Below, piece by piece: positions 1-64,000 of a DNA stretch of 64,000 bases. How positions within the stretch are numbered: position 1 is the stretch's first letter; every line of letters begins with the position of its first letter. A model generated the notes under the pieces. The model did no database searches. It saw nothing but the letters and a program-made list of their open reading frames with translations, and was not told the origin of the DNA. The position numbers and the translations under genes were made by a program. The DNA lies in NCBI GenBank assembly GCA_000165345.1, contig CM000436.1, positions 704,001 through 768,000 of the forward strand, given 5' to 3'.

Positions 1-287
1 ACAACAGTCGAATAAACAGAAGCTTCGGTCACTAAATCACAGTTATCCAACGAGTCCAACAAGCAGAACAAAATTTCCGCTGAATCCATACCTATAAATC
101 AAATTTGCCTTGACTCTCCGCTCGTCAAAATACTGCAAATTTAATCCAGAATATTGTATTTGGCTATTACTTTATATTTTAAATATTCATTAATATGTAT
201 TTCCAAATGTTCTACTCGAAATGAAAACTATAAATTCCTTTGTATTCGCCTCTTCATATTTGCCCCCCTTTAAATAATTGTATGACA

Positions 288-297
288 TTTGGGCGCC
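288..297. promoter_or_regulatory. E2F-like GC box (TTTGGGCGCC) about 500 bp upstream of the first gene
   Basis: GGCGCC-type motif in otherwise AT-rich spacer; matches the over-represented upstream motif class described for Cryptosporidium promoters. Confidence 0.3.
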
Positions 298-792
298 TGA
301 ATCTTCAAAATTTCTTTGAATACATGCAAGTAAAAATAGAATTCAAAACTAATGGGATACTATAGTAACACTATCATAAAATATAAAGGTTTAAATTTCA
401 TGAAAATTTTGAAGAAGTGTCATTTAATTTATGACGACAATCGTCTCATTAACCCAAATGATATTGTTGGATCTTTTTCTCAACTAGTTTAATAATAGAA
501 TATTCAAGGATTAGCTTAAAAAGCTGAAATTAATTTAAATATTTAAAGCTTAGACTTTATTAGATACAAATTTATTGTTTTTATGCTTAAAACTTGACAT
601 TATGTTAATGTAGTTTCTGTATTTGATTCTTTAAATCACTAGAAAAAAAAATAAAAATAAATTAATGTCAGATGTGATATGCCGCTTGCGGTATTTTAAA
701 TTGATTGTAGGATTTTATATAAGTAACTTTCGATATCCAAGTATAAGTGAAAAGGAGTGAAGTATTCACATACAAAACCAAATTATTGTATA

Positions 793-2079
793 ATGAGGCA
801 GTATTCTCCTATAGATATTGCACTAGATGATGACCTATTTTACTCTTTTAGGATATCTATGGGTATATTTGACTCGTTAATTTCCAAAGATGAAGAGGAA
901 AAGGTCAAACGTATATTTCAGAATAAGAAATCCTTAAAGGTTAATGATATTGACTTATACAGACAAGGTTTTTTGAAGAAAATTGATTTAGGTGAAAATG
1001 ATCTGACTTCTGAGGTGTTTACAGAAACCAATAATTTTCTGTCCTGTATTGGGAAACTTGACGATGAATTTATACATCTTCTATTTCAGTTTAGTGAAAT
1101 AATCATATTGGATAATTCTAGTTCAAAACTAGTGTTGGCTGTGAATGAATCAATTTCATATAATTCAGGTATAGATGAAAGTTGCGAATGCAAAGTTTTA
1201 CCCATAAACTCTTCAATATTTGGTTTTGTAGATTATATTGATACGAGAAATGATACCATAAAAAGTTTTATATCCAAATTTAATAAGAAAATGTTTGACT
1301 CATCCCCATTCTTAGATAATAAACATAAACACAATAAAAATGAATTTATTACATATATTAAACTCCTCCTCAGAGTTTCATTTATAAAATCGATTTGTCT
1401 TTTAAAAATGTACGGGAAAAAACTTCCGATTTATTTGTTTGATGGAAGTCAGCTATTAATTAAAATTGAACCGATATTTAATTCTTTGAATGAGAACTGT
1501 ATGATTTCGTACAAAGTGATTGATGGGCAAATAGATTCATCAATAGTGAAGGTAGATTTAGATTACTACCAATTCAAATGGTTTCATTCATGGAAAAAAA
1601 TGCTTAGGAACTCAAGTGGCTATTTATTCCCTCACAAAAATAGCATGTCTCAATTTCTACCGAATAAAAAACTGTGTTTGCAAAACACCAACAACTTTGA
1701 ACACACTTTAACCCCATTAAGAAAATCCTTATCTAATTTGAATTATGAGGATTCAAATTTTAGTCCTAATAATGAAAAACCAAGTAAAAAAACGTCCAAA
1801 TCTAATCAAGTTCACACGCAAAACAAAGATATTGATACTGAAGAAGAAAATGATAGTTCCTTGAAAACAAATGATGAAAGCAATCCTAATTCTCCATCTT
1901 TGTCCAAGACGACTAATGACGTTATAAACGAATTGCTAAATAAGCCCAACCCTAATATACAATCTTCTAAACAAAAAAAAAAGAGATCTAAACAAAGTGA
2001 ATCTTCAGATATTGAAAATTCCCAAGACTACGTGGATAAATTGATTCAACAACAAACAATGCAGCTCTTTAACCTTTAA
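793..2079 (+). CDS. hypothetical protein, Lys/Ser/Asn-rich C-terminal half (no recognisable domain)
   Basis: ORF track 757..2079 (TTG start); first ATG at 793 (MRQYSPIDIAL...); long low-complexity basic tail. Confidence 0.55.
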   Translation: MRQYSPIDIALDDDLFYSFRISMGIFDSLISKDEEEKVKRIFQNKKSLKVNDIDLYRQGFLKKIDLGENDLTSEVFTETNNFLSCIGKLDDEFIHLLFQFSEIIILDNSSSKLVLAVNESISYNSGIDESCECKVLPINSSIFGFVDYIDTRNDTIKSFISKFNKKMFDSSPFLDNKHKHNKNEFITYIKLLLRVSFIKSICLLKMYGKKLPIYLFDGSQLLIKIEPIFNSLNENCMISYKVIDGQIDSSIVKVDLDYYQFKWFHSWKKMLRNSSGYLFPHKNSMSQFLPNKKLCLQNTNNFEHTLTPLRKSLSNLNYEDSNFSPNNEKPSKKTSKSNQVHTQNKDIDTEEENDSSLKTNDESNPNSPSLSKTTNDVINELLNKPNPNIQSSKQKKKRSKQSESSDIENSQDYVDKLIQQQTMQLFNL

Positions 2080-2323
2080 AATATTTAAAAACTACCAAAA
2101 TACAATCTTAACACTTTTTTGTCAGTTATGTTTAACCAAAATTCCATCTTGATTACTTTAAACTGCATTGTCTTATTGCATGTATTATTAATTAATTTGA
2201 TGCCCCCCATTATGTAAATATTATAACTTATCTCGAACAAAAGTTCAAAGAAGTAGAAATAAATATAATAGATAAACATGATTAATTTACTAGTATTTTC
2301 AAGGTATCTTGTTAAATGTAAAA

Positions 2324-4420
2324 ATGGGTTTTAATATTTTTTTTCTTGGGATTTGTATCTCAATATTAATATTCTCCATAAGCGGCGTAAAATGTAGATT
2401 ATACTATGAAGATAATTTACTTGTTACTGATGAAGAATACGATGTAATTATTATTGGAGCAGGAGTTTCAGGCTGTTCAATGGCTAATGTTTATGCTAAT
2501 AATGGGAAAAAGGTTCTCCTTTTAGAAAGAGGTGGGCCAAGAGAGAAACATCCAAAAACCTTATTGACAAAGGGAGCTCCAGGAGTAATCACAGATGAAT
2601 CTATAAGTGAAGCTATTACGACATCAAACGGAACTCTGATGAATGTTGCAAACATTGTTGGAGGTGGGGCCAGTATTAATGGAGGATTTTATGTTGAACC
2701 ATCTACAGAATTTATGCGCAAAACTATTGAAAGCAGCGGTGCTACGTTTGATCAAGAGAAATACCTAAATGCAAAGGAAATTATTCGTAACTCAGGTATT
2801 TTAAACACCGACAACCGTCTCGAAGATAACACTTTTCCAAAAGCAATGTTTGAGGCTATGAAAAATATTAAAGAGTACTCTGGAAATGTTAGCGAAGTTC
2901 CTATTTATTATCCTGAAGGAAGTAATACATTTGTTACTGTTTCCCAGTTTAACGAAACAAATAGGTCATCAGCAGATATTCTTCTTTCTCATGAAAATAT
3001 AAAAATTTACCCCTATGCAGTTGTAGAATCCATACAGTTTAACACGACGGATGAAAACCGTGATCCGTATAGCTTAAAAAAGAAAGTAACTGCTCAATGC
3101 ATTTTGGGAAGAATGAGGTCCGAAAGTGATGGTTTTGTAAGTGTAAGTTCTGGAATGACACATAGAACTATTTATAACAATAATGGCCCTAAGTTCAAAA
3201 TTTGTCTCAATAAACCTGATTCATTTATCGTTCTTGCTTCAGGTGCTATTTACAGTCCTGCGATACTTATGAAAAGTGGTATTGGCCCAACTGAAGTTCT
3301 TAGAAAGCATGGCATTCCTCCAATTAAAATTCTAGAACAAGTTGGTAAAAATTATCATGATCATTTACAATTCGGTTTGTTTGGAATTTTGAAAGAAAAG
3401 CAGCCTATGTCTATTCAAAAAGTATATAGTTATAGCAATTGTTCAAAATATTATCCAGATCCTCCTAATATTTATGATGAACTCAGTCTATTCCACCATA
3501 AGGAGTCTGAACAAAAAAATGGTAGTTCAACTCTTTCTAAAAATTCGTTTGATTTACTACTAGAACCAATTTTAAGTAACCCCGAATCGCCATTGTTTGT
3601 TCCACCGGAACCAACTGGGCCACAATACGAAGATGGAAATTGCTACTCTACAATACTGAACGAAGTTTCTGGAGAATTGTGGATTCCTTTTGCAATATCT
3701 CAAATAATTTATAGAAAGTCTAAAGTTTTAATGAATCCTCTCTTGAATTATCTTTCTCTTTCACTTAGGACCAAAATTCTTAATGCTTTGGAAAGCAATA
3801 ATACAAGAATTTCTGATGATGGTTTTAATAAAATGTTACAGCCTATGAATGATTGTTTTGAAAATGGATCAGCCGCATTATCCTTCCTTACAATACCAAA
3901 GAGTAGAGGATCAATCACTCTAGACGAGATGGGACTCCCAGAAATTAATAGTTCAGACTTTTCAGATCCCATGGATGTTGAGGCAGCAATTGTTGGAATG
4001 AAACACTTAATTCAAGTAATGACTTCACAAAGTGTCTCCTCAATTCTTGAGAGTGAATTGAACTCATGTATCGCATCTATTAGAAATATTTGGGATTCTT
4101 TCCCATTGTTTGGAGGAATCAACGAGAATAATGTTATTGGATTTTCTTCAAGAGAACAAAATGTACCAGCTCTTATTCCCCCTCTACCGAAGATTATAAA
4201 TGATAAAACAGCATTTGATATGGTTAAGGAGTCTTACTCAACAATTTGGCACCCAACCGGTACCTGTTCATTAGGTTCTGTTGTTGATAGTGATTTTAAC
4301 GTGAGAGGGACTACAAATTTGAAAATAGGTGATGCATCTATTTTCCCCGAAGTTTCAGATGTAAGCCCACTTGGATCAGTATTTCTTTTGGCAACGTATA
4401 TTGCTTTAGTAACATCTTAA
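2324..4420 (+). CDS. secreted GMC (glucose-methanol-choline) family FAD oxidoreductase
   Basis: ORF 2309..4420 begins at TTG; ATG at 2324 gives a hydrophobic signal-peptide-like N-terminus MGFNIFFLGICISILIFSISGVKC. N-terminal FAD fold YDVIIIGAGVSGCSMA...LLLERGG. C-terminal GMC signature region WHPTGTCSLGSVVD...GDASIFP. Many NxS/T sequons. Confidence 0.85.
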   Translation: MGFNIFFLGICISILIFSISGVKCRLYYEDNLLVTDEEYDVIIIGAGVSGCSMANVYANNGKKVLLLERGGPREKHPKTLLTKGAPGVITDESISEAITTSNGTLMNVANIVGGGASINGGFYVEPSTEFMRKTIESSGATFDQEKYLNAKEIIRNSGILNTDNRLEDNTFPKAMFEAMKNIKEYSGNVSEVPIYYPEGSNTFVTVSQFNETNRSSADILLSHENIKIYPYAVVESIQFNTTDENRDPYSLKKKVTAQCILGRMRSESDGFVSVSSGMTHRTIYNNNGPKFKICLNKPDSFIVLASGAIYSPAILMKSGIGPTEVLRKHGIPPIKILEQVGKNYHDHLQFGLFGILKEKQPMSIQKVYSYSNCSKYYPDPPNIYDELSLFHHKESEQKNGSSTLSKNSFDLLLEPILSNPESPLFVPPEPTGPQYEDGNCYSTILNEVSGELWIPFAISQIIYRKSKVLMNPLLNYLSLSLRTKILNALESNNTRISDDGFNKMLQPMNDCFENGSAALSFLTIPKSRGSITLDEMGLPEINSSDFSDPMDVEAAIVGMKHLIQVMTSQSVSSILESELNSCIASIRNIWDSFPLFGGINENNVIGFSSREQNVPALIPPLPKIINDKTAFDMVKESYSTIWHPTGTCSLGSVVDSDFNVRGTTNLKIGDASIFPEVSDVSPLGSVFLLATYIALVTS

Positions 4421-4665
4421 CAAAAAGTTATTCTTGATATATTAGTTAATGCATTGTAATGAAACAAACATATCTTTTATTTAACAAAAATAATTATTGA
4501 TTTCTTCTTTAAGTTTAATTATTTGATTAATAATATTAGATATTTGCTGATGCAAAATTTTGATATTTTTTTGATATTTTAGATCCTTCCCTCGTGCATT
4601 ACTCGAAAAACGCAATTTCAATAACAAAAATATTCCAACAAAACAAAAATTTACTTATTAGAAAA

Positions 4666-5562
4666 ATGAAAAATTTGAAATATAAATTTCTTTTATTTAT
4701 TGCAATTAGTCTTTTGTTTATTTCTAAAGTTAAGAGCAGCCGTATAATCTATTTAGATGAAAATGCAACAAGACTAGAAAGTAATGCAACTGAACCTATA
4801 TCTAACAATAAATTTCCATATCTTCCTAATATTAGTAATGATACTTTTAATAATATGCAAGAGAATATTATTAAAGCAGTTGTCGGATTCGATAGCTTTA
4901 TCTTCGATATTGCTAAAAATATTACAAGCGGAATGAGAATAGCACAATTTTTCATTTTAAACAAGACGAAGACTTTTATTCTTCCATTTGTTATGTTTCC
5001 AGACGAAAAAAGTTTTGAAAATTTTAAAAATTCTACTTCGAATGAGACAGAAGTTGACAATCTCAAGTTAGAGAAACTTTTTCCAATAAATATTAATTTA
5101 CTAAGTCCTAACAAAAGTAATTTCACAAATTCCACTCTTGAAGAAACTTTAATTAAACCTGAAATGCTCATTCCATATCTGAGAGGTAGTCACAAAACGA
5201 TAAGATACAATGACACAACAAATGAAAATTTAAAGAATTTTACAACTGTAAATTCAACGGATGATTCAGAAAAAATAATCAATTCAACATTGATCCGGCT
5301 GAATAAGTACTTATTAACACCAAATAATGGTTCATTGAACATAAATAATCAAACAAGTAGACTTAGATTTCTTCAGTTTACTTCAGCTTATGGATTAGAA
5401 GATATTAGTGATCAGCAATTTGGACAAGATTTAAATTATTTAGATGGAATCCCAAATGTAGGAGGTATTTCTTCATTTGCTCAAGATTATGATCAGTGGA
5501 TACCTTCTAATAATTTCGATTTTTATAATGGTTACGGATTTGACTTTTTGTTCATGGAATGA
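4666..5562 (+). CDS. secreted, heavily N-glycosylation-sequon-rich protein (function unknown)
   Basis: ORF 4594..5562 (GTG start); ATG at 4666 gives signal-peptide-like MKNLKYKFLLFIAISLLFISKVKSS; more than 15 NxS/T sequons; no known domain. Confidence 0.6.
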   Translation: MKNLKYKFLLFIAISLLFISKVKSSRIIYLDENATRLESNATEPISNNKFPYLPNISNDTFNNMQENIIKAVVGFDSFIFDIAKNITSGMRIAQFFILNKTKTFILPFVMFPDEKSFENFKNSTSNETEVDNLKLEKLFPININLLSPNKSNFTNSTLEETLIKPEMLIPYLRGSHKTIRYNDTTNENLKNFTTVNSTDDSEKIINSTLIRLNKYLLTPNNGSLNINNQTSRLRFLQFTSAYGLEDISDQQFGQDLNYLDGIPNVGGISSFAQDYDQWIPSNNFDFYNGYGFDFLFME

Positions 5563-5570
5563 AAATAACG

Positions 5571-6107
5571 TCATCTTCTAAGTGAGATATCACTAACTAT
5601 AGAATCATAGGTGTTTTTATAAGTTTTGAATTCTTCTCCTAAGCTTTCAGCTACTAATTCTGTAAATTCGGCAAATAATTTATCTTTATCTTTGGAATCC
5701 TCATCCATAATAAGTGCCAAAGCTTCCGTTTTATTTTCAGAATGTTCAATAAACTTTATCATTTCCACTAATCTCGGGTTATTTCTTAAAAGAGATGAAA
5801 GTCTTTCGTTAGAATTCAATGCTTCTTTTTCCTTTTCAGTCAAATCGAATTGCTCTGTTTCCTCAATAGCGCTTTCTAATTTCATTTCATTGCATATTTC
5901 TTCAAAATTTTGATCTGATTGAAGTGAGTCACTTATTTGATTACTTTTAAGGCTACATTCTTCTCTTGAGTGAATCTGAAAACATTCCAACGAACAAAAT
6001 TTCCTTAAACAACACTTAAATTTATATTTTCCTATGTTAACTCCACAAATCACACAAATTTTATCATTGATAAGAGATCCTGTCTCAGATCCTTCCATTT
6101 TACTCAT
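5571..6107 (-). CDS. zinc-finger HIT-domain (ZNHIT-type) protein
   Basis: CVICGVNIGKYKFKCCLRKFCSLECFQIHS matches the zf-HIT Cys/His pattern near the N-terminus; acidic C-terminal half. Confidence 0.7.
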   Translation of the reverse strand: MSKMEGSETGSLINDKICVICGVNIGKYKFKCCLRKFCSLECFQIHSREECSLKSNQISDSLQSDQNFEEICNEMKLESAIEETEQFDLTEKEKEALNSNERLSSLLRNNPRLVEMIKFIEHSENKTEALALIMDEDSKDKDKLFAEFTELVAESLGEEFKTYKNTYDSIVSDISLRR

Positions 6108-6396
6108 TTTTATTGATGTTTATTACCATTTTTTTAATTATAACTAAAATGAAAAGTATCTTACCATCTTTATTACAAATTTTTAGTTCGGCGGTTTGGA
6201 AATCAAAATATAATTTTGATTTATTGATCCTAAATGTGTTTTATTCTTAACGAAAGATGTTAGTAATAAGGAATTATCCGAACCAAAAGGAAATAAATAT
6301 AAAAGCAGTGATTTACTATCTTATCAAAAATTAAAATAATAAAATATTACAAGCCTTTTTAATATTCAGGGTATTTTTACTTGATTAGCATGTAAT

Positions 6397-6407
6397 TTGC
6401 ATGCAAA
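6397..6407. promoter_or_regulatory. TGCATGCA-type (AP2-like) box upstream of the monooxygenase gene
   Basis: TTGCATGCAAA about 220 bp upstream of the ATG at 6625. Confidence 0.3.
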
Positions 6408-6624
6408 CTAATTAGATTTTAATGAAATTAAATTATGATTTTAGAAATAAAACAAGCAAAAAAATAAATTAAAACTTTAAGATTTTAACTTATTCGTATT
6501 TTATTTGAAAAATAAAAATGTTTTGAAGGCGCTGTAATATAATTCAGTTAAAATTAAAACTAAATGAATTTGTAAATAGGTTAATCAAAGAGATAAGATA
6601 TGATTTTGGAGATTGCTCATAAAT

Positions 6625-8046
6625 ATGGGTGTTATAAAAAGAACTCAGGTATTGATTGTTGGGATGGGCCCCGTAGGTATGACATTAAGCAATTTGCTTA
6701 ATTTATATAAAGTCGACAATATTATTGTTGACAAATTGACACAATTTTCGCCTATTCCAAAAGCCCACTACATTTCAAATCGCTCAATGGAGATATTTAG
6801 ATTCTGTAACAACTTAGATCAAGAAATATATAGGCTTCAACAACCTTTAGAATTTTGGAGAAGAATAACTTATCTAACTTATTTTAATAACTGCAAATTT
6901 GGTATTTTAGGAACTAAAGATGAATTCAGTAATTATAAGACAATTAATGGTTACTACTTAGATTTGGATAGCCAATCAGGAGTGGCAAATTATGATCAAA
7001 GCAAACTAAATAATTTATTGTACAAAAATTTGAAACAGTGTAAATATTCGCAGATAATGCTTGGAACATCTTGGAAAGGATATGAATTTGTTTCTAAAAG
7101 TGGAAAAGAAAAGGTAATTTCAAAGTTAGAGAAATCAAATTCAAATTTGGAATTTACTATAGAGAGCGATTTTTTAGTGGGAGCGGATGGAGCAAAGAGC
7201 CAGGTAAGGAAAGCTTTAAATAAAAATTTTAAAGGGCATGAATCTCTTCAAAAACTTCTAAATATTAATTTTATCTCAAAAGATTTGGCAAAAGTTTGTC
7301 TGGAACTCAAGCAAGAAATTATTGATGAGTGTAATAATATTAAATTAGTTCCCACCACAAGTATGTTATACTTTATTCTAAATCCAAGTTTAATAGGCGT
7401 AATGGTACTTCACGATATTAGTCAAGGCAACTTCGTGATCCATATTCCTTTAGTTGGTTCAAGCTCCGAGAAATTTGATTTAGATTTTTTTAAGCATATT
7501 TTCCCAAGTTTAATTAGCCAAGTATGCAAGAAAAACATTAATTTAGAGGTAAAATCTATTGAAACATGGAATATGTCAGCTCAAGTACTTGATTCGTTTG
7601 TTGATGAAAAAACAAATCGAATAGTTTTAATAGGAGATTCTGCTCATAGACTTCCCCCATCTGGAGGATTTGGGATGAATTTAGGAATTCAAGATTCCCT
7701 TAACTTAGCATGGAGATTAGCATTTGTATTAAAAAACAAATACGAAGAAGATATTAAAAAACAATTGAATGAGTTTAACATGGAGAGAATCCAACATGCG
7801 CAATATGCCTGTAATAACTCTATTCGGAATTTTTATAGGTCCCTATTTATTCCTAAAGCTATCGGATTGGACTGGAAAATAATATCTAGTATGCAGAAGT
7901 TAATATCTAATGCCGATAAATATATTCCTAATAAAATTTTAGAAGAGAAACCAGTCATGGATTACATTTATAAGTTAGGAATGTTTAGATTTTCAAAAAT
8001 ACTAAGGAATGAAAATAAAATGGAAAAGATAAAGATGCTTATTCAG
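6625..8046 (+). CDS. FAD-dependent aromatic-ring monooxygenase (PHBH/phenol-hydroxylase family), exon 1 of 3
   Basis: GxGxxG Rossmann VLIVGMGPVGMTLSNLL; VGADGAKSQVRKAL (DG motif); LIGDSAHRLPPSGGFGMNLGIQDSLNLAWRLA (GD motif). Reading frame ends at donor CAG|GTTAGT (8047) in phase 0. Confidence 0.8.
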
Positions 8047-8091
8047 GTTAGTTTAGTACTCCAGCTATATTAATATAAAACACTTTTTTAG

Positions 8092-8372
8092 GGATATATT
8101 AATTCAAGGGAAAATTCTTTATCTATCAACTTCAAAGGTCTTGATCTTGCATATGCATATAACTTTAATGCAGGAAATACAAAAGCATCTTTTGTGGCTC
8201 CAAAATCGCCGTTTAATTATTCCCCAAATACTTTACTAGGAATGAGAATCCCTCATGAATATGTTTATTTTCAAAGCCTAGATAAAATATTCAGAATCTC
8301 AACAGTAGACATTCCAATTGTATTTTCAGAAAGAGAGCCAAAGAATGTAATACTGATGTTTAGTGAAAAAAG
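8092..8372 (+). CDS. FAD monooxygenase exon 2 (after a 45-nt intron 8047..8091)
   Basis: Acceptor TTTTTTAG|GGA in phase 0. Exon encodes ...APKSPFNYSPNTLLGMRIPHEYVYF... (GxRxPH motif typical of this family) and merges with track ORF 8194..8376. Ends at donor AG|GTAAGC. Confidence 0.55.
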
Positions 8373-8420
8373 GTAAGCAAAAAAAAGTATTACACAAAAA
8401 TTATTTGACTAAAAAATTAG

Positions 8421-8712
8421 TCTCGATAAAGTTAGAAAAACTTTTCCGAATCACGTTGTTGTATTTTGGACGTTAAAAAATGAAATCAATCAAAGTCAAT
8501 CAAAAATTTACACAAATCTAGAAATTTTGCCAACTGGAAAAATTAATAAAATTTGGACCTCAAAGCAGGTTAGAGAAAAATATTTGGAGAAATTGAATAA
8601 TATAAACAAAAATTCTATAATAAAAAATTATCGAGAACTAAATTTAAAAGATTTAGATAATTTATTTTTTGAAATTAGACCAGATGGTCATATAAAAAAT
8701 ATAGGATGCTAA
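8421..8712 (+). CDS. FAD monooxygenase exon 3 (after a 48-nt intron 8373..8420)
   Basis: Acceptor AAAAAATTAG|T completes codon AG+T in phase. Frame merges with track ORF 8527..8712 and ends ...FFEIRPDGHIKNIGC*, restoring the family-typical C-terminal RPDG motif. Confidence 0.55.
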
Positions 8713-10316
8713 GCTTCAACATTCTTAGGAGGCATTTTTTTTAGCAAACTTAATATTTCATTACCAAGTGTGAGTGATTTTTGAAGCGCAATATTAAGAT
8801 CTCCTTTACTATTAGTTTCCATCCAACCAGTTTTAAAAATAGGACAGGGAAAACAATTATTTTCAAATGAATAATCTTTATTTCCATTAAAAATATAATC
8901 ATATTTTGGTTTGAATCCCAATGATGTGATCAATAATTGGCAAGGTAAATAATATTTCTCCTTCTCATTTAACTTTGTTTTATCAGTAATTGGTTTAGAA
9001 TCACGAATATTTCTCGCTAATTCTATTCCTTTGATAAACGGGATTGATTTTTTTTTCACATTATTCTCTGGAATATTGACTTCTTCAGTTTTAATATTTA
9101 CAGTAGAGAAGAGGTTTTTAAAATGTATGTTTATTGTTTTATCATTATGGAATATGTTATCATTATTGGCTATGTATTCTTGGTGATTATTAACCATTTC
9201 CTGAAATATAGACTTCATTTTCAAAAATCTTCTTTTTATTTCTGGTCCGCTTCTTTCTAATTCGAATAAGCTAGTTCGGTCCTGTGAAAGCTCAAAATCT
9301 TCTTGAGACATCATTACTCTGATATTCATTCCATTAGTAGAATTGTATTTTGATTTCCTAGACTTATCAATAAATTCCTTTAATAATGGATATTTAAAGG
9401 AATTTTGAATCCAACCTCTCCGTCCAATAATAAATATGTTTTTGAACAAAGGTCGATAGATATCGGAGTTTGAATATTTAGATGATGTGTCAATTAAATT
9501 TAAATAATCAGGATTCAAATATTTGTTTTTTGAAAGTTGTTCATGGGTATAGAAAGATAAAAGTCTAGTAATATCCAATGAAACATTGCCATTTCCAATG
9601 ATAACCGCATTCCTCTCACTGGAGTTTAATATATAATTTCTAAGTATATCAGAACCATATCCATATTTAAAGTCTTCATTTTCGTTTTTAAATGGGACGC
9701 TAATTTCAGTAGAAGATAAAGGACTCTTATATTCAAAAAATTGATTGTTTTTTTTTTTAAGGTAATTCAACTCTATATCCATATCAATTCTCTCATTATC
9801 AATAAGTTTATTATTGATCGAATTAGAGTGTTCATTTTTTGTTGGATATAGCATTTTTTTAAACATTGGGTGGCTATTATAATAAAACACCCAATCTCTA
9901 GAAGAAAATACTCCTCCTATAATTTTATTCTGTAATTCATTATTCATATATTTCACTGGAAGAGTATGGAAACTTTGTAATCCACCAACTGCTAAAACCA
10001 CTACATCGTATTTCCTCTTTAATTCTTCTAATTTAACATCATATCCCAAAGTCACATTTCCATAGAATTTAATATCATCAGAATATTTTTTAAAAAGAGA
10101 GTTATCAATACTAGAAATCGATTTTTTTAGATCATGTCTATCTGGTGCAATTCCATATCTGAGTAGCCCAAATGGTTTATCTAAGGAATCTAATAAATCT
10201 ATTTTGATTGCAATGTTTTCCTTTTTTGATCTTGCCAGCAAATATTTGGCCAAGTAACAACCTGATGGGCCTGCACCAACAATACATAACTTATATATTG
10301 GCTTGTAAGGTCTCAT
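8709..10316 (-). CDS. adrenodoxin reductase-like ferredoxin-NADP(+) reductase (Arh1/FDXR family)
   Basis: ORF 8709..10406 (TTG); ATG at 10316 gives MRPYKPIYKLCIVGAGPSGCYLAKYLL then GLLRYGIAPDRHDLK, matching FDXR N-terminal signatures. Second NAD(P) fold AVIIGNGNVSLD. 3' end overlaps the monooxygenase stop by 4 nt. Confidence 0.75.
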   Translation of the reverse strand: MRPYKPIYKLCIVGAGPSGCYLAKYLLARSKKENIAIKIDLLDSLDKPFGLLRYGIAPDRHDLKKSISSIDNSLFKKYSDDIKFYGNVTLGYDVKLEELKRKYDVVVLAVGGLQSFHTLPVKYMNNELQNKIIGGVFSSRDWVFYYNSHPMFKKMLYPTKNEHSNSINNKLIDNERIDMDIELNYLKKKNNQFFEYKSPLSSTEISVPFKNENEDFKYGYGSDILRNYILNSSERNAVIIGNGNVSLDITRLLSFYTHEQLSKNKYLNPDYLNLIDTSSKYSNSDIYRPLFKNIFIIGRRGWIQNSFKYPLLKEFIDKSRKSKYNSTNGMNIRVMMSQEDFELSQDRTSLFELERSGPEIKRRFLKMKSIFQEMVNNHQEYIANNDNIFHNDKTINIHFKNLFSTVNIKTEEVNIPENNVKKKSIPFIKGIELARNIRDSKPITDKTKLNEKEKYYLPCQLLITSLGFKPKYDYIFNGNKDYSFENNCFPCPIFKTGWMETNSKGDLNIALQKSLTLGNEILSLLKKMPPKNVEA

Positions 10317-10534
10317 TTTTATAAATGATCCAAAAACAAATTCAAATTCATTTCCTAGATTTAATATAATTATTACAACTACTTCACTAATCAAATCAAA
10401 AAGCAAACATATATTTCTGAAAGATTAACAAAATTAATTAGTGATGAAGTTGTCGATATATTTTGAATTTTTATGTTTAGAATGAAGTTAGAAAATTTGT
10501 TAGATTGGAAAACTGCATATTCCCCACATACCGC

Positions 10535-13500
10535 CTAAATTTCAACATTTTTTAGTGTTTCTTTTAAAAATTCAGAGTATGAAATGACACTAAATCTAAA
10601 ATTTGGGTAATCTTTTAGAACTTCCATTGCATCAATAGCAGAATTTTCTCCACCGCAAAGAGCTATGCAACTTGAAGGCATCATATTTGTGGTATTAGGT
10701 AAGAAATGTTTAAGGTACTTGATTGAAACTCTTTTTATATCTTCAACTGTAACTTCAGATATTTTCTTTATAATAAAACTGTCAAACTTTGGAGAAATAC
10801 CAACATTAAGATCAAAATTTAGCTGTTTTGCCCAAGAATTGAATTTTTTGTGCTTTGAAATAAATTTATAAGCAGCGATCCTTTTTGCTTCATCAAGATC
10901 TAGACTGTTATAAAAGCTTTCATAGTAATTAGGTAATTTGTTAGTTTTCTTAATCTCTTCATAAACCTCATTTTCATCCATTGATAACTCTCTGAAAATT
11001 TCCCAAGTCTTGATTAAAGACTGACCAATTGATGTTGATTCATACACACAATTTGAAAACTGACCAGTAGTCATACAAAGATCCAAACTTCCACTATATG
11101 CTAAACCACTGCCCCTAATTGAATCAAAGAGTAGTGAGCAAGGATCCCAAAGATAGTTTGAAAGTACGAGAAGAGCTGGAACATCTGGATTGAAAAAATG
11201 AGATCCTTTTGGGAAGAAAGTACCAAATGTATTTAAATTGATTGACTGAATAAAGCACGCTGTATTTGAGCTTGGAACCTTTAGGTAAATTGAATAGCCA
11301 TATTTTTCAGGTATTCTAAATTTTTGTGAGCTGTTTGAATTAAAGTCTATACCTAGATCCAATGGGAGTGCTCTTGAAAGTATTTCCCATGGAAGTAAAT
11401 TTATGTTGGGGGTGTTCTGTATTTGGTTATTAATTAAGTATTGGCTTTTGTAGTTTTTATTGATAGAAAAATATTTAAATAAATTTATTTTGTTGGCCTC
11501 CTCTTTTCCAATAACAAATAACGAAAACTTTGTGTTACTAGCTGGAATAACTTCTGATTTCCCAAGAGCGAATGGTCTAATAAGAACTGAATGAAGCCTT
11601 TCTAGTTCAACCAAGTAATTTTTTGGTTCTTTTATCAATCTTTTGGAAATATGATCAAAGTTTGGAATATTTGAAATATTAAAAATTGATTGATCGCAGA
11701 AACAAAGAGAGTTCGAAACAGAAGTAATTAAACCTTCTTCACTCAATTTTAGTTCGCTGATTGTTCCTTTGATAGTTCTGGCTATTGTAGAAATTCTTTC
11801 AGCATTCAATCTCATGCCACAAATTCCACTCATAATTAATATTGAGGAAAACTCAGTATATTCTATTGGGGTTGTCCAATTTACTTTAATTTGGTTTGGA
11901 ATTGTATTAGAATCCAAAATCCATCCATCGCTGAATTCTGCATAGTAATCGATACAAAAAGTATTTAAAAGTTTATCAAAATCATCGAAGTTAATTAGTT
12001 CTCCGTCTGACCAATTAACATCAGGTAGGAAGACTTTTGACTCTCTCAATTTTGAATATTTTTCAGAAATTTGTGGGCCAATTAAATTTATAACTTTAAC
12101 AGATGTTTGAAATAATAATTCTACTAGAAGGGATGAAAGTAGTTTTTCAGTGTTAGATAGATTTTCGTTCAAATTAATCCTCAGTTGTGCGTGTACAAAC
12201 TCAGTATTTGAGTTTTCTAAAAAAAAGTACAAACAATTATCTATTGTTTGTGATTCTAAGTCATGGTCCATATTTAACTTTTTAAATATTATGTCGCTCC
12301 CTTCATTAATCTCTGCTAGTTTGGCTTCTGAGTAATTCACATTTGTGGTAATATTTGCTTTATTAAGACCAATACAGTTTAAATCGAAAGATATATTAAA
12401 ATTATTAAGTATTTCGAGACTAATAGCACGTTTTTTATTATTTATTATGGACTCCTCCAACTTCGCCTTACAAATCTGAAAAAAACGTTTACCTTTCTTA
12501 CTTATTCTTTCTTTTCTTTCTTCCTTGAATCTCTTTGTCATTTCTTTTGATAATTTTTTGCTTGGAACAAATTCAAGTATGTTCATTTTTTGTAAACAAA
12601 AGGCTTTGTTAAAAAGCGTTTTCCAATATTCTAATCCCTCTGAAAGTAATTTTTTGAGAATAAAATGCAGATTACAGTATTCGGTGAGATCATCCATATT
12701 ATTAATTCCATAGTTAATAAAACCAGATAGCTGGTTAAATACTGTATCAATTGTCTTATTTTCCAATGAAACAAGGTGTCCGTAGTATAGACCTTCTATC
12801 TTACATTTTAAGTCATTAATATCAAAACTTCGTTCACCATTGTGGAATTCAGAAATTATTCTCTTAAATAAATCCACTATCTTATTAATCTTTGTTGTTT
12901 CTACCCCATGAAGTAAAATTTGGTGGTACCTATTTTTTTCGCAAACATTTGACATGTCTACATCTGAGCAGTAAGATTTACCTTCTACGAGTTCTTTCAT
13001 CAATGGGGAGTCGTTTCCAATACATAAATAATGCAATAATACGGTAATTGATAACATTTCTTTAAAGTTCGAAAATGCTCCAAATCTCCATGAAAAACTA
13101 ATGGTACTTAAATCCTCTTCTTCGCTAGGGAATGGGATCTCTAGATGCCATGGAAAAGATTGTTCTTTTAAATTTTCATTAAAACAAAGCTTTTTATTTA
13201 ATGGTCTTTGGTTTATTGGGGAATCTGAAATTCGAATTTTCTTACAGGTTTTATGATCATTAACAAGTTCTGCTTCGCTAATAAATTTCCCAATTGTTCC
13301 AAAAATATTATTTATATTAATACTTTCATTCCCATGTATGAAGATTAACATATTATCCAAACTATAAAAGTTTGCATGAAATTCCTTTAGTTCATCTAAT
13401 GAAAGTTTTTGAAGTCCAGTTGTTCGACCAGTGCATGAAAATACACTAGATTGGCTTCCATCATATTTTTCAGTGATTTCATCGTAAAGCTCCCATGTAG

Positions 13501-14140
13501 AGTGAAGCTTGATTTTTTTTTTCTCAGTAGGGCTCTCACATAAAGTATGAAACTTAGAAAGAGTTGTGACAACCTCATCATAGTTTCTCTCGAAAGAAGA
13601 AACTTCTGAATAAACTACTCCATGGTACTCTGCATTTTCATTTAAATGTACGATCTCTGTAAGAAATGATTCTTCCGACAAAATTGGATGAAATAAATGA
13701 TCTAGCCAAACTTCCAACATTCGTAAAAGGCTCCATTCTGTTGTACATTCAAATTCAAATGTAGTCGAATCATCTATAGTGAAAGCATTTGTGTATGGAC
13801 AACACAGTCTGTTAGAGATCTTATCAATGCTATCATTATATGGAAAGCGTTTGCTACCATTAAAAATGACATGCTCTAGCGCATGCGGTATCCCTTTATT
13901 GTTGTTTGGCACAGTTGTAAAACTTAATTTACAGTGAGTAAAAGATGGCCCACAAATAGTAAAAGTCTTCATGAATGCTACAATGACTCCCTTTTGGTGC
14001 TGGTAGAGTTCCAATATTCCAACATTTGAGACTTTGATCGATTTAATAAAAGAGAAGTTATATTTTGTTTCATCTCGAATAAATTCCTCTTTATTTAGGT
14101 CTCCAAGTTTAACTTTAAATAAATTAGCCACTTCATTCAT
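10535..14140 (-). CDS. insulinase-like M16 zinc metallopeptidase (large, 1201 aa)
   Basis: HALEHVIFNGSKRFP contains the inverted zincin HxxEH motif of M16 peptidases; ATG at 14140; size and composition typical of the expanded apicomplexan INS-like family. Confidence 0.85.
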   Translation of the reverse strand: MNEVANLFKVKLGDLNKEEFIRDETKYNFSFIKSIKVSNVGILELYQHQKGVIVAFMKTFTICGPSFTHCKLSFTTVPNNNKGIPHALEHVIFNGSKRFPYNDSIDKISNRLCCPYTNAFTIDDSTTFEFECTTEWSLLRMLEVWLDHLFHPILSEESFLTEIVHLNENAEYHGVVYSEVSSFERNYDEVVTTLSKFHTLCESPTEKKKIKLHSTWELYDEITEKYDGSQSSVFSCTGRTTGLQKLSLDELKEFHANFYSLDNMLIFIHGNESININNIFGTIGKFISEAELVNDHKTCKKIRISDSPINQRPLNKKLCFNENLKEQSFPWHLEIPFPSEEEDLSTISFSWRFGAFSNFKEMLSITVLLHYLCIGNDSPLMKELVEGKSYCSDVDMSNVCEKNRYHQILLHGVETTKINKIVDLFKRIISEFHNGERSFDINDLKCKIEGLYYGHLVSLENKTIDTVFNQLSGFINYGINNMDDLTEYCNLHFILKKLLSEGLEYWKTLFNKAFCLQKMNILEFVPSKKLSKEMTKRFKEERKERISKKGKRFFQICKAKLEESIINNKKRAISLEILNNFNISFDLNCIGLNKANITTNVNYSEAKLAEINEGSDIIFKKLNMDHDLESQTIDNCLYFFLENSNTEFVHAQLRINLNENLSNTEKLLSSLLVELLFQTSVKVINLIGPQISEKYSKLRESKVFLPDVNWSDGELINFDDFDKLLNTFCIDYYAEFSDGWILDSNTIPNQIKVNWTTPIEYTEFSSILIMSGICGMRLNAERISTIARTIKGTISELKLSEEGLITSVSNSLCFCDQSIFNISNIPNFDHISKRLIKEPKNYLVELERLHSVLIRPFALGKSEVIPASNTKFSLFVIGKEEANKINLFKYFSINKNYKSQYLINNQIQNTPNINLLPWEILSRALPLDLGIDFNSNSSQKFRIPEKYGYSIYLKVPSSNTACFIQSINLNTFGTFFPKGSHFFNPDVPALLVLSNYLWDPCSLLFDSIRGSGLAYSGSLDLCMTTGQFSNCVYESTSIGQSLIKTWEIFRELSMDENEVYEEIKKTNKLPNYYESFYNSLDLDEAKRIAAYKFISKHKKFNSWAKQLNFDLNVGISPKFDSFIIKKISEVTVEDIKRVSIKYLKHFLPNTTNMMPSSCIALCGGENSAIDAMEVLKDYPNFRFSVISYSEFLKETLKNVEI

Positions 14141-14221
14141 CGATTATTATTAAACTACAAGAATTTAGGAATAAACTCAAGCAACAAAAATAGTAATTTT
14201 CAAGTCTGTCAAATTGAAATG

Positions 14222-14228
14222 TGGCGCC
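14222..14228. promoter_or_regulatory. GGCGCC box in divergent promoter (insulinase-like gene and SET gene)
   Basis: TGGCGCC in the 250-bp spacer between divergently transcribed genes. Confidence 0.35.
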
Positions 14229-14389
14229 TATTAGTTTGGATAAAATACATATTAACGAGTAGATAACAGTGCTGTGAGTAAATAGAGAATTAAATAAACA
14301 TATTTAAAAGTTTCAAACGATGTAGAAAAGGCGCACCTGTTTATCACACAGTATTTGCAGCATAACCAAAGAATACCGTCGTAGAATAA

Positions 14390-17300
14390 ATGACGGTAGA
14401 AAGTGCTAGGAATTCAAAGAGAAAGGGTGCCAATACTAATTTTAGAGACGGGGAACTTGTTGGAGAGAATAAAAAGAGAAGATGCTCTCATTCCTCATCA
14501 AGCAAGAATTCTAATTTGCAATCTAAAAGAAGGGTTCAGTCAAGATCAAGGAAAAATGAAAGCTGCATGAATGTTTTTGTTCAAGCCGATGACAATAATG
14601 AAACTGAATTAGTTAAACTGAATACAATAGAGATAAAAAATTTAAAGGATGGGTTTAAATATGTAGGTTATAGATGTAGAGTTGCTGTATCCAGACAAAA
14701 AACGAAGGAATTAAAAAACAACTCTCCTAATGCATTCAACTGGGTGGAGGGAATAATTAAATTTTGGGATCCAAAATTTAAGTTATTCTTTATACACTTT
14801 TTGCTTTCACCTTCAATAAATTCATTCAGAAACATTAACAATACTCCCAAACATGAATGGAAATACTTGGCTACTCAAAATAATTCTCCCCCAGCAAATA
14901 CTGATATAAGAAATCTTGTACTTTCACCTTTTGCAATTGATAGAGGCTGGTTTGATCCAAATCCAATAACTATGAAATTATATGGGAGTCTTCCTTTAAA
15001 AGATATCTCTTCTATTTCATTTCAAGACAAAGCGGAACTAACTAAATCTGAAAAATTTTCCAGCGAAGTCTGCACAAGATGTAAATTACCAATAGTTGAG
15101 GAAGAAGTAATTTACTCATGTGAGCTTTGTTCCAGGAAGTTTCATCAAAATTGTGTAAATATGAGCAATACAAGTATACAGGATCTAAAAGATTCAGATA
15201 TTACTACATTGAGACAATACAACTCCCCAAATAACTTGGAATTGTTATTAATTGCAAATGAGCATAACCAATATATCCGTGAAAGAAAAAGACTTTGGAA
15301 GCGTAATTATAATGTATCTCACGATTCTGAAGGAAATTTAAGTTTATATAACAAGTGTTTTAATGATGGGCAACTTCCATATGATCTCGTTGACGTAGAA
15401 GAACTGGAGAGAGCTCTGCCAAATGAAGTAAAAAAAATCATTTTGGAAAATTATAATATGTCTCATACTGGTATAAGAAAATTACTCTCCAAATTGCCCG
15501 ATAAAATGGGTTCTATAATTGGTGATCATCAAGTTAAGCTTTTGTGCAGGAATTACAGATATAACAAAAGAAATAAGTCAATTATGCTCACACAGTCATA
15601 TAAGGAAGAAGACTATTCAAGTACAATCACATCATTGGAATCGACACCTTCAAAAATTTGTTCGAGAAACGAGCCTAGTGTTCAAAAAAGTGATTTAATT
15701 GATGATATTGATTCAAAATCGGTTTTTAATAAGGGCGAATATAATTCCGAATCATCTTTTATTGAAACTATGGAATTGGAAAAAACTGATTTCACAAAAG
15801 ATGAAAATAATCCTATTCAAATATCTATAGACGATGCAAAAGACGAGCAGCTAAAAACAAATGAGTACAAATATAGATGTAAGGACTGTATACCCTGTAT
15901 TTATTGTAAAGAGCCACTATTGCGCATTCCGGTGATTCTTAAACCAAACGAATTACCAAATAGATCGTTGGTATATTCACAAATTCCTACAAAGTTGGAG
16001 GAATTTGTTGTTTGTGGAACTTGTGGGATTTGTTACCATGGTAGCTGCGGAAATTCTTTTGTTCCACCATTGTTATTTGGTGGAAATAATTTCAATTGTT
16101 CCAATTGTTGTAAGTGTATACACTGCGGATATAGAGATAATGGTTTCATGGATTATGCTTCTTGGGACTCAACCTTTTCGAGCTGTATTAGGTGCTGTAA
16201 AGGTTTTGAAAGGGGGCAATTCTGTTCAATTTGCAGAAAAATATGGACATCTTCATGGGAAGGAGAATGGCTCCAATGCGACATTTGCAAGTTTTGGGTC
16301 CACTATGATTGCGATAAGGATTTAAATGAGCCAATAGAATTCTATTCAAATGTTAAAAACCTTTATAACTGTCCAGCATGTAGAAGCAATGATAACTCAG
16401 TTAAATATCAAAGGATTCTGGATCATTTTATTTGTTTGGACAAAAACAAAGACTTTGCCTCAACTCCTCTTCCTTCATACCAAAATTATTGGAAAGTGGT
16501 AAAAATTCCAATGGATATTATGACGGTCACAAACAATTTAGAAAGTAAAAAGTATGATTCAGATGAATATTCATTTATTAGGGATATATTCAGAATAATA
16601 TACAATGCCCAAATATCTCATATGCCTAACCATAGGATTTTCAAACTTGCAGCAAATATTTTAAAGAAAATAACCCATTTATTTAAGCTCTTATTTGGGG
16701 AAAATTTATTGTTGAGATTTTTCAACGTTATAAAAAAAGAGGAATCTTCGATGTCAATTTTGGTAGAACAAATAGATACTAATGATCTTAGAAGTAAAAT
16801 AGGCGATGAAATATTTGAAAATACAAATTCAAATATAAATGTTAAGCTTTCCCAAGATTATAGAGCTAACAATTTATCATGTGAGAACAACGTTGAAAAT
16901 GAGCTCGCTATTGATCTAGCCGAAGCTGTGTTAAATCATACAAAGCTGAACTTAGATATTAGCGGTAACTTGAGAAATACAATATCCAGAAAGCAATTTT
17001 CATGCTTAAAGGGCGATAATAATCTGAATTCAGTATTTGGAAAGCTCTTTGCTGAATTTAAGAAGTGCACAATTTGCCAACAAAAAAGTGATGAACTCCT
17101 TCATTGCTTAAAATGCGGAGTAAATATCCACTCTAAGTGTTCAGAAGTAGTAAATGGTTCATTTGTTTGCAACTCATGTACAGCTTGTCATATTTGTTCT
17201 GAGCTAATGGCTGATTCAAGTATACCAGTTATTTCATGTTATACATGCAATAAAAGAGTACATTATACATGTATTTGGCAGGATTATGAGAGGTTTATAG

Positions 17301-20300
17301 AGCAATCAAAATATTCAGACATACCTTCAAGGAATAAGAAAAGAAATGAAGGTGGGTATAATTTTGCTAATTTATCCGGAAATTTGAAAGATAATAGGGA
17401 TTATATCTGTCTTTGGAAAATTATTTCTTCCACTGCATCTCCAAACAAATCTAAAGTTTTGATTAATTCTCCGCTTACAGCAGTTTTTGGCAAAGGGTAT
17501 TATCAATATTTGATCAATGAGATTTATTTATGCACAGAATGCTTTGAAGCAAAGAGATATTTACATTCGAATCTGTTTATGCAGAAGTACGCAAATGAAT
17601 ACAACAGATTCTTATTTACTAAGGTGGTAGAGTTCCAAAAGTTGATTGACGAAATCATTACAAAAGATTTTTCAGAAATATATTTTAGTGAGGGAACAAA
17701 AGAAAGAGAAATAAATAAAATTTTAGAGACAATTTCAAGGGTAGAGTTGAAGCCTTTTGATATGTCTTTCAAAGAAGAAAATATTATCATTTGTAATTTA
17801 TGCTCTGATCGCTTTTATTGCAAAGATTTTGAGGATCTAGTTGAAATTGCGAATGATAACGCTATTTGTTCGGTTTCCCTCAATTACATTTGTAATAACT
17901 GTAATAAATTGTCAAATAAGATTTCAAAAAATCAATACTATAAGAAAAATGTTGAATTACCACAAGCAAACATTATTACAATGGCACAAGAAAGCTTGAA
18001 AGAACCAACATATCCAAACAGTAATTTTCCTTTGATTTTAAATACATTGATTTCTGCATCACAATTCAGAGTAACTTTATCTAAGGACGTTGATCTACTT
18101 CTAAGAGTCATTTTGAGCCCTTTTCTTGATCAATCAATCTCAGTTATAAAGAAGTATGAATTGTACTTAGAAATTGATAAAGAAAATATTAGAAGCGACA
18201 TAATTAATAAGTATTTCAATTCTGTATATTTTGCAAGAATAATAAAACAGACTTTACAATCTTCTTTATTACAATGGTTTCTGTTTTATATCCACCAAAA
18301 TGGCTTATTTGATTTTTCCAACTTGAGAAAAGACTATCTTCAACACTTTTACAAACAAAATAATGTAAGCTTGGATGATTTGATTCAAAACAACACTATA
18401 TCCGTAATTATTGCCTCTATTGAAAAGATGGTCCTTTCTAACGACTTGAATAGTAAAACTAACCAAAATAAATTGATTAAAAATAATCTGTACGATCCAG
18501 ATTACTTGTCTTTTCTAGGATTATATTCAAATTTATTATTTCCAGCAAGTAATTTTCAGATGTTTGGATTAGGGAACTTAAACTTGATGAATTACCAAGC
18601 TATAATTGATACAAAAATGTACCTTGAAATTAATGATTCTTTTAAAGAATATGTATTGAATTACCAAAACTCGCAAAGAAATTCTATTTTAGTTACTAAA
18701 CATAAAGCTTTGAAGGATGAAATAACGCAAGGATTAACTCTAATAAAAGACCAAATAGAAATGGACAAACAAGAATTTAAATTACCTAAATTATCATTTT
18801 TTGTATTAATTTATAGCTTCATTCTAAGCAAATTAAGCAAAATAGATGATAATTTCAGCGGTGTCGATTCTAATAGATGTAAATATTGTGGAAGGAGCCA
18901 AAACTTATTACTTGGGGATCAGTTGATTAATGTTCTTGAAAATGTTGCTCTACACAAAGAATGCGTATTATGGTCTCTCCCATTTGTTTTAGAACCAATT
19001 TTAAATAATTTAGATATGGGTTATGAGTCAAAGTTTGAAACAAATAAAAAAAAAAGTGAGATTTATTCACCTAAGTACCCCACTTTCGGAAGTATTTCTT
19101 GGCCAATTCTCAGGAAACCAATTCACGTAGATATCAATGACATTATAATAACATTGAACGATTTAAACGCTCTTAAATGTTTCTTCTGTGGGAATTCGGG
19201 TGCTACCATCAAATGTTCTGGAAATGATAAATGTTTTAAATATTATCATATTGATTGTATTTTTAAAGGTTTTCAAAAGAATAATTTTGAATATTATTCC
19301 AGTTACCAATTTAATAATATATTTCGAGAGGAAAGCAATAGTAATTTAGATTTGAGTATTAGTACAGATAAGGAATCGATGATTCATATTAGATTAAAAT
19401 ATAGAAGAGTTTGGTGTAATGAGTGCTGGGGAATCTACAAAACAATAATTGAGCCAGAAACTAGTTTTTCAGAGGGATTAACTGGCGGAATCTTAAATAC
19501 ATTTGTTAGTATGTTATTGGTCGATATTAAAATTGTAAATAATTTTGAATTTCAAGAGAGATTACAAATAGTTAATAAAAACACAATTATTGATTCGTTT
19601 ATAGAAAAGATAATTACTGTTTTTAGTACAAAGAAAAAATATAACTCAAAGATAAAGACCCTAATTCAGAAATTAAAAAGAATCCGTGATTCTATTCAAT
19701 ATAGCGATTTAAAATTTGAATCAAATATAGTCAATAATTCAATTATTTTATTGGACCCAGGTGTAATTATTGAAAATAAGGATTTCGTAGATGGGAAAGA
19801 AATAATGATTTTCCTTGTTAACTATAGGGCACTTCGAATTTGGAAGAGTTGCAGAATAATAAATAATATATTTGAAATCGACAATGCTCTTTCTTTATAT
19901 CTCTGTTCAACATTTGAGATTAATGGAAGCGTCAGATTTCAAATAGATTGGATCCCAACTACCCATTTCGAAATGAAGAAAGTGAATGAATGGTTGATTA
20001 CAAATGATTTTAAAGATGATGAATTCTGGAGTAAAATTTACATTAATGGAATTTGCCATAAATTATTCGGCATTCCATTGCTTAGAGATATAAATTTGAA
20101 AAATTTATTTAACAGTTTTTCTGAATTACTATGCTCAGAATCTCTTAAAGATGTAAGCCGTAGTACATTTGAATGCATTATTTATCCAAATTATTTATCA
20201 AGTAATTCTTACTTGGACTACTCTAACACAAAAAAAATGCAATTCGTAAGTGATTGTGATGCAAGATCACAAATATTCTTTGGGTTTAGAGAGGAATTCA

Positions 20301-21124
20301 TTTACAGTTTGGTCAAACGTAAAATAGACAGATTCAGTATAAAAAAGCTCATTTCTGTATTTTACTATAGGAAGATATTCGCTGATATAATGCATCCTGA
20401 GTTATGGACTAGTCACAGGCAATATCCTTACCCTGACAAGTTGTCAAAGTATAAAGGATTCGAATTTGAATACTGTAAACTTGGAAGAAATGAAATGAAA
20501 GGAGGCAGAATAAACGAGGATTTATTTACTATCATACATGCAGGCAATAATAAAGATCCTGATAACGTGGAATTGATGAATTCTATTCACCAAAGTTTCC
20601 AAGAGTCATCTAAAAGAAATAAGATTCTGCTGGAGGATATGGGTCCCACAAAGTTATATAGATATTTAGACTCACTTCCTTATGATAAACGCTTAAATAT
20701 CAAGAAATCAAGTATTCATGGATTTGGGCTCTTTGCAAAAGAACTGATTAAAACAGGAGAGCCAATTATTGAATATGTTGGCGAGCTAATACGTAATAGC
20801 GTTGCAGATAAAAGAGAAAGTCTTTATAAGTCAAACGGAAATCGGGATGGGTCATGCTATATGTTTAGGCTAGATGAATCCAGCGTAATAGATGCGACTA
20901 ATATTGGAAATCATGCCAGATTTATGAATCATTGCTGTGATCCAAATTCAATTTGTAAAGTTATAAGTATTGATTCGCAAAACAAGCATATTGTAATATT
21001 CTCCAAAAAAACAATTAATAAGGATGAAGAGATTACTTATGACTATCAGTTCAATGTTGAGGAGGCTTCAGAGAAAATTATATGCCATTGCGGTGCAAGC
21101 AATTGCCTTGGAAGGATGAACTAA
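14390..21124 (+). CDS. SET1/trithorax-type histone-lysine methyltransferase with PHD fingers and a bromodomain
   Basis: C-terminal SET: GFGLFAKELIKTGEPIIEYVGE...NIGNHARFMNHCCDPNSICKVI...EITYDYQF plus post-SET CHCGASNC. Several C4HC3 PHD-type clusters (e.g. CSICRKIWTSSWEGEWLQCDICKFWVHYDC). Bromodomain-like YWKVVKIPMDIMTV...YDSDEYSFIRDIFRIIYNAQISHMPN. Confidence 0.9.
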   Translation: MTVESARNSKRKGANTNFRDGELVGENKKRRCSHSSSSKNSNLQSKRRVQSRSRKNESCMNVFVQADDNNETELVKLNTIEIKNLKDGFKYVGYRCRVAVSRQKTKELKNNSPNAFNWVEGIIKFWDPKFKLFFIHFLLSPSINSFRNINNTPKHEWKYLATQNNSPPANTDIRNLVLSPFAIDRGWFDPNPITMKLYGSLPLKDISSISFQDKAELTKSEKFSSEVCTRCKLPIVEEEVIYSCELCSRKFHQNCVNMSNTSIQDLKDSDITTLRQYNSPNNLELLLIANEHNQYIRERKRLWKRNYNVSHDSEGNLSLYNKCFNDGQLPYDLVDVEELERALPNEVKKIILENYNMSHTGIRKLLSKLPDKMGSIIGDHQVKLLCRNYRYNKRNKSIMLTQSYKEEDYSSTITSLESTPSKICSRNEPSVQKSDLIDDIDSKSVFNKGEYNSESSFIETMELEKTDFTKDENNPIQISIDDAKDEQLKTNEYKYRCKDCIPCIYCKEPLLRIPVILKPNELPNRSLVYSQIPTKLEEFVVCGTCGICYHGSCGNSFVPPLLFGGNNFNCSNCCKCIHCGYRDNGFMDYASWDSTFSSCIRCCKGFERGQFCSICRKIWTSSWEGEWLQCDICKFWVHYDCDKDLNEPIEFYSNVKNLYNCPACRSNDNSVKYQRILDHFICLDKNKDFASTPLPSYQNYWKVVKIPMDIMTVTNNLESKKYDSDEYSFIRDIFRIIYNAQISHMPNHRIFKLAANILKKITHLFKLLFGENLLLRFFNVIKKEESSMSILVEQIDTNDLRSKIGDEIFENTNSNINVKLSQDYRANNLSCENNVENELAIDLAEAVLNHTKLNLDISGNLRNTISRKQFSCLKGDNNLNSVFGKLFAEFKKCTICQQKSDELLHCLKCGVNIHSKCSEVVNGSFVCNSCTACHICSELMADSSIPVISCYTCNKRVHYTCIWQDYERFIEQSKYSDIPSRNKKRNEGGYNFANLSGNLKDNRDYICLWKIISSTASPNKSKVLINSPLTAVFGKGYYQYLINEIYLCTECFEAKRYLHSNLFMQKYANEYNRFLFTKVVEFQKLIDEIITKDFSEIYFSEGTKEREINKILETISRVELKPFDMSFKEENIIICNLCSDRFYCKDFEDLVEIANDNAICSVSLNYICNNCNKLSNKISKNQYYKKNVELPQANIITMAQESLKEPTYPNSNFPLILNTLISASQFRVTLSKDVDLLLRVILSPFLDQSISVIKKYELYLEIDKENIRSDIINKYFNSVYFARIIKQTLQSSLLQWFLFYIHQNGLFDFSNLRKDYLQHFYKQNNVSLDDLIQNNTISVIIASIEKMVLSNDLNSKTNQNKLIKNNLYDPDYLSFLGLYSNLLFPASNFQMFGLGNLNLMNYQAIIDTKMYLEINDSFKEYVLNYQNSQRNSILVTKHKALKDEITQGLTLIKDQIEMDKQEFKLPKLSFFVLIYSFILSKLSKIDDNFSGVDSNRCKYCGRSQNLLLGDQLINVLENVALHKECVLWSLPFVLEPILNNLDMGYESKFETNKKKSEIYSPKYPTFGSISWPILRKPIHVDINDIIITLNDLNALKCFFCGNSGATIKCSGNDKCFKYYHIDCIFKGFQKNNFEYYSSYQFNNIFREESNSNLDLSISTDKESMIHIRLKYRRVWCNECWGIYKTIIEPETSFSEGLTGGILNTFVSMLLVDIKIVNNFEFQERLQIVNKNTIIDSFIEKIITVFSTKKKYNSKIKTLIQKLKRIRDSIQYSDLKFESNIVNNSIILLDPGVIIENKDFVDGKEIMIFLVNYRALRIWKSCRIINNIFEIDNALSLYLCSTFEINGSVRFQIDWIPTTHFEMKKVNEWLITNDFKDDEFWSKIYINGICHKLFGIPLLRDINLKNLFNSFSELLCSESLKDVSRSTFECIIYPNYLSSNSYLDYSNTKKMQFVSDCDARSQIFFGFREEFIYSLVKRKIDRFSIKKLISVFYYRKIFADIMHPELWTSHRQYPYPDKLSKYKGFEFEYCKLGRNEMKGGRINEDLFTIIHAGNNKDPDNVELMNSIHQSFQESSKRNKILLEDMGPTKLYRYLDSLPYDKRLNIKKSSIHGFGLFAKELIKTGEPIIEYVGELIRNSVADKRESLYKSNGNRDGSCYMFRLDESSVIDATNIGNHARFMNHCCDPNSICKVISIDSQNKHIVIFSKKTINKDEEITYDYQFNVEEASEKIICHCGASNCLGRMN

Positions 21125-21170
21125 ATATGGAAAATATTTATTTCTCATAGATTTTCTCAGATATTCAGAA

Positions 21171-22196
21171 TTAGGTTTGGTTTGCACTAATATTTTCTTT
21201 GATTTCAGTAGATTTTGTGAGTCCTTTGTAGCTTTCAATTAACTTCAAATATTTGTCTTTATCAAGTTTTGCGTCTGAAATAATAGATGAATTATTTCCA
21301 TTAATAACCGTTCCTGCTCTTCTGTATAGTTTATGCATTCTATTTTTATTGATAATTGGTTCAGACTTCTGAGAAATATCTGAGTCAACATCATCTATAT
21401 TGCTATTGTCACTGGAGTCATTTTCAGTTCCATTCATAATTTGTTCACCTCCGATTGCTGATCTTAGGGAAGAATTATCGTTTAGATCGAAGTGATTCAT
21501 TTCTTTATCCGGGCTAGTGTTGCCTTGATAATCTTGAGTCTTTTTAGATGCAGCTAATTCAATAATCTTGTTATTGCTGCTGATATCATGGATCTTTTGC
21601 TCAAAGCTAACTTCAGATTCTATTTGAGATGAACCTTTAAATCCATCATTGACTTTGGACTCACTCTTAACCTTATTTAAATTAAAAAATTCTTCAGTTT
21701 CACTTTCAGAACAATGAAAGTCTGTTTTTTTTTTCAATAACCAATAAATAAAGTCGATTGACTTTTGGATTTTTTTCTTATACTCTATGTTAGGACCAAA
21801 CTTTTTAATATTATTTTCGAAGTTTGAAGTTATAAAAATTTTCAAATTCTCTATTTCTTTATTAATTGAACCTATTTTCTGAAGAAAGTCGACGTCCAAA
21901 GATAAAAACTCATTTATCATTTCTTTAAGCCGATTCAAGTTTAATGGTATGTTCAAGTTGGATGTTTTTATATAAGTTTTAAGTAAATTAATCCTTTTCA
22001 ATAAAATTTGCGAAGGAAATCGATGATAATTTTCTGAATCATCAATAAACTCAGTTCTTTGATATATATAATAGTAACTACCCAAGTTTAGTTTAATAGC
22101 CTCTTCAAATTCCCTATCATTGCTACATTCATCTTTGTGCAATATTATTAAATAATCGTCCTCTTGATAAGTTTTATCATTGTTCGAACAGGACAT
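21171..22196 (-). CDS. hypothetical protein
   Basis: ORF track 21171..22223 (TTG start); first ATG about 27 nt in (MSCSNNDK...); no recognisable domain; convergent with the SET gene at a 46-bp spacing. Confidence 0.5.
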   Translation of the reverse strand: MSCSNNDKTYQEDDYLIILHKDECSNDREFEEAIKLNLGSYYYIYQRTEFIDDSENYHRFPSQILLKRINLLKTYIKTSNLNIPLNLNRLKEMINEFLSLDVDFLQKIGSINKEIENLKIFITSNFENNIKKFGPNIEYKKKIQKSIDFIYWLLKKKTDFHCSESETEEFFNLNKVKSESKVNDGFKGSSQIESEVSFEQKIHDISSNNKIIELAASKKTQDYQGNTSPDKEMNHFDLNDNSSLRSAIGGEQIMNGTENDSSDNSNIDDVDSDISQKSEPIINKNRMHKLYRRAGTVINGNNSSIISDAKLDKDKYLKLIESYKGLTKSTEIKENISANQT

Positions 22197-22520
22197 TTTA
22201 AATCTATTTGTATTACCCCACAATAGATAATTACAGGAAACGTAAAGGGTTTTCTCTAATTTTGTTTGTCGAATCCTTTGATTTTTTTGTTGACCTTTTA
22301 AGTGGATTAAATGGCCTTTTAATTTTAATAGACATATAACTTTACACTAATTCCAGATTTGTCCACATGAAAATTATTGTCAATAATGCCAATAATAAAT
22401 TTACACAAAGAAAAAATAGATAGCTTTTATATATGCACCGAATTAATTCTTTGATGCCTTATTAATCCTTGAAATGATTTCTACTGATTGAAATGGCTTT
22501 TTGTTTCGAGAAAAAAGTGG

Positions 22521-23468
22521 ATGAACGTGATTTTTGAATTAATTAGAAATGGAATAAGGCTAGTTCGACTAAAAGTTGGGTCCTTTTCAAGGGACAATTT
22601 CGAAGAGTTTACGAGAGTTGTTTATGACGAATATTCAGGATTCCATATAGTTGAAGAATTTGATATTGCTGAAAGTGAGTCTTTTTTAATAGTTTCTAAG
22701 GAATGTTTAATACAAAACTGCGAATTTAAATGTTGTTCTTCTAATTCTTCTGAATATGTCAGGGAAATTAAAAGTGGAGCAAATCAAATAAATTTGGATC
22801 CAAATTGTAAAAGCTTATCAAGACAACAACAATTTCTTGATTTTGAATCCACTAAGATAAATGCGCATGAAAGCGGAAGCGCATTAGCATGCATTACCCC
22901 CACAAAAACGAGTAGCATGGATATAAGTAGGAATAGGAGGGATGATTTTTTAATAAACTCAATATTTGAAGATACAAATGAGCCATATTTTTTAAAAGGT
23001 TTAATAAATTCTGAAAAAGAAAAGTTTGAATTAACTAACTTTGTAGATACACCTATTTTATTTCGAGAAGATTGCGTGACTCCGAAGCTCCCAGATTCAA
23101 AATATAGACAAAATTTAAAAAATGATAAAATTTGTTTTACTCCAGATGGCTTTGATTGCCACTTTGACGATAATACAAAACTAAACGATGATTTTAAAAA
23201 GTCTGATATATTACTGCTTCTGAGATTAAAGAGAAAAAAACTGGCTATGCTCGAAAGCCAGTTAAAAAGAGATGTAAAACTATTAAATATAAACGGTTCT
23301 TCTGAAAATGAAAGCAAACCTGATAACCTCAGCTCAATAGAAAAAATGGTGAGGTGCCCTGCTCAGCTTTATTTCATTAAAAGAAGGATTGAAAATATTA
23401 AGGAAAATATTGAAAATACAGAAAGGGATATTGCTATATTAGAAGAAAAGACTTCTGAAACTTACTAG
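22521..23468 (+). CDS. hypothetical protein with coiled-coil-like C-terminus
   Basis: ORF 22488..23468 (TTG); ATG at 22521 (MNVIFELIRNG...); C-terminal heptad-like KLAMLESQLKRDVKLL...IENIKENIENTERDIAILEE. Confidence 0.5.
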   Translation: MNVIFELIRNGIRLVRLKVGSFSRDNFEEFTRVVYDEYSGFHIVEEFDIAESESFLIVSKECLIQNCEFKCCSSNSSEYVREIKSGANQINLDPNCKSLSRQQQFLDFESTKINAHESGSALACITPTKTSSMDISRNRRDDFLINSIFEDTNEPYFLKGLINSEKEKFELTNFVDTPILFREDCVTPKLPDSKYRQNLKNDKICFTPDGFDCHFDDNTKLNDDFKKSDILLLLRLKRKKLAMLESQLKRDVKLLNINGSSENESKPDNLSSIEKMVRCPAQLYFIKRRIENIKENIENTERDIAILEEKTSETY

Positions 23469-23469
23469 G

Positions 23470-24573
23470 TTATTCAGGGCCAAATATGTATGTTAGTATG
23501 CAGTAGGTAACTAATTCTGACTCAAAATTGCGAAAAGTGTACTTATTTTTATTTAAATCAGCTATTACCAGCTTATCGTCAGATAATTCAAGTTCTACTG
23601 ATTTTTTTGTTTTGTTGTTTTGGCAATTAATTTTTATTTTTTCTTTACAGGAGAAGTAAATTATTCCTATTTTACTCCCTGGAATAAAAGATTCTGAATC
23701 TTTTCCTATAATAAACCCGGTATTTGCAGGCTCTATTGATAAAATATAAATAGATTTTGATAAGATATTTAGATTTCTCCCAAGCTTGGCATTCAGCTCG
23801 TTTGGAAGATATTCTATTGCGTTAAAATAAACAAGCATTTCATCTTGAATCTCGTCGCTTTCTAATACAGCATATCTGAAATTTGAACTAAAACTGGATT
23901 TTGAAACTGAATTATTGGTCAATAAACCTTGATAATCCATCTTAATTAAAGCTTTGTTAATTTTATTTCTCATCTCTTCACCGAACCAAGTCGATTTCAT
24001 AGTTATTCCAAATTCATTAAGTTCATATAACATTTGATTGTCAATGATATTCACTATATCTTTAATTATATATGGAGATGCCCACCTAGAAATATCGCAA
24101 GTTTTAGAGCTGTAATTGTTTTTCACTTCATCCATAATTTTATCAACACAGTAGTAAATAATTGATTCTGAAAATACCGTAATCATCAGGTTGTACTCCG
24201 AAATATCTAATTCATTCTCTTTGTAAATATTATTCGATTTTCCAGTACATATTTCCTTGAGAGAATTGTATGCAAGAAATGCCTTTTTGATTATCATAGG
24301 TAATAACATATAAATAAAGTTTTTTTTCAAATATTTATCGATCAAGTTCCCAATTTTGTCTTCTTTTGATCTACTAAAATTTTTTATCCCAATAAAGCCT
24401 TCAATCTTTGAATTACAACTTGAATCTTGATGGTAGGAGCTGCATCTTGTCCCCGTCCTTTTTTGAACTCTCTCCATTATTTTATTTCGGGTTTCACAAC
24501 CGTTAAGCAATTTAACAACCAATTGGAATATCTTCTCAGTTTCCTCATCACTCCATACCATTAATTTATCCAT
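23470..24573 (-). CDS. hypothetical protein with possible N-terminal SANT/Myb-like helix
   Basis: ATG at 24573. N-terminus MDKLMVWSDEETEKIFQLVVKLLNG...RTGTRC loosely fits the W-x-x-EE...RT..QC pattern of SANT/Myb repeats (weak). Stop is 1 nt from the stop of the convergent 22521..23468 gene. Confidence 0.5.
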   Translation of the reverse strand: MDKLMVWSDEETEKIFQLVVKLLNGCETRNKIMERVQKRTGTRCSSYHQDSSCNSKIEGFIGIKNFSRSKEDKIGNLIDKYLKKNFIYMLLPMIIKKAFLAYNSLKEICTGKSNNIYKENELDISEYNLMITVFSESIIYYCVDKIMDEVKNNYSSKTCDISRWASPYIIKDIVNIIDNQMLYELNEFGITMKSTWFGEEMRNKINKALIKMDYQGLLTNNSVSKSSFSSNFRYAVLESDEIQDEMLVYFNAIEYLPNELNAKLGRNLNILSKSIYILSIEPANTGFIIGKDSESFIPGSKIGIIYFSCKEKIKINCQNNKTKKSVELELSDDKLVIADLNKNKYTFRNFESELVTYCILTYIFGPE

Positions 24574-24687
24574 GATTTTTAACTTAAATAAAATATGTTA
24601 GCATGTGCGAATGTAAGGAAAAATTTGTTAAATTATATTTCAAGACTTCGAATATTAAAAATTTCCCTCATAAGCGCCTGTATTGTT

Positions 24688-24696
24688 TGCATGCGG
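24688..24696. promoter_or_regulatory. TGCATGC box (with nearby AGCGCC) in the divergent promoter 24574..24869
   Basis: TTGCATGCG and AAGCGCC within the 300-bp spacer. Confidence 0.3.
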
Positions 24697-24869
24697 ACTG
24701 ATTTTTCAACTATATTACATGTAAAATTGAAAATTGTTACTAAGAACCTCATTCATGGGATTTCTAAATAAAAAAAGACTTAAAGAAACAAGCGAAAATG
24801 AGTAAGTAAATTATTTGGATAATTAGTGATTATTATTACTCGTACAGAAAAAGAGGCATTTGTAATAAT

Positions 24870-25049
24870 ATGACTCATATTAAGTCAAAAATAACAGGAA
24901 TGATAATTGAAACTAGTAATCAGGCAGGAAACAACTCACCAATGTCTCTAGAAGATCCAGATGAACCATCTCCTTCACCAATAAATCCAATTACTCTTAA
25001 GCACACTCTTAGACTTGCTTCAAGAGTAAGTATTTCGAATAATGCTAAG
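24870..25049 (+). CDS. hypothetical basic/acidic low-complexity protein, exon 1 of 2
   Basis: ATG at 24870. In-frame donor AAG|GTAAGT at 25050 (an alternative in-frame donor AGA|GTAAGT lies at 25026); both are phase 0. Confidence 0.45.
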
Positions 25050-25110
25050 GTAAGTCAAAAAAATTTAGTTGACGCGTTTATTTTAATTATTAAAATGATA
25101 AAACTTTTAG

Positions 25111-25785
25111 ATTGAAGAAAAATATTTTGAAGAATATCCTAATTCATCTTTGCTTACAGAACTTGGCGAGACTTTGAAGGCGATTTCAGTCAATGATTTT
25201 TCATTTTCTCCATCTCCAACAAAGTTATCTAAACTACCAGAAGATACAGAAGCTAAATTTATAAAGTCAATATTACCTAAAAGTAATTATAGAGAAAAGG
25301 TAAAGAAGTCTCAAAAGTTGTGCAAAAAAAATAATAGAAGGTCAAAGCTTGAGGAGGAAAAAACAAAGAAACATATCAGAAAAGATTCGCTAAATGAAAA
25401 CATTGAATGTTGCGAAATATTTGATTTAAATGTTCAAGAAACTGCTGGCGAAGTTGAAATCCAAAGTTATGAGAGTATATTGGGTCAAACTATAAATAAA
25501 TCTCAGTCTACCGATGGAAAAGAAACAAATGATTCAGAAATTAAAAAATCCACTCCATTATCATTCGGGAGTAATGAATCATTCAGATATTCGAGATGGA
25601 TAAAAAAAAATAGTATTAAAAATTTCATTAGTAGGTATATACCAAGGTTCTTGATTCCTGCATTTAAGGCAATCGAAAATTTAAGGATAAAATTTGCAAT
25701 TCCAACAAAAATAGTAGAATATCGACGAGAAGTAGGGCAAAAAAAAGAAAAAGTAAAAAAGAAAATAAAGCTCAAGAGGAAATAA
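25111..25785 (+). CDS. same gene, exon 2 (after a 61- or 85-nt intron)
   Basis: Acceptor CTTTTAG|ATT at 25110/25111 follows an in-frame TAG. Frame runs open from 25111 (IEEKYFEEYPNSS...) into track ORF 25150..25785, whose annotated start is a TTG. Lys-rich C-terminus KKEKVKKKIKLKRK. Confidence 0.45.
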   Translation: MEEKYFEEYPNSSLLTELGETLKAISVNDFSFSPSPTKLSKLPEDTEAKFIKSILPKSNYREKVKKSQKLCKKNNRRSKLEEEKTKKHIRKDSLNENIECCEIFDLNVQETAGEVEIQSYESILGQTINKSQSTDGKETNDSEIKKSTPLSFGSNESFRYSRWIKKNSIKNFISRYIPRFLIPAFKAIENLRIKFAIPTKIVEYRREVGQKKEKVKKKIKLKRK

Positions 25786-25920
25786 TTTAGGACAAGAACC
25801 CGCCTATAGTTGGAAATCGAAGTCCTTAATAACTGATAATTAGAATAGAAGAGGCTGAAACTATTACATAGTTTGCTGATAGCAAAGAATTCCAACTATT
25901 TAGTTTATCCAGCTTTATGT

Positions 25921-29847
<3,927 letters not shown>

Positions 29848-29947
29848 ATTCACTCACTAGTTAATACCTTTGGTTTTTAGAGAGTCTTTAAGTGCTTTTT
29901 TAATTTTAATATTTTCTTATGTTACTCAGACTAGTAAAATAAACATT

Positions 29948-29954
29948 GCGCGAA
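29948..29954. promoter_or_regulatory. GCGCGAA (E2F-like) box about 100 bp upstream of the small TM-protein gene
   Basis: TTGCGCGAATTTTTTT in the AT-rich spacer. Confidence 0.3.
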
Positions 29955-30053
29955 TTTTTTTGTTTTCTGTAACTAATGAGGGCCAAAAGCACTGGAGGCT
30001 GAATATAACAAAAGAGTTTAAGATAAAGTAAAAAAATAGAGTGGGTTCAAGTA

Positions 30054-30411
30054 ATGTACCTGGATAAGAAAATACTATATTGGTGTACAATTCCCGTTAC
30101 CATATTAGTTTTTTGTGGAGTTATTTTAAGAACAATTCTTCAAACATCCTCGCAAAAAAAGAAAAAGAAAAGGTTGCCTTTTAAGAATGAGAAAAATTTG
30201 AATGATTGCTTGATGTCCACTCAACGCGTGTCTTTGAGAAATCAAGAGTTCCAAAATCACCTCAATAGGAGTGCATTAATAAGGTCTAGAAGATTTTTAA
30301 TTCCAGAAGATTCATTTTTGAAAAGAAAGCTGTTTTATTGTGAACTAGAGAGTGGATATTTTCATAACTCTCCAGAATCTCCAAGCCCATTGGCTGCACT
30401 CTCAAACCCAG
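30054..30411 (+). CDS. small multi-pass membrane protein, exon 1
   Basis: ATG at 30054. Hydrophobic ILYWCTIPVTILVFCGVIL then basic linker. Donor CCAG|GTATGT at 30412 (phase 1). Confidence 0.45.
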
Positions 30412-30480
30412 GTATGTTTACGTGCTTAATTCTTATGACTTCATAATTTTTCAACAATTTAGACCACTCTGCACTTACAG

Positions 30481-30791
30481 ATATGATGAAAAACCAATTT
30501 GGGTTTCTGATTTTGAATGGAGGGATGGGATACTTAGTCAACACATTATTTTCGGGATTTCTAGTTGTTTATATTCCTTTCCCACTTTCTTATTCATTTA
30601 AGGGAATGCTTCAAAGAGGAATAGAATCAAATCCAAATATAAGCGCCTCATTTTTGTCAGCTCTATCATTTTATTTCATTGCATTACTCTGTTGTGGAGA
30701 GGTTGTTCATCTTTTCCTTTCTATTATTGGGTTTGAAGGAGTTTCAGGTCCGCAAATTGATCTACCAATGATGAATCAGCAAGGTAAGTAA
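30481..30791 (+). CDS. same gene, exon 2 (after a 69-nt intron 30412..30480)
   Basis: Acceptor CACTTACAG|AT. G+AT completes codon GAT and joins track ORF 30483..30791 in frame (hydrophobic ...FLILNGGMGYLVNTLFSGFLVVYIPF... SFYFIALLCCGEVVHLFLSIIGF). The stop TAA is embedded in CAAG|GTAAGT, so a further downstream exon is possible. Confidence 0.4.
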
Positions 30792-31176
30792 ATCATAAAA
30801 TTTTCTTAAAAAAAAAAATTTGCCGTAGTTTCTCCTCTGGGGAATCAAACAGATTACTCTAAGCTCTTTAAAGAAGAGGTAGAGTCATTACAGATTACTG
30901 TAAGTTTTTGATAGATAATTGCAAGGCATTTTAACTTAAATTTACCTACAGCCAATAGAATGCGCGCTAGACCAAATGGAAGAGATGGCAATAAAACTGC
31001 TAGAAATTTGAGTTAACGTGTACACGGATTGAATTGCTCTATTTTTCGTGTGCTAGTTAACGAATTTTTTAATTGCTATAAAATACTAACCTATTTCTGT
31101 TTTAACCCCGTTGAATTTTAAAAGCTTCCAAATAACTTTTGAATTGGTGTTTTTTGGATTCAATTGCATGTATAAT

Positions 31177-31183
31177 GGCGCCC
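31177..31183. promoter_or_regulatory. GGCGCC box (plus TTGCATG at 31164) about 720 bp upstream of the giant gene
   Basis: TGGCGCCCCCC is a GC island in AT-rich sequence. Confidence 0.3.
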
Positions 31184-31901
31184 CCCAAAACTAATAATTC
31201 CCAATTGCTAACTAAAATTTTAAAAAATGATTTAGTATTTATATATTTAAATGCATAGCTTACGATATATCTAATTTCTTTCTGCATTTTTCACGGCCCT
31301 ATAGCTATTAGAAATTTGAATTTATTTGAATGTGCCAGTAACAAGGAATTAGTAGAACACTATAAAGATGTAAGGGCTTAGACATGTAATGCACGCAGTT
31401 CTTGTCTTGTCTAACTTAACCACACTTTTTATCGAATAAATTGATAAATAATACCCCATTAACGCCATATCGTGGGATAGTTGGAATATTCCATTTAATT
31501 TGAATTTTTGTTCGTTTTATTCATATTAAAACATATTTTGAGGAGATACAATTTACGCTATTCGAGATTGTACACTTTTTAAAGTGAATTGCCAGATTCT
31601 TACTACATTGAATATTTCTGGATAATTCCGGTGAAAAAGTCTAACAACTTATTTTTCAGAAAGCAGTACATATTCTCTAAACTATTAATAACTTTAATAG
31701 CTTTAAACAATTTTCATCTATTGCTTTTGGCGAATCTTGAAATTTGAATAATTTCTAGATCTAAGAGTTTTGCAGTTTGATATAAAGCGTTCGTTATTAA
31801 TCCAATAAAAATTTCAATTTCTGGTAAACTTGAATATTGTATAAGCTAATATTTATATACAAACTTAAAAATAAAAAAAAATATATTTAAAGCTATTAAC
31901 T

Positions 31902-34900
31902 ATGAGCGACAATTTACAATCAGAAAAAATTAATCAAGACTCCAGCCCGAGAGAGTCTAAATTTACCGAAATAAAAATCAATTCTGGTGAAAACCCAGTA
32001 CAAATTAAAAAGGACTGGCTCCTTGAATACAGAAATGGGTTGAGCTCCGAAGAAATGCAGCAGAGACAGATTGAAGGTAAATCATATACTATGCCATTAC
32101 TTAAGGCAATGCTCTTGAGTCACTACAACCGCACAGCATGGAATAATGCCGAAAGCCAGGTTAAGTATTCAAATATTAAAAATGGCCAAACTACTGATGA
32201 ACTCAGAGAAATTTCTCAAAGATTAATGGTAGATGAAGATAACAGTGCGAGAGTTCTTTTAGAGAGGAAGTACTGTATGAAGAAGGTTGGACTGTTAGGA
32301 AAATTTTCACCGCGCTGGTTCATTTTCAAGGGTACGAATTTGGCTGTTTTCCATTCAGCTCATGAGGAAACCCAACCAAAATTCTACAGCTTAGTTGGTG
32401 CAGCATATGAAGTTGAAGATAGAGATTCTTCTCCAAACAAAACATTATGGGCAACCCCAATAGAAATTATTTCTGAAGATGGAAATATTGTGCATAGTGA
32501 TGCAAAGTACAGGCTCTCTGTAGTTACAAAAGAGCCAAAAGTAAGACACTTTTGCTTGTACAGTAATAAGAAAGAGGAAATTGCAGATTGGGTAAAAGTT
32601 TTCCATGTTGCCAATTTAAATTTGGATCCAAGCCAAGCAGCATTGATTTCTAATGTAATTACTAGAATTGCTCAGAGAGATGTCCCTTCGGCATGGGAAG
32701 CATTAGTTTATGAGGCAGAGAACAGGGCGCATAGAGAAACAATGTTAAGGTGTTTTGTTAATAGACTTAGATACCTCAAGGCCACAAGAGTCCTCAATAA
32801 GTGGCAAACTATCTATAAGGTACAAAACAAAGATTCCAATGAGGGGTTAAAGTTGTTAGGTAGGGAGGTTATGCTAGGTAGACTTTATCGCCGCGACAAA
32901 TTGTTAGTTAGAACTAGCCAACAAAGAGAAGCAATTATTGAGCTTATCCAAGAAGGATATAGAAGAGAAAAGAGCAAAAGCCAGGCTCAAATGAAAGCTT
33001 CTACTGAGAGCATTGAAACTACTGATAGCGACGCAGCTGCCATTGCTGCTACTTCTGAAGGAGCACAAATTAAGCAGGGTCAACAAGGGCGTGATTTTCC
33101 AACTGTTTTTTACGTCAACCCATCAATAGAGAAGTACCATTCCAAAATTTTGGATAGTAAGGAACAATCAATTAAATCAAAATACTCTAAGCATACAATT
33201 ATTCCTACATACCAGGAGGATGCAAATGTTAGGATTTCGAGTGATTTAAGCAGGGTTATTTGGGCCCCAAAAAAGTGGGAATCTGTTGGAAATAAGAATA
33301 TGTTTATCGATGTAGATTCAATATCATCGATTATTGTTAATGCATCAAAGCCCTCATATGCATCAAAGGGACTATACTCTGCTCCTAGTATAGTTAGCGA
33401 ATATGATATCGCTGAATGCGTTGATGAGTATGTATACAGTATGACTGATTCTTGCTTCTCTCATATTGCAGATAAGGAGAAAAGAGAGAGAGACCCACAA
33501 AATAGAATCACTACTGGTAACTGGTTGGCTATTTGCGGTCCAAGATTAGGATTTAAACCAGCATATTCACCAGATTTCCTGATCCGTGATACGCCTGTAG
33601 TTGTTATGAAAGTTAATATCAACATTAAATCTATCAGTTTAAATGAGAGGTTCTCTCGTCTTTATACAGAATATTATCAATATTATGCTGATGAATTGCA
33701 AGAAATGACTCCTTATGAGAAGACAACCACAATGGCAGCCTTAACTTATGGTGATAACTCTCAAACCACCAAATTGAACACCATCAAATCTTTGGTTTCA
33801 AACGTCCAAACAAATGAAGAAATAGTACGTGATTACGGCACAATGACAAGTAGCATCTCTAGCATTAGGAGACTATTTACAGCAGCATCAAACATTGATA
33901 ACGAAACAATTGAAAATAATCTTAAGGAATCAGGATCTTCAAACTTTGAAAATCAAATTAAACCATCAAACTCTACAGTTGCATCGATAAGAAACCTTTT
34001 CACAAAAAATATTTCAAATGTCAAAGATTTTAATTCTCCAAGATCATCACCAGTAAGATCTCAGACGAAATCTGCAACTGTTACAGGCACAAAACCCGCA
34101 AGGCAAATTGATGGATTAGTGCTCCCTCCAGAACTAAGTGTTATTGATCCATTTAAAACAGTCCAGGTTGAAAGAAACCTAGAGATAAGGGATAGCACAG
34201 TTCAAACATATCTAAGAATTACAGCCTTTCATCAATCTTATACATCTGCTCATGCTGTAGGCGTTAATCCAACATATGACTTGAATTTTTGCGTTGATGT
34301 CCCATTGATGACATCAAATGCTTCAAAAGAGATGATTAATGAGGCAAGAATCAAAGCTATGGAAGATGCTATTTGTACAGTCGACCTTTGGGTTAAGTCG
34401 CCAATTGATTGTGTTCCGGATGAACTTATTGCATCTATTGATATTCCTCTAAAGGAATTGAGCAACAGTGATAGACTTTCCAGACAAAGATCTCAGTTTA
34501 TTGCTGCTGATTCATTCATTCTTAAGCAACCAGTTCCTGATTTAAAATCTAGTGTTAGTGGCAATTCAAGAGCAATTCAAATACTTAAATATTTGGGTCT
34601 TCTAGATCCAAGTAGCGAAAATTTGGAAGATTTACCACTTGGTCAATTGGATATTTCTGCTGATTCAGTCATTGAGACATCAATTATGGGAGAAAACCCT
34701 ATTTCACCTGAAACTATTTGTTTAGGTGGTCTTCAGGGTCTTTCTTCTTATTCAATTGATCAGTCTACAAATCAAAATATCAGACAAAAGAATGGAGATT
34801 GTGTTGAATTATATATTGGGCAAGTAAAACTTGATCCAAATTGGACTCCAGGTCTGTACTTTGTTGAAGTTATTATGGGAGATGTTAGTTGTATGACTCA

Positions 34901-37900
34901 CTTAGTTCAAACAAGATACGATTCAATTTCTGCTGATTTCCGTTCTCATCTGTATATTCCAAGATATGATAATCAACTTGGAGTTGATCCAAAGTGCTTA
35001 CAAATATTGATAAGACGTGCATTGGGAACTGAAGATAGATGTTCCTCATTGGCTAGGTTACTCCAAGATTCTGTTATAATGGGTGAGTTAATTGTAGACG
35101 TCACAAAGTTAACGATGAATGAACCACACAGTAGCAATGGACTTTATGCTGTCTTCAAACCAACTACATCTGCACTCTATGGAAGTAGAGGTTTGGATTA
35201 TGCTTTAGAAATAGCCCAGTTGGGGCCAAAATCTGATGAGTTGCAAGAAGCAAAACAACACATCATGTTAGATGTTCAAATTAGAATGATGATCACATTG
35301 AGAAGAAAAACAGACGTAACATTAAAAAAAGTAATTGATCAATCAGATGACTTTAAATTAGTGGGTGATACTGCGCTACTAGTTGTAGAAGAAGAGCTGA
35401 AATATCCAATTTCGCAAAAAGAATTCCATGTAAAATGCTGCCCTGGTAATTTTGATACATTAAAAGCTGGAACTCTTGGATTGCCATTAAGATCAGTTGG
35501 AAACTATATAGAATACGAAATTGGAGGGTTCCAAGAAAATTCAGATCAACAAATCAACGATTTGAATACTCTAAACAAATTCGAGAACGATAGCATTTTA
35601 AACGAAGAATTAGAAGCTATTGATGCTCAGCCAGTTCCGTTATATGCGAGCGATCCAGTACCTGCTCAATTCTATCTCCCGGAAGATCCACGCACATTTA
35701 GAAGCCGTAAGTTACCAGGTATTTGGCATCGAATATTGGCTGATGGATTTAGACCAGGGGAACGCGTAACGAGACTTACACATCGTGTTAGATATGTTCC
35801 AGTTACTATTATTGCAATATATAAAAACAGGACTGCTTTGTGCAGATGGGCAGAAAATGTTTCTATAAATCCAACAGAATTTCCTGAAGGCTGTGTATTC
35901 ATCCCAGAACAAAGATTAGTCATGGGCGTTCCGCTTTCATTTCTTTCAACCCCACATAAAGCTGGTATTCATGTATATGATTCGACTATCACTAGACTAC
36001 CGGATAACAGTATAACATTGTTAAGTGATATAACGAACTATGGTGGATACATGCCATTGAGCGTTAACCCAATATTCTGTGAATATGAATGGGTACTCTG
36101 GATTAAGGCAGAGACCCCTCAACAAATGACTTTATGGGCAACAATTATTAGGAATACTGTAAGAGAAAGAGCATTTAGACGTGTTAGGGCATATGAAAGA
36201 ACCAGAGATATAATGAATAATGAAGAAGAGGTTGAAAATAATGATTGTAAAGCTTCTACTTCCATGATCTCAAGAAATTCGAATGGTCAATCATACTTAG
36301 AAAAACGATATGACAGTGGAGAATTAGAAGTTGTAGTACATAGCTCAAAGATTTTGTGTAAAAGTAATCAATCATTAAACTTTTATTCAGTTTTCCAATG
36401 GGCAAGAATACCAAAACAATTATACGAAATGATTGAAAATGAAGGAAATTATGATGTTAAGAGTAGTATTCGCCAAGCAATAAAAAGAATTATTGAGGAA
36501 AGTATTCTTGGATTTAATATGAAAAATAGAAGTTCAGTTACCGACCAATTGACTCCTCAAGAATTGAGGCCTGCACCAATAGATATGAGTACTGCAAAAC
36601 TGCATGCAAGCTATATTCCATTTAGTCTTTCAACTCAAATAAAAGAGAATAATTTGTACTCTGTTGATAGGATAAAAGATGAATTCTTAATTTTGGTTAC
36701 AAAAATAACATTCAGTTCTTATTACCTTTCAAATCTATGCAAAAATGTTTTACCAGATGAAACTTCTCCATATGTAAAGAATTCGAAGGAAGCCAAATTA
36801 TTGGATAAGATTAGCGGCGAATTGGTTGGCGTAGTTCCTGACAAACTAGACAAAAATAAGTTGACAAATGAAGTTTATAATACATATAGATGTAGGTTTT
36901 ATAATAACAAAGATACGTGCGAACAGGGAGGAAGTGTATTCAGTACAACTCATATTGATACAAGTGATGAAGTTCCACTTTTAATTATTAAACTATTCCA
37001 AGAGTCAAATGATGGTTTGGATACATTTATTGGCCATGTAATATTGAATACTGTTGATTACCTGACTCCAGAAAATCCATTCCAAATTAAATACAAAAAA
37101 ATCAATCCAAGATATACTTATATTGTTTCTGCTTCAGGTACCGGTGGTAAGATGTATAGTTTTGATACAGTTCCTGATGCATTAAACTTTGTAATGTCCC
37201 AAAATAAAGAAATAACTGTTGAAGAATTTTATAGGGCATTATATGGAGAAACAAATCAAGCAAGAAGAATTCATGGTCCATGGAGAGTCAGAGTGCAAGA
37301 AAATATTGAATACCATGGTGACGTTTGTTTAATGGTTAGATATGGCCCCACTGATATTCGGCTATTGACAGAATTCCAACCCACTGCTAATGATTATAAG
37401 GAACATATCTTAGATTATCATAGAAAGCAATTTGATGACAGTGGTATTCCATATATTCATACAGTTTATGATCCCAATACACCATTTGCAGTTAAGATAG
37501 CAAGAATATTCGGGAACAAGTTTGGTCAATTGAATGGAAATGTTTTTGATTTGTTAAAGAAATATTCAGATGACACGAAAATGCTTAAATTGATACAAAT
37601 GTATTTATTAAGACCAGCTGAACAATGGGTTTACGAGAGAAGTCTTTATGAACAAATGTTATTCTTAGAACCATTGACAGATTTAATCGAAAAGCAGAAT
37701 ATGACAAGATGGAAATATTTATTAGCAGATTCTAATAATAGAGGTTTACAACAATGGGAACAACTATACCGTCAAGGTTTATTATTGCATAAAGTTGATG
37801 AATTATCATATGATAGTTGGTCTATATTAGTAAATGCTAATGTTCGTGACCGTTTGCCATCGATTTTACTTGAATTATGGAATGGAGAAGAATATTTAGG

Positions 37901-40900
37901 TGAATATTTATTGCCTTCGTTGTCATCCTTACTATTAAGTAAGATTAACACTACAGTTAGGCTACATACATCTGCTTTGGCTAGAGAAAATGATAAGAAA
38001 ACACGTTATGACATCCGAAAGGAAAATTTAACAAGTTCAAAATTGTCTACATTTATAAATATGGAAATTAGTTGGAGAATCAAAAGCACGACTGAAGGTA
38101 TATTTGGATTGATAGTAAAAGATGTCAGAAATGTTGTTTCTGAATTAACAGATGACTTAAATGAAATTAAACCTCAAATACATGTTTATCAGTACTTTTC
38201 AGATAACGATCAATGGAGAATAATGGAAATAACTAAGCCTAGTATTGCTACAAGAACAATTTTGGGCATCGAAACTCCAGAAAAATTAAAAAAACAAAAT
38301 ATTGAATGGAATAATGTTTTTGTTTATAGCCGAGACAGAATTGTCGATCTTCAGTTCCCAATATCAATTCCTGCTATGGTTGAATCAGTCCCAATTGTAT
38401 TTAACTTTAATGAATTGTTGCTCTCAGATAATAATAGTATCAAATTAGACAAAGATGAAAATAATGAGGTTGTTGAAAAAATATGGTCATTATTGAAATC
38501 AGGAGTTCCAAACTATTATCGTCCGTATATTTGGATGCAGCTAAGCGGCGCAAATGACTTAAAGAACTCAATCCAGAAAAAATGGCAATCGTTGAATGAT
38601 TCAAATAAATGTGGTCATGACACGTTATTCTCATATTTAATTGAGTATGCAGATACATGTAATTCTTGCGTATTGAGGCAGTTAGATGAAGATATTGAAT
38701 CAGCGAAAATACGTTATCACATGTGCGAATCAATATTGGGCATTGATCAAGTTCATACTTTCTGGGAAAATGTCCGTTATATTATGAGAGCATTAATTGT
38801 TTTCTCATTAAGAAAGAAGTATAATATTTATAACTGCGAAAAATTCCATGTTGGATTGCCATTACAATATGCATTTGGCCTATTATCCTTAACTATCGAA
38901 TTATTAATGAATTTTGGTGGTGTCTGTTTAACTCCAGAAGATGTTTTCTATCTAGTTTATTCTGTGTGTGGTTCTAGGCATAATATTTATTTAAAATCTA
39001 ATAATGAAGAAGATAAAAAAGATGAAAATAGATCTTTGAAGAATAAGAAATTGATAAAAGGTGCTCTATTGCCTTATTATACAACAGAAGAACAAGAAGA
39101 TGATTTAAACAATGATATGCCTGCGCAGATTAATGATATCATTTTCTTAAAGAGTGCTTTAGAATTACTACATCCATTTGAATACGATAATATGTTAGCA
39201 TCCGGGTTTCAGCTTGAAGAAATATTTTATGGATGTCTAACATCAATATTTGCAGGCTCATTACCATCTTCAACAATTACACAATTGTATGATTTATTGT
39301 TCAATGTATACTTCCAACCAAAAGATATTTTCATGAAAAGAGGAGAGCACCATCATAAACATGATCATAAAAATGATATTGATTATAATGATAATAAAAT
39401 AAATATTTCACTTAGTAGGCGTATTTTAATATGCTTATCTTACTTTATCATAACAGAATCATATCGTGAAATTAATATCAACCCATTGATTTCTTCTAAG
39501 TGTATTCGTGAAACTATTAAATCTACTATGGCTACTATGAGAGATCCATTAGAAATGGTACACGGTATTGAAAGAGCTGATTTTATCATTTTTGGAAACA
39601 AGAAAATTTATGAAACTATATTAAAATTATATGAGACATATATTATTTCATATCAAGAATCTTTATGGTTTTCGAAAAAGCAAAATTCGGTGTTAGAAAA
39701 AATGATCAATATGACCCCATTACAAAATCAACATGGTAGTGATGCACCTTCACATTTAGGAATGAGATTCATTGGAGGAAGATATGTACCCAAGACTGTT
39801 GCTTCTCCTGGATTATCACTAAAAGATTTAACAGAGTCATTATATCCATTAATTAAATTCCAAGCACTCTATGCGGGGAGAAATCTGCATCAATTACCAC
39901 CTGGAATTGCTGGTTATGTAATAATAAAAATAGATGAAGTACGTGAATTTGCCAAATATAATGAACCCATATCTCCGGTAGTTTGTGTGAGAATGGACCA
40001 ATATAAAGTTGCAACAGACCCTGCAACTGAAAGATGTTCTAGATCATTTATATGGAAATCAAATAACGTATTTATGTTCCCAATACCGATTTGGAAATCT
40101 CCTACACAAAAGAAAAATTTAAATGGACGCAACAGCTATCATTTACATAAAGAGTCATCTGAGTCTGAAATGCCGTTGACCGTTGAAATTTTTATCGAAG
40201 TTTTGGATTCCGAAGCGCTTGATGATGAAAATAAATTATTGTGTTCAGCACAATTAAGTTTAGACAGGTGGTCAACTGACGGTGGTAGCTTATCATTAAA
40301 TGGTGATGATGGAACATTAGCAATATATAATGATTGTAATAAAATGAGCTTACTATTTTCATGGTATACATATGTACCAAATAGTGAGTTGGACACAAGC
40401 GCTTTATTACCATTTTCATTTGGAAAACAACAATGGGGTGATTATGGTGGCTACCACTGTATCTATGCACCAGTTAATGTAGAGTCATATAGGAATGAAT
40501 TGCATTCCGAATTAAAAGAGGAAAAATTGAAAGAATGGGAATCAGAGCCAAGACAAAGCGTATTAGATATTATTCGTGGTCATAGAAAAATGGATGAGAG
40601 TGGTGGAAATTTAGATGCTTTACCAACAATGAGATCCATGTATCCCGGTAAATTGGAAATCAGCACTGGAAAGTACGGCCCAACTAGATCGCAATTGCAA
40701 CAATTGTTTTTCTTCTCAGCTCCTTCTCTTTTACCATACGTTGACGAGATTGTCGAGAGTTTTGCAAAAATATCTATGAACTCATCAGAGGAGAAGGTTA
40801 CATTAACCCCAGTACCTTTAAGAGAACTCATTGCATCCATTATTTTATGTTCCCGTGGTACATTAAGCGAAAAAGCCAATTTATTATTTGATTTATTTGG

Positions 40901-43900
40901 CTATGATGATGCAAATCGATTGTCTGTAGCATTCCATTCAATGTATTATTCTCATACTCCTCAGTATCCAGCGGCTATTCAAATTGGTTCCCAATTAAAT
41001 ACTCATTTACCAGTTGAGGTATCTGATAAACTAGGTGTTGCTCCTTCAAATGTAATTTCACTAGCAGGCGTGGCAGCAATAGTACAAACTGCATGCATAC
41101 GTTCAAATATACCATTAGATAATGTTGGAATTTACCAAATTACAGCTTCAGTATTTGACCATTATTTCGATGTACCTAGTGTTGTAAAAGCATTGATTAT
41201 ACCTCCTAAGGGATATGATGGGCGTGTATCTAAGGAATATATTACACATAATTATCGCAATTTGAAGTATGATACGAGCTCAATATCAAATACTGAAGAT
41301 ATTACAATAGATAATATGAATATTTTTAGTGATTGCAAAGGAAGTAAGGGTATCTTTAACTCAATTAATTGTATGAATGGTAAAAGTGTTAAAGAAAATG
41401 CATACTGGTATAACATCGATCATATGATTGACAGTAAATTTATTTTGGATGTATCGAGATCCATAACACACCATATTAGAAAAAATGCATCTTTGGAAGG
41501 GTTATTTGGAATTGATTTCTCTGTTCATACTTGCCTAAGGCATTTTGATATTAATGATCCTTTCCCAGGTTTAATTAAAACATTAAGAATAATTATTAGT
41601 GGGAAGAGAAGTAAACATGAAATTAGAATAATTGATCTAACAATTGATGAGAAAGGCCACTTTATTGATTCAAGAGTACAATATGGTACAGAAACTAGTG
41701 ATGATTTGCACACGACAGATGTTAGAGGAGCAAATCAATTCAGACAAGCATTTGAATCAGGTTTAGCAACTGTCGATTTCCCAAGACTGTTGTTTAGTGA
41801 CGGAGCTGCAAATGGTAAAGAAAGAGTGCCTACTGCTAGTTTTGTCTTCAATCTACACAATATCTTAATTGATAAATATAGTTTTGTTACAAAATTCTGT
41901 GATTTCACATTAGTAACAGAAGCAATAAGGAGAATAACTGCTAATGATCGTACATGCGAGCCTAATCGATATCTTAAATTAAATGTAGAAGTTAATTTAA
42001 CCCTCGAAGAAAACAGATCTTATCCTCACTACAGCGTTGATGAAATCCTAGGCGTTCCATTAAAAATAATGAATAATAATGACGAGCTAGCAAATCAATT
42101 AAGCCAATCTCTAGTAATCTCTGGCTCAAATAATAATATTGGTAATCAAAGTCAGAGAAGTGTTATTTCAATGAATGCCTCAACATTAATGAATGAAGAT
42201 GGATACATGACTCAAAGATCAATGATTTCAACTAATTCAAAACAAGTATTCGAGCCGTCTTTATCGGTGCATTCTTCAATGCCTTTATTAACAGAGGGTG
42301 AAGACACAAATGAAGATGTTGGTTGTCAAAGTATAGAAGCAGAGAAGTTGAAATCAGGTATTTCATTAACGAGCAGCAATAGCATTGCTAAAGGTGAGAT
42401 TGAAAAGATGTTATCAAAGAAATCTACTTTAGTTGGAGATGAAGAATTGGAAAAAATGGTTTCAAACAATTCATATCAAGACAATAACGTTAATAATGCC
42501 GAAAAGTTGCCGACAAGAACGGAGAGTAACTCAGGGGCTGTATTAAAGCAAGCTTCTACTGCAACTTCTAGGATTGCTGCTTTGTTTATGACTAGGCAAT
42601 CTTCATTGTTTAATTCTCTATCATTCAATAATGATGGCGAAAATAATAAAGAAGCCGACGGTACTTTAGATTCTAAATTGAATTCTATTGCTAAATCATC
42701 TTCAAAAATTTCTGATGAAGAGATAAATAAAATAGAATCAACTTCTATTCCAAGAAATAAATCTTACAATATTGATGAAGATGAGGAAGAGCTTAAAGTG
42801 GATGAAGAAGAGGAAATGTTATTGCAACAACAACAATTATCTTCAGCAATTAATTCATTTAACTCTAAAAGAATAAATTCTCAAACAAGTCTACTTAGCG
42901 CAGTAAGTCGCGGCGCATCAACTGTAAATCTATGCCGTACATTCACTAGAGGAAATTTTGGCTCATATTATGAGGCTGAAGGCAAGACAGAGTATCAGGT
43001 TGATATTCCTTTTAGACCACCAGGCCAGGTAGAAGAGAGGCATAATATTAGAGTTTATTTGGCTGACAGCATCCGTGTTTTAAAGAATAAGGTAATGGAA
43101 GCTTGCAAATCAATTGCTCAAAGGTTACAAGAAAGTGGAATTGATAATGGATTGTATAAAGAGATTGTATTAGGGCCACATCATGTAGTTGAGCTAGTTG
43201 TTACTGACTTTGATGGCCATATTCGTTATTTGCCTTTATTAAATGAAACAAACTCTATTGAAGACTATATTCTTTCAAATGAAGATTTACTGCAAGAATT
43301 TATAACTTCGAATATGAATAGCATTCTTAACATCAGAATCATTCCACCAAAGAATTTACAAACAGAGAAATCAACTAGAATCGTTAATGAGATGCAACAC
43401 GAAAGTGGTGGAGCTTGTATTACAAGTATGTATTTGGCAAATGAGCTTGCAAACCACGAAATATTGGAAGATGGATTATTAGTTAGGAACCCATTAGGGT
43501 TTAGAACATATTTCCATAAGGCTCATTATGAAATAAGAAACAAGATGATTGAAATTGAACCGGGAAAAGTGGTATCTTTGGATAATTTATGTTTTGTAAG
43601 AAAAAGTAATACAGTACTAAATAACCTAGCAGCATGCATAAATTTAGATTGGAATGTTGATGAATGGGTTCCAGCAGTTGCAATTAGAGGAATTAATACA
43701 TTCTTGGATGAACTTGAAGGCATTCATTCTGAGTCGGTGCGTGGCCGCACATCTAGAATTCCGCAAGCAGTATTAAGTGCATCGTCAACGATCGGAGGGT
43801 TTATGCCAGTAACATTAGGAGCATATAACCCAATTTCTGCTGCGTTTGACTATGGTTATGGAGCAAGAAATGGAAGCATATCTGTTTCAAATAATCATAG

Positions 43901-44444
43901 AAACTTTGGAAATGGATCTAGTACAAAGAGGTACAAAACTGGAACGAATTCGGGCACTAAGAAATTTGGAACGACTACAACTGGTATAGCCAGTACAAAC
44001 CAACCTTCTAACTCTGTATCTTCAAAGATTAAACCAGAAGATATGATCACATCTGTTTATGGATGGGATCTATGCTATGAAGTTATTCTATTAGATTTCC
44101 ATGACTTGATGATTGAAGGAGGAATCAATACAAGAGAGTCCATTTGTGTAACTGAAAATGATGTTATTTTCTGTTTCAAAAATCCAAGTGTAAGGCAGCA
44201 ATTCGAGATTACTCAACTTACTACGGACGAAAAAATTAGAATTATGTCTCTTTCTGAATCAGGGATGTGCCCTCAAAGAATTGCGCTCGAGCTATCTGAA
44301 GACAGAGTTGCTGCATTAAAGAGTGGCTCGTACTCTATGCTATATAATAATCAACCAAGAGCAGTTGTTGTACCACACCAATTAGTTTCTGAATTTTTGA
44401 GAAGGTTCAGAGCAGCAATTGAAGAAGACAAACATATTTTCTAA
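31902..44444 (+). CDS. giant (4180 aa) multidomain protein: N-terminal PH-like domain, central TBC/RabGAP-like segment, possible C2-like segments, C-terminal HTH-like segment
   Basis: Single uninterrupted 12.5-kb ORF. PH-like LGKFSPRWFIFKGTNLAVFHSAHEE...KTLWATPIEI...ADWVKVF at residues ~120-240. TBC motif-A-like GVPNYYRPYIWMQLSG at ~residue 2200, with the YxQ position degenerate (LQYAFGL). C-terminal LTTDEKIRIMSLSESGMCPQRIALELSEDRVAALK. Confidence 0.85.
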   Translation: MSDNLQSEKINQDSSPRESKFTEIKINSGENPVQIKKDWLLEYRNGLSSEEMQQRQIEGKSYTMPLLKAMLLSHYNRTAWNNAESQVKYSNIKNGQTTDELREISQRLMVDEDNSARVLLERKYCMKKVGLLGKFSPRWFIFKGTNLAVFHSAHEETQPKFYSLVGAAYEVEDRDSSPNKTLWATPIEIISEDGNIVHSDAKYRLSVVTKEPKVRHFCLYSNKKEEIADWVKVFHVANLNLDPSQAALISNVITRIAQRDVPSAWEALVYEAENRAHRETMLRCFVNRLRYLKATRVLNKWQTIYKVQNKDSNEGLKLLGREVMLGRLYRRDKLLVRTSQQREAIIELIQEGYRREKSKSQAQMKASTESIETTDSDAAAIAATSEGAQIKQGQQGRDFPTVFYVNPSIEKYHSKILDSKEQSIKSKYSKHTIIPTYQEDANVRISSDLSRVIWAPKKWESVGNKNMFIDVDSISSIIVNASKPSYASKGLYSAPSIVSEYDIAECVDEYVYSMTDSCFSHIADKEKRERDPQNRITTGNWLAICGPRLGFKPAYSPDFLIRDTPVVVMKVNINIKSISLNERFSRLYTEYYQYYADELQEMTPYEKTTTMAALTYGDNSQTTKLNTIKSLVSNVQTNEEIVRDYGTMTSSISSIRRLFTAASNIDNETIENNLKESGSSNFENQIKPSNSTVASIRNLFTKNISNVKDFNSPRSSPVRSQTKSATVTGTKPARQIDGLVLPPELSVIDPFKTVQVERNLEIRDSTVQTYLRITAFHQSYTSAHAVGVNPTYDLNFCVDVPLMTSNASKEMINEARIKAMEDAICTVDLWVKSPIDCVPDELIASIDIPLKELSNSDRLSRQRSQFIAADSFILKQPVPDLKSSVSGNSRAIQILKYLGLLDPSSENLEDLPLGQLDISADSVIETSIMGENPISPETICLGGLQGLSSYSIDQSTNQNIRQKNGDCVELYIGQVKLDPNWTPGLYFVEVIMGDVSCMTHLVQTRYDSISADFRSHLYIPRYDNQLGVDPKCLQILIRRALGTEDRCSSLARLLQDSVIMGELIVDVTKLTMNEPHSSNGLYAVFKPTTSALYGSRGLDYALEIAQLGPKSDELQEAKQHIMLDVQIRMMITLRRKTDVTLKKVIDQSDDFKLVGDTALLVVEEELKYPISQKEFHVKCCPGNFDTLKAGTLGLPLRSVGNYIEYEIGGFQENSDQQINDLNTLNKFENDSILNEELEAIDAQPVPLYASDPVPAQFYLPEDPRTFRSRKLPGIWHRILADGFRPGERVTRLTHRVRYVPVTIIAIYKNRTALCRWAENVSINPTEFPEGCVFIPEQRLVMGVPLSFLSTPHKAGIHVYDSTITRLPDNSITLLSDITNYGGYMPLSVNPIFCEYEWVLWIKAETPQQMTLWATIIRNTVRERAFRRVRAYERTRDIMNNEEEVENNDCKASTSMISRNSNGQSYLEKRYDSGELEVVVHSSKILCKSNQSLNFYSVFQWARIPKQLYEMIENEGNYDVKSSIRQAIKRIIEESILGFNMKNRSSVTDQLTPQELRPAPIDMSTAKLHASYIPFSLSTQIKENNLYSVDRIKDEFLILVTKITFSSYYLSNLCKNVLPDETSPYVKNSKEAKLLDKISGELVGVVPDKLDKNKLTNEVYNTYRCRFYNNKDTCEQGGSVFSTTHIDTSDEVPLLIIKLFQESNDGLDTFIGHVILNTVDYLTPENPFQIKYKKINPRYTYIVSASGTGGKMYSFDTVPDALNFVMSQNKEITVEEFYRALYGETNQARRIHGPWRVRVQENIEYHGDVCLMVRYGPTDIRLLTEFQPTANDYKEHILDYHRKQFDDSGIPYIHTVYDPNTPFAVKIARIFGNKFGQLNGNVFDLLKKYSDDTKMLKLIQMYLLRPAEQWVYERSLYEQMLFLEPLTDLIEKQNMTRWKYLLADSNNRGLQQWEQLYRQGLLLHKVDELSYDSWSILVNANVRDRLPSILLELWNGEEYLGEYLLPSLSSLLLSKINTTVRLHTSALARENDKKTRYDIRKENLTSSKLSTFINMEISWRIKSTTEGIFGLIVKDVRNVVSELTDDLNEIKPQIHVYQYFSDNDQWRIMEITKPSIATRTILGIETPEKLKKQNIEWNNVFVYSRDRIVDLQFPISIPAMVESVPIVFNFNELLLSDNNSIKLDKDENNEVVEKIWSLLKSGVPNYYRPYIWMQLSGANDLKNSIQKKWQSLNDSNKCGHDTLFSYLIEYADTCNSCVLRQLDEDIESAKIRYHMCESILGIDQVHTFWENVRYIMRALIVFSLRKKYNIYNCEKFHVGLPLQYAFGLLSLTIELLMNFGGVCLTPEDVFYLVYSVCGSRHNIYLKSNNEEDKKDENRSLKNKKLIKGALLPYYTTEEQEDDLNNDMPAQINDIIFLKSALELLHPFEYDNMLASGFQLEEIFYGCLTSIFAGSLPSSTITQLYDLLFNVYFQPKDIFMKRGEHHHKHDHKNDIDYNDNKINISLSRRILICLSYFIITESYREININPLISSKCIRETIKSTMATMRDPLEMVHGIERADFIIFGNKKIYETILKLYETYIISYQESLWFSKKQNSVLEKMINMTPLQNQHGSDAPSHLGMRFIGGRYVPKTVASPGLSLKDLTESLYPLIKFQALYAGRNLHQLPPGIAGYVIIKIDEVREFAKYNEPISPVVCVRMDQYKVATDPATERCSRSFIWKSNNVFMFPIPIWKSPTQKKNLNGRNSYHLHKESSESEMPLTVEIFIEVLDSEALDDENKLLCSAQLSLDRWSTDGGSLSLNGDDGTLAIYNDCNKMSLLFSWYTYVPNSELDTSALLPFSFGKQQWGDYGGYHCIYAPVNVESYRNELHSELKEEKLKEWESEPRQSVLDIIRGHRKMDESGGNLDALPTMRSMYPGKLEISTGKYGPTRSQLQQLFFFSAPSLLPYVDEIVESFAKISMNSSEEKVTLTPVPLRELIASIILCSRGTLSEKANLLFDLFGYDDANRLSVAFHSMYYSHTPQYPAAIQIGSQLNTHLPVEVSDKLGVAPSNVISLAGVAAIVQTACIRSNIPLDNVGIYQITASVFDHYFDVPSVVKALIIPPKGYDGRVSKEYITHNYRNLKYDTSSISNTEDITIDNMNIFSDCKGSKGIFNSINCMNGKSVKENAYWYNIDHMIDSKFILDVSRSITHHIRKNASLEGLFGIDFSVHTCLRHFDINDPFPGLIKTLRIIISGKRSKHEIRIIDLTIDEKGHFIDSRVQYGTETSDDLHTTDVRGANQFRQAFESGLATVDFPRLLFSDGAANGKERVPTASFVFNLHNILIDKYSFVTKFCDFTLVTEAIRRITANDRTCEPNRYLKLNVEVNLTLEENRSYPHYSVDEILGVPLKIMNNNDELANQLSQSLVISGSNNNIGNQSQRSVISMNASTLMNEDGYMTQRSMISTNSKQVFEPSLSVHSSMPLLTEGEDTNEDVGCQSIEAEKLKSGISLTSSNSIAKGEIEKMLSKKSTLVGDEELEKMVSNNSYQDNNVNNAEKLPTRTESNSGAVLKQASTATSRIAALFMTRQSSLFNSLSFNNDGENNKEADGTLDSKLNSIAKSSSKISDEEINKIESTSIPRNKSYNIDEDEEELKVDEEEEMLLQQQQLSSAINSFNSKRINSQTSLLSAVSRGASTVNLCRTFTRGNFGSYYEAEGKTEYQVDIPFRPPGQVEERHNIRVYLADSIRVLKNKVMEACKSIAQRLQESGIDNGLYKEIVLGPHHVVELVVTDFDGHIRYLPLLNETNSIEDYILSNEDLLQEFITSNMNSILNIRIIPPKNLQTEKSTRIVNEMQHESGGACITSMYLANELANHEILEDGLLVRNPLGFRTYFHKAHYEIRNKMIEIEPGKVVSLDNLCFVRKSNTVLNNLAACINLDWNVDEWVPAVAIRGINTFLDELEGIHSESVRGRTSRIPQAVLSASSTIGGFMPVTLGAYNPISAAFDYGYGARNGSISVSNNHRNFGNGSSTKRYKTGTNSGTKKFGTTTTGIASTNQPSNSVSSKIKPEDMITSVYGWDLCYEVILLDFHDLMIEGGINTRESICVTENDVIFCFKNPSVRQQFEITQLTTDEKIRIMSLSESGMCPQRIALELSEDRVAALKSGSYSMLYNNQPRAVVVPHQLVSEFLRRFRAAIEEDKHIF

Positions 44445-44601
44445 ACTGATTTGGTATCTGGAGTAACTGTGAGATAATTCTTTATTTAATAATAAAATTC
44501 AGGTAATAAATATTAAATAGCAAACTAGCTTCTTAGATTCTATTCAACTTCAAATATTAATCTTACCTATTTTCAATTCTTCTTCATTTGATTTTTTTTC
44601 T

Positions 44602-46332
<1,731 letters not shown>

Positions 46333-46471
46333 TATGCATCATAAAATATTATACTAACAAATAAACATATAAATATGCATATATATATCGGACGTCTATA
46401 CTAAAAAGGTTCAAATTGAAATAGATTCCGATTTTTCCGTTTTAAAATCCTAAATTCTTAAAATTTTATAA

Positions 46472-46511
46472 CATGCATGTAATAATTAAACTATCGATAT
46501 TTGCATGCAAA
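46472..46511. promoter_or_regulatory. two TGCATGCA-type boxes upstream of the LNR-mucin gene
   Basis: ACATGCATG (46472..46479) and TTGCATGCAAA (46501..46511), 140-180 bp upstream of the minus-strand ATG at 46332. Confidence 0.35.
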
Positions 46512-46586
46512 CAGTTTCTTATTAAAACATTTAAATTAGTTTAATTTTATATTATTTAATTTATTCCCCTTAATTAAAGTTCTTTG

Positions 46587-47960
46587 TTATTCAGTTCCAA
46601 AGTATCGATCAGCAAAACAACCTAATCCTGGAATTACAAAACCATCAGAGTTAACATCACGGTCAATTTCAGTCGTAATTAGAGTTACCTCCGGGAACTC
46701 TTTACATATTCTGTGTATTGCATTGTGAGCAACAATAAGACTAAGAACAATAATTTTACGCTGCAAAACCCCCTTTGATAACAAATATTTAATTGCAGAA
46801 AATACCCCAAATCCATTCCCAAGAATAGGATCCAAAATAAATACATTCCTTGAGGCAATATCATCGGGTAATTTGCAATAGATAATCTTAGGTTTATCAA
46901 ACTGGGCATCAAGTTCCGTTTTAGGATTTTGGAACTCCAGTAGAATTTTTCCTATTGGGATATCTTTACAAACAGCAGATAAACCTATTTCCATACTTTC
47001 TCCTCCTCTAACTATTGAGACCGCGCAGAGTTTATCCTTGTAATTAAATTGCACTCCGTCGTAAAGTTCTCCAATAGGTGTTTCAATTGTTTGACCAGTA
47101 AAAGACAAATGGCTAAGAGCATTTTCGACGACCAGTCGAATTAATCTATCTGACCAAAAGACAAAGTCCACCACTGATGTATCCTTATTCCTTATAATAG
47201 AGTGCATATGGCGTATTTGACAATTAGAAGGAATAATATGCAAATTAGAGTAAATTTTTCTTAAATCATCCATTTTTAACTTGTATCTAAGATGTTGTAC
47301 AACAAGGTCAACAGCAACTTCATTTGGATAATGCGGAATTACGATATCTGCATATCTTCTAGTCGGATAAATGAATTCATCATAGGATGGCTTAACCGTT
47401 TTCTCATATTGATTAAGAATATCGTCAATTTGTCTGCCTCTCTCAATAGTATCTCTTCTTATTCTACGTACAAGACGAATATCATCGTCCGTATCGACAA
47501 AAATTGACATATTTATAAGATGTCTAATTTTTGGATGGAAAAGAATAAATATGCCTTCAACAATAATAATAGATGCTGGAGAAACCTTCCTTCCTGTTTC
47601 CAATCTCTTATGTTGTTTAAAACAGTAGTTAGGGATGTGAACCCCTTCCCCGTTTTTCAAACTTAGTAAAACATTGTATAGAAGTTCAAAGTCCACAGAA
47701 TTAGGATGATCAAAGTTGTAGTCTGCCATAGTTTGCCCCTCTTCTAAGACAGGAGTTTTATAAAAACTATCAGTCTCAATTACCGTAACTCGTTTATCTC
47801 CTAACTCTGAAAAAATTCTGGTACATACGCTTGTTTTTCCGCTTGCACTTCCTCCTGCAACTGCAATAACAAAAACATTTGAATTGCTGCTAGGCGTTAA
47901 AGCTTGATCGCCATAATATATGTCTTTAGAAATTAATTTTTCAAGACTGATATTAGACAT
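46587..47960 (-). CDS. bifunctional uridine kinase / uracil phosphoribosyltransferase (UK-UPRT fusion)
   Basis: N-terminal P-loop VIAVAGGSASGKTSV and the uridine/cytidine-kinase core. C-terminal UPRT fold with VFILDPILGNGFGVFSAIKYLLSKGV (PRPP-binding region). The fusion architecture is known for Cryptosporidium pyrimidine salvage. Confidence 0.85.
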   Translation of the reverse strand: MSNISLEKLISKDIYYGDQALTPSSNSNVFVIAVAGGSASGKTSVCTRIFSELGDKRVTVIETDSFYKTPVLEEGQTMADYNFDHPNSVDFELLYNVLLSLKNGEGVHIPNYCFKQHKRLETGRKVSPASIIIVEGIFILFHPKIRHLINMSIFVDTDDDIRLVRRIRRDTIERGRQIDDILNQYEKTVKPSYDEFIYPTRRYADIVIPHYPNEVAVDLVVQHLRYKLKMDDLRKIYSNLHIIPSNCQIRHMHSIIRNKDTSVVDFVFWSDRLIRLVVENALSHLSFTGQTIETPIGELYDGVQFNYKDKLCAVSIVRGGESMEIGLSAVCKDIPIGKILLEFQNPKTELDAQFDKPKIIYCKLPDDIASRNVFILDPILGNGFGVFSAIKYLLSKGVLQRKIIVLSLIVAHNAIHRICKEFPEVTLITTEIDRDVNSDGFVIPGLGCFADRYFGTE

Positions 47961-48284
47961 TATATATTCAAATTAATAACCAAAAAATAGTAATGAAGTA
48001 AATCTACGGCAATATTTATAGCTATTAATATAAACAAATTAGAAGTTATTGTCTTATTATAAACGTTTCAAAATATTTGACGTCGAAATTTTTAAACAAT
48101 TATGATCAATAACAGTATCGGCGGTAACAGTTTTGAAAATGAAAGTTAAACATTGATTAAAAATAGTTTTGCTAGGTTTGGATTGAAAATTTGAAACAAT
48201 TAAAAGCAATCAATAACTATTCTAACTTGATCCGTTGTTGATATATAAAAGGGGGAAAAGATTTAATTATAAAATTTTTTTTTC

Positions 48285-48292
48285 TAGCGCGA
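48285..48292. promoter_or_regulatory. GCGCGA box in the divergent UK-UPRT / DnaJ promoter
   Basis: TAGCGCGA about 70 bp upstream of the DnaJ start. Confidence 0.3.
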
Positions 48293-48363
48293 TATCAAAT
48301 TCTTTGTGGACTAGTTGATTAATATTATAGAATAGGTAATAGCAATATTAATCAGTATTCCCA

Positions 48364-49476
48364 ATGATTGACGACCAACTTATTATATATACGCTTGTAA
48401 TATCTCCTGTTGTCGGATGGCTTACTTCAACAAAAAGAACTTGGAACAAAAAAAATCAAGTAAACGGAGTTATTCTTGCACTAATTGTGTTAGTGATTGC
48501 ATGTGTATTGCAAAATGTAAGAGTTTCTCAAAACCATTACCAAACTTTGGGTATATCGAGTAGTGCGTCAAAGTCTGAGATTACCGCAGCATACAGAAAA
48601 TTAGCTCTTAAGTTCCACCCGGATAAAAACTCAGATTTAAGTGCAAGAGAAATTTATTCTAAAATTAGGAATGCTAATGAAATACTATCAAACGATTTAA
48701 GAAGAAGTTGGTATCGTAGATTCGGAACAGTTGAAAATAATTTAGATTTATACAAGGCTTCAGAAGATGAAGAATTCATTGATTATCCATTACATCTTAC
48801 TATAGTACCTTTTGTTACTGCTGTAATTCCGATTTGTTTGTCATTATTGATGTGGAATGATCAAGAGAATATAAGAAGAATAATTCTTTGTTTTATAGTT
48901 TGGACGTTATCGTGCGGGATTTTACTTAGATTTGATAGGAATGAGAACGATTTCCTAACATTTATTCCAATTTTCAGAAATTTTCTCCCGTTCGAGAAAA
49001 TTAGAGTTTTAGAAGGGCTATACATAACAATAATGAATTCTTTACAGCTTATTCTCCCATTTTTTGCCACAAGTTTCTACAAAAACGAACTTGCAGAGTT
49101 TTACCAATCTCTATTGAGGAAGAAGCTGCGATTACTAATATATATAGAGGATTTCTATAATGAAATAAAGCCCAAAAGCCAGAGAACAACCGAAGAGAGC
49201 GGTATTTCAACATACAATTACAGCATTGTTACTCCAAATTTTCAGTCAGATGCATTAAAGACAGAGGTAATTAAGCACATGGAACAAACTAGTTTAGAGT
49301 TTAATCAATTATTAATTGAAGAACCGTTTCTAAACGAATCATGGGATAACTCTTTTAATAATGTTTATAATTTACTAGAGGATAATCTTGATTTAGAAGA
49401 GAAGTCAGGGCTATCTATTGGTACGATTATTTTTATTTTATTCTGGGTATATAAAATATATTCGGCCTTTACTTAG
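48364..49476 (+). CDS. membrane-anchored J-domain (DnaJ/Hsp40) protein, DNAJC25-like topology
   Basis: TM helix (VNGVILALIVLVIACVL) followed by the J-domain YQTLGISSSASKSEITAAYRKLALKFHPDKN, then additional hydrophobic segments. Confidence 0.75.
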   Translation: MIDDQLIIYTLVISPVVGWLTSTKRTWNKKNQVNGVILALIVLVIACVLQNVRVSQNHYQTLGISSSASKSEITAAYRKLALKFHPDKNSDLSAREIYSKIRNANEILSNDLRRSWYRRFGTVENNLDLYKASEDEEFIDYPLHLTIVPFVTAVIPICLSLLMWNDQENIRRIILCFIVWTLSCGILLRFDRNENDFLTFIPIFRNFLPFEKIRVLEGLYITIMNSLQLILPFFATSFYKNELAEFYQSLLRKKLRLLIYIEDFYNEIKPKSQRTTEESGISTYNYSIVTPNFQSDALKTEVIKHMEQTSLEFNQLLIEEPFLNESWDNSFNNVYNLLEDNLDLEEKSGLSIGTIIFILFWVYKIYSAFT

Positions 49477-49478
49477 TT

Positions 49479-51023
49479 TCACAAATCCTGAATGTAAATT
49501 TTTCCATTTGTTTCAATTCCCAAGTCAGATAATGAATGAGAATCACTGTATCCTTCAATTTTAATCTTATTTTTGTTATTAACAAATATATACTCCAATG
49601 ATTCATTTTTTTGTATTTTGTAAATCTTCCAAATTAAAACTTTAACATCAGATACGGCCATTTTTTTGTTTAGTTTAATTGTGGTTGGATTACAGTCAAT
49701 ACAACATTTAAATTGAGGAATAAAGCTTATATCTAAGTATTTTTCGTCTTTACTCACATTATCGGAGTCAGGAATTAAATTTTGATGAATTGATATGTCG
49801 TTTTCTATTATGAATTCGCAAAGAATATCTCCATTGGGGTCTATTTCTCTCAACATATTATTTTTTAGTACTGTATATTGAGAAATATAATAACGCTGAT
49901 ATGAAATAATATCTTGCTTATTAATTATACTTTTATTGAACGTTTTTATATTTGGTAATATAGAAATTATTATACTTCTTAAATCTATTGTAGTGTTATT
50001 CAAAATAATGTTGTTTCTAAGACAAAGGTGCTCTAAGTTTGGGAAAGCTTTCCTTAAGTAAACAATTGTGCCAAGTTCAATAATCCCGCAGTTGTCCAAG
50101 TTTAATTCTAAAATATTTGGGAATTCAATATTAATATTTGTATTTGTTTTTAATATCGGTAATTTAAAAAAATAATTACTAGATATGTTCAAGCTTTTCA
50201 GGCCCGTTAAATATTTTAGGATATTTTCTATATTCTCCCAATCAGATAGTAAGTTTAGGCTCAAATCTAACCTTTGAATTGTTGAGTTTGAATAATCCAT
50301 TGAAATAAAATAGTAGTTGTTCGATGAAAGGTTAACATAGTTGACATTTGGCAATACTGAATCTTCTCTAAATAACAGCATTAGCTGCTCAAATTTAACG
50401 AAGGTTTTACTCATACTTAAAACTTTGATATTATTGAACTGATTATGGTTAATAAAAGAAATTTCTTTGAGCCTATTCCCATTTAGCATTAAGCATTCAA
50501 GTTTTGGTAAATGAGACAGTATGCAAAATAAAGAGTTCCAATCTGATAGTAAATTGTTGTTTAAGCAAAGAGAATTAATATTATTGTAGCATTGGGTAAA
50601 GTCTACAGGAGATTCTAAAGATTTCATAAGTTCTTTACAGGCACAAGTAACAATGCTCATTCTTTCTAGAGATAAAATTGATATTTTTTTGCAATACTCC
50701 TGTGCCTTTTTCAAACCCACAAAATTTTCAACCTCTTCATCGCATAAATATCGATTTCTAATAGCTTCTTGAAAAGAAATTCCTGACGATAATTCATTTA
50801 TTTTGTGAAGTTCTAGTTTCTTTTCTACCTTATTTCTGTTCATAAAACATGATGAAACATTTTGTATATCTGAATTTAGTGAATTACAATTTATATCTGA
50901 ATCCCACAAAACCCCAAAAAGTTCCTCGCCATTCTCATTAAATACGGTTGAGCAGATTGTCCCAATTCTTTCATCTTCCAAATGCAACACTCTATCACCT
51001 AATTTTATCTCCATACTTCGCAA
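49479..51023 (-). CDS. tubulin-folding cofactor E (TBCE)-like protein: degenerate CAP-Gly + LRR + C-terminal ubiquitin-like domain
   Basis: N-terminal LGDRVLHLEDERIGTICSTVF...FGVLWDSD resembles CAP-Gly. Central LxxLxLxxN leucine-rich repeats (LNLDNCGI, LDLSLNLLSDW, LNISSNYF). C-terminal beta-grasp-like VKVLIWKIYKI...GIETNGKIYIQDL. Confidence 0.65.
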   Translation of the reverse strand: MRSMEIKLGDRVLHLEDERIGTICSTVFNENGEELFGVLWDSDINCNSLNSDIQNVSSCFMNRNKVEKKLELHKINELSSGISFQEAIRNRYLCDEEVENFVGLKKAQEYCKKISILSLERMSIVTCACKELMKSLESPVDFTQCYNNINSLCLNNNLLSDWNSLFCILSHLPKLECLMLNGNRLKEISFINHNQFNNIKVLSMSKTFVKFEQLMLLFREDSVLPNVNYVNLSSNNYYFISMDYSNSTIQRLDLSLNLLSDWENIENILKYLTGLKSLNISSNYFFKLPILKTNTNINIEFPNILELNLDNCGIIELGTIVYLRKAFPNLEHLCLRNNIILNNTTIDLRSIIISILPNIKTFNKSIINKQDIISYQRYYISQYTVLKNNMLREIDPNGDILCEFIIENDISIHQNLIPDSDNVSKDEKYLDISFIPQFKCCIDCNPTTIKLNKKMAVSDVKVLIWKIYKIQKNESLEYIFVNNKNKIKIEGYSDSHSLSDLGIETNGKIYIQDL

Positions 51024-51043
51024 TTACAAATTGTTCAAATCGT

Positions 51044-51052
51044 ACGCGCGAA
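51044..51052. promoter_or_regulatory. GCGCGAA (E2F-like) box about 25 bp upstream of the TBCE-like gene
   Basis: TCGTACGCGCGAACTTTT. Confidence 0.3.
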
Positions 51053-51360
51053 CTTTTACATTTATCGAGTATCGCAGAACAAGTCTACCAAGCTCAAATT
51101 GCCCACAAATATAATATAATAACAACGCTCTCAAATTAAATCTATAAGTTTTACTAACACCAAAATAGAATACTAAGAAACACTAAATAAGAGAAATAAT
51201 ACAGCTACTCAAGTACCACTTTTCAAACTAGTCACCTTAGTGTGATTTGATTAGTCAATATTCTCCTTTTGCGATTTCATCATATTGCTCCTGTATCTTA
51301 TCAAAAAAAGAAGAAGAGGTAGCAAAATAGAGCTGAAAAAATATATATAAGCCACAAATA

Positions 51361-53031
51361 TTAAGCATCCACTTTTATTCTCTTCACGTCATTTTCGGTA
51401 GAAATAATTGAATTCTCCCTCACTTCACTCCATTCGGAATTTATACCATTAGCAGTTATCAAAGTATTAATCTCTCCTCCAGTATCTGCTGATTGATCTT
51501 CGGTTTCTGCTCGAGCTTCTGTTTCAATATTTGGTGTTTTGTATTCAAATATAGATGTTTCGATAGAACCATTACTTTTTACAACCAATAATTCAGTAGA
51601 ATTTGATTTTGGATCTAATTCTTGTGACTCAGTCGTGCTTGAAGGCAGAGCAAAGTCTCCACCTCCACCATTTACCTGCTCGCTTACCTTAGTCAACTCA
51701 TTAATGTTTGTGCTAGGCTTTCTCTTTGTACCCCTCAAACCCACTTTCCCTTTGCTTTGAGCAAGCGATTGTGCATGTAAGTTTATAAACCGTTCTTCAA
51801 GCCCACACATAGCCGCTATTTGCCAAAGCTGCTTTGTAGTTGCGTTCCGAATATCCGCTATTTTGCTTGCTTCAACTCTTTTTTCGGGATGACTTCTAAG
51901 GTAGGCTGACAACTCACTTTTCAATAATGCCCTTCCCTGGTCGCCTAATCTATATTTTCTTGTATGGCTAATCTTAAAAACGTCATTTGGTTCGCCTAGA
52001 ATGCATTGGTCTGAGCCACTAGTGTGAGAAATACCATTTGAAAGATTTTCAAATGAAATTTGGCCCAATTTAATATTCCTTAAGTTGTAATCTGGTAGTC
52101 CGGGATTTCCAATCGGCTTCATCGAATCATCACAAACAATATTAGTACTTTTATTAAAGTCGCCGTTTGCGTTCAAATAATTTTTTACTCTTTCATGCGC
52201 ATCCGCCAGACTAGCAATATTATTTAGATAAGAATTCAGCAATGAATTAAGCTTATCACTTTCTTCTGGCACGCCTATTTCCTTTTTCAACGAAAGCACT
52301 GGCTTTTTAATTTTGCTGATATCGCAATTTTCGGTTCCGCTAACCAAATTATTCTGATAAATCGAGCCTAGACATGGGCCAATTATTGGCGATATTCTAG
52401 GCATGATATTCGGGTGAATGATCGAGGGTTGAGATCCGATTGACAAAAGCGGTGATTGCAACAATGGGTTGATAATTGGAGGTTGAGAATCCAATTTTAT
52501 GGAATTAATAGATTGATTCTCCTCTTTAGATAACAAATTGTTTTGAGTAGACAAAATTGATTCTATTCCTGGAAAACTGGCTATTGGTATTCCACTTACT
52601 GGGATAACGCTCTGTGGAACTACTGTGCCATTCAAATTGTAGCCACTTGGAATGGCACTATAACAGTCTGGCAATACAGCTCGAACTGCACCAAGAGTAT
52701 TGTTTACTTGATACAGCTGGTTCGGTAAAATCAAGGGAAAACCAGGGTTTAATTCATTAATTCCACCAATATTCATATTTAACCCAAATCCAAGGTTTAA
52801 ACCAATCCCAATATTTTGTCCTAAAGATGAATTTATTGCTTGGCTAGTATTTTGACCTGAATTTGTGAACAATGATTCGATATAATTATTTGAAAAACTT
52901 TTCCCTTCTAGTATTGGCGATACACATGTTGTCGATGGGGCAGTTCCTGTTTTATTGAAAGATTGCTCAATTAATGCGCTCGACCCATTTTCAGTCTTTT
53001 CACTGGTATTTATTTCGTTCAGATGATTCAT
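51361..53031 (-). CDS. hypothetical low-complexity protein (Asn/Ser/Gly/Pro-rich) with one conserved-looking basic helical segment
   Basis: ATG at 53031; most of the protein is low complexity. Segment RKYRLGDQGRALLKSELSAYLRSHPEKRVEASKIADIRNATTKQLWQIAAMCGL looks globular but was not assigned. Confidence 0.55.
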   Translation of the reverse strand: MNHLNEINTSEKTENGSSALIEQSFNKTGTAPSTTCVSPILEGKSFSNNYIESLFTNSGQNTSQAINSSLGQNIGIGLNLGFGLNMNIGGINELNPGFPLILPNQLYQVNNTLGAVRAVLPDCYSAIPSGYNLNGTVVPQSVIPVSGIPIASFPGIESILSTQNNLLSKEENQSINSIKLDSQPPIINPLLQSPLLSIGSQPSIIHPNIMPRISPIIGPCLGSIYQNNLVSGTENCDISKIKKPVLSLKKEIGVPEESDKLNSLLNSYLNNIASLADAHERVKNYLNANGDFNKSTNIVCDDSMKPIGNPGLPDYNLRNIKLGQISFENLSNGISHTSGSDQCILGEPNDVFKISHTRKYRLGDQGRALLKSELSAYLRSHPEKRVEASKIADIRNATTKQLWQIAAMCGLEERFINLHAQSLAQSKGKVGLRGTKRKPSTNINELTKVSEQVNGGGGDFALPSSTTESQELDPKSNSTELLVVKSNGSIETSIFEYKTPNIETEARAETEDQSADTGGEINTLITANGINSEWSEVRENSIISTENDVKRIKVDA

Positions 53032-53753
53032 TTTTCGTCTTCGCTATAAGTCAGACGTGCAATTAAGCTAGCCATTCAGTCGCTACGGAATTGTTATTTC
53101 ACAAATTTTGAATTGAGCTTGTACTGGAAATTATTCAGCAACCAGAATTTTAGTTTAGTTTATTTACTTATTTAGTTGGAGAAGGAGACTAATATTGCCC
53201 TACTTTATAGTCAATTATCTTCATTTAATATGCCAAATATATACTTTTCGCTTCGTTTCCTGCATATCAACAGTATTTTGAATTGGCCCCACGCTTAATT
53301 ACGAGACATACATGCTTTTTTTGCAAGTATTTTCAAGTGGATTACATTTTAGTCTCCCGTCTCTGTCTCCAATCTTTTATTTCAAATTTTTAAAGTTGCA
53401 AAGATATCAAGATTATGTGAAGGGAAACAATTTTGATTTAGCTCAGTCCAGTTCCATCTTATTTGTATTTATCTTTAGCTTGATTCATTAATTTATGTAT
53501 TTTATACCGTCTTTTTTGTACTTCTTTGCGTTATGATCGTCCATTAATTAACAATTTTCAGTGTGTAGACTCTTTCTGATTCTCCTGATCATGCTTGAGG
53601 TTTTGAATGATCGATATTCAATTTATGTAGCTATTTTTTTTCTAAAATTAATTATAGAGCGGCGCAGATTATGTTGAGTGCAATGTGTGGATGCTGGCGT
53701 AGAAATAATTTTGATTCATAAAGAAATGTAGAAGCCACAATAGTAAATAAAAT

Positions 53754-55640
53754 ATGAGCATATATATATCTAATGATTATTCTGAGCCTAATTGTAATGT
53801 TCTACCGGATTGTAAATACAGTTTGTGCTACGTAAACTTAGCTCTAAATTCTCAAAAAATTGGGAGAAAGGGGAAATTTCAATCTAAAAGTTTTGAGTTC
53901 TTTGTTACCTTATACAAAAAGAATTTATTAACTGACGAGGAATTACAAATAGGAAGTTGCAGAATATTACCTTCGAATTATTGCACGCCATTTGAAAGGA
54001 ATTATTGTACAGTTTATTTTAATTTTTTTTCAATAGATGAATTAAAAGAATTTTTGGAAAAGAACGAAATAATTGTAATATTGAAGTTAGGTTTTGGCAT
54101 TAATCATTTTGAGGTGTTGTTTGACGAAACGATAAATTACTTCATCAAACCAGTAACAAGCATTAAGAATGAGTTATTTTTATCAAACAAAAATAACGAT
54201 TTCGAAGTTACTTTTATTGTTAATGTCGAGTGGTTTGCAACAATTCCTAAAATCATTAAAAACAATAGTGAAAACCTCGAAAAGCTAGACAAAAATATTC
54301 CTATCTCTTCGGGCTTAAAGATTGAGAATAAAATCTTTAATATTAATATGATTGATAATCCTAATATGAGTTTGATATATGAAAAAACAATTTGCAATGA
54401 CCCAATTATATCGAAAAAGATAGTTTGTTCGCAACCTATAACGAAAGCACTAAGTAAACATACTATTGACAAGTCAAAAAATATTAAGAACAATTTTTTT
54501 GCACCAAGTATTCACTCTTTGAACAATATAGGCAGTTGGACTGTAAAAATTAAAAATATTATATTGACTGAAAATGGGTTCACGTTTCTTCATGATAAGT
54601 TCCCAAAATATAGACAATCAAAAAGTTACAAGGTTATTGTCCAGTATTGCATTAAAAATGAAGATGGAAAAACTATAACACAAACTAGAAAGCATTGGAG
54701 TATAATGAGTTTTTTAAAGAATTACAATAATTTTTCTATTGATAATAGAATTCCAAGAAAACTTTACTACATTGCAAAAGCAAATATTTATTCTAGAATT
54801 CCTGAAACTATCATCGATAAAATAGAGGAAAAATACTTTCATATTAGTTTTTCGATTCCAAATTCACAAATACTATATGAATCAAAAGTTGATAAAGGAA
54901 ATGCTATTTTTTATGGCATATTGCATCCAAATGAAATTTCTTTAACTAAAGAATCTTTGGTCAAGCTTTATTCAGAGTTTCATAAAAAGAAATGTTTAGG
55001 TTATGCATTAATATCATTCTCAGATATAAAAGAAAAACCTTATGATAGTATAAACCTTCATGATAAAATCGATCGAATTATCGAAACAAAGAATAATTCA
55101 AATAAGAAACAATGCAAGGCGGGCTATTTAGAAGGAATGAGTATTATTTATCTGTATATATACTGGCACATTCAATTTCGGGCAAAAAATGAAAGGAAAA
55201 CACCTGAAAGTATTTTAGTGGAGTTTTATTCAAAGATTTCAAGTTCCAAAACTATTGAAGGAGGAGTAAATGTAACAGGAATGAAGAAGTGTGTAAGCGC
55301 ATTAATACACTCTAATACTGAATTAGCTCATAGTTTGATGAGCTACACAGGCTGTATTCCTGAAAACCTCACATTGTTTAACAACGTTTATGAATTGAGG
55401 TATTATTTACTTTTTCCTCATCTTGAAACATTTGAAAACTCTTGTAATGATATTTTTTCAAATGACAATTCAAAAGTTTTCAACGAATACGAATTTGCTT
55501 ATAAATGTAATGAGTTGGGCATAAGAGAATGCATCTCAATTACTTGGAGAGAAATGATGAAATCATCCTTTGAAGATATTTCTTTGAAAGCTTATAGATC
55601 GTGTTTGCAGCTCTATAAGGTTGAAAATATATTCTTGTAA
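53754..55640 (+). CDS. hypothetical protein (628 aa, no recognisable domain)
   Basis: Long ORF with ATG at 53754; Cys-containing N-terminus; no motif recognised. Confidence 0.55.
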   Translation: MSIYISNDYSEPNCNVLPDCKYSLCYVNLALNSQKIGRKGKFQSKSFEFFVTLYKKNLLTDEELQIGSCRILPSNYCTPFERNYCTVYFNFFSIDELKEFLEKNEIIVILKLGFGINHFEVLFDETINYFIKPVTSIKNELFLSNKNNDFEVTFIVNVEWFATIPKIIKNNSENLEKLDKNIPISSGLKIENKIFNINMIDNPNMSLIYEKTICNDPIISKKIVCSQPITKALSKHTIDKSKNIKNNFFAPSIHSLNNIGSWTVKIKNIILTENGFTFLHDKFPKYRQSKSYKVIVQYCIKNEDGKTITQTRKHWSIMSFLKNYNNFSIDNRIPRKLYYIAKANIYSRIPETIIDKIEEKYFHISFSIPNSQILYESKVDKGNAIFYGILHPNEISLTKESLVKLYSEFHKKKCLGYALISFSDIKEKPYDSINLHDKIDRIIETKNNSNKKQCKAGYLEGMSIIYLYIYWHIQFRAKNERKTPESILVEFYSKISSSKTIEGGVNVTGMKKCVSALIHSNTELAHSLMSYTGCIPENLTLFNNVYELRYYLLFPHLETFENSCNDIFSNDNSKVFNEYEFAYKCNELGIRECISITWREMMKSSFEDISLKAYRSCLQLYKVENIFL

Positions 55641-55758
55641 ATTAAGAAGAGAATTTTGGAAGACAAAGCAATTAACCTAAACTAGATAAGAGCTAGTTTC
55701 AAATTTAGTCTTCAAGATTTGTTTCCCAAAAAATACTTGCAATGCAGTACAAATTTGT

Positions 55759-55853
55759 TCAATTTTTTAGCATTGTATCTTTTTTTTCATCGTTGTACAT
55801 AGGGTCTCCAGAGTCAATACTAGGCTCCTGCTCGCATATTGTGCCTTCTTCAC
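55759..55853 (-). CDS. same mini-gene, exon 2 (after a 45-nt intron 55854..55898)
   Basis: Acceptor CCTTTAG|GT. Continues GEEGTICEQEPSIDSGDPMYNDEKKDTMLKN*. An acidic stretch follows NWG, as in SERBP1 (NWGTVKDE). Confidence 0.45.
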
Positions 55854-55898
55854 CTAAAGGCTTATAATTCAGGTCAAGTTATTTCAAATTTCACTTAC

Positions 55899-56022
55899 CC
55901 CAGTTATATTTACCTGAGCCTCCTTTAATACCAGATTTATTTCCATATGCAGAGCTCTTTGGGTTCATACTATGACGGTCTAGTCTAGTATCCTTGTCAT
56001 GTTTCGGCTTGGAATGCGTCAT
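55899..56022 (-). CDS. SERBP1/HABP4/Stm1-like mini-protein (72 aa), exon 1; not in ORF track
   Basis: Minus-strand ATG at 56022. Encodes MTHSKPKHDKDTRLDRHSMNPKSSAYGNKSGIKGGSGKYNW(G), carrying the family signature DRHS...KGGSGKxNWG. Donor TGGG|GTAAGT (phase 1). Confidence 0.5.
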
Positions 56023-56112
56023 CTCTTTAAGACTCTTAATTTATTTCGGTTAATTAGAAAAAAAATGGCATGCAATCCAAATAGACTTAAGTTGGATAGC
56101 GCAAACTAAAAG

Positions 56113-56119
56113 TGGCGCC
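56113..56119. promoter_or_regulatory. GGCGCC box about 90 bp upstream of the SERBP1-like mini-gene
   Basis: AAGTGGCGCCTAATG; supports an independent promoter for the mini-gene. Confidence 0.35.
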
Positions 56120-56272
56120 TAATGCAATTTTTTTTTTCCTTAATGACGATTTAATTCCTTGAAACGAACATTGAAAAGATCGATAATTTAAGAAAATTTG
56201 CATGAGAAGGATATTTATGTTAGTAATTATAAAAGCAATTAAATATTAATGCTATAGAGTTAGAAATGTATT

Positions 56273-57253
56273 TTATTTGTTATTAGACTCATTGATTGCC
56301 ATGAAAATAAGGTGAGCTCTACTTTTGTGTTTTTCACTTTCATTGTGATTTTTATCGGGGTGGCAAAGTATTATGGCCTTCCTATATGCCTTCTTTACTA
56401 GCTCTATATCTGACATTAGTTTGGAGAATTCAATAGGTTCCCATTGGGCATTTTCCCATAATACCTGCTGAAGTGAGCTTAGTAAAACGCGAATATCTTT
56501 GTATGAGCCGTCAGGTTTTCTAGACCATCTACTAATTTCTTCAACAAGATCTTCGTAGCCAAAGTTGTCACTCTTTTCGTCATTACTTGATTCCAAAATT
56601 CTTGATTCTAGGACTTTTTGTGAGGTAAATGATTTTTTATTACTTAAAAATTTTGTTTGTTCATCATCTACTATATCAATAAAGTTGGAGTCATCTGAAT
56701 TGTCAAATTTAGTAGGGGTAGGCGCTTGAAATATATTGTTTTGAATTTTAGAGTTAGATCTATCAACATATTCTTTTTCATCAGTTTCGTAAGGCATACA
56801 CATATTCACAGTTTTTGCTTCATAATTTGAATTAACGGATTTTGTATGAATACCATCATAATTTGATGATGAGAAATTAACAAAAACTAGTATTTTTAGA
56901 ATGATTTTAGAGTTATATGGGGTTGCAGTGTCTTGGTCAGTAACTAAGTCGCACCAAACCCATGGATAAATACCGTTGCTATCATGACTCTTATACCTTA
57001 CAGAGATGTCGCAGAGACAATTTTTTGAATAGCAACAACAAAACTTATATTTAGGAATTATTTCTTTTATTCGTTCAAGTGTAATGCTTCTAAAATTTAA
57101 CTTATCTTTGCTTTGAACTAAATTGAATTGCTCTGGCTCATGATATTCCCCAAATCGATTTGCATATTGAATACAATAAAATATATGCTCACTGTTGTGT
57201 TTTTTGATAGAGTCGGTTGAAAGTGCACTTAAACTTTTTTTAATAAAATCCAT
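56273..57253 (-). CDS. protein with C-terminal J-domain (DnaJ-like) and Cys-rich N-terminal half
   Basis: C-terminal ...LVKKAYRKAIILCHPDKNHNESEKHKSRAHLIFMAINES (HPD tripeptide in J-domain context); N-terminal region with CCCYSKNCLC cluster. Confidence 0.65.
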   Translation of the reverse strand: MDFIKKSLSALSTDSIKKHNSEHIFYCIQYANRFGEYHEPEQFNLVQSKDKLNFRSITLERIKEIIPKYKFCCCYSKNCLCDISVRYKSHDSNGIYPWVWCDLVTDQDTATPYNSKIILKILVFVNFSSSNYDGIHTKSVNSNYEAKTVNMCMPYETDEKEYVDRSNSKIQNNIFQAPTPTKFDNSDDSNFIDIVDDEQTKFLSNKKSFTSQKVLESRILESSNDEKSDNFGYEDLVEEISRWSRKPDGSYKDIRVLLSSLQQVLWENAQWEPIEFSKLMSDIELVKKAYRKAIILCHPDKNHNESEKHKSRAHLIFMAINESNNK

Positions 57254-57440
57254 TTTGTAGATTAGGTTTATACTAAATTTTCGTATTCATGGCTTTGGTA
57301 TTACGACGAGATAGTTTTCACTTCAATATTACTTTTAGAAACTTAATATTTGTTGTCGTCAGGTAATAAAAATAATTATTAATCCATCAAAGTTGAATAA
57401 CTAAACTTCAAAACTAGTAGTTTCAAACTGTCTATAAATA

Positions 57441-57449
57441 GGCGCAAAA
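57441..57449. promoter_or_regulatory. GGCGCAAAA (E2F-like) box about 190 bp upstream of the C-terminal-J-domain gene
   Basis: ATAGGCGCAAAAAAGG in AT-rich spacer. Confidence 0.3.
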
Positions 57450-57908
57450 AAGGTCCAAAAACAACCAACATGAAGGCCGACGGCATCCAAACCGGCAAGC
57501 TATGTAAAACGATACAAATTCAAAGACAAAATGTCGATTAGGCATCTAAAAACAGCATTAAATGCGCTTATCTCATGTATAGCCTGCATTAGAATTGATA
57601 AGTAGTACTTAGTATTTACACCTAAAGATCATTATGAAACTAAAATGTATTAGTTTCGTAGTATAATCAATCTATAGTTTGCTTAGCAATCAGCCGAGGT
57701 CATCAAGTAAAAAATATTTTGCAAAAAAAAAAAATTAGTTACCAGCAAACCTCGAATAATTCACCTAGGTACGATATAGCCATCTGAGAGGACAAAGGCG
57801 GAATCCTTCCATATTCCTTAAATAATATAAAGTTAAAAATTATATTCTTCATTATTAGTTATTAAAACAGAGAAAAAGTAACGAATAATTAAGAACATTG
57901 TTATTAAG

Positions 57909-58565
57909 TCATCCATAGATCCTTACAGATTTTCCCATTGTACTCTTTACTGTTAGACTCTTGATGTTGTGCCAATTCTTCTTCAATAGTGATACTAAGA
58001 AGTTAATTGCTAAAGTTAGGTTTTGTCTAATCTCTTCCTCTGTCATGTTAACGTTACCAATTGCCACACCAAGGCACAACACCTTCTTCAATTGGAACTT
58101 GATACTTGCCTTTAATTCATTCGCCTTCTCGTCAATTTTGTCGCTCGGGGTGATAACTGTTGGGAATTTACCTGCCTTATTTAATCCTGGACCTAATAGA
58201 CGTGGTATCTGTGGTAATAGTACCTGAGATGCCAAAAACAAATCGTACTTCTTGCAAAGTTTCTTGACAACCTTCTTGTTTTTGTTGATCTTCTTCATCT
58301 CTTCAATATCCATTACATCGAAGCCCAGTTTCTGTGCTCTTTCACAATCAGCAGCATCTCCCATTACACATACACGAGCATTTGGTCTTGGGACATTTGG
58401 TAAACGCACTGTACCAGCAAAACGCTTGTCTCTCTGAGTATCGTAATCCTTTAGCCCAATTTGCAATTCAACAGTCTCAACAAATTTCCTTGGCTTGGCC
58501 TTTGAGCCTTCCAAAATCTCAGAAATTGCACGACGAATAGTTTCGCTACTAACTTTCCCACTCAT
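57909..58565 (-). CDS. RPL10A: 60S ribosomal protein L10a (uL1)
   Basis: Full-length collinear match to eukaryotic L10a: [18 protein letters not shown]...[15 protein letters not shown]...[25 protein letters not shown]...[12 protein letters not shown]. Confidence 0.95.
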
Positions 58566-59116
58566 TGCTGATAACTATATATTAATTATAGATCCGATAG
58601 TATATCTGACTCAAAATCTAATGGAGACGATTTAGAGGATTGATTTAAAGTTTATTGAAAACTTACGGCTTAGTTGATCGCGTCCAATCGCAAAAAGACA
58701 GAATTATTATTACGTTTGTAATTAATTACACTAAATAACTTATTGGAATATATTTGACTATTAAAAATTCAGTTAATTTGATAAATTAAATAAATAATAA
58801 ATTAATAATTATACTGTCCAAAACGCTATGTCTCCAATGCCCGGTATTTATTTAATACCTATATAGCAATTATTATGATAAAAATAAAAACTCATACGTC
58901 TCAAAGAAGCTTAGTTACCGCTATTTTTAAACAAATTCGCAAAATTGCATGGAGTTGAAACCTGAAATTATTATCAGCTCATGCAATTACAAATGAACTC
59001 ACTCAGAAGTTCTCAGTAAATTAAAAAATATTGTTAGCGATTATAGATTATCAAGCAATATCTGTAAAACAATATTCTTGTTTTCATAATAACGTGCCCT
59101 AGACTTTCGCCATTCA

Positions 59117-59593
59117 ATGTGTCAAAACCGCATCTCTGAACATAAATATTCGAGGAAAAAAGTCGTTTCAAAAAAAGATGCAACTAAAAATTTGAGCATT
59201 CTTAATAAGAAGATAGATGCAACTGTGAAAAAACTCGACTCATCCAAATTTGGCGACAGTAAATATGACGATTTTGGAAGATTAAGTAAACGCGCTTTCA
59301 AGTTTCAAAGAAAATGTGAAACAAAGGACTCAATAATTAATAAGCATGAGAAAAGAGACTTGGAGCATGAAAACATCACTAGTTCAGAGAAATGTGAAGT
59401 AGAAAGCAATAGCCCTTTATCCGAGTCGGAGGTTATTAAAGAAATGTTTGGTATTGAGCGATTCGAAACATCAAAAAATAAAAACCACTCAACATCTAGC
59501 CTTTCTTGCTTTAGTATTAAATCAAAAAGGAAGTACAGACAATATATGAATAGACCAGGTGGTTTCAATAGGCCCCTTTCTCCTACTCAGTAA
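59117..59593 (+). CDS. hypothetical small basic (Lys/Ser-rich) protein
   Basis: ATG at 59117; 158 aa, highly basic, no motif recognised. Confidence 0.45.
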   Translation: MCQNRISEHKYSRKKVVSKKDATKNLSILNKKIDATVKKLDSSKFGDSKYDDFGRLSKRAFKFQRKCETKDSIINKHEKRDLEHENITSSEKCEVESNSPLSESEVIKEMFGIERFETSKNKNHSTSSLSCFSIKSKRKYRQYMNRPGGFNRPLSPTQ

Positions 59594-59620
59594 CATAAAT
59601 AATTAGTCTATATTCGATAA

Positions 59621-60145
59621 TTATGTTTGTATAACGATATTACTTGGCTCAATATTTGGGTAAATTTTCAAAATGAATTCCGCAATTGTAATGTCAAAAT
59701 CACCTTGTACATCTATATGATCGGGTTTTCCACTGGTTCCCTTAACTACAGAAGCACCGCAAGAAAACTGTTTTGCAAATTTCTTTGCCGCCTCACTGAG
59801 CTGAATATCGAATAGTTCCAGCCCATTAACTACTGTTACATTCTTTCTCCTAGCTCTACTCTCTACTTTAATCGTGATTACGTTTTGTTTGGTCTTTTTT
59901 TTCTTTGCTGAATTTGATTCTTCATGTTTTTTTTGAGCGCTTCCTTGGGATATCTGAGTTTCGTCAATTTTAAGAGAAGTATTTAATTGTGAATCCAGTT
60001 TATTTGCTTCTGAAACTTCGTTGTGTCCTAATATTTTATTTTTCGTACATTGACCATACTCACAATAATCAGTAGGTAGTCCACAGCTTTTACAGTATTC
60101 AATTGTTTGTATTTCTTTGATGACTTCTCTTGTCTTAATTTCCAT
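59621..60145 (-). CDS. density-regulated protein (DENR/Tma22-like) with SUI1 domain
   Basis: N-terminal Cys cluster YCKSCGLPTDYCEYGQC. C-terminal SUI1 fold ITIKVESRARRKNVTVVNGLELFDIQLSEAAKKFAKQFSCGASVVKG...IDVQGDFDITIAEFI. Confidence 0.8.
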   Translation of the reverse strand: MEIKTREVIKEIQTIEYCKSCGLPTDYCEYGQCTKNKILGHNEVSEANKLDSQLNTSLKIDETQISQGSAQKKHEESNSAKKKKTKQNVITIKVESRARRKNVTVVNGLELFDIQLSEAAKKFAKQFSCGASVVKGTSGKPDHIDVQGDFDITIAEFILKIYPNIEPSNIVIQT

Positions 60146-60512
60146 GGTTTGTAAAAAGTAATTATATTGATATTTGCAAAAAAAGAGCGGTTAAAAAAAG
60201 AAAAAAATATTAAGCTTGGCAATACTGAGGAAAATATACAGTTAACTTAAATATTACAGAATTTTTATCAAGTTATTAAGGTTAATGAAAATAGCTAAGG
60301 CTTATGATATTATTTCATCCGTTACACAAAATTTATAAAGATTATAAATATTTTAAAATAAGTAATATATGTGTAGTTAATTAGAAATTGAATGCTTTAT
60401 AGACACAAGTTATTGGGTTTGAATCGAATATATTAATTGGTTGCATTATTATATTCTTAAAACACATTTTCAAATATTCAGCGGTCTACTGTGTGAGATT
60501 GAAAAACTCAGA

Positions 60513-60521
60513 GCGCCAAAG
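60513..60521. promoter_or_regulatory. GCGCCAAAG (E2F-like) box about 80 bp upstream of the ERGIC3-like gene
   Basis: CAGAGCGCCAAAGAAAATGG. Confidence 0.3.
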
Positions 60522-60594
60522 AAAATGGATTTTAAGGGCTGATGAATAATTAGATTATTTCCAAGGAAAAAGGAAATTTTCGAACCAAACAAAA

Positions 60595-61761
60595 ATGAAG
60601 CAGTTTGATGCATTTTCAAAGCCAATATCTGAGTTCCGTATAAAAACTGCATTTGGAGGATACTTAACAATATTGAGTATGATCGCCATGATCATACTGT
60701 TTTATTCTGAATTAAAATATTACTTAAACATAACTAGAAAGGATGAAGTTACTGTTGATCATTTGTCTTCTAATAGAAATATTAACCTTAGGATGCAGTT
60801 GGAATTCCCAAAACTCCCGTGCGATATATTGGGGGTACGAATAATTAATCTTCAGGAAAATAAAGAAATATATTTACCAGATGGAGGAATAGAGTTCGTT
60901 AAGATCGGTTCAAATGAAAGTAATGCAAATAGTTCTTCTGGATGTGGTCCTTGCTATGACGCATCTATTATCAATGATTTGGGAGCAGTTAATTGTTGTA
61001 ATACATGCAAAGATATTTTTAATGAATACGATAAAAAAGGAATTAAGTTACCTCATGTAATAAGTTTCAAACAATGTGATTATGATAAATCGAAGAGGAT
61101 TTCAAATGCATTGTCTTCTAACTTAAATTCAGAAGGGTGCAAGATTAAAGTAAATGGATACATCCCAAAAGTTAAAGGTAAAATTGAGATTTCTCACAAA
61201 AGATGGGTTAAATATAAGGAAATGACAGATCTTGAGATTGCAGAAAGCCACTTATTTAACTTTTCATATAAAATGAATTATCTAGATTTTGGTGAAGAGC
61301 TGCCTGGAATTCCAAACAGATGGAAAAATCAGGAGTACATTCAAAGTTCTAGATTTGAAAAATTGGGATATTCACAAGACTTGGTTTTTGAGGATGCTTA
61401 TATTGATTTTGATATGCATTGTATACCTACACAATACAATACTATAAATAATAAGTCGATTAATTCGCACCAATTTTCAGTCAGAAGTCAATATAAAAAA
61501 GTTCTTGTTTCCTTAGCTAATGGCAAATTTATTCCCGACACTTCAATACCCGGAATACATATCAATTATGATTTTACTCCGTTCCTTGTAAAAATCACTG
61601 AAAGTCGTAGATCGTTTTTGTCGTTTATTACGGAATGTTGTGCCATAATTGGAGGAATTTTTGCATTTTCTGGAATGATTGATATATTTTTCTTTAAATT
61701 TTTATCTAGCGTAAACAAGTATAGACAAAAAAACAATACATCATTTATTCAAAATTACTAA
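60595..61761 (+). CDS. ERGIC3/Erv46-family ER-Golgi vesicle transport protein
   Basis: N-terminal ERGIC_N signature MKQFDAFSKPISEFRIKTAFGGYLTILSMIAMIILFYSELKYYL. Luminal Cys-rich region. C-terminal TM (CCAIIGGIFAFSGMIDIFF). Confidence 0.8.
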   Translation: MKQFDAFSKPISEFRIKTAFGGYLTILSMIAMIILFYSELKYYLNITRKDEVTVDHLSSNRNINLRMQLEFPKLPCDILGVRIINLQENKEIYLPDGGIEFVKIGSNESNANSSSGCGPCYDASIINDLGAVNCCNTCKDIFNEYDKKGIKLPHVISFKQCDYDKSKRISNALSSNLNSEGCKIKVNGYIPKVKGKIEISHKRWVKYKEMTDLEIAESHLFNFSYKMNYLDFGEELPGIPNRWKNQEYIQSSRFEKLGYSQDLVFEDAYIDFDMHCIPTQYNTINNKSINSHQFSVRSQYKKVLVSLANGKFIPDTSIPGIHINYDFTPFLVKITESRRSFLSFITECCAIIGGIFAFSGMIDIFFFKFLSSVNKYRQKNNTSFIQNY

Positions 61762-61820
61762 TATTTGTAGAAAGGGTTTTAATAATTGACTTAAATTCAA
61801 TAATAATGAATTGTATACTT

Positions 61821-64000
61821 TTATTTAAGCATTATCATTAAAAATAATATTAGTGCAATAACGCCAATTATCATTGCAATAATGAATCCTTTTTTTGCAG
61901 AGCTCCATATAGATGAAGTTGCGGATGAAATAGCTTCTCCAATTCCTTTCCAATCAACATATGTTCTGTTTTCCGTAACATCTTCCAAAACTGGGTCAAC
62001 GTTTGGGGGCTCTCTTCCTTTTCCCACTGGGTTAGAGTCCGATATTTTTCCTGGGACAATAGATATCTCGATTTCTACTTGCCCTTGAGGTGAATTTTGT
62101 TCTGTCGGATGTGAAAATCCAAACCAGGTTTTAGGAATTTTTGTGACTTGAGATGAATGTTTTTTTGCTCTTCCAAAGTCATTGCTTAAGTCAATTGAGC
62201 ACTCACCAATGTTATCACTCTGAATTAAACCATATGACCATAGTTGAAGTTTAAGGATTGGATATTGAGTTGGTATCTTAATATCAAATACAAACCTCCA
62301 GTTAAAAATTCCTGTACCATCTTTAGAATTATAATGAGTCTCTGTGGACTGAGTATCAGAATTAGATTCATCTAAACTATATATTCCGCTAACATATAAT
62401 GATATTGTAGTATTAGGTTCTATTGGAATATGCCTTACACGCCAAATCACGACTCTAAGTTGGTAACTTTGAGGATCAACCGAAGCTAGTTCAGTAATTG
62501 GCGTAGCTTTTGCAACTTGTTCTGACATTATTTCATACCACGCCCTCAATGTTCCATGAGATACAAAACTATTTTCTACCCTTAGGGTTCTCATTTCTAT
62601 AGGGGTCGAGTCACTTTCCAACATTGATTGAATTTTCGGATGGAACCAACGGTCTTCAATATCAATAAAGGTGCTTCCAATTATTTCTTCAGACATTGTT
62701 CCTGTGCCAATTAAGGAAACTCTTACTAATGCATTGTGAGGAAGAATACAACCTATCTCATATACCTGATTAAACTCGGGTTTATAGCCTTGGTGCCTAA
62801 CAAACCCTGTATCTTTGATATTATTCGGATAAACACTCTTTTTTTTTTTTCCGCTTCCATCAACCATAATACCATCCCCATTACTTTCTCTCGAGCGAAT
62901 GAATATATATACAGATGGGTTTAAATCTCCACTTGGTGGAAGAAGGCCTCTCGCAGAAAGTATGTAGCACCTTGCAACAATAGGTTTTATGTTATTGTAT
63001 TGATTTGCAATCCACATTCTATTGTCTGAAAATGTCTGAAGAACCTCTTCTTGTTCTTTTGTATCAACAATAATGTTAGTATCACTGTCTGGCTGTTGTA
63101 TAATACACAATGTATATTTTATATATCCAACAATATAATACAATCCTTTTTCGTTTATAGATACAATTGGAAGTGTCTGATAAGGCAGCTCTGCAGGATC
63201 TAGGTCTTGCTCTAATTCGTATGGAATTTCAAATCTTTGCTCAGTTTCATCTTCTTCAGAAAATATTTTCAAATCGAAGTTCAAGAGCCTTGCATCGAAA
63301 CCAAAAAGTGTTCCAACCTCTTTCAGTTTTAGAGCAAGATTTGCTTGGTCATCATCTTTAGAATTAAAACTTACGTCAATATAAACACTCTCATCTTTTT
63401 TCTCAGTTTTCATTAGATCAATGGCAGGGTAAAAAAATGAATTTGATGCTTCTGCATCGTATGTAGGGCTTGATTTTGAAACTATATTTGTAGGCGCAGA
63501 TATTGATTTCATCGTATTAAGAACTCTTTGATCATTTCCAGAAGAGTCTTCATCATCATCATCTTCTTCTTCTTCTTGATCAAGCCCTGCAATATTAATC
63601 TGATTATCATTTTCGCATTCAATTGATCCGTTAATTAATTCATCCAAAGTAGTTAAATGAAAAAATTCTTTATTAAACTTTCTTGAATTTTCGTCATACC
63701 ATGGTATTGCTGAGTTGAAATAAAGTATCGCGAATCCTGAAGATATACTAGATTCACCTGAATATCCAGAAACTTTTTCATTAACAGTAATCTCGAAATA
63801 AGACTGAAACACATCTCTTTTAGGTAGTTCGGCAGTTATCGCAAAATCATGTAAATAGTTCCAATTCCCTTCATCACCACAATTTGGAGATGGGGTTGAA
63901 TCATGCCAAAGGGGTGCGTTAGATTCTTCAACCTCACGGCCATAAGACACGGACACGGTTGGACTATTAAGAGATCTAAACATACGAACTCCTATGACAA
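61821..64000 (-). CDS. ferlin-like C2-domain protein with C-terminal transmembrane anchor; 5' part lies beyond the window end
   Basis: Reading frame stays open upstream of the track start (63983) to position 64000. C2-like segments (RVVIWRVRHIPIE..., LKLQLWSYGLIQSDNIGECSIDLS). Tail anchor GFIIAMIIGVIALILFLMIMLK just before the stop. Confidence 0.6.
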   Translation of the reverse strand, partial: VIGVRMFRSLNSPTVSVSYGREVEESNAPLWHDSTPSPNCGDEGNWNYLHDFAITAELPKRDVFQSYFEITVNEKVSGYSGESSISSGFAILYFNSAIPWYDENSRKFNKEFFHLTTLDELINGSIECENDNQINIAGLDQEEEEDDDDEDSSGNDQRVLNTMKSISAPTNIVSKSSPTYDAEASNSFFYPAIDLMKTEKKDESVYIDVSFNSKDDDQANLALKLKEVGTLFGFDARLLNFDLKIFSEEDETEQRFEIPYELEQDLDPAELPYQTLPIVSINEKGLYYIVGYIKYTLCIIQQPDSDTNIIVDTKEQEEVLQTFSDNRMWIANQYNNIKPIVARCYILSARGLLPPSGDLNPSVYIFIRSRESNGDGIMVDGSGKKKKSVYPNNIKDTGFVRHQGYKPEFNQVYEIGCILPHNALVRVSLIGTGTMSEEIIGSTFIDIEDRWFHPKIQSMLESDSTPIEMRTLRVENSFVSHGTLRAWYEIMSEQVAKATPITELASVDPQSYQLRVVIWRVRHIPIEPNTTISLYVSGIYSLDESNSDTQSTETHYNSKDGTGIFNWRFVFDIKIPTQYPILKLQLWSYGLIQSDNIGECSIDLSNDFGRAKKHSSQVTKIPKTWFGFSHPTEQNSPQGQVEIEISIVPGKISDSNPVGKGREPPNVDPVLEDVTENRTYVDWKGIGEAISSATSSIWSSAKKGFIIAMIIGVIALILFLMIMLK

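Follow-up and report, generated by a model that had tools for sequence, protein, structure and literature searches.

Ferredoxin reductases and ferredoxins of the Arh1/Yah1 family serve Fe–S cluster assembly through ferredoxin reduction, and in yeast the same pair, rather than NAD(P)H directly, supplies electrons to the ubiquinone ring hydroxylase Coq6. Experiments have established a different flavin monooxygenase, CoqF, as a ubiquinone ring hydroxylase in Arabidopsis (PMC8654299, PMC8559556), and likewise its Toxoplasma counterpart TgCoqFMO, which acts at both C5 and C6 (PMC13369981). Phenol hydroxylases of the TfdB/HbpA type make up ‘cluster II', the sisters of CoqF; they cannot replace ubiF in complementation, and their phenolic substrates are not used by CoqF (PMC8654299). 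The same study reported that Cryptosporidium parvum has CoqF in place of Coq7 (PMC8654299). Two Phe residues (Phe121 and Phe283) are reported to be specific to functional CoqFs.

Three flavoenzyme genes on chromosome 8

Exact-sequence look-ups placed the window (the whole 64,000-nucleotide stretch of DNA analysed) on C. parvum chromosome 8. As proposed in the initial annotation, three neighbouring genes encode flavoenzymes: a GMC oxidoreductase (2324–4420, +), a monooxygenase (6625–8712, +) and a ferredoxin reductase (FDXR; 8709–10316, −). All three are already in the public annotation. The features of the region are as follows.

2324–4420, + strand: CDS of the GMC oxidoreductase, 698 aa, identical to EAK89454/QOY40024
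4666–5562, + strand: hypothetical signal-peptide protein, 298 aa, identical to EAK89456
5571–6107, − strand: zf-HIT domain protein, 178 aa, identical to EAK89455, divergent from the monooxygenase gene
6625–8046, + strand: monooxygenase exon 1, predicted FAD-binding and substrate domains, CoqF-type class A
8047–8091, + strand: monooxygenase intron 1, 45 nt, GT..AG
8092–8372, + strand: monooxygenase exon 2, contains the GMRIPH motif
8373–8420, + strand: monooxygenase intron 2, 48 nt, GT..AG
8421–8712, + strand: monooxygenase exon 3, end of the predicted thioredoxin-like C-terminal domain, RPDGH motif
8709–8712: tail-to-tail stop-codon overlap of monooxygenase and FDXR, 4 nt, read directly from the sequence
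8709–10316, − strand: NADPH:ferredoxin (adrenodoxin) reductase, Arh1/FDXR orthologue, 535 aa, identical to Q8IS94/QOY40028

The three spliced exons of the monooxygenase encode 664 aa, a product identical to GenBank WRK34025.1. Its stop codon (TAA) occupies 8710–8712 and that of FDXR 8709–8711 (CTA on the + strand, i.e. TAG), which bears out the 4-nt overlap of 3′ ends noted initially. The outer bounds first given to the cluster, 2309 and 10406, both turned out to be upstream TTG codons of the open reading frames, and the starts now lie at 2324 and 10316. The genes are intact and look functional, in line with the original reading.

The two remaining genes differ in character. The hypothetical protein belongs to no Pfam family, is rich in N-x-S/T and is not a flavoenzyme; fast-evolving orthologues were found in six of seven related loci, with no match in that of C. 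ryanae. The Pfam zf-HIT match of its neighbour is weak, and this protein was undetected in the C. felis, C. ryanae and C. xiaoi loci. Assuming ~30 such genes among ~3,900, the odds of finding three flavoenzymes in five consecutive genes by chance are roughly a few percent genome-wide, so by this rough estimate the grouping is unlikely to be accidental. The gene arrangement is kept across the genus Cryptosporidium in the related loci compared.

Family of the monooxygenase

The monooxygenase matches Pfam FAD_binding_3 (4e-56, residues 6–396) and has all of the motifs GxGxxG, DG, GDSAHRLPPSGGFGMN, GMRIPH and RPDGH. We rejected its identification as Coq6, as it scored 51 bits against the NCBIfam COQ6 model (cut-off 489), and its best solved relatives are PieE/TfdB-like proteins and HbpA; the score against the Ubi-OHases model was 68 bits (cut-off 224.65). 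The best matches in both sequence and fold were PieE (deposited as 2,4-dichlorophenol 6-monooxygenase) and HbpA, with which the predicted structure aligns over almost its entire length. The initial placement of the enzyme nearer to phenol/aryl hydroxylases than to Coq6 was, therefore, correct. Although the bacterial group A hydroxylases TfdB, HbpA and PieE are the closest solved structures and sequences and share the DG, GD, GxRxPH and RPDGH motifs, they fall in a clade of their own (100% bootstrap).

A profile search against 1.8 billion representatives returned full-length matches at E ≤ 1e-110, of which the nameable ones are the plant CoqF-type proteins of Sesamum and Marchantia and proteins from Chlamydomonas, Laminaria, Chromera, Besnoitia, Cystoisospora, Plasmodium ovale and a Desulfobacterales MAG. 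This is the taxon set described for CoqF/TgCoqFMO. In a neighbour-joining tree CoqF cluster I was split from cluster II with 100% bootstrap, and Cryptosporidium fell within a myzozoan clade together with Plasmodium, coccidia and chromerids (81% bootstrap). The Cryptosporidium protein thus shares a clade with CoqF (Arabidopsis At1g24340), TgCoqFMO (TGGT1_232540) and Plasmodium PF3D7_0815300. Like CoqF and TgCoqFMO, it has the three-domain architecture of a class A flavin monooxygenase and a long extension at its C-terminus, and the catalytic His is kept (Cryptosporidium His48 corresponds to AtCoqF His88). It belongs to this family, and we propose that it is the plant-type ubiquinone ring hydroxylase of C. 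parvum. A link to ubiquinone hydroxylation, suggested in the initial annotation, is thereby retained, but it runs through the CoqF/TgCoqFMO clade and not through the Coq6 family originally invoked. The ring is hydroxylated at C6 in plants and at C5 plus C6 in Toxoplasma; the Cryptosporidium protein would act at C6 only or at C5 plus C6.

The Cryptosporidium enzyme also differs from its relatives. It has 664 aa, in contrast to 1,015–1,453 aa in the coccidian and Plasmodium orthologues. None of the Cryptosporidium gene models shows an N-terminal targeting extension, unlike in CoqF/TgCoqFMO, which leaves a mitosomal location of the enzyme putative. The equivalent of the CoqF-specific Phe121 is Ile81, and the probable equivalent of Phe283 is Leu252; the second of these Phe residues is replaced by Met in the experimentally validated coccidian branch. 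Both substitutions and the missing presequence would suit a phenol/aryl hydroxylase that detoxifies or salvages host-derived, dietary or microbial aromatics and is unrelated to ubiquinone, as would the public annotation, ‘phenol 2-monooxygenase like', and the use of phenolics or polyketides by the best solved relatives. Against such a role, the enzyme lies inside the CoqF clade, apart from the phenol-hydroxylase cluster, and its companions in the tree, from Plasmodium and coccidia, are orthologues of a ubiquinone hydroxylase proven by experiment.

Gene loss and the hydroxylase–reductase pair

We compared C. parvum with seven other Cryptosporidium loci, from gastric to intestinal species, over one fixed syntenic block. 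Four species, C. parvum, C. canis, C. andersoni and C. serpentis, carry an intact monooxygenase gene. The C. ubiquitum copy is a pseudogene: its motifs are destroyed, and it has numerous stops and no fewer than four frameshifts. C. felis retains a 56-codon relic, and in C. ryanae and C. xiaoi the gene is absent (deleted) from the block. Of the four species without an intact monooxygenase, three were covered for their ubiquinone status (C. ubiquitum, C. felis and C. ryanae), and these three are reported to have lost AOX and ubiquinone synthesis. C. canis, C. serpentis and C. xiaoi apart, presence of the gene co-varies with the ubiquinone pathway, as for CoqF/TgCoqFMO. At least three losses of the monooxygenase, three of them in species reported to be without AOX and ubiquinone synthesis, further argue against a phenol hydroxylase, which we regard as very improbable.

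In contrast to the monooxygenase, GMC and FDXR are intact in all seven other loci (identity of 76–91% in intestinal species for GMC, and of 51–76% for FDXR). The synteny check called for initially thus showed a block conserved throughout the genus, in which the monooxygenase alone of the three flavoenzymes decays, in four species. Since the other two genes are kept where the monooxygenase is lost, the three are not one module and do not act as a single unit.

Among solved structures, FDXR is closest to bovine adrenodoxin reductase (1cjc) and M. tuberculosis FprA (1lqt), with E 2e-22, and outside Cryptosporidium the nearest proteins are those of Toxoplasma/Hammondia and yeast ARH1. Its Pfam matches fall below the cut-off. 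The FAD GxGxxG, NADP GxGxxS and GRRG motifs are present, as in adrenodoxin reductase, FprA and Arh1, a family with orthologues throughout apicomplexans and fungi. Cryptosporidium FDXR differs from these proteins in being ~75 residues longer, with insertions, and in its N-terminus: a presequence-like extension is found in gastric species, whereas only 8–14 residues are left in intestinal ones.

A ring-hydroxylating flavin monooxygenase (predicted here) and an Arh1-type reductase recall the yeast Coq6 and Arh1/Yah1 system, and in Cryptosporidium their genes adjoin each other. It is conceivable, though in our view unlikely, that the hydroxylase of Cryptosporidium, like that of other apicomplexans, is reduced not directly by NAD(P)H but via the adjoining reductase and a mitosomal ferredoxin, and that the convergent overlapping pair is a trace of, or an aid to, this partnership (e.g. 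through shared chromatin or 3′-end regulation). Wherever a Cryptosporidium species has retained the hydroxylase gene, the reductase gene lies immediately next to it in convergent orientation, with the 4-nt overlap in C. parvum. Toxoplasma is without Coq6 but retains Arh1/Yah1, whose homologues are drawn as proposed electron donors in the Toxoplasma model, and its Arh1-like protein is among the top TgCoq5 proximity-labelling hits, together with TgCoqFMO. A position of the hydroxylase directly beside its proposed reductase is also improbable a priori (~2 in 3,900 per named partner), which leaves some room for coupling. However, FDXR is intact in the four species that lost the hydroxylase and, thus, has another sufficient function. 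The adjacency was seen in Cryptosporidium only, the genes being apart in Vitrella, Besnoitia, Toxoplasma and one stramenopile scaffold, and, as gene order in Cryptosporidium is broadly conserved, conservation of the pair carries little weight. The monooxygenase is, unlike Coq6, outside the Coq6/UbiH family, and its ferredoxin dependence is hypothetical; the nearest characterised relatives, the group A flavoprotein monooxygenases HbpA and TfdB, work as single components and depend on NAD(P)H. In E. coli ubiF mutants, moreover, CoQ8 is restored by CoqFs of several eukaryotic groups in the absence of their mitochondrial partners (PMC8654299). The coupled hydroxylation module put forward initially agrees with the Toxoplasma model, where the idea had already been proposed, and the Cryptosporidium adjacency adds weak support to it, but the adjacency is limited to the genus and FDXR outlives the monooxygenase. 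The indispensable role of FDXR is probably to reduce [2Fe–2S] ferredoxin for Fe–S cluster assembly, as suggested by what is known of the Arh1/Yah1 family and by the retention of the gene in species without the hydroxylase.

The GMC oxidoreductase and the origin of the block

The GMC (glucose–methanol–choline) protein, of the HOTHEAD/hydroxynitrile-lyase-like subfamily, matches Pfam GMC_oxred_C (2e-22) and GMC_oxred_N (1e-11), both above cut-offs. Its hydrophobic N-terminus (MGFNIFFLGICISILIFSISGVKC) and 10 N-x-S/T sequons fit the secreted type of enzyme envisaged in the initial annotation. Among solved structures it is closest to 8s2y and almond hydroxynitrile lyases, and the nearest proteins outside Cryptosporidium are plant HOTHEAD-like proteins and an Eimeria oxidoreductase. 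With HOTHEAD, almond hydroxynitrile lyase and Eimeria EnOXIO1 it shares the N and C domains, the FAD motif, the catalytic His (WHPTGTC) and, by prediction, a signal peptide and secretory character. In contrast to this group, the second catalytic Asn/His is replaced by Ser in all seven Cryptosporidium species compared, and identity to the plant and Eimeria proteins is only ~25%. A proteome study of C. parvum sporozoites detected the protein, and the Eimeria enzyme is located in wall-forming bodies. By analogy with the latter, the Cryptosporidium protein may possibly be tied to oocyst or wall biology, an assignment of low confidence.

Plant-like best matches of GMC and the monooxygenase, an old annotation ‘of plant origin', the Desulfobacterales MAG protein among the closest relatives of the monooxygenase, and the presence in Vitrella, too, of a GMC gene two positions upstream of its monooxygenase gene could all be read as signs that the three genes arrived jointly as a horizontally acquired cluster. 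But the block spans gastric to intestinal species, and each gene has apicomplexan or chromerid relatives: Plasmodium, coccidia and chromerids for the monooxygenase, whose tree follows organismal groups, Toxoplasma/Hammondia (besides yeast ARH1) for FDXR, and Eimeria (besides plants) for GMC. The published list of C. parvum transfer candidates includes none of these genes, and the literature attributes the plant affinity of CoqF to an early Diaphoretickes origin or an ancient transfer, not to an event in Cryptosporidium. Genus-wide synteny and these relatives refute the lineage-specific acquisition suggested initially, and a joint arrival is the least credible of the readings considered.

We conclude, with a probability of about 0.72 for the explanation as a whole, that the three flavoenzyme genes of this genus-wide syntenic block function separately and were inherited vertically, that the monooxygenase is a CoqF orthologue, and that overlap and adjacency are products of a compact genome and not of an obligate module. 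The monooxygenase, a class A (PHBH-fold) FAD enzyme with a thioredoxin-like C-terminal domain, would form a flavin C4a-hydroperoxide and hydroxylate the prenylated benzoquinol head group. The mitosomal Arh1-type FDXR would use NADPH to reduce [2Fe–2S] ferredoxin for Fe–S cluster assembly; it may also feed electrons to the hydroxylase via ferredoxin, as proposed for Toxoplasma, although no evidence here demands that. The GMC enzyme would be a HOTHEAD-like oxidoreductase that is secreted and glycosylated and has no connection with ubiquinone. The biology of the region is, thus, ordinary and largely known.

Gene content of the flavoenzyme region

Exact-sequence look-ups showed that all genes of the region are already in GenBank/UniProt, the window being part of C. 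parvum chromosome 8. The initial annotation had pointed out three flavoenzyme genes lying close together, a GMC oxidoreductase (GMC), a flavin monooxygenase (MO) and an adrenodoxin-reductase-like gene (FDXR). This observation was borne out, and every cofactor motif that had been listed was found. The outer limits of 2309 and 10406, however, turned out to be those of ORFs opening at an upstream TTG, and the actual coding sequences start at 2324 (GMC) and 10316 (FDXR, - strand).

Features of the flavoenzyme region (window coordinates)
2324-4420, + strand, GMC oxidoreductase (CDS)
4666-5562, + strand, hypothetical signal-peptide protein (CDS)
5571-6107, - strand, zf-HIT protein (CDS)
6625-8712, + strand, flavin monooxygenase, MO (three exons)
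8047-8091 and 8373-8420, + strand, introns of the monooxygenase (short, GT..AG)
8709-10316, - strand, adrenodoxin-reductase-like gene, FDXR (CDS)

The product of the three-exon MO (664 aa) is identical to WRK34025.1. Many of the public MO models, including most of the older ones, are shorter than this (482-568 aa in C. parvum Iowa II, C. hominis and C. tyzzeri; 574 aa in C. canis; 547 aa in chipmunk genotype I), the C-terminal domain (window 8047-8712) being truncated or missing from them. The exon absent from the 574-aa C. canis model was located by tblastn (L006:11775-12083, in the syntenic locus of this species). MO and FDXR are convergent, and their stop codons have four bases in common (8709-8712).

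A tRNA scan of the whole window returned none. Elsewhere in the window, a uridine kinase/uracil phosphoribosyltransferase fusion (46587-47960, - strand; Pfam PRK plus UPRTase) is apparently the gene that Huang et al. 2004 listed for chromosome VIII as being of algal/plant origin, and a 576-aa Notch/LNR-domain protein (44602-46332, - strand; PF00066, 1e-36) adjoins a 4,180-aa ORF at 31902-44444.

Family assignment of the monooxygenase

We analysed the relationship of MO to the known flavin-dependent hydroxylases. Identity with Coq6 was ruled out by HMM scores and by the tree, in agreement with the initial annotation, which had already set MO apart from this family: MO scored 51 bits against TIGR01989 (COQ6; cut-off 489) and 68 bits against TIGR01988 (UbiH/UbiF; cut-off 224.65), far under both cut-offs. 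In plants, green algae and SAR, CoqF is the enzyme that hydroxylates demethoxyubiquinone with flavin as cofactor (PMC8654299, PMC8559556), and the TfdB/HbpA group is its bacterial/fungal sister, 'cluster II' (PMC8654299). The Toxoplasma orthologue, TgCoqFMO, is mitochondrial, is a member of the CoQ synthesis complex and is needed for C5 and C6 hydroxylations alike (PMC13369981, 2026). C. parvum has been stated to possess CoqF instead of Coq7 (PMC8654299).

A word-indexed search for MO orthologues returned other Cryptosporidium species, then Vitrella, one ciliate and stramenopiles. The profile built from these orthologues was run against 1.8 billion representatives and gave full-length matches at E <= 1e-110, the nameable ones being a Desulfobacterales MAG, Marchantia, Sesamum, Chlamydomonas, Pleodorina, Laminaria, Chromera, Besnoitia, Cystoisospora and Plasmodium ovale. 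These taxa are the set described for CoqF/TgCoqFMO, including the affinity to Desulfobacteria, an oddity of the family that has been remarked on for Toxoplasma (PMC13369981). In a neighbour-joining tree (487 columns), the CoqF-type (cluster I) and phenol-hydroxylase-type (cluster II) sequences were split with 100% bootstrap, and Cryptosporidium, Plasmodium, coccidia and chromerids formed a myzozoan clade with 81% bootstrap. Because of the cluster I placement, the taxa matched by the profile and the published statement on C. parvum (PMC8654299), we file MO as the putative Cryptosporidium CoqF/CoqFMO orthologue, probably inherited vertically within Myzozoa. This assignment as a CoqF-type ubiquinone hydroxylase, the main result of our analysis, is for C. 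parvum already in the literature.

The long C-terminal extension of CoqF (~226 aa, following the FAD/substrate domains) is present in MO (residues ~400-664), where it contains GMRIPH and RPDGH. PieE and HbpA could be aligned to the structure model of MO over almost its full length (~680 columns; TM 0.75-0.79, target-normalised). Piericidin resembles ubiquinone and bears a long lipid tail. According to the PDB entry titles, PieE (6u0p/6u0s), the best structural match of the model, performs ring hydroxylation of piericidin, and this match would fit a lipid-tailed quinol as the substrate of MO.

Some features of MO fit CoqF less well. The catalytic His is kept, His48 of C. parvum MO (PKAHY motif) being the equivalent of AtCoqF His88 and HbpA His48, and it is invariant across the cluster I sequences sampled. 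In contrast, the equivalent of AtCoqF Phe121 (W-R-x-F-x-Y) is Ile81 in MO of C. parvum, C. canis and C. andersoni; Ile occupies this position in Cryptosporidium alone, and Phe in every other cluster I member sampled. The probable equivalent of AtCoqF Phe283 is Leu252 (MLYFILN motif; mapped via Sesamum with an offset of +1, the numbering being approximate), at a position where Phe is not universal, coccidia having Met and stramenopiles and the ciliate Tyr. Unlike the plant and coccidian orthologues, which have N-terminal extensions of 40-200 residues, the Cryptosporidium models of MO show none: their Rossmann strand begins at about residue 8, the upstream extension of the ORF starts at TTG only, and no N-terminal presequence was seen in the annotated exons of the Cryptosporidium or chromerid gene models. 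Since the models have no presequence, location of MO in the mitosome is an assumption.

The initial annotation had named the flavoenzyme genes as candidates for lineage-specific acquisition. Horizontal transfer into Cryptosporidium did not hold up, as none of the three genes is in the published list of C. parvum transfers (PMC545779) and their distribution over taxa speaks for inheritance. All three are real and intact genes whose proximity is not random, yet they are ancestral and already annotated.

Fate of the three genes across Cryptosporidium

We compared the locus in seven other species, C. ubiquitum, C. felis, C. ryanae, C. xiaoi, C. canis, C. andersoni and C. serpentis, with the C. parvum proteins as tblastn queries. 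From gastric (C. andersoni, C. serpentis) to intestinal species the common gene order is a ~400-aa gene, GMC, the hypothetical gene, zf-HIT, MO, FDXR, an M16 peptidase and a SET/bromodomain gene. Nevertheless, GMC, MO and FDXR differ in their evolutionary fate. GMC and FDXR are intact in all species compared, whereas among these loci MO is intact only in C. parvum, C. canis, C. andersoni and C. serpentis; by protein search it is also present in C. hominis, C. tyzzeri and chipmunk genotype I.

In C. ubiquitum a decayed copy of MO lies in a 2.6-kb uncalled gap from zf-HIT to FDXR, as fragments spread across three frames with many in-frame stops. Its identity is 36-60%, versus 69-91% for the adjacent genes, and its motifs are destroyed (PKAH to VIGN, GDSAHRLPPSGGFG to NDSTYYIPSSGKFG, RPDGH to GSEGN). 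The sole remnant in C. felis is 56 codons of the last exon (48% identity, one in-frame stop; L002:5819-5986, in the syntenic C. felis locus), directly abutting the FDXR stop. No trace of MO was found at the loci of C. ryanae and C. xiaoi, where an AT-rich spacer of ~450 bp is in its place. We also observed that the zf-HIT gene (window 5571-6107) is missing along with MO from the interval that separates FDXR from the hypothetical gene in C. felis, C. ryanae and C. xiaoi (loci L002, L003 and L007), and is retained in C. ubiquitum, where MO is a pseudogene. The C. felis remnant may be preserved as a 3' untranslated or termination region of FDXR.

Published accounts describe the ubiquinone pathway as lost in C. 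ubiquitum, C. felis, C. bovis and C. ryanae, while C. parvum, C. hominis, C. meleagridis, chipmunk genotype I and the gastric species retain AOX and ubiquinone synthesis (PMC5146892, PMC8767354); our literature search found no paper on the ubiquinone status of C. canis. As is characteristic of CoqF, MO co-occurs with the pathway: its loss matches the reported pathway loss in C. ubiquitum, C. felis and C. ryanae, and the series from intact gene through pseudogene and relic to deletion tracks that loss. This profile is strong circumstantial evidence for a role of MO in ubiquinone synthesis. The contrast between C. parvum and C. ubiquitum likewise served as a filter in the Toxoplasma work (PMC13369981). 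By sequence identity, C. canis branches between C. ubiquitum and C. felis, yet it keeps MO, from which we infer that MO was lost in at least three independent events in the genus.

GMC scored above the gathering cut-offs of both GMC_oxred_N (45.4 bits vs 23) and GMC_oxred_C (80.5 vs 24.6). It has the N-terminal FAD motif DVIIIGAGVSGC (GxGxxG) and ten sequons, and its hydrophobic N-terminus is shared across the genus. Beyond Cryptosporidium it most resembles, at ~25% identity in each case, plant HOTHEAD-like proteins, almond hydroxynitrile lyases, the 8s2y protein and an Eimeria oxidoreductase. Within the genus, GMC is kept at 58-91% identity in every species whatever its ubiquinone status, which places it outside the ubiquinone pathway. 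The first catalytic His is present (WHPTGTC). The second catalytic position, Asn in plant HOTHEAD and His in glucose oxidase, is Ser in 7/7 Cryptosporidium species, and this Ser sits in an equally invariant 'SDVSPLGSV' (7/7 species; window 4360-4400, residues ~678-690), which suggests altered chemistry under purifying selection. A proteome study of C. parvum sporozoites detected the GMC protein, and in Eimeria gametocytes a GMC enzyme is found in the wall-forming bodies; a role in oocyst or wall chemistry would be a reasonable guess, and no more.

In Vitrella brassicaformis (CDMY01000286.1; locus L008:1-13285) a GMC gene lies two genes (8 kb) upstream of a CoqF-type MO, and the arrangement GMC(+), gene(+), gene(-), MO(+) has the order and strands of GMC, hypothetical, zf-HIT and MO in Cryptosporidium. 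Ancient microsynteny with functional meaning is one speculative reading of this arrangement, a weaker addition to the idea of electron coupling considered below. The shared order could also be due to chance. The two middle Vitrella genes have no detectable similarity to the Cryptosporidium hypothetical and zf-HIT genes, and the Vitrella GMC (3' end only) matches that of C. parvum no better than plant HOTHEAD does.

Ferredoxin reductase and electron supply to the hydroxylase

By its motifs and relatives, the convergent neighbour of MO is an Arh1/adrenodoxin-reductase orthologue. It has the FAD motif IVGAGPSG, the NADP motif IIGNGNVSLD and IIGRRGW (NADPH-type); its closest solved relatives are 1cjc and 1lqt (E 2e-22 to 5e-22), and yeast ARH1 proteins are among the matches. 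FDXR of the two gastric species, C. andersoni and C. serpentis, is extended at its N-terminus by ~30 residues rich in Arg, Leu and Ser (MIRFPLGYARQLHSRR...), apparently of the type typical of a presequence. Intestinal-species FDXR has just 8-18 residues ahead of the Rossmann strand (C. parvum: window 10292-10316), which is consistent with shortening of the presequence during mitosome reduction. FDXR is intact also in the four species without an intact hydroxylase (C. ubiquitum, C. felis, C. ryanae and C. xiaoi), so that its indispensable role lies outside ubiquinone synthesis. The Arh1/Yah1 family acts in Fe-S cluster assembly, and this is the one pathway retained by all Cryptosporidium mitosomes. 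By analogy with the family, it is presumably Fe-S cluster assembly, not ubiquinone synthesis, for which FDXR must be indispensable.

The adjacency of MO and FDXR points weakly to electron coupling between them. Apicomplexan CoqF hydroxylases might have been rewired to ferredoxin and ferredoxin reductase instead of direct NAD(P)H, the convergent, 3'-overlapping pair of Cryptosporidium being a footprint of this change; we consider such rewiring unlikely, at a probability of about one in five. The idea of ferredoxin and its reductase feeding the hydroxylase is not new, as it is already in the Toxoplasma model, where Arh1 and Yah1 homologues are drawn as proposed donors of TgCoqFMO, with the step marked undetermined, and an Arh1-like protein is among the best proximity matches of TgCoq5 (PMC13369981). 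A requirement for this donor pair is, however, at odds with the ability of CoqFs from several eukaryotes to restore CoQ8 in E. coli ubiF mutants (PMC8654299). The adjacency is also confined to Cryptosporidium: it was not found around the hydroxylase gene in Vitrella, Besnoitia and a TARA stramenopile scaffold (loci L008, L010 and L011), nor around the reductase gene in Toxoplasma (L009). The 4-nt overlap itself occurs only in the C. parvum group; in the gastric species, spacers of 72-75 nt separate the two genes. Furthermore, the nearest characterised relatives of MO are single-component NAD(P)H enzymes, which counts against such a requirement as well.

CoqF/TgCoqFMO, which animals do not have, has been suggested as a target for drugs against apicomplexans and, among the diseases they cause, cryptosporidiosis (PMC8654299, PMC13369981). 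AOX is dispensable in C. parvum (PMC12691609). For Cryptosporidium the drug-target idea is tempered by the discarding of MO at least three times in the genus: C. ubiquitum has a pseudogene, C. felis a relic, and the C. ryanae/C. xiaoi lineage a deletion. The same losses are a natural experiment that separates two possible jobs of FDXR, Fe-S assembly and ubiquinone synthesis. The interest that remains lies in caution over CoqF as a drug target in Cryptosporidium, and in the neighbour relation of MO and FDXR, a testable hint on which donor reduces the flavin of apicomplexan CoqF enzymes.

Follow-up and report, generated by a model that had tools for sequence, protein, structure and literature searches.

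The region from position 6625 to 8712 on the plus strand of the window (the whole 64,000-nucleotide stretch of DNA that was analyzed, from Cryptosporidium parvum) is very probably one three-exon gene for a 664-residue group A flavoprotein monooxygenase, the Cryptosporidium ortholog of CoqF/TgCoqFMO. Two short canonical spliceosomal introns interrupt the gene, and splicing unites the three exons into the full-length enzyme (Table 1). In this arrangement, exon 1 supplies the FAD-binding and substrate domains, and exons 2 and 3 together supply the C-terminal thioredoxin-like domain. Retention of an intron would instead expose in-frame stops and yield a protein of 482 or 568 residues in which the C-terminal domain is incomplete.

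Table 1. Positions, in the window, of the exons and introns of the gene, of the motifs in its protein, and of the mechanically called open reading frames (ORFs) that cover it
Feature	Position	Strand	Description
Exon 1	6625..8046	+	1422 nt, aa 1-474; FAD-binding and substrate domains; phase 0 end, CAG/GT
Intron 1	8047..8091	+	45 nt, GTTAGT...TTTTTTAG, phase 0, 24% G+C, in-frame stops TAA and TAG
Exon 2	8092..8372	+	281 nt, aa 475-567 plus 2 bases of codon 568; C-terminal domain begins
Intron 2	8373..8420	+	48 nt, GTAAGC...AAAAAATTAG, phase 2, 19% G+C, two in-frame TAA
Exon 3	8421..8712	+	292 nt, third base of codon 568 through aa 664, TAA at 8710-8712; end of C-terminal domain
GxGxxG fingerprint	6661-6678		GMGPVG, aa 13-18
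His48	6766-6768		catalytic-type histidine
DG motif	7186-7191		D188-G189 of GADGAKS (aa 186-192)
GD motif	7633-7695		GDSAHRLPPSGGFGMNLGIQD (GDSAH...GIQD), aa 337-357
GxRxPH motif	8239-8256		GMRIPH of LGMRIPHEY
RPDG motif	8677-8691		RPDGH of FEIRPDGHI
Long ORF	6613..8073		earliest ATG at 6625
Downstream ORF	8194..8376		GTG start
Downstream ORF	8527..8712		TTG start

Splice junctions and existing annotations

Joined in silico, the three exons sum to 1995 nt and read as 664 codons plus TAA in one open frame. The original prediction, made from the sequence alone, had proposed two introns of 45 and 48 nt whose removal keeps phase and attaches two downstream ORFs to the long one. Its junctions were found in the sequence exactly as described: CAG/GTTAGT at 8046/8047, TTTTTTAG/GGA at 8091/8092, AG/GTAAGC at 8372/8373, and AAAAAATTAG/T at 8420/8421. 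Both introns have the GT...AG boundaries of the U2 type (GTTAGT...TAG and GTAAGC...TAG), and the spliced frame aligns without gaps at both junctions with C. andersoni, Vitrella, and bacterial homologs. Ten other GT/GC-AG pairs per junction also leave the frame open; they were rejected because their donors are poorer, because they are not conserved, and because they remove residues that align gap-free with orthologs. The expectation that splicing lengthens the product likewise held, with both figures revised: the spliced protein has 664 rather than about 668 residues, and the unspliced ORF encodes 482 residues from its ATG, the predicted 486 being counted from a TTG, which is not a start codon for a eukaryote. 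The position of the start codon is kept in six species. At its other end, the coding sequence overlaps, tail to tail, that of a homolog of adrenodoxin reductase (Arh1).

The three-exon gene model is already known, as it is deposited in GenBank for this assembly. Over 18,712 nt, the window shows 0 mismatches to chromosome 8 of C. parvum IOWA-BGF (CP141125.1), where the annotated gene of 2088 nt for WRK34025.1 (CpBGF) corresponds to positions 6625..8712 and encodes a protein identical to ours residue for residue. Since the correct version is in place, the value of the model as a discovery is small. A second entry, QOY40027.1 from IOWA-ATCC (653 aa), uses the same two junctions, ends 11 codons early, and is flagged as partial. 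RNA support for both junctions is taken from published statements on these two annotations: the authors of the IOWA-ATCC (CpIA) annotation describe its introns as "100% supported by RNA-seq," and the CpBGF annotation was curated using Iso-Seq and stranded RNA-seq.

GenBank models with 568, 653, and 664 aa have intron 1 spliced out. Most public Cryptosporidium annotations (482 to 574 aa) miss exon 3, or both exons 2 and 3. Models free of introns include EAK89698.1/XP_627170.1 (489 aa) and those of C. hominis TU502 and UdeA01 (482 aa). Exon 3 is missing from the 568-aa models KAL5367005.1 and WKS79524.1 and from those of C. hominis and C. tyzzeri, as well as from the models of C. canis (574 aa) and the chipmunk genotype (547 aa). 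The truncated versions, among them the 2004 reference and a 2025 C. parvum annotation, are short by 96 to 182 residues. They are without the invariant RPDG strand, which would introduce errors into any modeling, phylogeny, or expression construct based on them. No mention of the gene occurs in the supplements of the C. proliferans paper.

Could the shorter models reflect real products? If one or both introns were frequently retained, 482- or 568-aa isoforms would occur beside the full-length protein. The in-frame stops of both introns would give defined truncated products, and annotators working with RNA evidence arrived at three different models. Such products would be without the invariant C-terminal residues, however, and the transfer of older annotations explains the differing models more simply. 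We consider frequent retention improbable.

Conservation of introns and exons across Cryptosporidium

Comparison of Cryptosporidium genomes revealed that both introns are kept in position and phase (0 and 2) in seven of them, namely, C. parvum, C. hominis, the chipmunk genotype, two further species, C. canis, and C. andersoni, at lengths of 43 to 49, 78, or 95 nt. Orthologous intron 1 was found in loci L001 to L006 and L012; its length is 45 nt throughout the intestinal species, with 44 nt for C. canis and 95 nt for C. andersoni. For intron 2, the values are 48 nt (C. parvum), 49 nt (C. hominis), 44, 43, and 45 nt (three other intestinal species), 47 nt (C. canis), and 78 nt (C. andersoni). 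The sole GC donor belongs to intron 2 of C. canis (GCAAGT...AG), the other orthologous introns all being GT-AG.

The introns had been predicted to lie at the short end for a genome of this kind. They are indeed shorter than the mean of the annotated introns of the genome (87 nt; the shortest has 31), but they are not unusual for this region: another four introns of the window, surveyed outside a 1547-aa gene at 24870-29847 for which intron enumeration gave more than 200 solutions, measure 45, 45, 51, and 55 nt. Introns of 45 to 48 nt are thus typical of the short class in this genome.

Conservation of the introns also bears on whether the region might be translated without any splicing, through readthrough of its in-frame stops or the use of TAA and TAG as sense codons. 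In C. parvum, both intron lengths are divisible by 3, which places the three exons in one genomic frame, and this frame runs from 6625 to 8712 save for four stop codons, as this explanation would have it. Intron lengths are, however, often not divisible by 3, and their values modulo 3 vary between species. At least one intron departs from a multiple of 3 in C. hominis, C. canis, the chipmunk genotype, SRR31861040, and C. andersoni, so that the frames differ; in several species this applies to intron 2, and only splicing then brings exon 3 into frame with exon 2. In addition, the intron sequences, at 19 to 24% G+C, evolve by insertions and deletions that include ones not in threes, and the gene ends in TAA and its neighbors in TAG or TAA, under the standard code. 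The frame changes in other species refute both a ciliate-type genetic code and stop-codon readthrough, and we give translation without splicing practically no credence.

A different question is whether the gene stops after its second exon. It would then encode a 568-aa protein ending in ...MFSEKR, with positions 8421-8712 untranslated or non-coding. This is the form given by most current GenBank annotations, with similar truncated models in C. canis and the chipmunk genotype, and conservation is lowest in exon 3, with 44 to 50% identity (for exon 2, identity to other intestinal species is 74 to 81%, with dN/dS of 0.10 to 0.14). Against this, exon 3 is open in every species, with dN/dS of 0.16 to 0.37: it provides 97 open codons within DNA of 23.6% G+C in C. 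parvum and is open in six of the six other Cryptosporidium loci examined (for the chipmunk locus, the sequence of which has two apparent frameshifts, exon 3 only). The invariant RPDGH strand lies at its end, the domain seen in all homologs and solved structures is incomplete without it, and both annotations that draw on RNA evidence include it. A two-exon gene is therefore very unlikely. The open frame of exon 3, the conservation of that openness, and the identity to a curated GenBank protein are far more than chance would produce. These comparisons establish the three-exon structure of the gene and its conservation across the genus.

Domains and fold of the spliced protein

The Pfam family FAD_binding_3 (PF01494) matches aa 6-396 of the spliced protein (E = 4.4e-56; 191 bits versus a cut-off of 22). 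In an alignment of 56 homologs, D188, G189, G337, and D338 are invariant. So are G524, R654, and D656 of the C-terminal region, and P528 and P655 are nearly so. The motifs LGMRIPHEY and FEIRPDGHI, from which the reality of exons 2 and 3 had been argued, are present in the spliced product, and the invariant residues bear that argument out. Collinearity with known enzymes extends to the C terminus: of the 555 positions in the homolog profile, 5 to 552 match PieE, RebC, and HbpA, and the GsRlPH and RPDGH motifs align. The C-terminal domain, the part corresponding to exons 2 and 3, is present in all homologs.

An AlphaFold model of the protein has a pLDDT of 83 and a pTM of 0.89. Compared with PieE, HbpA, and RebC, it gave about 670 to 680 alignment columns and target-normalized TM-scores of 0.76 to 0.81. 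The predicted structure shows the three-domain fold of aromatic hydroxylases with a C-terminal thioredoxin-like domain, a class whose C-terminal domain is represented in Pfam by PF21274 or PF07976. Within exon 3, an Asn/Lys-rich stretch (aa 587-642) has a pLDDT below 50, but toward the end of the exon the value is 93 over aa 651-660 and 82 over aa 661-664. Scans of the C-terminal regions of C. parvum and C. andersoni with PF21274 (Rng_hyd_C) gave no match at E <= 10, and a Pfam scan of the C-terminal 190 to 242 residues returned only noise. A relative (P0008) scored 24.3 bits against PF21274, under the cut-off of 27.5. The C-terminal domain is too divergent or too interrupted for this sequence model.

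The bacterial hydroxylases PieE (6u0p), HbpA (4cy6 and 5brt), RebC (2r0c), RdmE (3ihg), and TfdB share with the Cryptosporidium protein the three-domain fold, the GxGxxG, DG, and GD motifs, and the C-terminal GxRxPH and RPDG motifs. Identity to them is only 18 to 25%, however, and relative to these enzymes the C-terminal domain contains, at aa 587-642, about 55 extra residues that form a lineage-specific insertion. PHBH (1pbe), Coq6, UbiH, UbiF, and UbiI have the FAD-binding fold and its fingerprints in common with the protein (for PHBH, a match at aa 253-367 with E of about 6e-8), but at about 390 to 510 residues they do not have the C-terminal domain that exons 2 and 3 encode.

Assignment to the CoqF family

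CoqF is an FAD-dependent hydroxylase that acts on C6 of the ubiquinone ring; in plants, algae, and apicomplexans it takes the place of Coq7, a di-iron enzyme. With CoqF of Arabidopsis (At1g24340; Q8GYJ7) the Cryptosporidium protein shares the character of a group A flavin monooxygenase and a long C-terminal extension (Xu et al. 2021, PMC8654299). That extension, of about 226 aa, is absent from Coq6, UbiF, UbiH, and UbiI (Xu et al. 2021, PMC8654299). In C. parvum, an extension of the CoqF type exists only in the three-exon model, where it consists of aa 475-664 (exons 2 and 3) and the preceding helices. TgCoqFMO of Toxoplasma (TGGT1_232540; Baierna et al. 2026, PMC13369981) is of the same type and probably carries out the C5 hydroxylation as well. 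The coccidian protein of Besnoitia differs in length, with 1189 aa versus 664 aa in Cryptosporidium.

The protein had been predicted to be a monooxygenase of the PHBH or phenol-hydroxylase type. This holds at the level of the superfamily; its nearest kin are eukaryotic CoqF proteins rather than MhpA or PheA. In BLASTP searches, Vitrella and plant proteins (about 700 aa) scored 240 to 268 bits, bacterial homologs of the 2,4-dichlorophenol type 110 to 144 bits, and MhpA 70 bits. The greatest similarity is to plant, chromerid, and coccidian members of the family. The plant and coccidian proteins were reached only by a search seeded with the Vitrella protein; a 12-sequence eukaryotic alignment used as the query returned essentially the same candidates, with no plant or coccidian proteins. 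A neighbor-joining tree grouped Cryptosporidium with Besnoitia, Chromera, and Vitrella at 82% bootstrap. For C. parvum, the search for genes of this kind turned up a single gene cluster. These data place the protein, by similarity and tree position, in the eukaryotic CoqF "cluster I" and not in the bacterial and fungal "cluster II," so that CoqF/TgCoqFMO is the more precise family name.

An enzyme that hydroxylates xenobiotic or phenolic compounds, of the TfdB, HbpA, MhpA, or PheA kind, would accord with the legacy name "phenol 2-monooxygenase like" and with the best matches among solved structures, which are PieE (deposited as 2,4-dichlorophenol 6-monooxygenase) and HbpA. These matches are necessarily cluster II enzymes, because no solved CoqF structure exists. 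The replacement of Phe121 by Ile and the absence of a targeting extension also fit such an enzyme. We nevertheless regard it as unlikely: the bit scores to the eukaryotic CoqF clade are about twice those to the bacterial phenol-type homologs, the protein sits inside the myzozoan branch of CoqF in the tree, ubiquinone synthesis is reported to be retained in Cryptosporidium, and C. parvum is listed among the holders of CoqF (Xu et al. 2021, PMC8654299). The species C. ubiquitum has lost ubiquinone synthesis. The bacterial three-domain enzymes belong to cluster II, whose enzymes did not complement ubiF (Xu et al., PMC8654299). For the CoqF ortholog, the putative substrate is demethoxy-ubiquinone, and the putative site of action is in or at the mitosome.

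Which of the CoqF-specific residues are present? His48 of C. parvum, in the AH(Y/F) column, is invariant in alignment A2 and aligns with His48 of HbpA, the equivalent of His88 in AtCoqF. The equivalent of the CoqF-specific Phe121 is absent: where plants, algae, chromerids, Besnoitia, and a ciliate show W-R-x-F, all Cryptosporidium species compared have WRRI(T/S), with Ile81 in place of the phenylalanine, a mapping that is fixed by the spacing of 33 residues from the histidine. The Cryptosporidium protein also differs from CoqF in having no N-terminal presequence. Only 12 residues precede the GxGxxG motif, too few to accommodate a mitochondrial presequence; the protein may carry a different type of mitosomal import signal. 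Phe121 and the presequence are two traits regarded by Xu et al. (PMC8654299) as having created CoqF function.

One potential explanation for these differences is that the Cryptosporidium ortholog is a remodeled enzyme, with altered regiospecificity (for example, C5 plus C6, as has been proposed in Toxoplasma) or with action outside the mitosome. This reading is based on the Ile in place of Phe121, the missing presequence, the genus-specific C-terminal insertion, and the overlap with the gene for the Arh1 homolog, whose counterpart in Toxoplasma is co-enriched with TgCoqFMO. We offer it as a speculation that is rather doubtful at present. CoqF/CoqFMO has been promoted as a parasite-specific drug target, and if the enzyme were remodeled, the truncated public models would have masked its full domain structure from studies of that target. 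The Ile in place of Phe121 and the lack of a presequence are minor peculiarities that lend themselves to testing. A further CoqF position lies in the Phe283 region, which reads MLFFIFN in plants and MLYFILN in C. parvum; the plant numbering is inconsistent, and the candidates are F250, which shares a column with Trp225 of HbpA and would preserve the phenylalanine, or L252, which would not.

Gene structure and existing models of the locus

The original prediction of a three-exon FAD monooxygenase gene matched the sequence in its long ORF, its splice junctions, and its downstream ORFs. The long ORF runs from 6613 to 8073 with its first ATG at 6625, and the mechanically called ORFs 8194..8376 (starting at GTG) and 8527..8712 (starting at TTG) are interior pieces of exons 2 and 3, respectively. 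The spliced coding sequence comprises 1422 + 281 + 292 = 1995 nt, or 664 codons plus TAA; the predicted three-exon protein was thus recovered, with the proposed length of about 668 aa slightly high. The 486 aa given for the unspliced product had been counted from a bacterial-type TTG and becomes 482 aa from the ATG. Both intron lengths are divisible by three in the window strain, which leaves the three exons in a single genomic frame; each intron contains two in-frame stops. G+C content is 24% and 19% in the introns compared to 30 to 31% in exons 1 and 2.

Features of the monooxygenase locus and of other intron-containing genes in the window
Feature	Coordinates	Strand	Details
Monooxygenase intron 1	8047-8091	+	45 nt, CAG|GTTAGT...TTTTTTAG|GGA
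Monooxygenase intron 2	8373-8420	+	48 nt, AG|GTAAGC...AAAAAATTAG|T
Adrenodoxin/ferredoxin reductase (Arh1/FprA) homologue	8709-10316	-	535 aa; 1cjc, E=2e-22
1547-aa gene of another C. parvum annotation	24870-29847	+	4978-nt span, implying 334 nt of introns
EMC3/TMCO1-family gene	30054-31011	+	three introns: 30412-30462, 30784-30828, 30904-30958 (51, 45, 55 nt)
72-aa gene	55759-56022	-	one intron: 55854-55898 (45 nt)

As we picture expression of this gene, two canonical GT-AG introns would be spliced from the primary transcript. Only the fully spliced mRNA would give the complete protein, with FAD and substrate domains from exon 1 and a thioredoxin-like C-terminal domain from exons 2 and 3. A transcript keeping intron 1 would encode 474 native residues with 8 more appended as a tail, one keeping intron 2 would encode 568 residues, and either product would lack invariant C-terminal residues.

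Can this structure be found among deposited models? Homology search returned C. parvum proteins with 100% identity to the spliced protein, and an exact-sequence look-up retrieved the complete protein of 664 aa under WRK34025.1, [quoted passage not shown] Its gene on CP141125.1 (GCA_035232765.1) spans 2088 nt, the span of window 6625..8712, and the window showed 0 mismatches to CP141125.1 across the 18,712 nt compared. GCA_035232765.1 is the CpBGF telomere-to-telomere genome, whose gene models had been curated by hand on PacBio Iso-Seq and stranded RNA-seq data (PMC12179316). Both junctions also recur in QOY40027.1 (653 aa, "partial") of the IOWA-ATCC annotation, whose introns have 100% RNA-seq support according to its authors (PMC8744675). 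On the basis of these two matches, the three-exon model is correct but already known, the exact model being deposited in GenBank for the CpBGF assembly. What remains of value is an annotation warning for other Cryptosporidium genomes and a more precise functional label.

Within the same 90%-identity cluster, the three-exon model has spread unevenly. Intron-free models of 482 to 489 aa are found in the 2004 reference (EAK89698.1/XP_627170.1) and in C. hominis TU502 and UdeA01; models with intron 1 only (568 aa) occur in several annotations of C. hominis, in C. tyzzeri and Cryptosporidium sp. 43IA8, and as the recent C. parvum model KAL5367005.1; and the 574-aa C. canis model and the 547-aa model of the chipmunk genotype likewise end before exon 3. 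Exon 3 is often missed, probably because it is less conserved and abuts the neighboring gene. QOY40027.1 (positions 1501-3552 of its locus, CP044415.1) carries its partial flag and terminates 11 codons ahead of the stop. The convergent neighbor begins 33 nt beyond the end of this model, which may therefore have been shortened to keep the coding sequences from overlapping.

The original prediction had placed the two introns at the short end for this kind of genome, which holds only relative to the mean. Published mean intron lengths in C. parvum are 84 to 99 nt, and the 1364 introns of the IOWA-ATCC annotation average 87 nt, down to a minimum of 31 nt. Four other introns in the window, placed by fitting GT-AG boundaries to the product lengths in the annotation, measure 45 to 55 nt, so the monooxygenase introns look like members of the usual short class. 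The three-intron solution for the EMC3-family gene was the only one fitting the annotated product length. For the 1547-aa gene, intron positions are ambiguous from sequence alone (>200 solutions fit). No gene in the 10 kb to each side of the monooxygenase contains an intron.

Intron conservation across Cryptosporidium species

We compared orthologous loci from C. andersoni, C. canis, the chipmunk genotype, a second C. parvum strain, C. hominis 30976, and two further Cryptosporidium species taken from sequencing runs. The codon position and phase (0 and 2) of both introns were kept at every orthologous locus compared. Lengths across loci were 45, 45, 45, 45, 44, and 95 nt for intron 1 and 48, 49 (C. 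hominis), 44, 43, 45, 47, and 78 nt for intron 2. Many of these lengths are not divisible by three, which places the exons in differing genomic frames in five of the loci: C. hominis, C. canis, the chipmunk genotype, one sequencing-run species, and C. andersoni. Stop readthrough or a variant genetic code, either of which would have the exons read in a single frame, is ruled out by these frame differences, and splicing is necessary.

Spliced proteins aligned without gaps at both junctions. The C. hominis product at the conserved junctions is 664 aa, and products in other species are 661 to 665 aa, or 738 aa in C. andersoni, as already annotated. The exception is the chipmunk locus, in which two frameshifts (exons 1 and 2) break the spliced frame at codon 279. 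Against other intestinal species, exon 3 showed 44 to 50% identity versus 70 to 81% for exons 1 and 2, with dN/dS values of 0.16 to 0.37 versus 0.09 to 0.14. Despite its lower conservation, exon 3 is under purifying selection.

Several loci showed individual features. In C. hominis 30976 (positions 1501-3600 of its locus, GCA_001483515.1), intron 2 is 49 nt due to one extra A in an A-run, so that exons 2 and 3 occupy different genomic frames; the deposited model is 568 aa. The C. canis counterpart of intron 2 (positions 4751-4797 of its locus) begins GCAAGT, which would make it a GC-AG intron with its position conserved. An alternative 29-nt GT-AG intron is available there, but with a shifted junction. 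The annotated 574-aa C. canis protein reads into intron 2 and misses exon 3. In the chipmunk genotype (GCA_004936735.2), one frameshift comes from 7 nt duplicated in tandem (TATGCTC TATGCTC) at about 3737-3744 of the locus, in exon 1, and the other from deletion of 1 nt at about 4710, in exon 2; they reflect either assembly error or a decaying gene. The deposited 547-aa model bypasses the duplication and ends at the deletion. Exon 3 is intact there, with a dN/dS of 0.16 versus C. parvum.

The C-terminal domain and relationship to CoqF

The argument from the C-terminal GxRxPH and RPDG motifs was borne out by invariant residues, profile, and fold. Across a 56-homologue alignment, G524 (LGMRIPH), R654, and D656 (RPDG) are invariant, and P528 and P655 are nearly so. 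The alignment profile matched the PieE, RebC, HbpA, GrhO5, and RdmE structures over positions 5 to 550-552 of 555, with the GsRlPH and RPDGH motifs aligned; the expected collinearity with homologues thus extends through the C terminus of solved three-domain structures. The AlphaFold model computed from this alignment (mean pLDDT 83, pTM 0.89) had high confidence at aa 520-586 and 650-664 and low confidence only at aa 587-642. Among PDB entries it was best matched by PieE and HbpA, both three-domain hydroxylases, with target-normalised TM-scores of 0.76 to 0.81 across ∼670 to 680 alignment columns. Since Pfam PF21274, a model of this domain, did not directly detect the Cryptosporidium sequence, the predicted domain assignment rests on profile, invariant residues, and fold. 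The Asn/Lys-rich stretch at aa 587-642 (window 8476-8643; pLDDT below 50) lies within the domain, aligns poorly outside the genus, and is longer still in C. andersoni; it looks like a lineage-specific insertion.

The protein matched Pfam FAD_binding_3 (E=4.4e-56) and carries the GxGxxG, DG, and GD fingerprints in invariant alignment columns; at the superfamily level, it belongs to the group A flavoprotein monooxygenases. Its closest relatives outside Cryptosporidium were from Vitrella and other eukaryotes, and the Vitrella protein is in turn related to Chromera and Besnoitia proteins and to land-plant and algal ones of ∼700 aa. This eukaryotic group is recognized as CoqF in two papers. In one, Arabidopsis At1g24340 is shown to be the ubiquinone C6-hydroxylase replacing Coq7; the protein is 709 aa long, and its C-terminal extension measures ∼226 aa. 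C. parvum was listed among CoqF-bearing apicomplexans in the same study (Xu et al. 2021, PMC8654299). The Toxoplasma TgCoqFMO is essential and mitochondrial and is proposed to hydroxylate both C5 and C6 (Baierna et al. 2026, PMC13369981).

The C. parvum protein scored 240 to 268 bits against plant and Vitrella members; its scores were 110 to 144 bits for bacterial 2,4-dichlorophenol-type proteins and 70 bits for MhpA. Neighbor-joining analysis grouped it with Besnoitia, Chromera, and Vitrella (82% bootstrap). Xu et al. highlighted His88, Phe121, and Phe283 of AtCoqF. His88 is present as H48. Every Cryptosporidium species carries Ile81 (window 6865-6867) in place of Phe121, a residue with a reported importance for activity; the context is WRRI(T/S)Y rather than the W-R-x-F-x-Y of other eukaryotic CoqF-clade proteins. 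Phe283 maps to either F250 or L252. An N-terminal extension is absent: GxGxxG begins at residue 13, and the start codon position is conserved. The bit scores and tree argue that the monooxygenase is the Cryptosporidium orthologue of CoqF by descent. It would act as a ubiquinone hydroxylase, consistent with reports that C. parvum retains ubiquinone synthesis.

The convergent Arh1/FprA neighbor

The Arh1/FprA homologue converges on the monooxygenase. Proximity labelling with Coq5 in Toxoplasma enriched an Arh1 homologue together with TgCoqFMO; that the two genes are adjacent here may be coincidental. Their coding sequences share 4 nt (8709-8712), in which the monooxygenase TAA (8710-8712, + strand) overlaps the neighbor's TAG (8709-8711, - strand).

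Follow-up and report, generated by a model that had tools for sequence, protein, structure and literature searches.

cgd8_2790 of Cryptosporidium parvum encodes a giant PH- and TBC-domain protein, a putative pseudoGAP scaffold

TBC1D7, a subunit of the TSC complex, and TBC1D23, a golgin-endosome vesicle tether, possess a TBC fold that lacks the catalytic Arg/Gln pair and serves for binding, not as an enzyme. The former is a single-domain protein, and the latter also carries a rhodanese domain and a C-terminal PH-like domain. Another arrangement, a GRAM/PH-like region followed by a TBC domain and an EF-hand, is found in TBC1D8 and TBC1D9. Among solved TBC structures, the flagellar RabGAP of Chlamydomonas (PDB 4p17) represents a green-algal domain of ~300 residues without a giant multi-domain context. 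Myzozoa additionally possess a lineage-specific TBC group, TBC-X2, clustering with archaeplastid TBC-PI (Klinger et al., bioRxiv 10.1101/2022.12.12.520010). Here we describe a protein of Cryptosporidium parvum combining a putative PH domain with a TBC domain predicted to lack both catalytic fingers. We consider it reasonably likely that this protein belongs to the TBC family as a pseudoGAP, being a cytosolic scaffold of very large size associated peripherally with a membrane.

The gene lies within the analyzed window (the whole stretch of 64,000 nucleotides), downstream of a smaller gene in the same orientation:

31902..44444, + strand: cgd8_2790 gene, single exon, 4180 aa, 475 kDa
30054..30791, + strand: EMC3/TMCO1-like gene, exons 30054-30411 and 30481-30791, separate from the giant gene

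ORF listing and translation confirmed the single, intronless 12.5-kb ORF recognized in the preliminary description, starting with ATG and encoding 4180 aa; all motif strings quoted there were found at the places given for them. This gene is C. parvum cgd8_2790. The protein translated from the window agrees with EAK89463.1 of C. parvum Iowa II at 4180/4180 positions, and the mass computed for it, 475.45 kDa, is also the one given for cgd8_2790 in PMC9508764. The public name of the gene product is "PH domain containing protein". Searches of the window for Rfam families and tRNAs returned no matches, and megablast against phage sequences also gave none.

The giant gene had initially been thought to follow an unusually long upstream region of ~2 kb. 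An intron-containing EMC3/TMCO1-like gene sits there, so the true spacer is only ~1.1 kb (30792-31901). Its 69-nt intron (30412-30480, GT..AG, with the ends GTATGT...TTACAG) joins two EMC3 frames; profile positions 3-84 of Pfam PF01956 match ORF 1, and positions 90-166 match ORF 2 (9.4e-15 for the latter).

Homologues of the cgd8_2790 protein, 3,000-4,200 aa in length, were found in other Cryptosporidium species, gregarines, Chromera and dinoflagellates, and the family members are collinear with it from the PH domain to the C-terminal tail. No family member was detected in coccidia, haemosporidia or piroplasms. A homologue search with the whole protein and the family alignment returned two Cryptosporidium clusters only and overlooked members of its own query alignment; a search with the TBC segment gave no match, the same type of search having overlooked known members. 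CryPH, a PH protein of the crystalloid body, was considered as a relative and rejected, being an unrelated secreted protein of 287 aa. The protein is 82% identical to its C. bovis counterpart, as compared to a genome-wide amino-acid similarity of 55.1% (PMC7371110 Table 1), suggesting that cgd8_2790 is under strong constraint.

The central part of the protein contains the region on which its classification depends:

38454..39626, + strand: TBC (Rab-GAP-fold) domain, aa ~2185-2575, with three low-confidence inserts, assigned by family profile and model
38502..38549, + strand: TBC motif A (RxxxW), GVPNYYRPYIWMQLSG, aligning to GVPPTLRNWVWMETSG of 4p17
38682..38702, + strand: TBC motif B position (IxxDxxR), LDEDIES, aa 2261-2267, with D2264 invariant and S2267 at the Arg-finger position
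38868..38876, + strand: TBC motif C position (YxQ), YAF, with Y2323 invariant and F2325 at the Gln-finger position

Pfam profile PF00566 (TBC) matched the C. parvum segment with 16.2 bits (E=0.0087), below the cut-off of 25.2, and the TBC assignment therefore depends on the family alignment and the predicted structure. The same profile matched 7/11 family members, with a best value of 1.4e-12. A search of the PDB with the family profile yielded nine matches, all of them TBC, including 4p17 as the best one (9.6e-14) and TBC1D4 (5e-5). An AF2 model of the region (pLDDT 79.7, pTM 0.83) was compared to the PDB using Foldseek; the top 30 matches were all TBC, with probability 1.0 and target TM of 0.42-0.74. 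Profile and model together confirm, at the level of prediction, an all-helical TBC fold for aa ~2185-2575.

By profile, the Chlamydomonas domain is by far the nearest solved TBC; it also holds Foldseek rank 1, and its motif A is nearly identical to that of cgd8_2790. The corresponding segment of C. parvum, GVPNYYRPYIWMQLSG (aa 2201-2216), had been described as TBC motif A in the context of the IxxDxxR arginine finger. The first label is retained, but the second does not hold: the segment is the RxxxW motif, and the finger motif is LDEDIES. Residues G2201, P2203, R2207 and W2211 are invariant, R2207 and W2211 having been checked in the 11-sequence full-length alignment A1, and the Arg and Trp of motif A are present in 19/19 sequences covering it.

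Motifs B and C contain the positions of the catalytic fingers. In the motif B column, Asp (D2264) is found in 19/19 family sequences, and Arg occupies the Arg-finger position in 0/19; the correspondence to the canonical IxxDxxR register is deduced from motif order and spacing, not from residue-level superposition. The motif C register is provided by the profile comparison with the PDB, in which GYCQG of TBC1D4 aligns to aYses of the family. Its Tyr (Y2323) is present in 21/21 sequences, and the Gln-finger column comprises one Gln and ten Glu among 21 residues, the others being K/F/S/Y/A/R. The alignments show that the predicted Arg finger (replaced by S2267) and Gln finger (replaced by F2325) are both lost. 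The preliminary description had read a dead GAP from the string LQYAFG (aa 2321-2326) alone and proposed a degenerate RabGAP-like scaffold; this reading is upheld and extended to the second finger and to the whole family. As judged from the aligned sequences, the loss is ancient, being common to the 3,000-4,200-aa homologues of Cryptosporidium, gregarines, Chromera and dinoflagellates.

The frequent Glu and the single Gln at the Gln-finger position mean that relatives may possess residual or unconventional chemistry. It could even be proposed that the domain is an active Rab GAP employing non-canonical residues, namely the acidic residue or Gln at motif C in relatives, or R2259/R2272. The intact TBC fold and motif A are compatible with this proposal, and in two family fragments an Arg stands one residue ahead of the Arg-finger column (DLRELQ, DMRELQ). 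However, no Arg is conserved anywhere in the family between motifs A and C, and the Ser and Phe found at the finger positions in C. parvum are incapable of the chemistry. The dual-finger mechanism is said to need both residues, as is credited to Pan et al. 2006. Finger mutants of TgTBC9 are non-functional (PMC11101121), which likewise counts against an active GAP, and we regard such activity as unlikely.

We favor a pseudoGAP instead. The structural TBC motifs (RxxxW, Asp of motif B and Tyr of motif C) are kept, and a domain devoid of both fingers would not accelerate GTP hydrolysis by Rab proteins through the dual-finger mechanism. Like the TBC domains of TBC1D7 and TBC1D23, it may rather be a platform to which a Rab or another partner binds.

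Membrane attachment of such a platform could be provided by a domain located close to the N-terminus:

32277..32606, + strand: PH domain, aa 126-235, assigned by Pfam PF00169 and family profile

The score of PF00169 varies with the length of the query. It reaches 27.8 bits (E=3.7e-6) against a cut-off of 25.1 when aa 101-260 are searched, 25.2 bits with aa 1-450, and 21.1 bits, under the cut-off, with the whole 4180-aa protein. The Chromera orthologue has a PH match at the aligned position. Family profile A5 retrieved PH structures from the PDB, with Myosin X at 0.0024 followed by PLEKHA7, centaurin, Tec and TAPP1; the C. parvum PH segment used as a single sequence did not match any PH structure there. 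K127, R138, F140 and W230 are invariant across the family alignment of this region, which includes FSPRWFIFKGTNLAVF (aa 135-150); W230 belongs to the C-terminal helix (within ADWVKVF, aa 228-234) and is present in 6/6 family sequences. These data support the assignment of aa 126-235 as a PH domain, borderline relative to the Pfam cut-off, and the PH-like block of the preliminary description is thereby substantiated. Lipid binding by this block is predicted, and the invariant K127 and R138 are noted beside the putative phosphoinositide binding.

No signal peptide was found in the 4180-aa translation and no convincing transmembrane segment, the top 19-aa hydropathy window (1.67) lying inside the TBC core; the protein is therefore expected to be cytosolic. 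The PH domain, together with C2 domains in relatives, would anchor the protein on a membrane, and a TBC platform held there would act as an effector, tether or organizer in vesicle traffic.

A proteome of an oocyst-wall-enriched fraction lists the cgd8_2790 protein among its top-scoring proteins, beside COWPs and CCp proteins (PMC9508764), which is evidence of its expression. Accordingly, one might suppose a mainly structural part of the oocyst wall or of another sporozoite or oocyst structure, in which the PH and TBC domains are remnants without a trafficking role. We find this improbable. An extracellular wall is an unexpected location for a protein lacking both a signal peptide and a transmembrane segment, and one of 475 kDa gives many peptides and would easily contaminate fractions. 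Moreover, the PH and TBC motifs are strongly conserved across Myzozoa, which speaks for domains that have kept their function.

Between the TBC domain and the C-terminus, three further regions were delineated:

40794..40901, + strand: possible NCS-type EF-hand remnant, LRELIASIILCSRGTLSEKANLLFDLFG, weak, from profile A4 compared to the PDB
42099..42881, + strand: low-complexity Ser/Asn/Glu-rich region, aa ~3400-3660, from comparison with C. bovis
43029..43211, + strand: conserved C-terminal block of unassigned fold, aa ~3710-3770 (HNIRVYLADSIRVLKNKVMEAC...VVELVV), from alignment A3

The first of these has three positions that do not vary within the family, G2986, L2995 and F2996. A search of the PDB with profile A4 retrieved EF-hand chains of KChIP, hippocalcin, NCS-1, neurocalcin, GCAP and DUOX, only at E 0.1-1.6 and behind the top matches to G3BP1 (E 0.07); the loop GYDDANRLS, inspected by eye, is degenerate relative to DxDxDG. 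The segment is thus only suggestive of an NCS-type EF-hand remnant.

Identity to C. bovis falls to 49-67% in the low-complexity region, lower than in any other part of the protein; this region occupies the position at which Chromera and dinoflagellate homologues have a C2 domain. Pfam detects C2 domains in 8/11 aligned family members. In the C. parvum protein, PF00168 matched none of 18 overlapping segments, and an HMM constructed from the C2 repeats of the family itself gave domain E-values of 0.3-0.7 only. With no C2 domain detectable, membrane binding of the C. parvum protein would depend solely on the PH domain.

Comparison of Cryptosporidium and non-Cryptosporidium C-terminal regions with hhalign gave a probability of 86.7% (E=4.3e-6). 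Within alignment A3, H3714 and A3734 are invariant. The confidence of the hhalign comparison was greatest in the block at aa ~3710-3770. The protein ends with a segment for which a DNA-binding function had been suggested:

44217..44441, + strand: C-terminal helical tail, aa 4106-4180 (the earlier 'HTH'), from predicted helices and homologue alignment

This tail is 95% identical to that of C. bovis. Helices are predicted with low confidence at ~4108-4119, 4124-4140 and 4163-4175, and an AF2 model of aa 3690-4180 (491 aa) contains low-confidence helices only (mean pLDDT 35). An HMM of six non-Cryptosporidium tails matches the 4180-aa protein only once and weakly, at aa 4114-4135 (E=0.038).

The preliminary description had assigned LTTDEK...AALK (aa 4106-4140) to helix-turn-helix motifs of the LuxR/GerE or psq type, which would imply a nucleic-acid function for a traffic protein. 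The first two predicted helices, separated by a Gly-containing turn, and a loose resemblance to the GerE pattern speak for it, as do the high identity of the tail to C. bovis and CENP-B_N (PF04218, psq-type) being the best Pfam match of the tail. However, CENP-B_N stays below its cut-off of 21.2 bits with a score of 12.6 (E=0.11), GerE (PF00196) does not match the tail segment up to the maximum E of 10, and 0/8 family C-termini match HTH families at E<=1. The family C-terminal profile retrieved from the PDB helical repeat proteins designed de novo and no others, and the C-terminal region used as a single sequence found nothing significant and nothing HTH-related. Following helix 2, where the recognition helix would be expected, homologues have a K/E-rich linker of variable length and composition, and the literal HTH pattern fits the tail only with register shifts. 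What remains in common with LuxR/GerE and psq/CENP-B domains is a helix-Gly-helix and a few hydrophobic positions; the tail differs from them in having neither profile support nor a conserved recognition helix, and its host protein is eukaryotic and cytosolic. We therefore regard the DNA-binding function as highly implausible. The segment resembles a helical tail conserved within the family and is probably a protein-interaction element, not a DNA-binding HTH.

Structures of TBC1D7 and TBC1D23 are among the PDB matches of both the family profile and the model, but a specific sequence tie was not found, with E of ~5e-3 as against 9.6e-14 for 4p17, and they differ from the cgd8_2790 protein approximately tenfold in size and in their partner domains. 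In TBC1D8 and TBC1D9, the order of domains resembles that of cgd8_2790, where a PH-superfamily domain, TBC and then a possible EF-hand-like segment follow each other; however, no specific similarity was found between the TBC domains, and the size and other regions are unrelated. A myzozoan family with a green-algal domain as its nearest solved relative would agree with the TBC-X2/TBC-PI clade, and membership of the cgd8_2790 family in it is mentioned here as a lead only. In summary, the cgd8_2790 protein would be a divergent new member of the finger-less TBC pseudoGAPs.

The trafficking machinery of Cryptosporidium is strongly reduced, and the majority of the very large genes in this genus lack annotation. 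The 475-kDa product of cgd8_2790, publicly annotated as a PH domain protein only, is abundant in oocyst preparations and conserved far above the genome average. Dead TBC domains are already well known and the pseudoGAP role would follow from prediction, so the gain is incremental, and the protein may be a fairly ordinary, previously uncharacterized membrane-traffic scaffold. Abandoning the HTH idea avoids a misleading "transcription factor" lead, and cgd8_2790 is now tied to a family spanning gregarines, chromerids and dinoflagellates. We speculate, with considerable reservation, that these giant proteins of 3,000-4,200 aa make up an ancient and so far undescribed family of TBC scaffolds devoid of fingers and built of PH, TBC, C-terminal block and tail, with C2 in relatives, and that cgd8_2790 could be a Rab-binding organizer of a lineage-specific trafficking step or organelle and a candidate essential gene. 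As a TBC pseudoGAP, cgd8_2790 would acquire a concrete, testable role in the parasite: to bind a Rab, not to inactivate it.

A single unbroken ORF on the forward strand (31902–44444), confirmed by ORF listing and translation, runs from ATG to stop over 4180 codons and encodes the Cryptosporidium parvum protein cgd8_2790; the strings quoted from it in the preliminary description were all located in the translation where they had been placed. The window is AT-rich (G+C about 30%), with ORFs densely packed on both strands, and scans of it returned no Rfam or tRNA match. The giant protein differs from EAK89463.1 of C. parvum Iowa II at 0 of 4180 positions. An oocyst-wall proteome study ranks cgd8_2790 with its top-scoring proteins and gives it the same mass as calculated from the translation, 475.45 kDa (PMC9508764). 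Our literature search found no main-text naming of cgd8_2790 outside that paper. The gene already carries public annotation as a PH-domain protein. Neither a signal peptide nor a convincing transmembrane segment was revealed by inspection of the sequence and a hydropathy scan.

The central part of the protein is predicted to adopt a TBC fold. On the C. parvum sequence alone the Pfam TBC match is weak (16.2 bits, E = 0.0087), and phmmer against the PDB finds one chain, the RabGAP/TBC protein 4p17 (E = 0.0028). A profile of the region matched nine PDB sequences, all of them TBC domains, led by 4p17 (9.6e-14) and TBC1D4 (5e-5), then TBC1D1, USP6NL and TBC1D7. The AlphaFold2 model built from the family alignment has a pLDDT of 79.7 and a pTM of 0.83, and its best 30 Foldseek matches in the PDB are all TBC domains (probability 1.0). 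The predicted fold can be considered firm given these TBC-only profile matches, the model, its structural neighbors and the Pfam matches of other family members, described below. Columns of the region that are invariant in an 11-sequence full-length alignment include G2201, P2203, R2207, W2211, D2264 and Y2323.

GAP activity of TBC domains requires both an arginine finger (motif B, IxxDxxR) and a glutamine finger (motif C, YxQ). This requirement was shown again for Toxoplasma TBC9 (PMC11101121). Finger positions were counted in 23 family sequences and fragments aligned to the family profile. The motif B Asp is present in 19/19. Three residues past it, at the arginine-finger position, C. parvum has Ser and no sequence has Arg; the residues seen there are A, L, H, S, N, E, D, G, V and I. 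The motif C Tyr is present in 21/21. At the glutamine-finger position C. parvum has Phe, and these sequences hold Gln once, Glu in 10 and one of K, F, S, Y, A and R in the rest. HMMER pairs GYCQG of TBC1D4 with the family consensus, confirming the register of motif C; that of motif B we infer from the canonical order and spacing of the motifs, followed by an LxxVLxAL-type helix. The string previously labeled as the arginine-finger context is motif A (RxxxW) instead. The loss of both fingers across the family supports the earlier suggestion of a GAP that would be catalytically dead; it also goes back further and is more thorough than had been proposed.

An exhaustive phmmer search with aa 2001–3200 as query yielded 27 cluster representatives. 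Among them are full-length homologs of 3,000–3,600 aa from Porospora cf. gigantea, Gregarina sp., Chromera velia (Cvel_6528, labeled "C2 domain-containing protein"), Polarella glacialis (labeled "Rab-GAP TBC domain-containing protein"), other dinoflagellates and unnamed transcriptomes. The 11 aligned full-length sequences are collinear from the PH domain through the C-terminus, and Pfam detects TBC in 7/11 (best 1.4e-12) and C2 in 8/11 (best 1e-87). Look-up of all 27 matches showed none to be an NCBI-named coccidian, haemosporidian or piroplasm protein; with one divergent sequence as the only query, the family is best called "not detected" there rather than "absent". A word-indexed homology search missed all non-Cryptosporidium members, even sequences inside the query alignment, and with a 491-aa sub-query it missed the self cluster too; absences from such a search should not be trusted for AT-rich proteins containing low-complexity sequence. 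In the preprint by Klinger et al. (bioRxiv 10.1101/2022.12.12.520010), the myzozoan TBC-X2 group clusters with archaeplastid TBC-PI. This would fit a family whose nearest solved relative is from Chlamydomonas, making the giant protein family a candidate member of TBC-X2.

The PH-like block reported near the N-terminus is supported as a predicted PH domain. Its Pfam score is 21.1 bits on the whole protein, under the 25.1 cut-off, and clears it on shorter segments, with 25.2 bits for aa 1–450 and 27.8 bits for aa 101–260 (E = 3.7e-6). The Chromera homolog gives an independent weak PH match that maps to aa 138–236, and a profile of six family sequences matched PH-domain structures in 11 of 13 PDB matches (best Myosin X, 0.0024). 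K127, R138, F140 and W230 are invariant in the family alignment of this region. In the gregarine homologs P0003, P0029 and P0005, the N-terminal PH region is apparently missing from the available sequences.

Instead of the Cryptosporidium/chromerid-type C-terminus, these three gregarine proteins have canonical C2 domains in arrays of three to about eight. In the C. parvum protein, neither Pfam nor an HMM made from the C2 repeats of the family detects such a domain; the C2 domains of the Chromera and dinoflagellate homologs occupy the site of its low-complexity sequence. One further segment resembles a calcium-binding module:

40794–40901, forward strand: EF-hand-like segment ...LIASIILCSRGTLSEKANLLFDLFG (aa ~2965–3000), similar to the EF2-EF3 junction of neuronal calcium sensors (NCS).

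It is among the most conserved stretches of the family, with G2986, L2995 and F2996 invariant, and is split by a ~200-aa insert in dinoflagellate and chromerid homologs. Its profile matches many NCS, KChIP and DUOX EF-hand chains in the PDB, only at E 0.1–1, so the likeness is suggestive only.

A LuxR/psq-like helix-turn-helix (HTH) had been proposed at the C-terminus. At a permissive threshold, Pfam found no GerE match in aa 4080–4180 or aa 4001–4180; the only match was CENP-B_N, whose 12.6 bits (E = 0.11) fall short of the 21.2 cut-off. Eight C-terminal regions from the family were scanned and yielded no HTH-family match at E ≤ 1. In the PDB their profile retrieves nothing but de novo designed helical-repeat proteins, a sign of a generic helix-turn-helix-capping composition. 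MAFFT pairs KIRIMSLSESGMCPQRIALEL...VVVPHQLVSEFLRRF with dinoflagellate and chromerid termini, e.g., QARSLRQSGKSDWEIENIL...PPKITVDIIQQYL. Cryptosporidium and non-Cryptosporidium C-terminal regions align collinearly to the last residues (hhalign probability 86.7%, E = 4.3e-6), the confidence coming mostly from a block upstream of the tail (aa ~3710–3770). An HMM of non-Cryptosporidium tails has its sole match in the 4180-aa protein, a weak one, at aa 4114–4135 (E = 0.038). The tail thus appears to be a conserved family feature; gregarine proteins lack it. At the place expected for a recognition helix, past the second helix, homologs have a variable-length K/E-rich linker. The AlphaFold model of aa 3690–4180 has low confidence (pLDDT 35). 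We conclude that the segment is probably a conserved helical tail, and that nothing supports a LuxR- or psq-type DNA-binding domain.

Within Cryptosporidium, a protein cluster look-up gave orthologs of at least 90% identity in C. hominis, C. tyzzeri, C. meleagridis, C. ubiquitum, C. canis and chipmunk genotype I, and a second cluster of C. bovis, C. ryanae and C. xiaoi. Overall identity to the C. bovis counterpart is 82%, against a proteome-wide amino-acid similarity of 55.1% between the two species (PMC7371110, Table 1), which argues for unusually strong constraint. A Ser/Asn/Glu-rich stretch at aa ~3400–3660 departs from this, with 49–67% identity. Conservation against C. bovis peaks (92–95%) at aa ~1150–1400 (window 35300–36200), where the pattern GDxAxLxVEE..YP ... 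PGxxxRI ... PVTIxAVY is strongly conserved in the family; this block has no Pfam match.

The genes surrounding the giant ORF are:

14390–21124, forward strand: SET, bromodomain and PHD protein, 2244 aa.
25873–29847, forward strand: SNF2/ISWI-type chromatin remodeler (SNF2 3e-90, Helicase_C).
30054–30791, forward strand: EMC3/TMCO1-like gene, matching consecutive halves of the profile.
44602–46332, reverse strand: 576-aa protein with six LNR (Notch/LIN-12) repeats (Pfam 1.3e-36).
46587–47960, reverse strand: uridine kinase-UPRT fusion.
61821–63983, reverse strand: C-terminal part of a ferlin, including a C2 domain, close to the window edge.

The supposed ~2 kb upstream region of the giant gene contains the EMC3/TMCO1-like gene, leaving a spacer of about 1.1 kb. 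Forward ORFs 30054–30446 and 30483–30791 match profile positions 3–84 and 90–166 of 169, and a 69-nt GT..AG intron (GTATGT...TTACAG, 30412–30480) connects the two frames. With introns rare in the genome, a scan presuming intronless genes would miss this gene. The LNR-repeat gene is convergent with the giant gene, their stop codons 157 bp apart, and the remodeler's long Glu/Asp homopolymer tail (~29600–29800) gives rise to spurious ORFs in other frames and on the opposite strand. The uridine kinase-UPRT, SET/bromodomain/PHD and ferlin genes are ordinary eukaryotic genes.

What is modestly new here is the assignment as a TBC pseudoGAP, together with the myzozoan family. The protein combines a PH domain with a TBC fold devoid of either catalytic finger, in an architecture that is as a whole ancient and strongly constrained. 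By analogy with the finger-less TBC proteins TBC1D7 and TBC1D23, both among the structural matches of its TBC domain, it may act as a membrane-associated scaffold that would bind, rather than inactivate, a Rab or other partner.

Follow-up and report, generated by a model that had tools for sequence, protein, structure and literature searches.

A locus on Cryptosporidium parvum chromosome 8 is a genuine two-exon coding gene whose 72-aa product appears to be a stand-alone ribosome-binding region (RBR) of the kind found in PDCD4 and SERBP1. Judged from its sequence, this mini-protein is a good candidate for whatever factor keeps the ribosomes of dormant apicomplexan parasites silent and intact. 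The gene model and a domain label for its product were already known. Within the literature we searched, three things appear to be new: an RBR-only family across Myzozoa, a PDCD4-type third block in the protein, and an ancient intron dividing the putative in-channel half of the protein from its external half.

Gene structure, splicing and conservation

The mini-gene lies on the minus strand at 55759..56022 of the window, by which we mean the whole 64-kb stretch of DNA analyzed (~30% G+C), and consists of an ATG at 56022, two exons, and one intron. When the sequence and its translation were read again, the two-exon model proposed in the first-pass annotation proved correct to the base. The features discussed here are:

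Exon 1: 55899..56022, minus strand, 124 nt (41 codons + 1 nt), Met1 to Trp41 plus the first base of Gly42
Intron: 55854..55898, minus strand, 45 nt, GTAAGT...TTTAG, phase 1 inside the Gly42 codon
Exon 2: 55759..55853, minus strand, 95 nt including the TGA stop at 55761..55759, remainder of Gly42 to Asn72
Motif 1: 55983..55969, minus strand, L14-D15-R16-H17-S18, in exon 1
Motif 2: 55923..55900, minus strand, GGSGKYNW (G34 to W41), in exon 1, with an invariant A-Y-G between the two motifs
Conserved exon-2 block: D55-S-G-D58-P59-M60-Y61, minus strand, its DPMY at 55806..55795
E2F-like box: 56114..56119, no strand assigned, GGCGCC in the context AGGCGCCA, 92 nt upstream of the ATG
AP2_1-like box: 56068..56074, minus strand, TGCATGC in the context GATTGCATGCC, ~50 nt upstream of the ATG

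The splice sites are G/GTAAGT at the donor and TTTAG/GT at the acceptor (a slash marks each boundary), and the 45-nt intron contains in-frame TGA and TAA codons. The spliced coding sequence of 219 nt encodes MTHSKPKHDKDTRLDRHSMNPKSSAYGNKSGIKGGSGKYNWGEEGTICEQEPSIDSGDPMYNDEKKDTMLKN, an 8-kDa protein with a Gravy value of -1.54. Its charge switches exactly at the exon boundary: the exon 1 half (residues 1-42) is basic, with a net charge of +6 and a pI of 10.1, while the exon 2 half (residues 43-72) is acidic, with a net charge of -6 and a pI of 4.05. AlphaFold2 modeled the mini-protein without secondary structure or a predicted fold (pLDDT 59, pTM 0.11), and it is predicted to be intrinsically disordered.

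The proposed splice junction (55898/55854) is borne out both by a transcript and by comparison among species. Transcript contig L015, from an assembly of run SRR33220295, carries the mini-protein as a single uninterrupted 219-nt ORF and reads ...AACTGGG/GTGAAGAAGG... across the predicted junction, with exactly the 45 nt missing. L015 is a spliced C. tyzzeri transcript because it is 100% and 99.7% identical, on either side of the junction, to the C. tyzzeri genome, in which the intron is present; the same identity rules out an intron-lost lineage as its source. The transcript support is that of C. tyzzeri, whose intron is one base different from the intron of C. parvum. Introns in seven Cryptosporidium lineages measure 45, 45, 46, 44, 46, 48, and 56 nt, and the GTAAGT donor and AG acceptor are kept across the lineages compared. 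In four of the seven, exon 1 and exon 2 do not share a genomic frame, and the conserved C-terminal block is restored by splicing only. The intron interior is also far less conserved than the coding sequence: identities in four more distant lineages are 44-63% and 72-87%, respectively.

The locus had been described as unannotated, but an identical 72-aa model is present in public C. parvum collections (CPATCC_0002990, CPHLJ_8g2855) and UniRef already names the protein "Hyaluronan/mRNA-binding protein domain-containing protein". C. hominis and C. tyzzeri carry a variant differing by one residue, and orthologues are also found in C. meleagridis, C. ubiquitum, and C. felis. The gene call in every genome spans ~264 nt and encodes 71-72 aa, corresponding to the same two-exon model. 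Synteny is kept in at least eight Cryptosporidium lineages, with the gene order ribosomal protein L10a, a DnaJ-like gene, and the mini-gene, which converges on a 628-aa gene. Our literature search found no paper on cgd8_2855.

Purifying selection on the coding sequence is strong: pairwise dN/dS values within Cryptosporidium are 0.04-0.15 overall, 0.02-0.07 for exon 1, and 0.05-0.31 for exon 2. Residues invariant within the genus are R16, H17, S18, Y26, G27, K29, K33, and W41. The first-pass annotation had named a lack of transcription or of conservation as grounds for doubting the gene; a spliced transcript, a set of orthologues, and the overall dN/dS range just given were found instead. An Rfam search returned no match at the locus, and scans for bacterial-type promoters and terminators gave chance-level results only, which are of no relevance to a eukaryotic coding gene.

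The GGCGCC box noted earlier as lying ~90 bp upstream is real and conserved. Among the aligned Cryptosporidium loci, those of the L010/L011 lineage alone lack it at the homologous position. GGCGCC occurs four times in the window against an expectation of 0.93 and matches the E2F-like motif published for C. parvum, 5'-TGGCGCCA-3' (PMC3734150). TGCATGC occurs 12 times in the window against 4.5 expected and contains GCATGC, the AP2_1 core bound by the ApiAP2 protein cgd2_3490 (PMC3734150); GATTGCATG is kept in every lineage, C. felis and L010 included. Ribosomal protein genes of C. parvum also have E2F-like motifs upstream (PMC3734150). As evidence that the mini-gene is co-regulated with the translation apparatus, however, the E2F-like box is weak because this motif is the commonest overall, present in 114 of 200 clusters (PMC3734150).

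Relation to PDCD4, SERBP1, and Stm1

Assignment of the mini-protein to the HABP4/SERBP1 family on the basis of its DRHS...GGSGKxNWG arrangement holds in part. This arrangement is the ribosome-binding motif pair, the sole Pfam match is HABP4_PAI-RBP1 (PF04774), and the structures matched by the family profile are all mRNA-channel binders, but the C. parvum protein alone falls below the Pfam threshold (15.2 bits, E = 0.037, against a cut-off of 21.8 bits). PF04774 is matched by all seven close Cryptosporidium orthologues, with a best E of 0.015 that is still under the cut-off. The members from C. muris, at 23.1 bits, and Voromonas, at 24.4 bits, exceed it, and that of P. falciparum (20.9 bits) is just under; significance is reached only through orthologues and the family profile. 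Fourteen of the 15 family members match PF04774 and no other Pfam family, and a precomputed PF04774 match is on record for the Hepatocystis member. Because PF04774 also marks PDCD4 RBR fragments, it detects a shared ribosome-binding motif rather than SERBP1 as such or an RNA-binding domain.

Searches against the PDB point to PDCD4 rather than to SERBP1 or HABP4, which had been taken for the nearest relatives. The C. parvum sequence alone found only the ribosome-bound SERBP1 fragment (E = 0.26), and single sequences or close orthologues gave marginal matches (E = 0.24-0.53). With a profile of seven Cryptosporidium species, the top match was to PDCD4 residues 100-151 in ribosome complexes, with both conserved halves aligned. 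The family profile matched PDCD4 at E = 2.7e-4, SERBP1 at 5.3e-3 to 0.1, Vig2 at 0.04, and Habp4 at 0.09; all 13 matches at E < 10 were to one of these four proteins, which are known mRNA-channel binders. In hhalign, the family aligned with PDCD4 RBR fragments of diverse eukaryotes over 53 columns and all three blocks (97.2% probability, E = 3.8e-11). PDCD4 is the best match because the D..DPMYxD segment of exon 2 aligns with D..DPNYDD of PDCD4, a block that SERBP1 lacks. The suggested likeness to Stm1, the yeast protein that, according to the literature, does in the mRNA channel what SERBP1 does, was not recovered: there was no Stm1 chain among the PDB matches at E < 10 and no Stm1_N match in Pfam.

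The PDCD4 RBR (human aa 100-143; PDB 8xxl, 8xxm, 8xxn, 9bkd, 9bln) and the mini-protein have three blocks in common, which follow one another in the same order at comparable distances: LDR(R/H)S, GGxGKxxWG, and, after 12-13 residues, D..DPxYxD. Motif 1 is LDRHS in the mini-protein, FDRHS in SERBP1, and LDRRS in PDCD4. Motif 2 is GGSGKYNWG in the mini-protein, GGSGSHNWG in SERBP1 (7 of 9 residues identical, human protein), and GGAGGKGVWG in PDCD4, so that the tryptophan motif of the mini-protein is the SERBP1-like NWG and not the VWG of PDCD4. The third block is IDSGDPMYND in the mini-protein, VDVKDPNYDD in PDCD4, and LDKNDPNYDS in PDCD4 fragments of diverse eukaryotes. In PDCD4 its counterpart is D137..Y143, where the modelled RBR ends. 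Residues 14-61 of the mini-protein align with PDCD4 100-143, pairing R16 with R102, Y26-G27 with R110-G111, K33 (or K29, depending on the alignment) with K115, W41-G42 with W124-G125, and D58-P59-M60-Y61 with D140-P141-N142-Y143. The PDCD4 residues critical for 40S binding (R102, K114/K115, and W124) have conserved counterparts in R16, K33 or K29, and W41, while PDCD4 R110 is not conserved as arginine and is replaced by Tyr26.

The mini-protein shares DRHS and GGSGxxNWG with SERBP1, HABP4, and Vig2, the hibernation factors grouped in PF04774, and the SERBP1 segment it matches occupies the mRNA channel in a dormant 80S structure (6mte_w). What surrounds this module in the larger proteins is missing. 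In its ~400 aa, SERBP1 has RG/RGG repeats and extended stretches that lie beyond the RBR, all of which are absent from the mini-protein (no RGG occurs in its 72 residues); conversely, SERBP1 has no D..DPxYD block after NWG. PDCD4, at 469 aa, has two eIF4A-binding MA3 domains as well as a strand at aa 148-159 that pairs with the eIF3G RRM, whereas the mini-protein stops 11 residues past DPMY and has no MA3 match in Pfam. We therefore regard it as a putative stand-alone RBR that shares the module but is not a SERBP1/Stm1 family member in the full sense because the RGG boxes and the N-terminal SERBP1/Stm1 parts are missing. It is a mosaic, combining a SERBP1-like tryptophan motif with a PDCD4-like exon-2 block.

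A family across Myzozoa

A profile of the orthologues returned 16 significant matches from 1.84 billion representative proteins, 15 of them proteins of 54-149 aa. The remaining match (P0042, 1433 aa, E = 1.6e-20) is a bacterial repeat protein containing SAYTVNDASVTNGNGTYNWT 15 times and was discarded as a repeat-summation artefact. Named members include those of C. xiaoi, C. muris (CMU_026890), C. andersoni, C. serpentis, Cardiosporidium cionae, and the chrompodellid Voromonas pontica. Further members were recovered with a family alignment of 15 sequences (A4): proteins of 68-74 aa from all the Plasmodium species examined, annotated there as "conserved Plasmodium protein, unknown function", a Hepatocystis member, and dinoflagellate transcripts. 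The P. falciparum member, encoded on chromosome 12, reads MPNTNKDKNVRLERHSAGKTPAYGDSSVRAGTGKYNWG...IDEKDPMYDSE..., while the dinoflagellate members, with PKKDGAGGKYTMG...LDKGDPNYDSE, form a bridge towards PDCD4. Mini-proteins of 67-103 aa are found in gastric and intestinal Cryptosporidium, Plasmodium, Cardiosporidium, Voromonas, and dinoflagellates, and it is this Myzozoan RBR-only group, as defined in the present analysis, that we refer to as the family.

Across A4, M1, R16, H17, G35, G37, W41, D58, and P59 are invariant and S18, Y26, G27, N40, G42, and D55 nearly so. The resulting pattern, which the C. parvum protein fits, is M-x(8-14)-R-[LMH]-[DE]-R-H-S...YG...G-x-G-K-x-N-W-G...D-x-x-D-P-x-[YF]-D. 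The anchoring tryptophan is not universal in the wider family: it is replaced in dinoflagellate-type relatives (KYTMG, KFTAG).

In C. parvum, P. falciparum, Cardiosporidium, and the coccidian-like contig L018, a phase-1 intron interrupts the glycine codon of NWG behind its first base (it is 45, 184, and 190 nt long in the first three, respectively), and its position and phase are identical in every apicomplexan locus examined. This agreement among four lineages means that the intron predates the apicomplexan radiation. In vertebrate PDCD4, by contrast, introns flank the WG-DPNY block (/GGAGGKGVWG...DPNYDDDQ/), whereas the apicomplexan intron splits NW/G. A case for PDCD4 orthology from a common intron position was rejected, as the position is not shared with vertebrate PDCD4.

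The first-pass annotation considered a 72-aa stand-alone version of the module unusual. Its retention in Apicomplexa, chrompodellids, and dinoflagellates makes the stand-alone form instead the conserved state across Myzozoa, and comparably small proteins may exist in yeast. Stf2 and Tma10 (84 and 86 aa), compared here through sequences that we take to be theirs, are also stand-alone and hydrophilic and have YG...GxGKGNWG in common with the family. With these sequences, PF04774 was the only Pfam match (21.6 bits), and hhalign aligned them with the family at 89.7% over 26 columns, covering Motif 2 only; both the LDRHS block and the D..DPxYD block are absent from them. We treat kinship of the yeast proteins with the family as a lead. 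Our literature search found no structural or mechanistic paper on Tma10/Stf2 and the ribosome.

A proposed role in ribosome silencing and parasite dormancy

Cryo-EM work from 2024 (PMC11217289, PMC11310195) defined the PDCD4 RBR as aa 100-143, comprising a basic Motif 1 and a Motif 2 with a conserved WG, and traced its path along the 40S mRNA channel, from the decoding center as far as the entry site. In these structures, R102 stacks on C1701 and R110 on C1698, K114/K115 contact h18, and a hydrophobic pocket of uS3 takes up W124; the double mutations K114A/K115A and V123A/W124A each abolished binding. Bound in this way, the RBR sterically excludes mRNA, initiator tRNA, and eIF1A from the 40S subunit. 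The isolated N-terminal domain of PDCD4 bound 40S with a Ki of ~21 nM but was weak on 43S, and translational inhibition required both domains. SERBP1 and HABP4 have both motifs and follow the same channel path (PMC11217289, PMC11310195).

By homology to these solved complexes, the mini-protein probably acts as an autonomous plug of the mRNA channel that silences and protects vacant ribosomes. Its basic half would lie inside the channel between decoding center and entry site, with Arg16 of LDRHS positioned like PDCD4 Arg102, whose stacking partner is a P-site decoding base, and the invariant Tyr26-Gly27 positioned like Arg110-Gly111 of PDCD4, whose partner is the A-site base. The place at which K114/K115 touch helix 18 would be taken by a conserved lysine (K33, or K29 by alignment), and Trp41 of NWG would be anchored in the uS3 hydrophobic pocket at the entry, leaving the acidic exon-2 tail with DPMY to run along uS3 outside the channel. 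Occupancy of the channel would keep mRNA and tRNA out, and vacant ribosomes would remain silent and protected. Such a role would fit a parasite whose oocysts and sporozoites undergo long dormancy and then restart translation quickly. Because the MA3 domains, the RGG boxes, and the SERBP1/Stm1 N-terminal region are all missing, the mini-protein is expected to be a pure channel plug, with no capacity for eIF4A inhibition, RNA binding, or subunit bridging. A bare RBR may also be a weak inhibitor, since the PDCD4 N-terminal domain is weak on 43S and both domains are needed for inhibition.

The same homology could instead describe a PDCD4-like repressor of initiation, one that binds free 40S or early 43S and actively keeps mRNA from being loaded while the parasite grows normally, for instance as a translational brake at particular stages, with no role in preservation. 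The PDCD4 RBR is after all the best profile match, third block included, and the steric exclusion of mRNA, initiator tRNA, and eIF1A from 40S is its established effect; T. gondii also has no recognized PDCD4 homologue, so an RBR-only protein could fill the role. However, absence of the MA3 domains would leave no interaction with eIF4A and the intron positions of vertebrate PDCD4 differ, which makes a dedicated initiation repressor unlikely in our estimation. The public label raises another reading, in which the mini-protein is an mRNA- or hyaluronan-binding regulator of specific transcripts, as SERBP1 is for SERPINE1 mRNA. RG/RGG repeats are named as the sole recognizable RNA-binding features of SERBP1 (PMC8497785), yet the mini-protein has none of these and retains the ribosome-contacting segment only, and the domain behind the label also matches PDCD4 RBR fragments and so marks a ribosome-binding motif. 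A transcript-specific binder is accordingly very improbable.

Alternatively, the mini-protein may be a general stress hydrophilin, a small, charged, disordered protectant that stabilizes oocyst contents non-specifically and has RBR-like motifs without binding the channel. Its Gravy value and lack of predicted structure are in keeping with this, as are the sequences taken for Stf2/Tma10, which have the YG..GxGKGNWG block (hhalign 89.7%) and match only PF04774. Yeast Stf2 has a role in desiccation tolerance. A non-specific protectant is nevertheless hard to reconcile with the invariance of R16, H17, W41, D58, P59, and the motif spacing from dinoflagellates and chrompodellids to Plasmodium, with the low dN/dS of exon 1 (0.02-0.07), or with the fact that the conserved residues coincide with the ones on which PDCD4 depends, in experiments, for binding 40S, and we consider it improbable. 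That the locus is no gene at all, but a chance pair of short ORFs with a fortuitous GT..AG, is a reading to which we give almost no weight: either exon alone is shorter than 60 codons and the bacterial-type promoter and terminator scans were at chance level, but the spliced transcript contig, the purifying selection, and the Myzozoan orthologues with their conserved intron position refute it.

The preferred reading, that of a channel plug, bears on a gap in what is known of apicomplexan ribosomes. A July 2026 preprint (PMC13419753) states that a clear SERBP1 homologue had not previously been identified in apicomplexans and that a PDCD4 homologue was not found in T. gondii, while the T. gondii 80S ribosome in its hibernating state has an unmodelled SERBP1/PDCD4-like density in its mRNA channel. 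The same study proposes a differently named gene, TGME49_321680, as the occupant of this density, a point against our reading. Compared by description only, that protein has a conserved tryptophan for the uS3 pocket and the same role as we propose for the mini-protein (PMC13419753). Our literature search found no paper tying Cryptosporidium to SERBP1, Stm1, HABP4, or hibernation factors. We tentatively raise the possibility that the mRNA-channel hibernation factor still missing for apicomplexans is this RBR-only family, lying behind the Toxoplasma density and its Plasmodium and Cryptosporidium equivalents. It might then represent a minimal, perhaps ancestral, plug that was later elaborated into SERBP1 and PDCD4, and its presence or removal might gate dormancy and reawakening in oocysts and sporozoites.

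Should the mini-protein not be a channel plug, the gene is an ordinary one, already annotated under a domain-level label that is correct, and a tidy correction remains. As it stands, the mini-gene, which Cryptosporidium shares with every Plasmodium species and with their free-living relatives, provides a concrete, sequence-defined candidate for the channel density. Its 72-aa product is small enough to be synthesized, mutated (R16, K33, W41), tested directly on purified 40S, and fitted into existing maps. If the channel-plug reading is true, the ribosome-binding region would work as an autonomous module, and the family would bear on how resistant oocysts and quiescent sporozoites hold their ribosomes intact and silent.

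Intron conservation and gene models

The mini-gene, which encodes a 72-aa protein from two exons separated by a 45-nt intron in C. parvum, has homologues at the following loci outside that species:

L002 3001..3261 (GCA_014529505.1), C. felis homologue; public model HWI79_1129, 86 aa
L016 1501..1900, P. falciparum locus; intron 184 nt
L017 1501..1915, Cardiosporidium locus; intron 190 nt
L018 3001..3405, Logan SRR9850963 locus; intron about 100 nt

Although the introns of L016, L017 and L018 differ in length, each interrupts the Gly codon of NWG in phase 1 (AACTGGG|GT), exactly where the C. parvum intron does. Read from these sequences, the mini-gene intron is ancient and has been retained even in the intron-poor Cryptosporidium genome. 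The prokaryote-style ORF call at L018 (P0054, 134 aa) runs through the intron. In C. felis the homologous intron is 48 nt long and has no in-frame stop, and the public model translates it as coding sequence. Because re-splicing the C. felis gene at the conserved GTAAGT/AG yields a 70-aa protein that can be aligned with those of other species, HWI79_1129 probably retains the intron. The mini-gene also occurs in Cryptosporidium-like lineages represented by ENA metagenome contigs (L010/L011) and Logan contigs (L008/L009 and L006). Of these, L010 has diverged furthest, with 72% protein identity, a 56-nt intron and no GGCGCC box.

Neighboring genes and GGCGCC boxes

Two ORFs adjoin the mini-gene:

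53754..55640, + strand, convergent 628-aa ORF, syntenic in all Cryptosporidium species examined
56273..57253, - strand, upstream DnaJ-like ORF, 326 aa, with a partial C-terminal DnaJ match

The convergent ORF had zero Pfam matches. The upstream ORF, 301-341 aa long across species, scored 27.1 bits against the C-terminal DnaJ profile, below the threshold of 27.8, with residues 282-310 matching profile positions 13-41 of 63. Only 118 nt (55641..55758) lie between the stop codons of the mini-gene and the convergent gene, and a C. tyzzeri transcript contig (L015) runs from the DnaJ-like gene across the mini-gene and extends into the convergent gene; together, these observations suggest that transcripts overlap or read through here, or that the assembly merged separate ones.

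Besides the E2F-like GGCGCC box upstream of the mini-gene, the window contains three more:

292..297, GGCGCC
14223..14228, GGCGCC
31177..31182, GGCGCC

This excess (4 observed versus 0.93 expected from shuffles) is consistent with the idea that the E2F-like box is a true promoter element that recurs in the C. parvum genome.

Variant architectures and replacement of the anchoring tryptophan

One protein matched in searches, P0042 (ENA contig, 1433 aa; E 1.6e-20 against the mini-protein profile), is not a relative but a bacterial repeat protein with 15 copies of ...SAYTVNDASVTNGNGTYNWT..., its score arising purely from repeat summation. It warns of false positives for short glycine- and asparagine-rich profiles.

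In P0073, P0075 and P0094 (JGI/Logan contigs; 172-176 aa), the three-block ribosome-binding region lies N-terminal to a fused HIT-family domain (PF11969), an architecture that, as far as we checked, has not been described previously. DRHS and DPxYDSE are kept in the dinoflagellate-type relatives P0071, P0074, P0076 and P0077 (dinoflagellate transcripts) and in P0073 and P0075, and in all of these the WG motif has another residue in place of its anchoring Trp (KYTMG, KFTFG, KFTAG). These Trp-less relatives must have another binding mode if binding requires the Trp-uS3 anchor.
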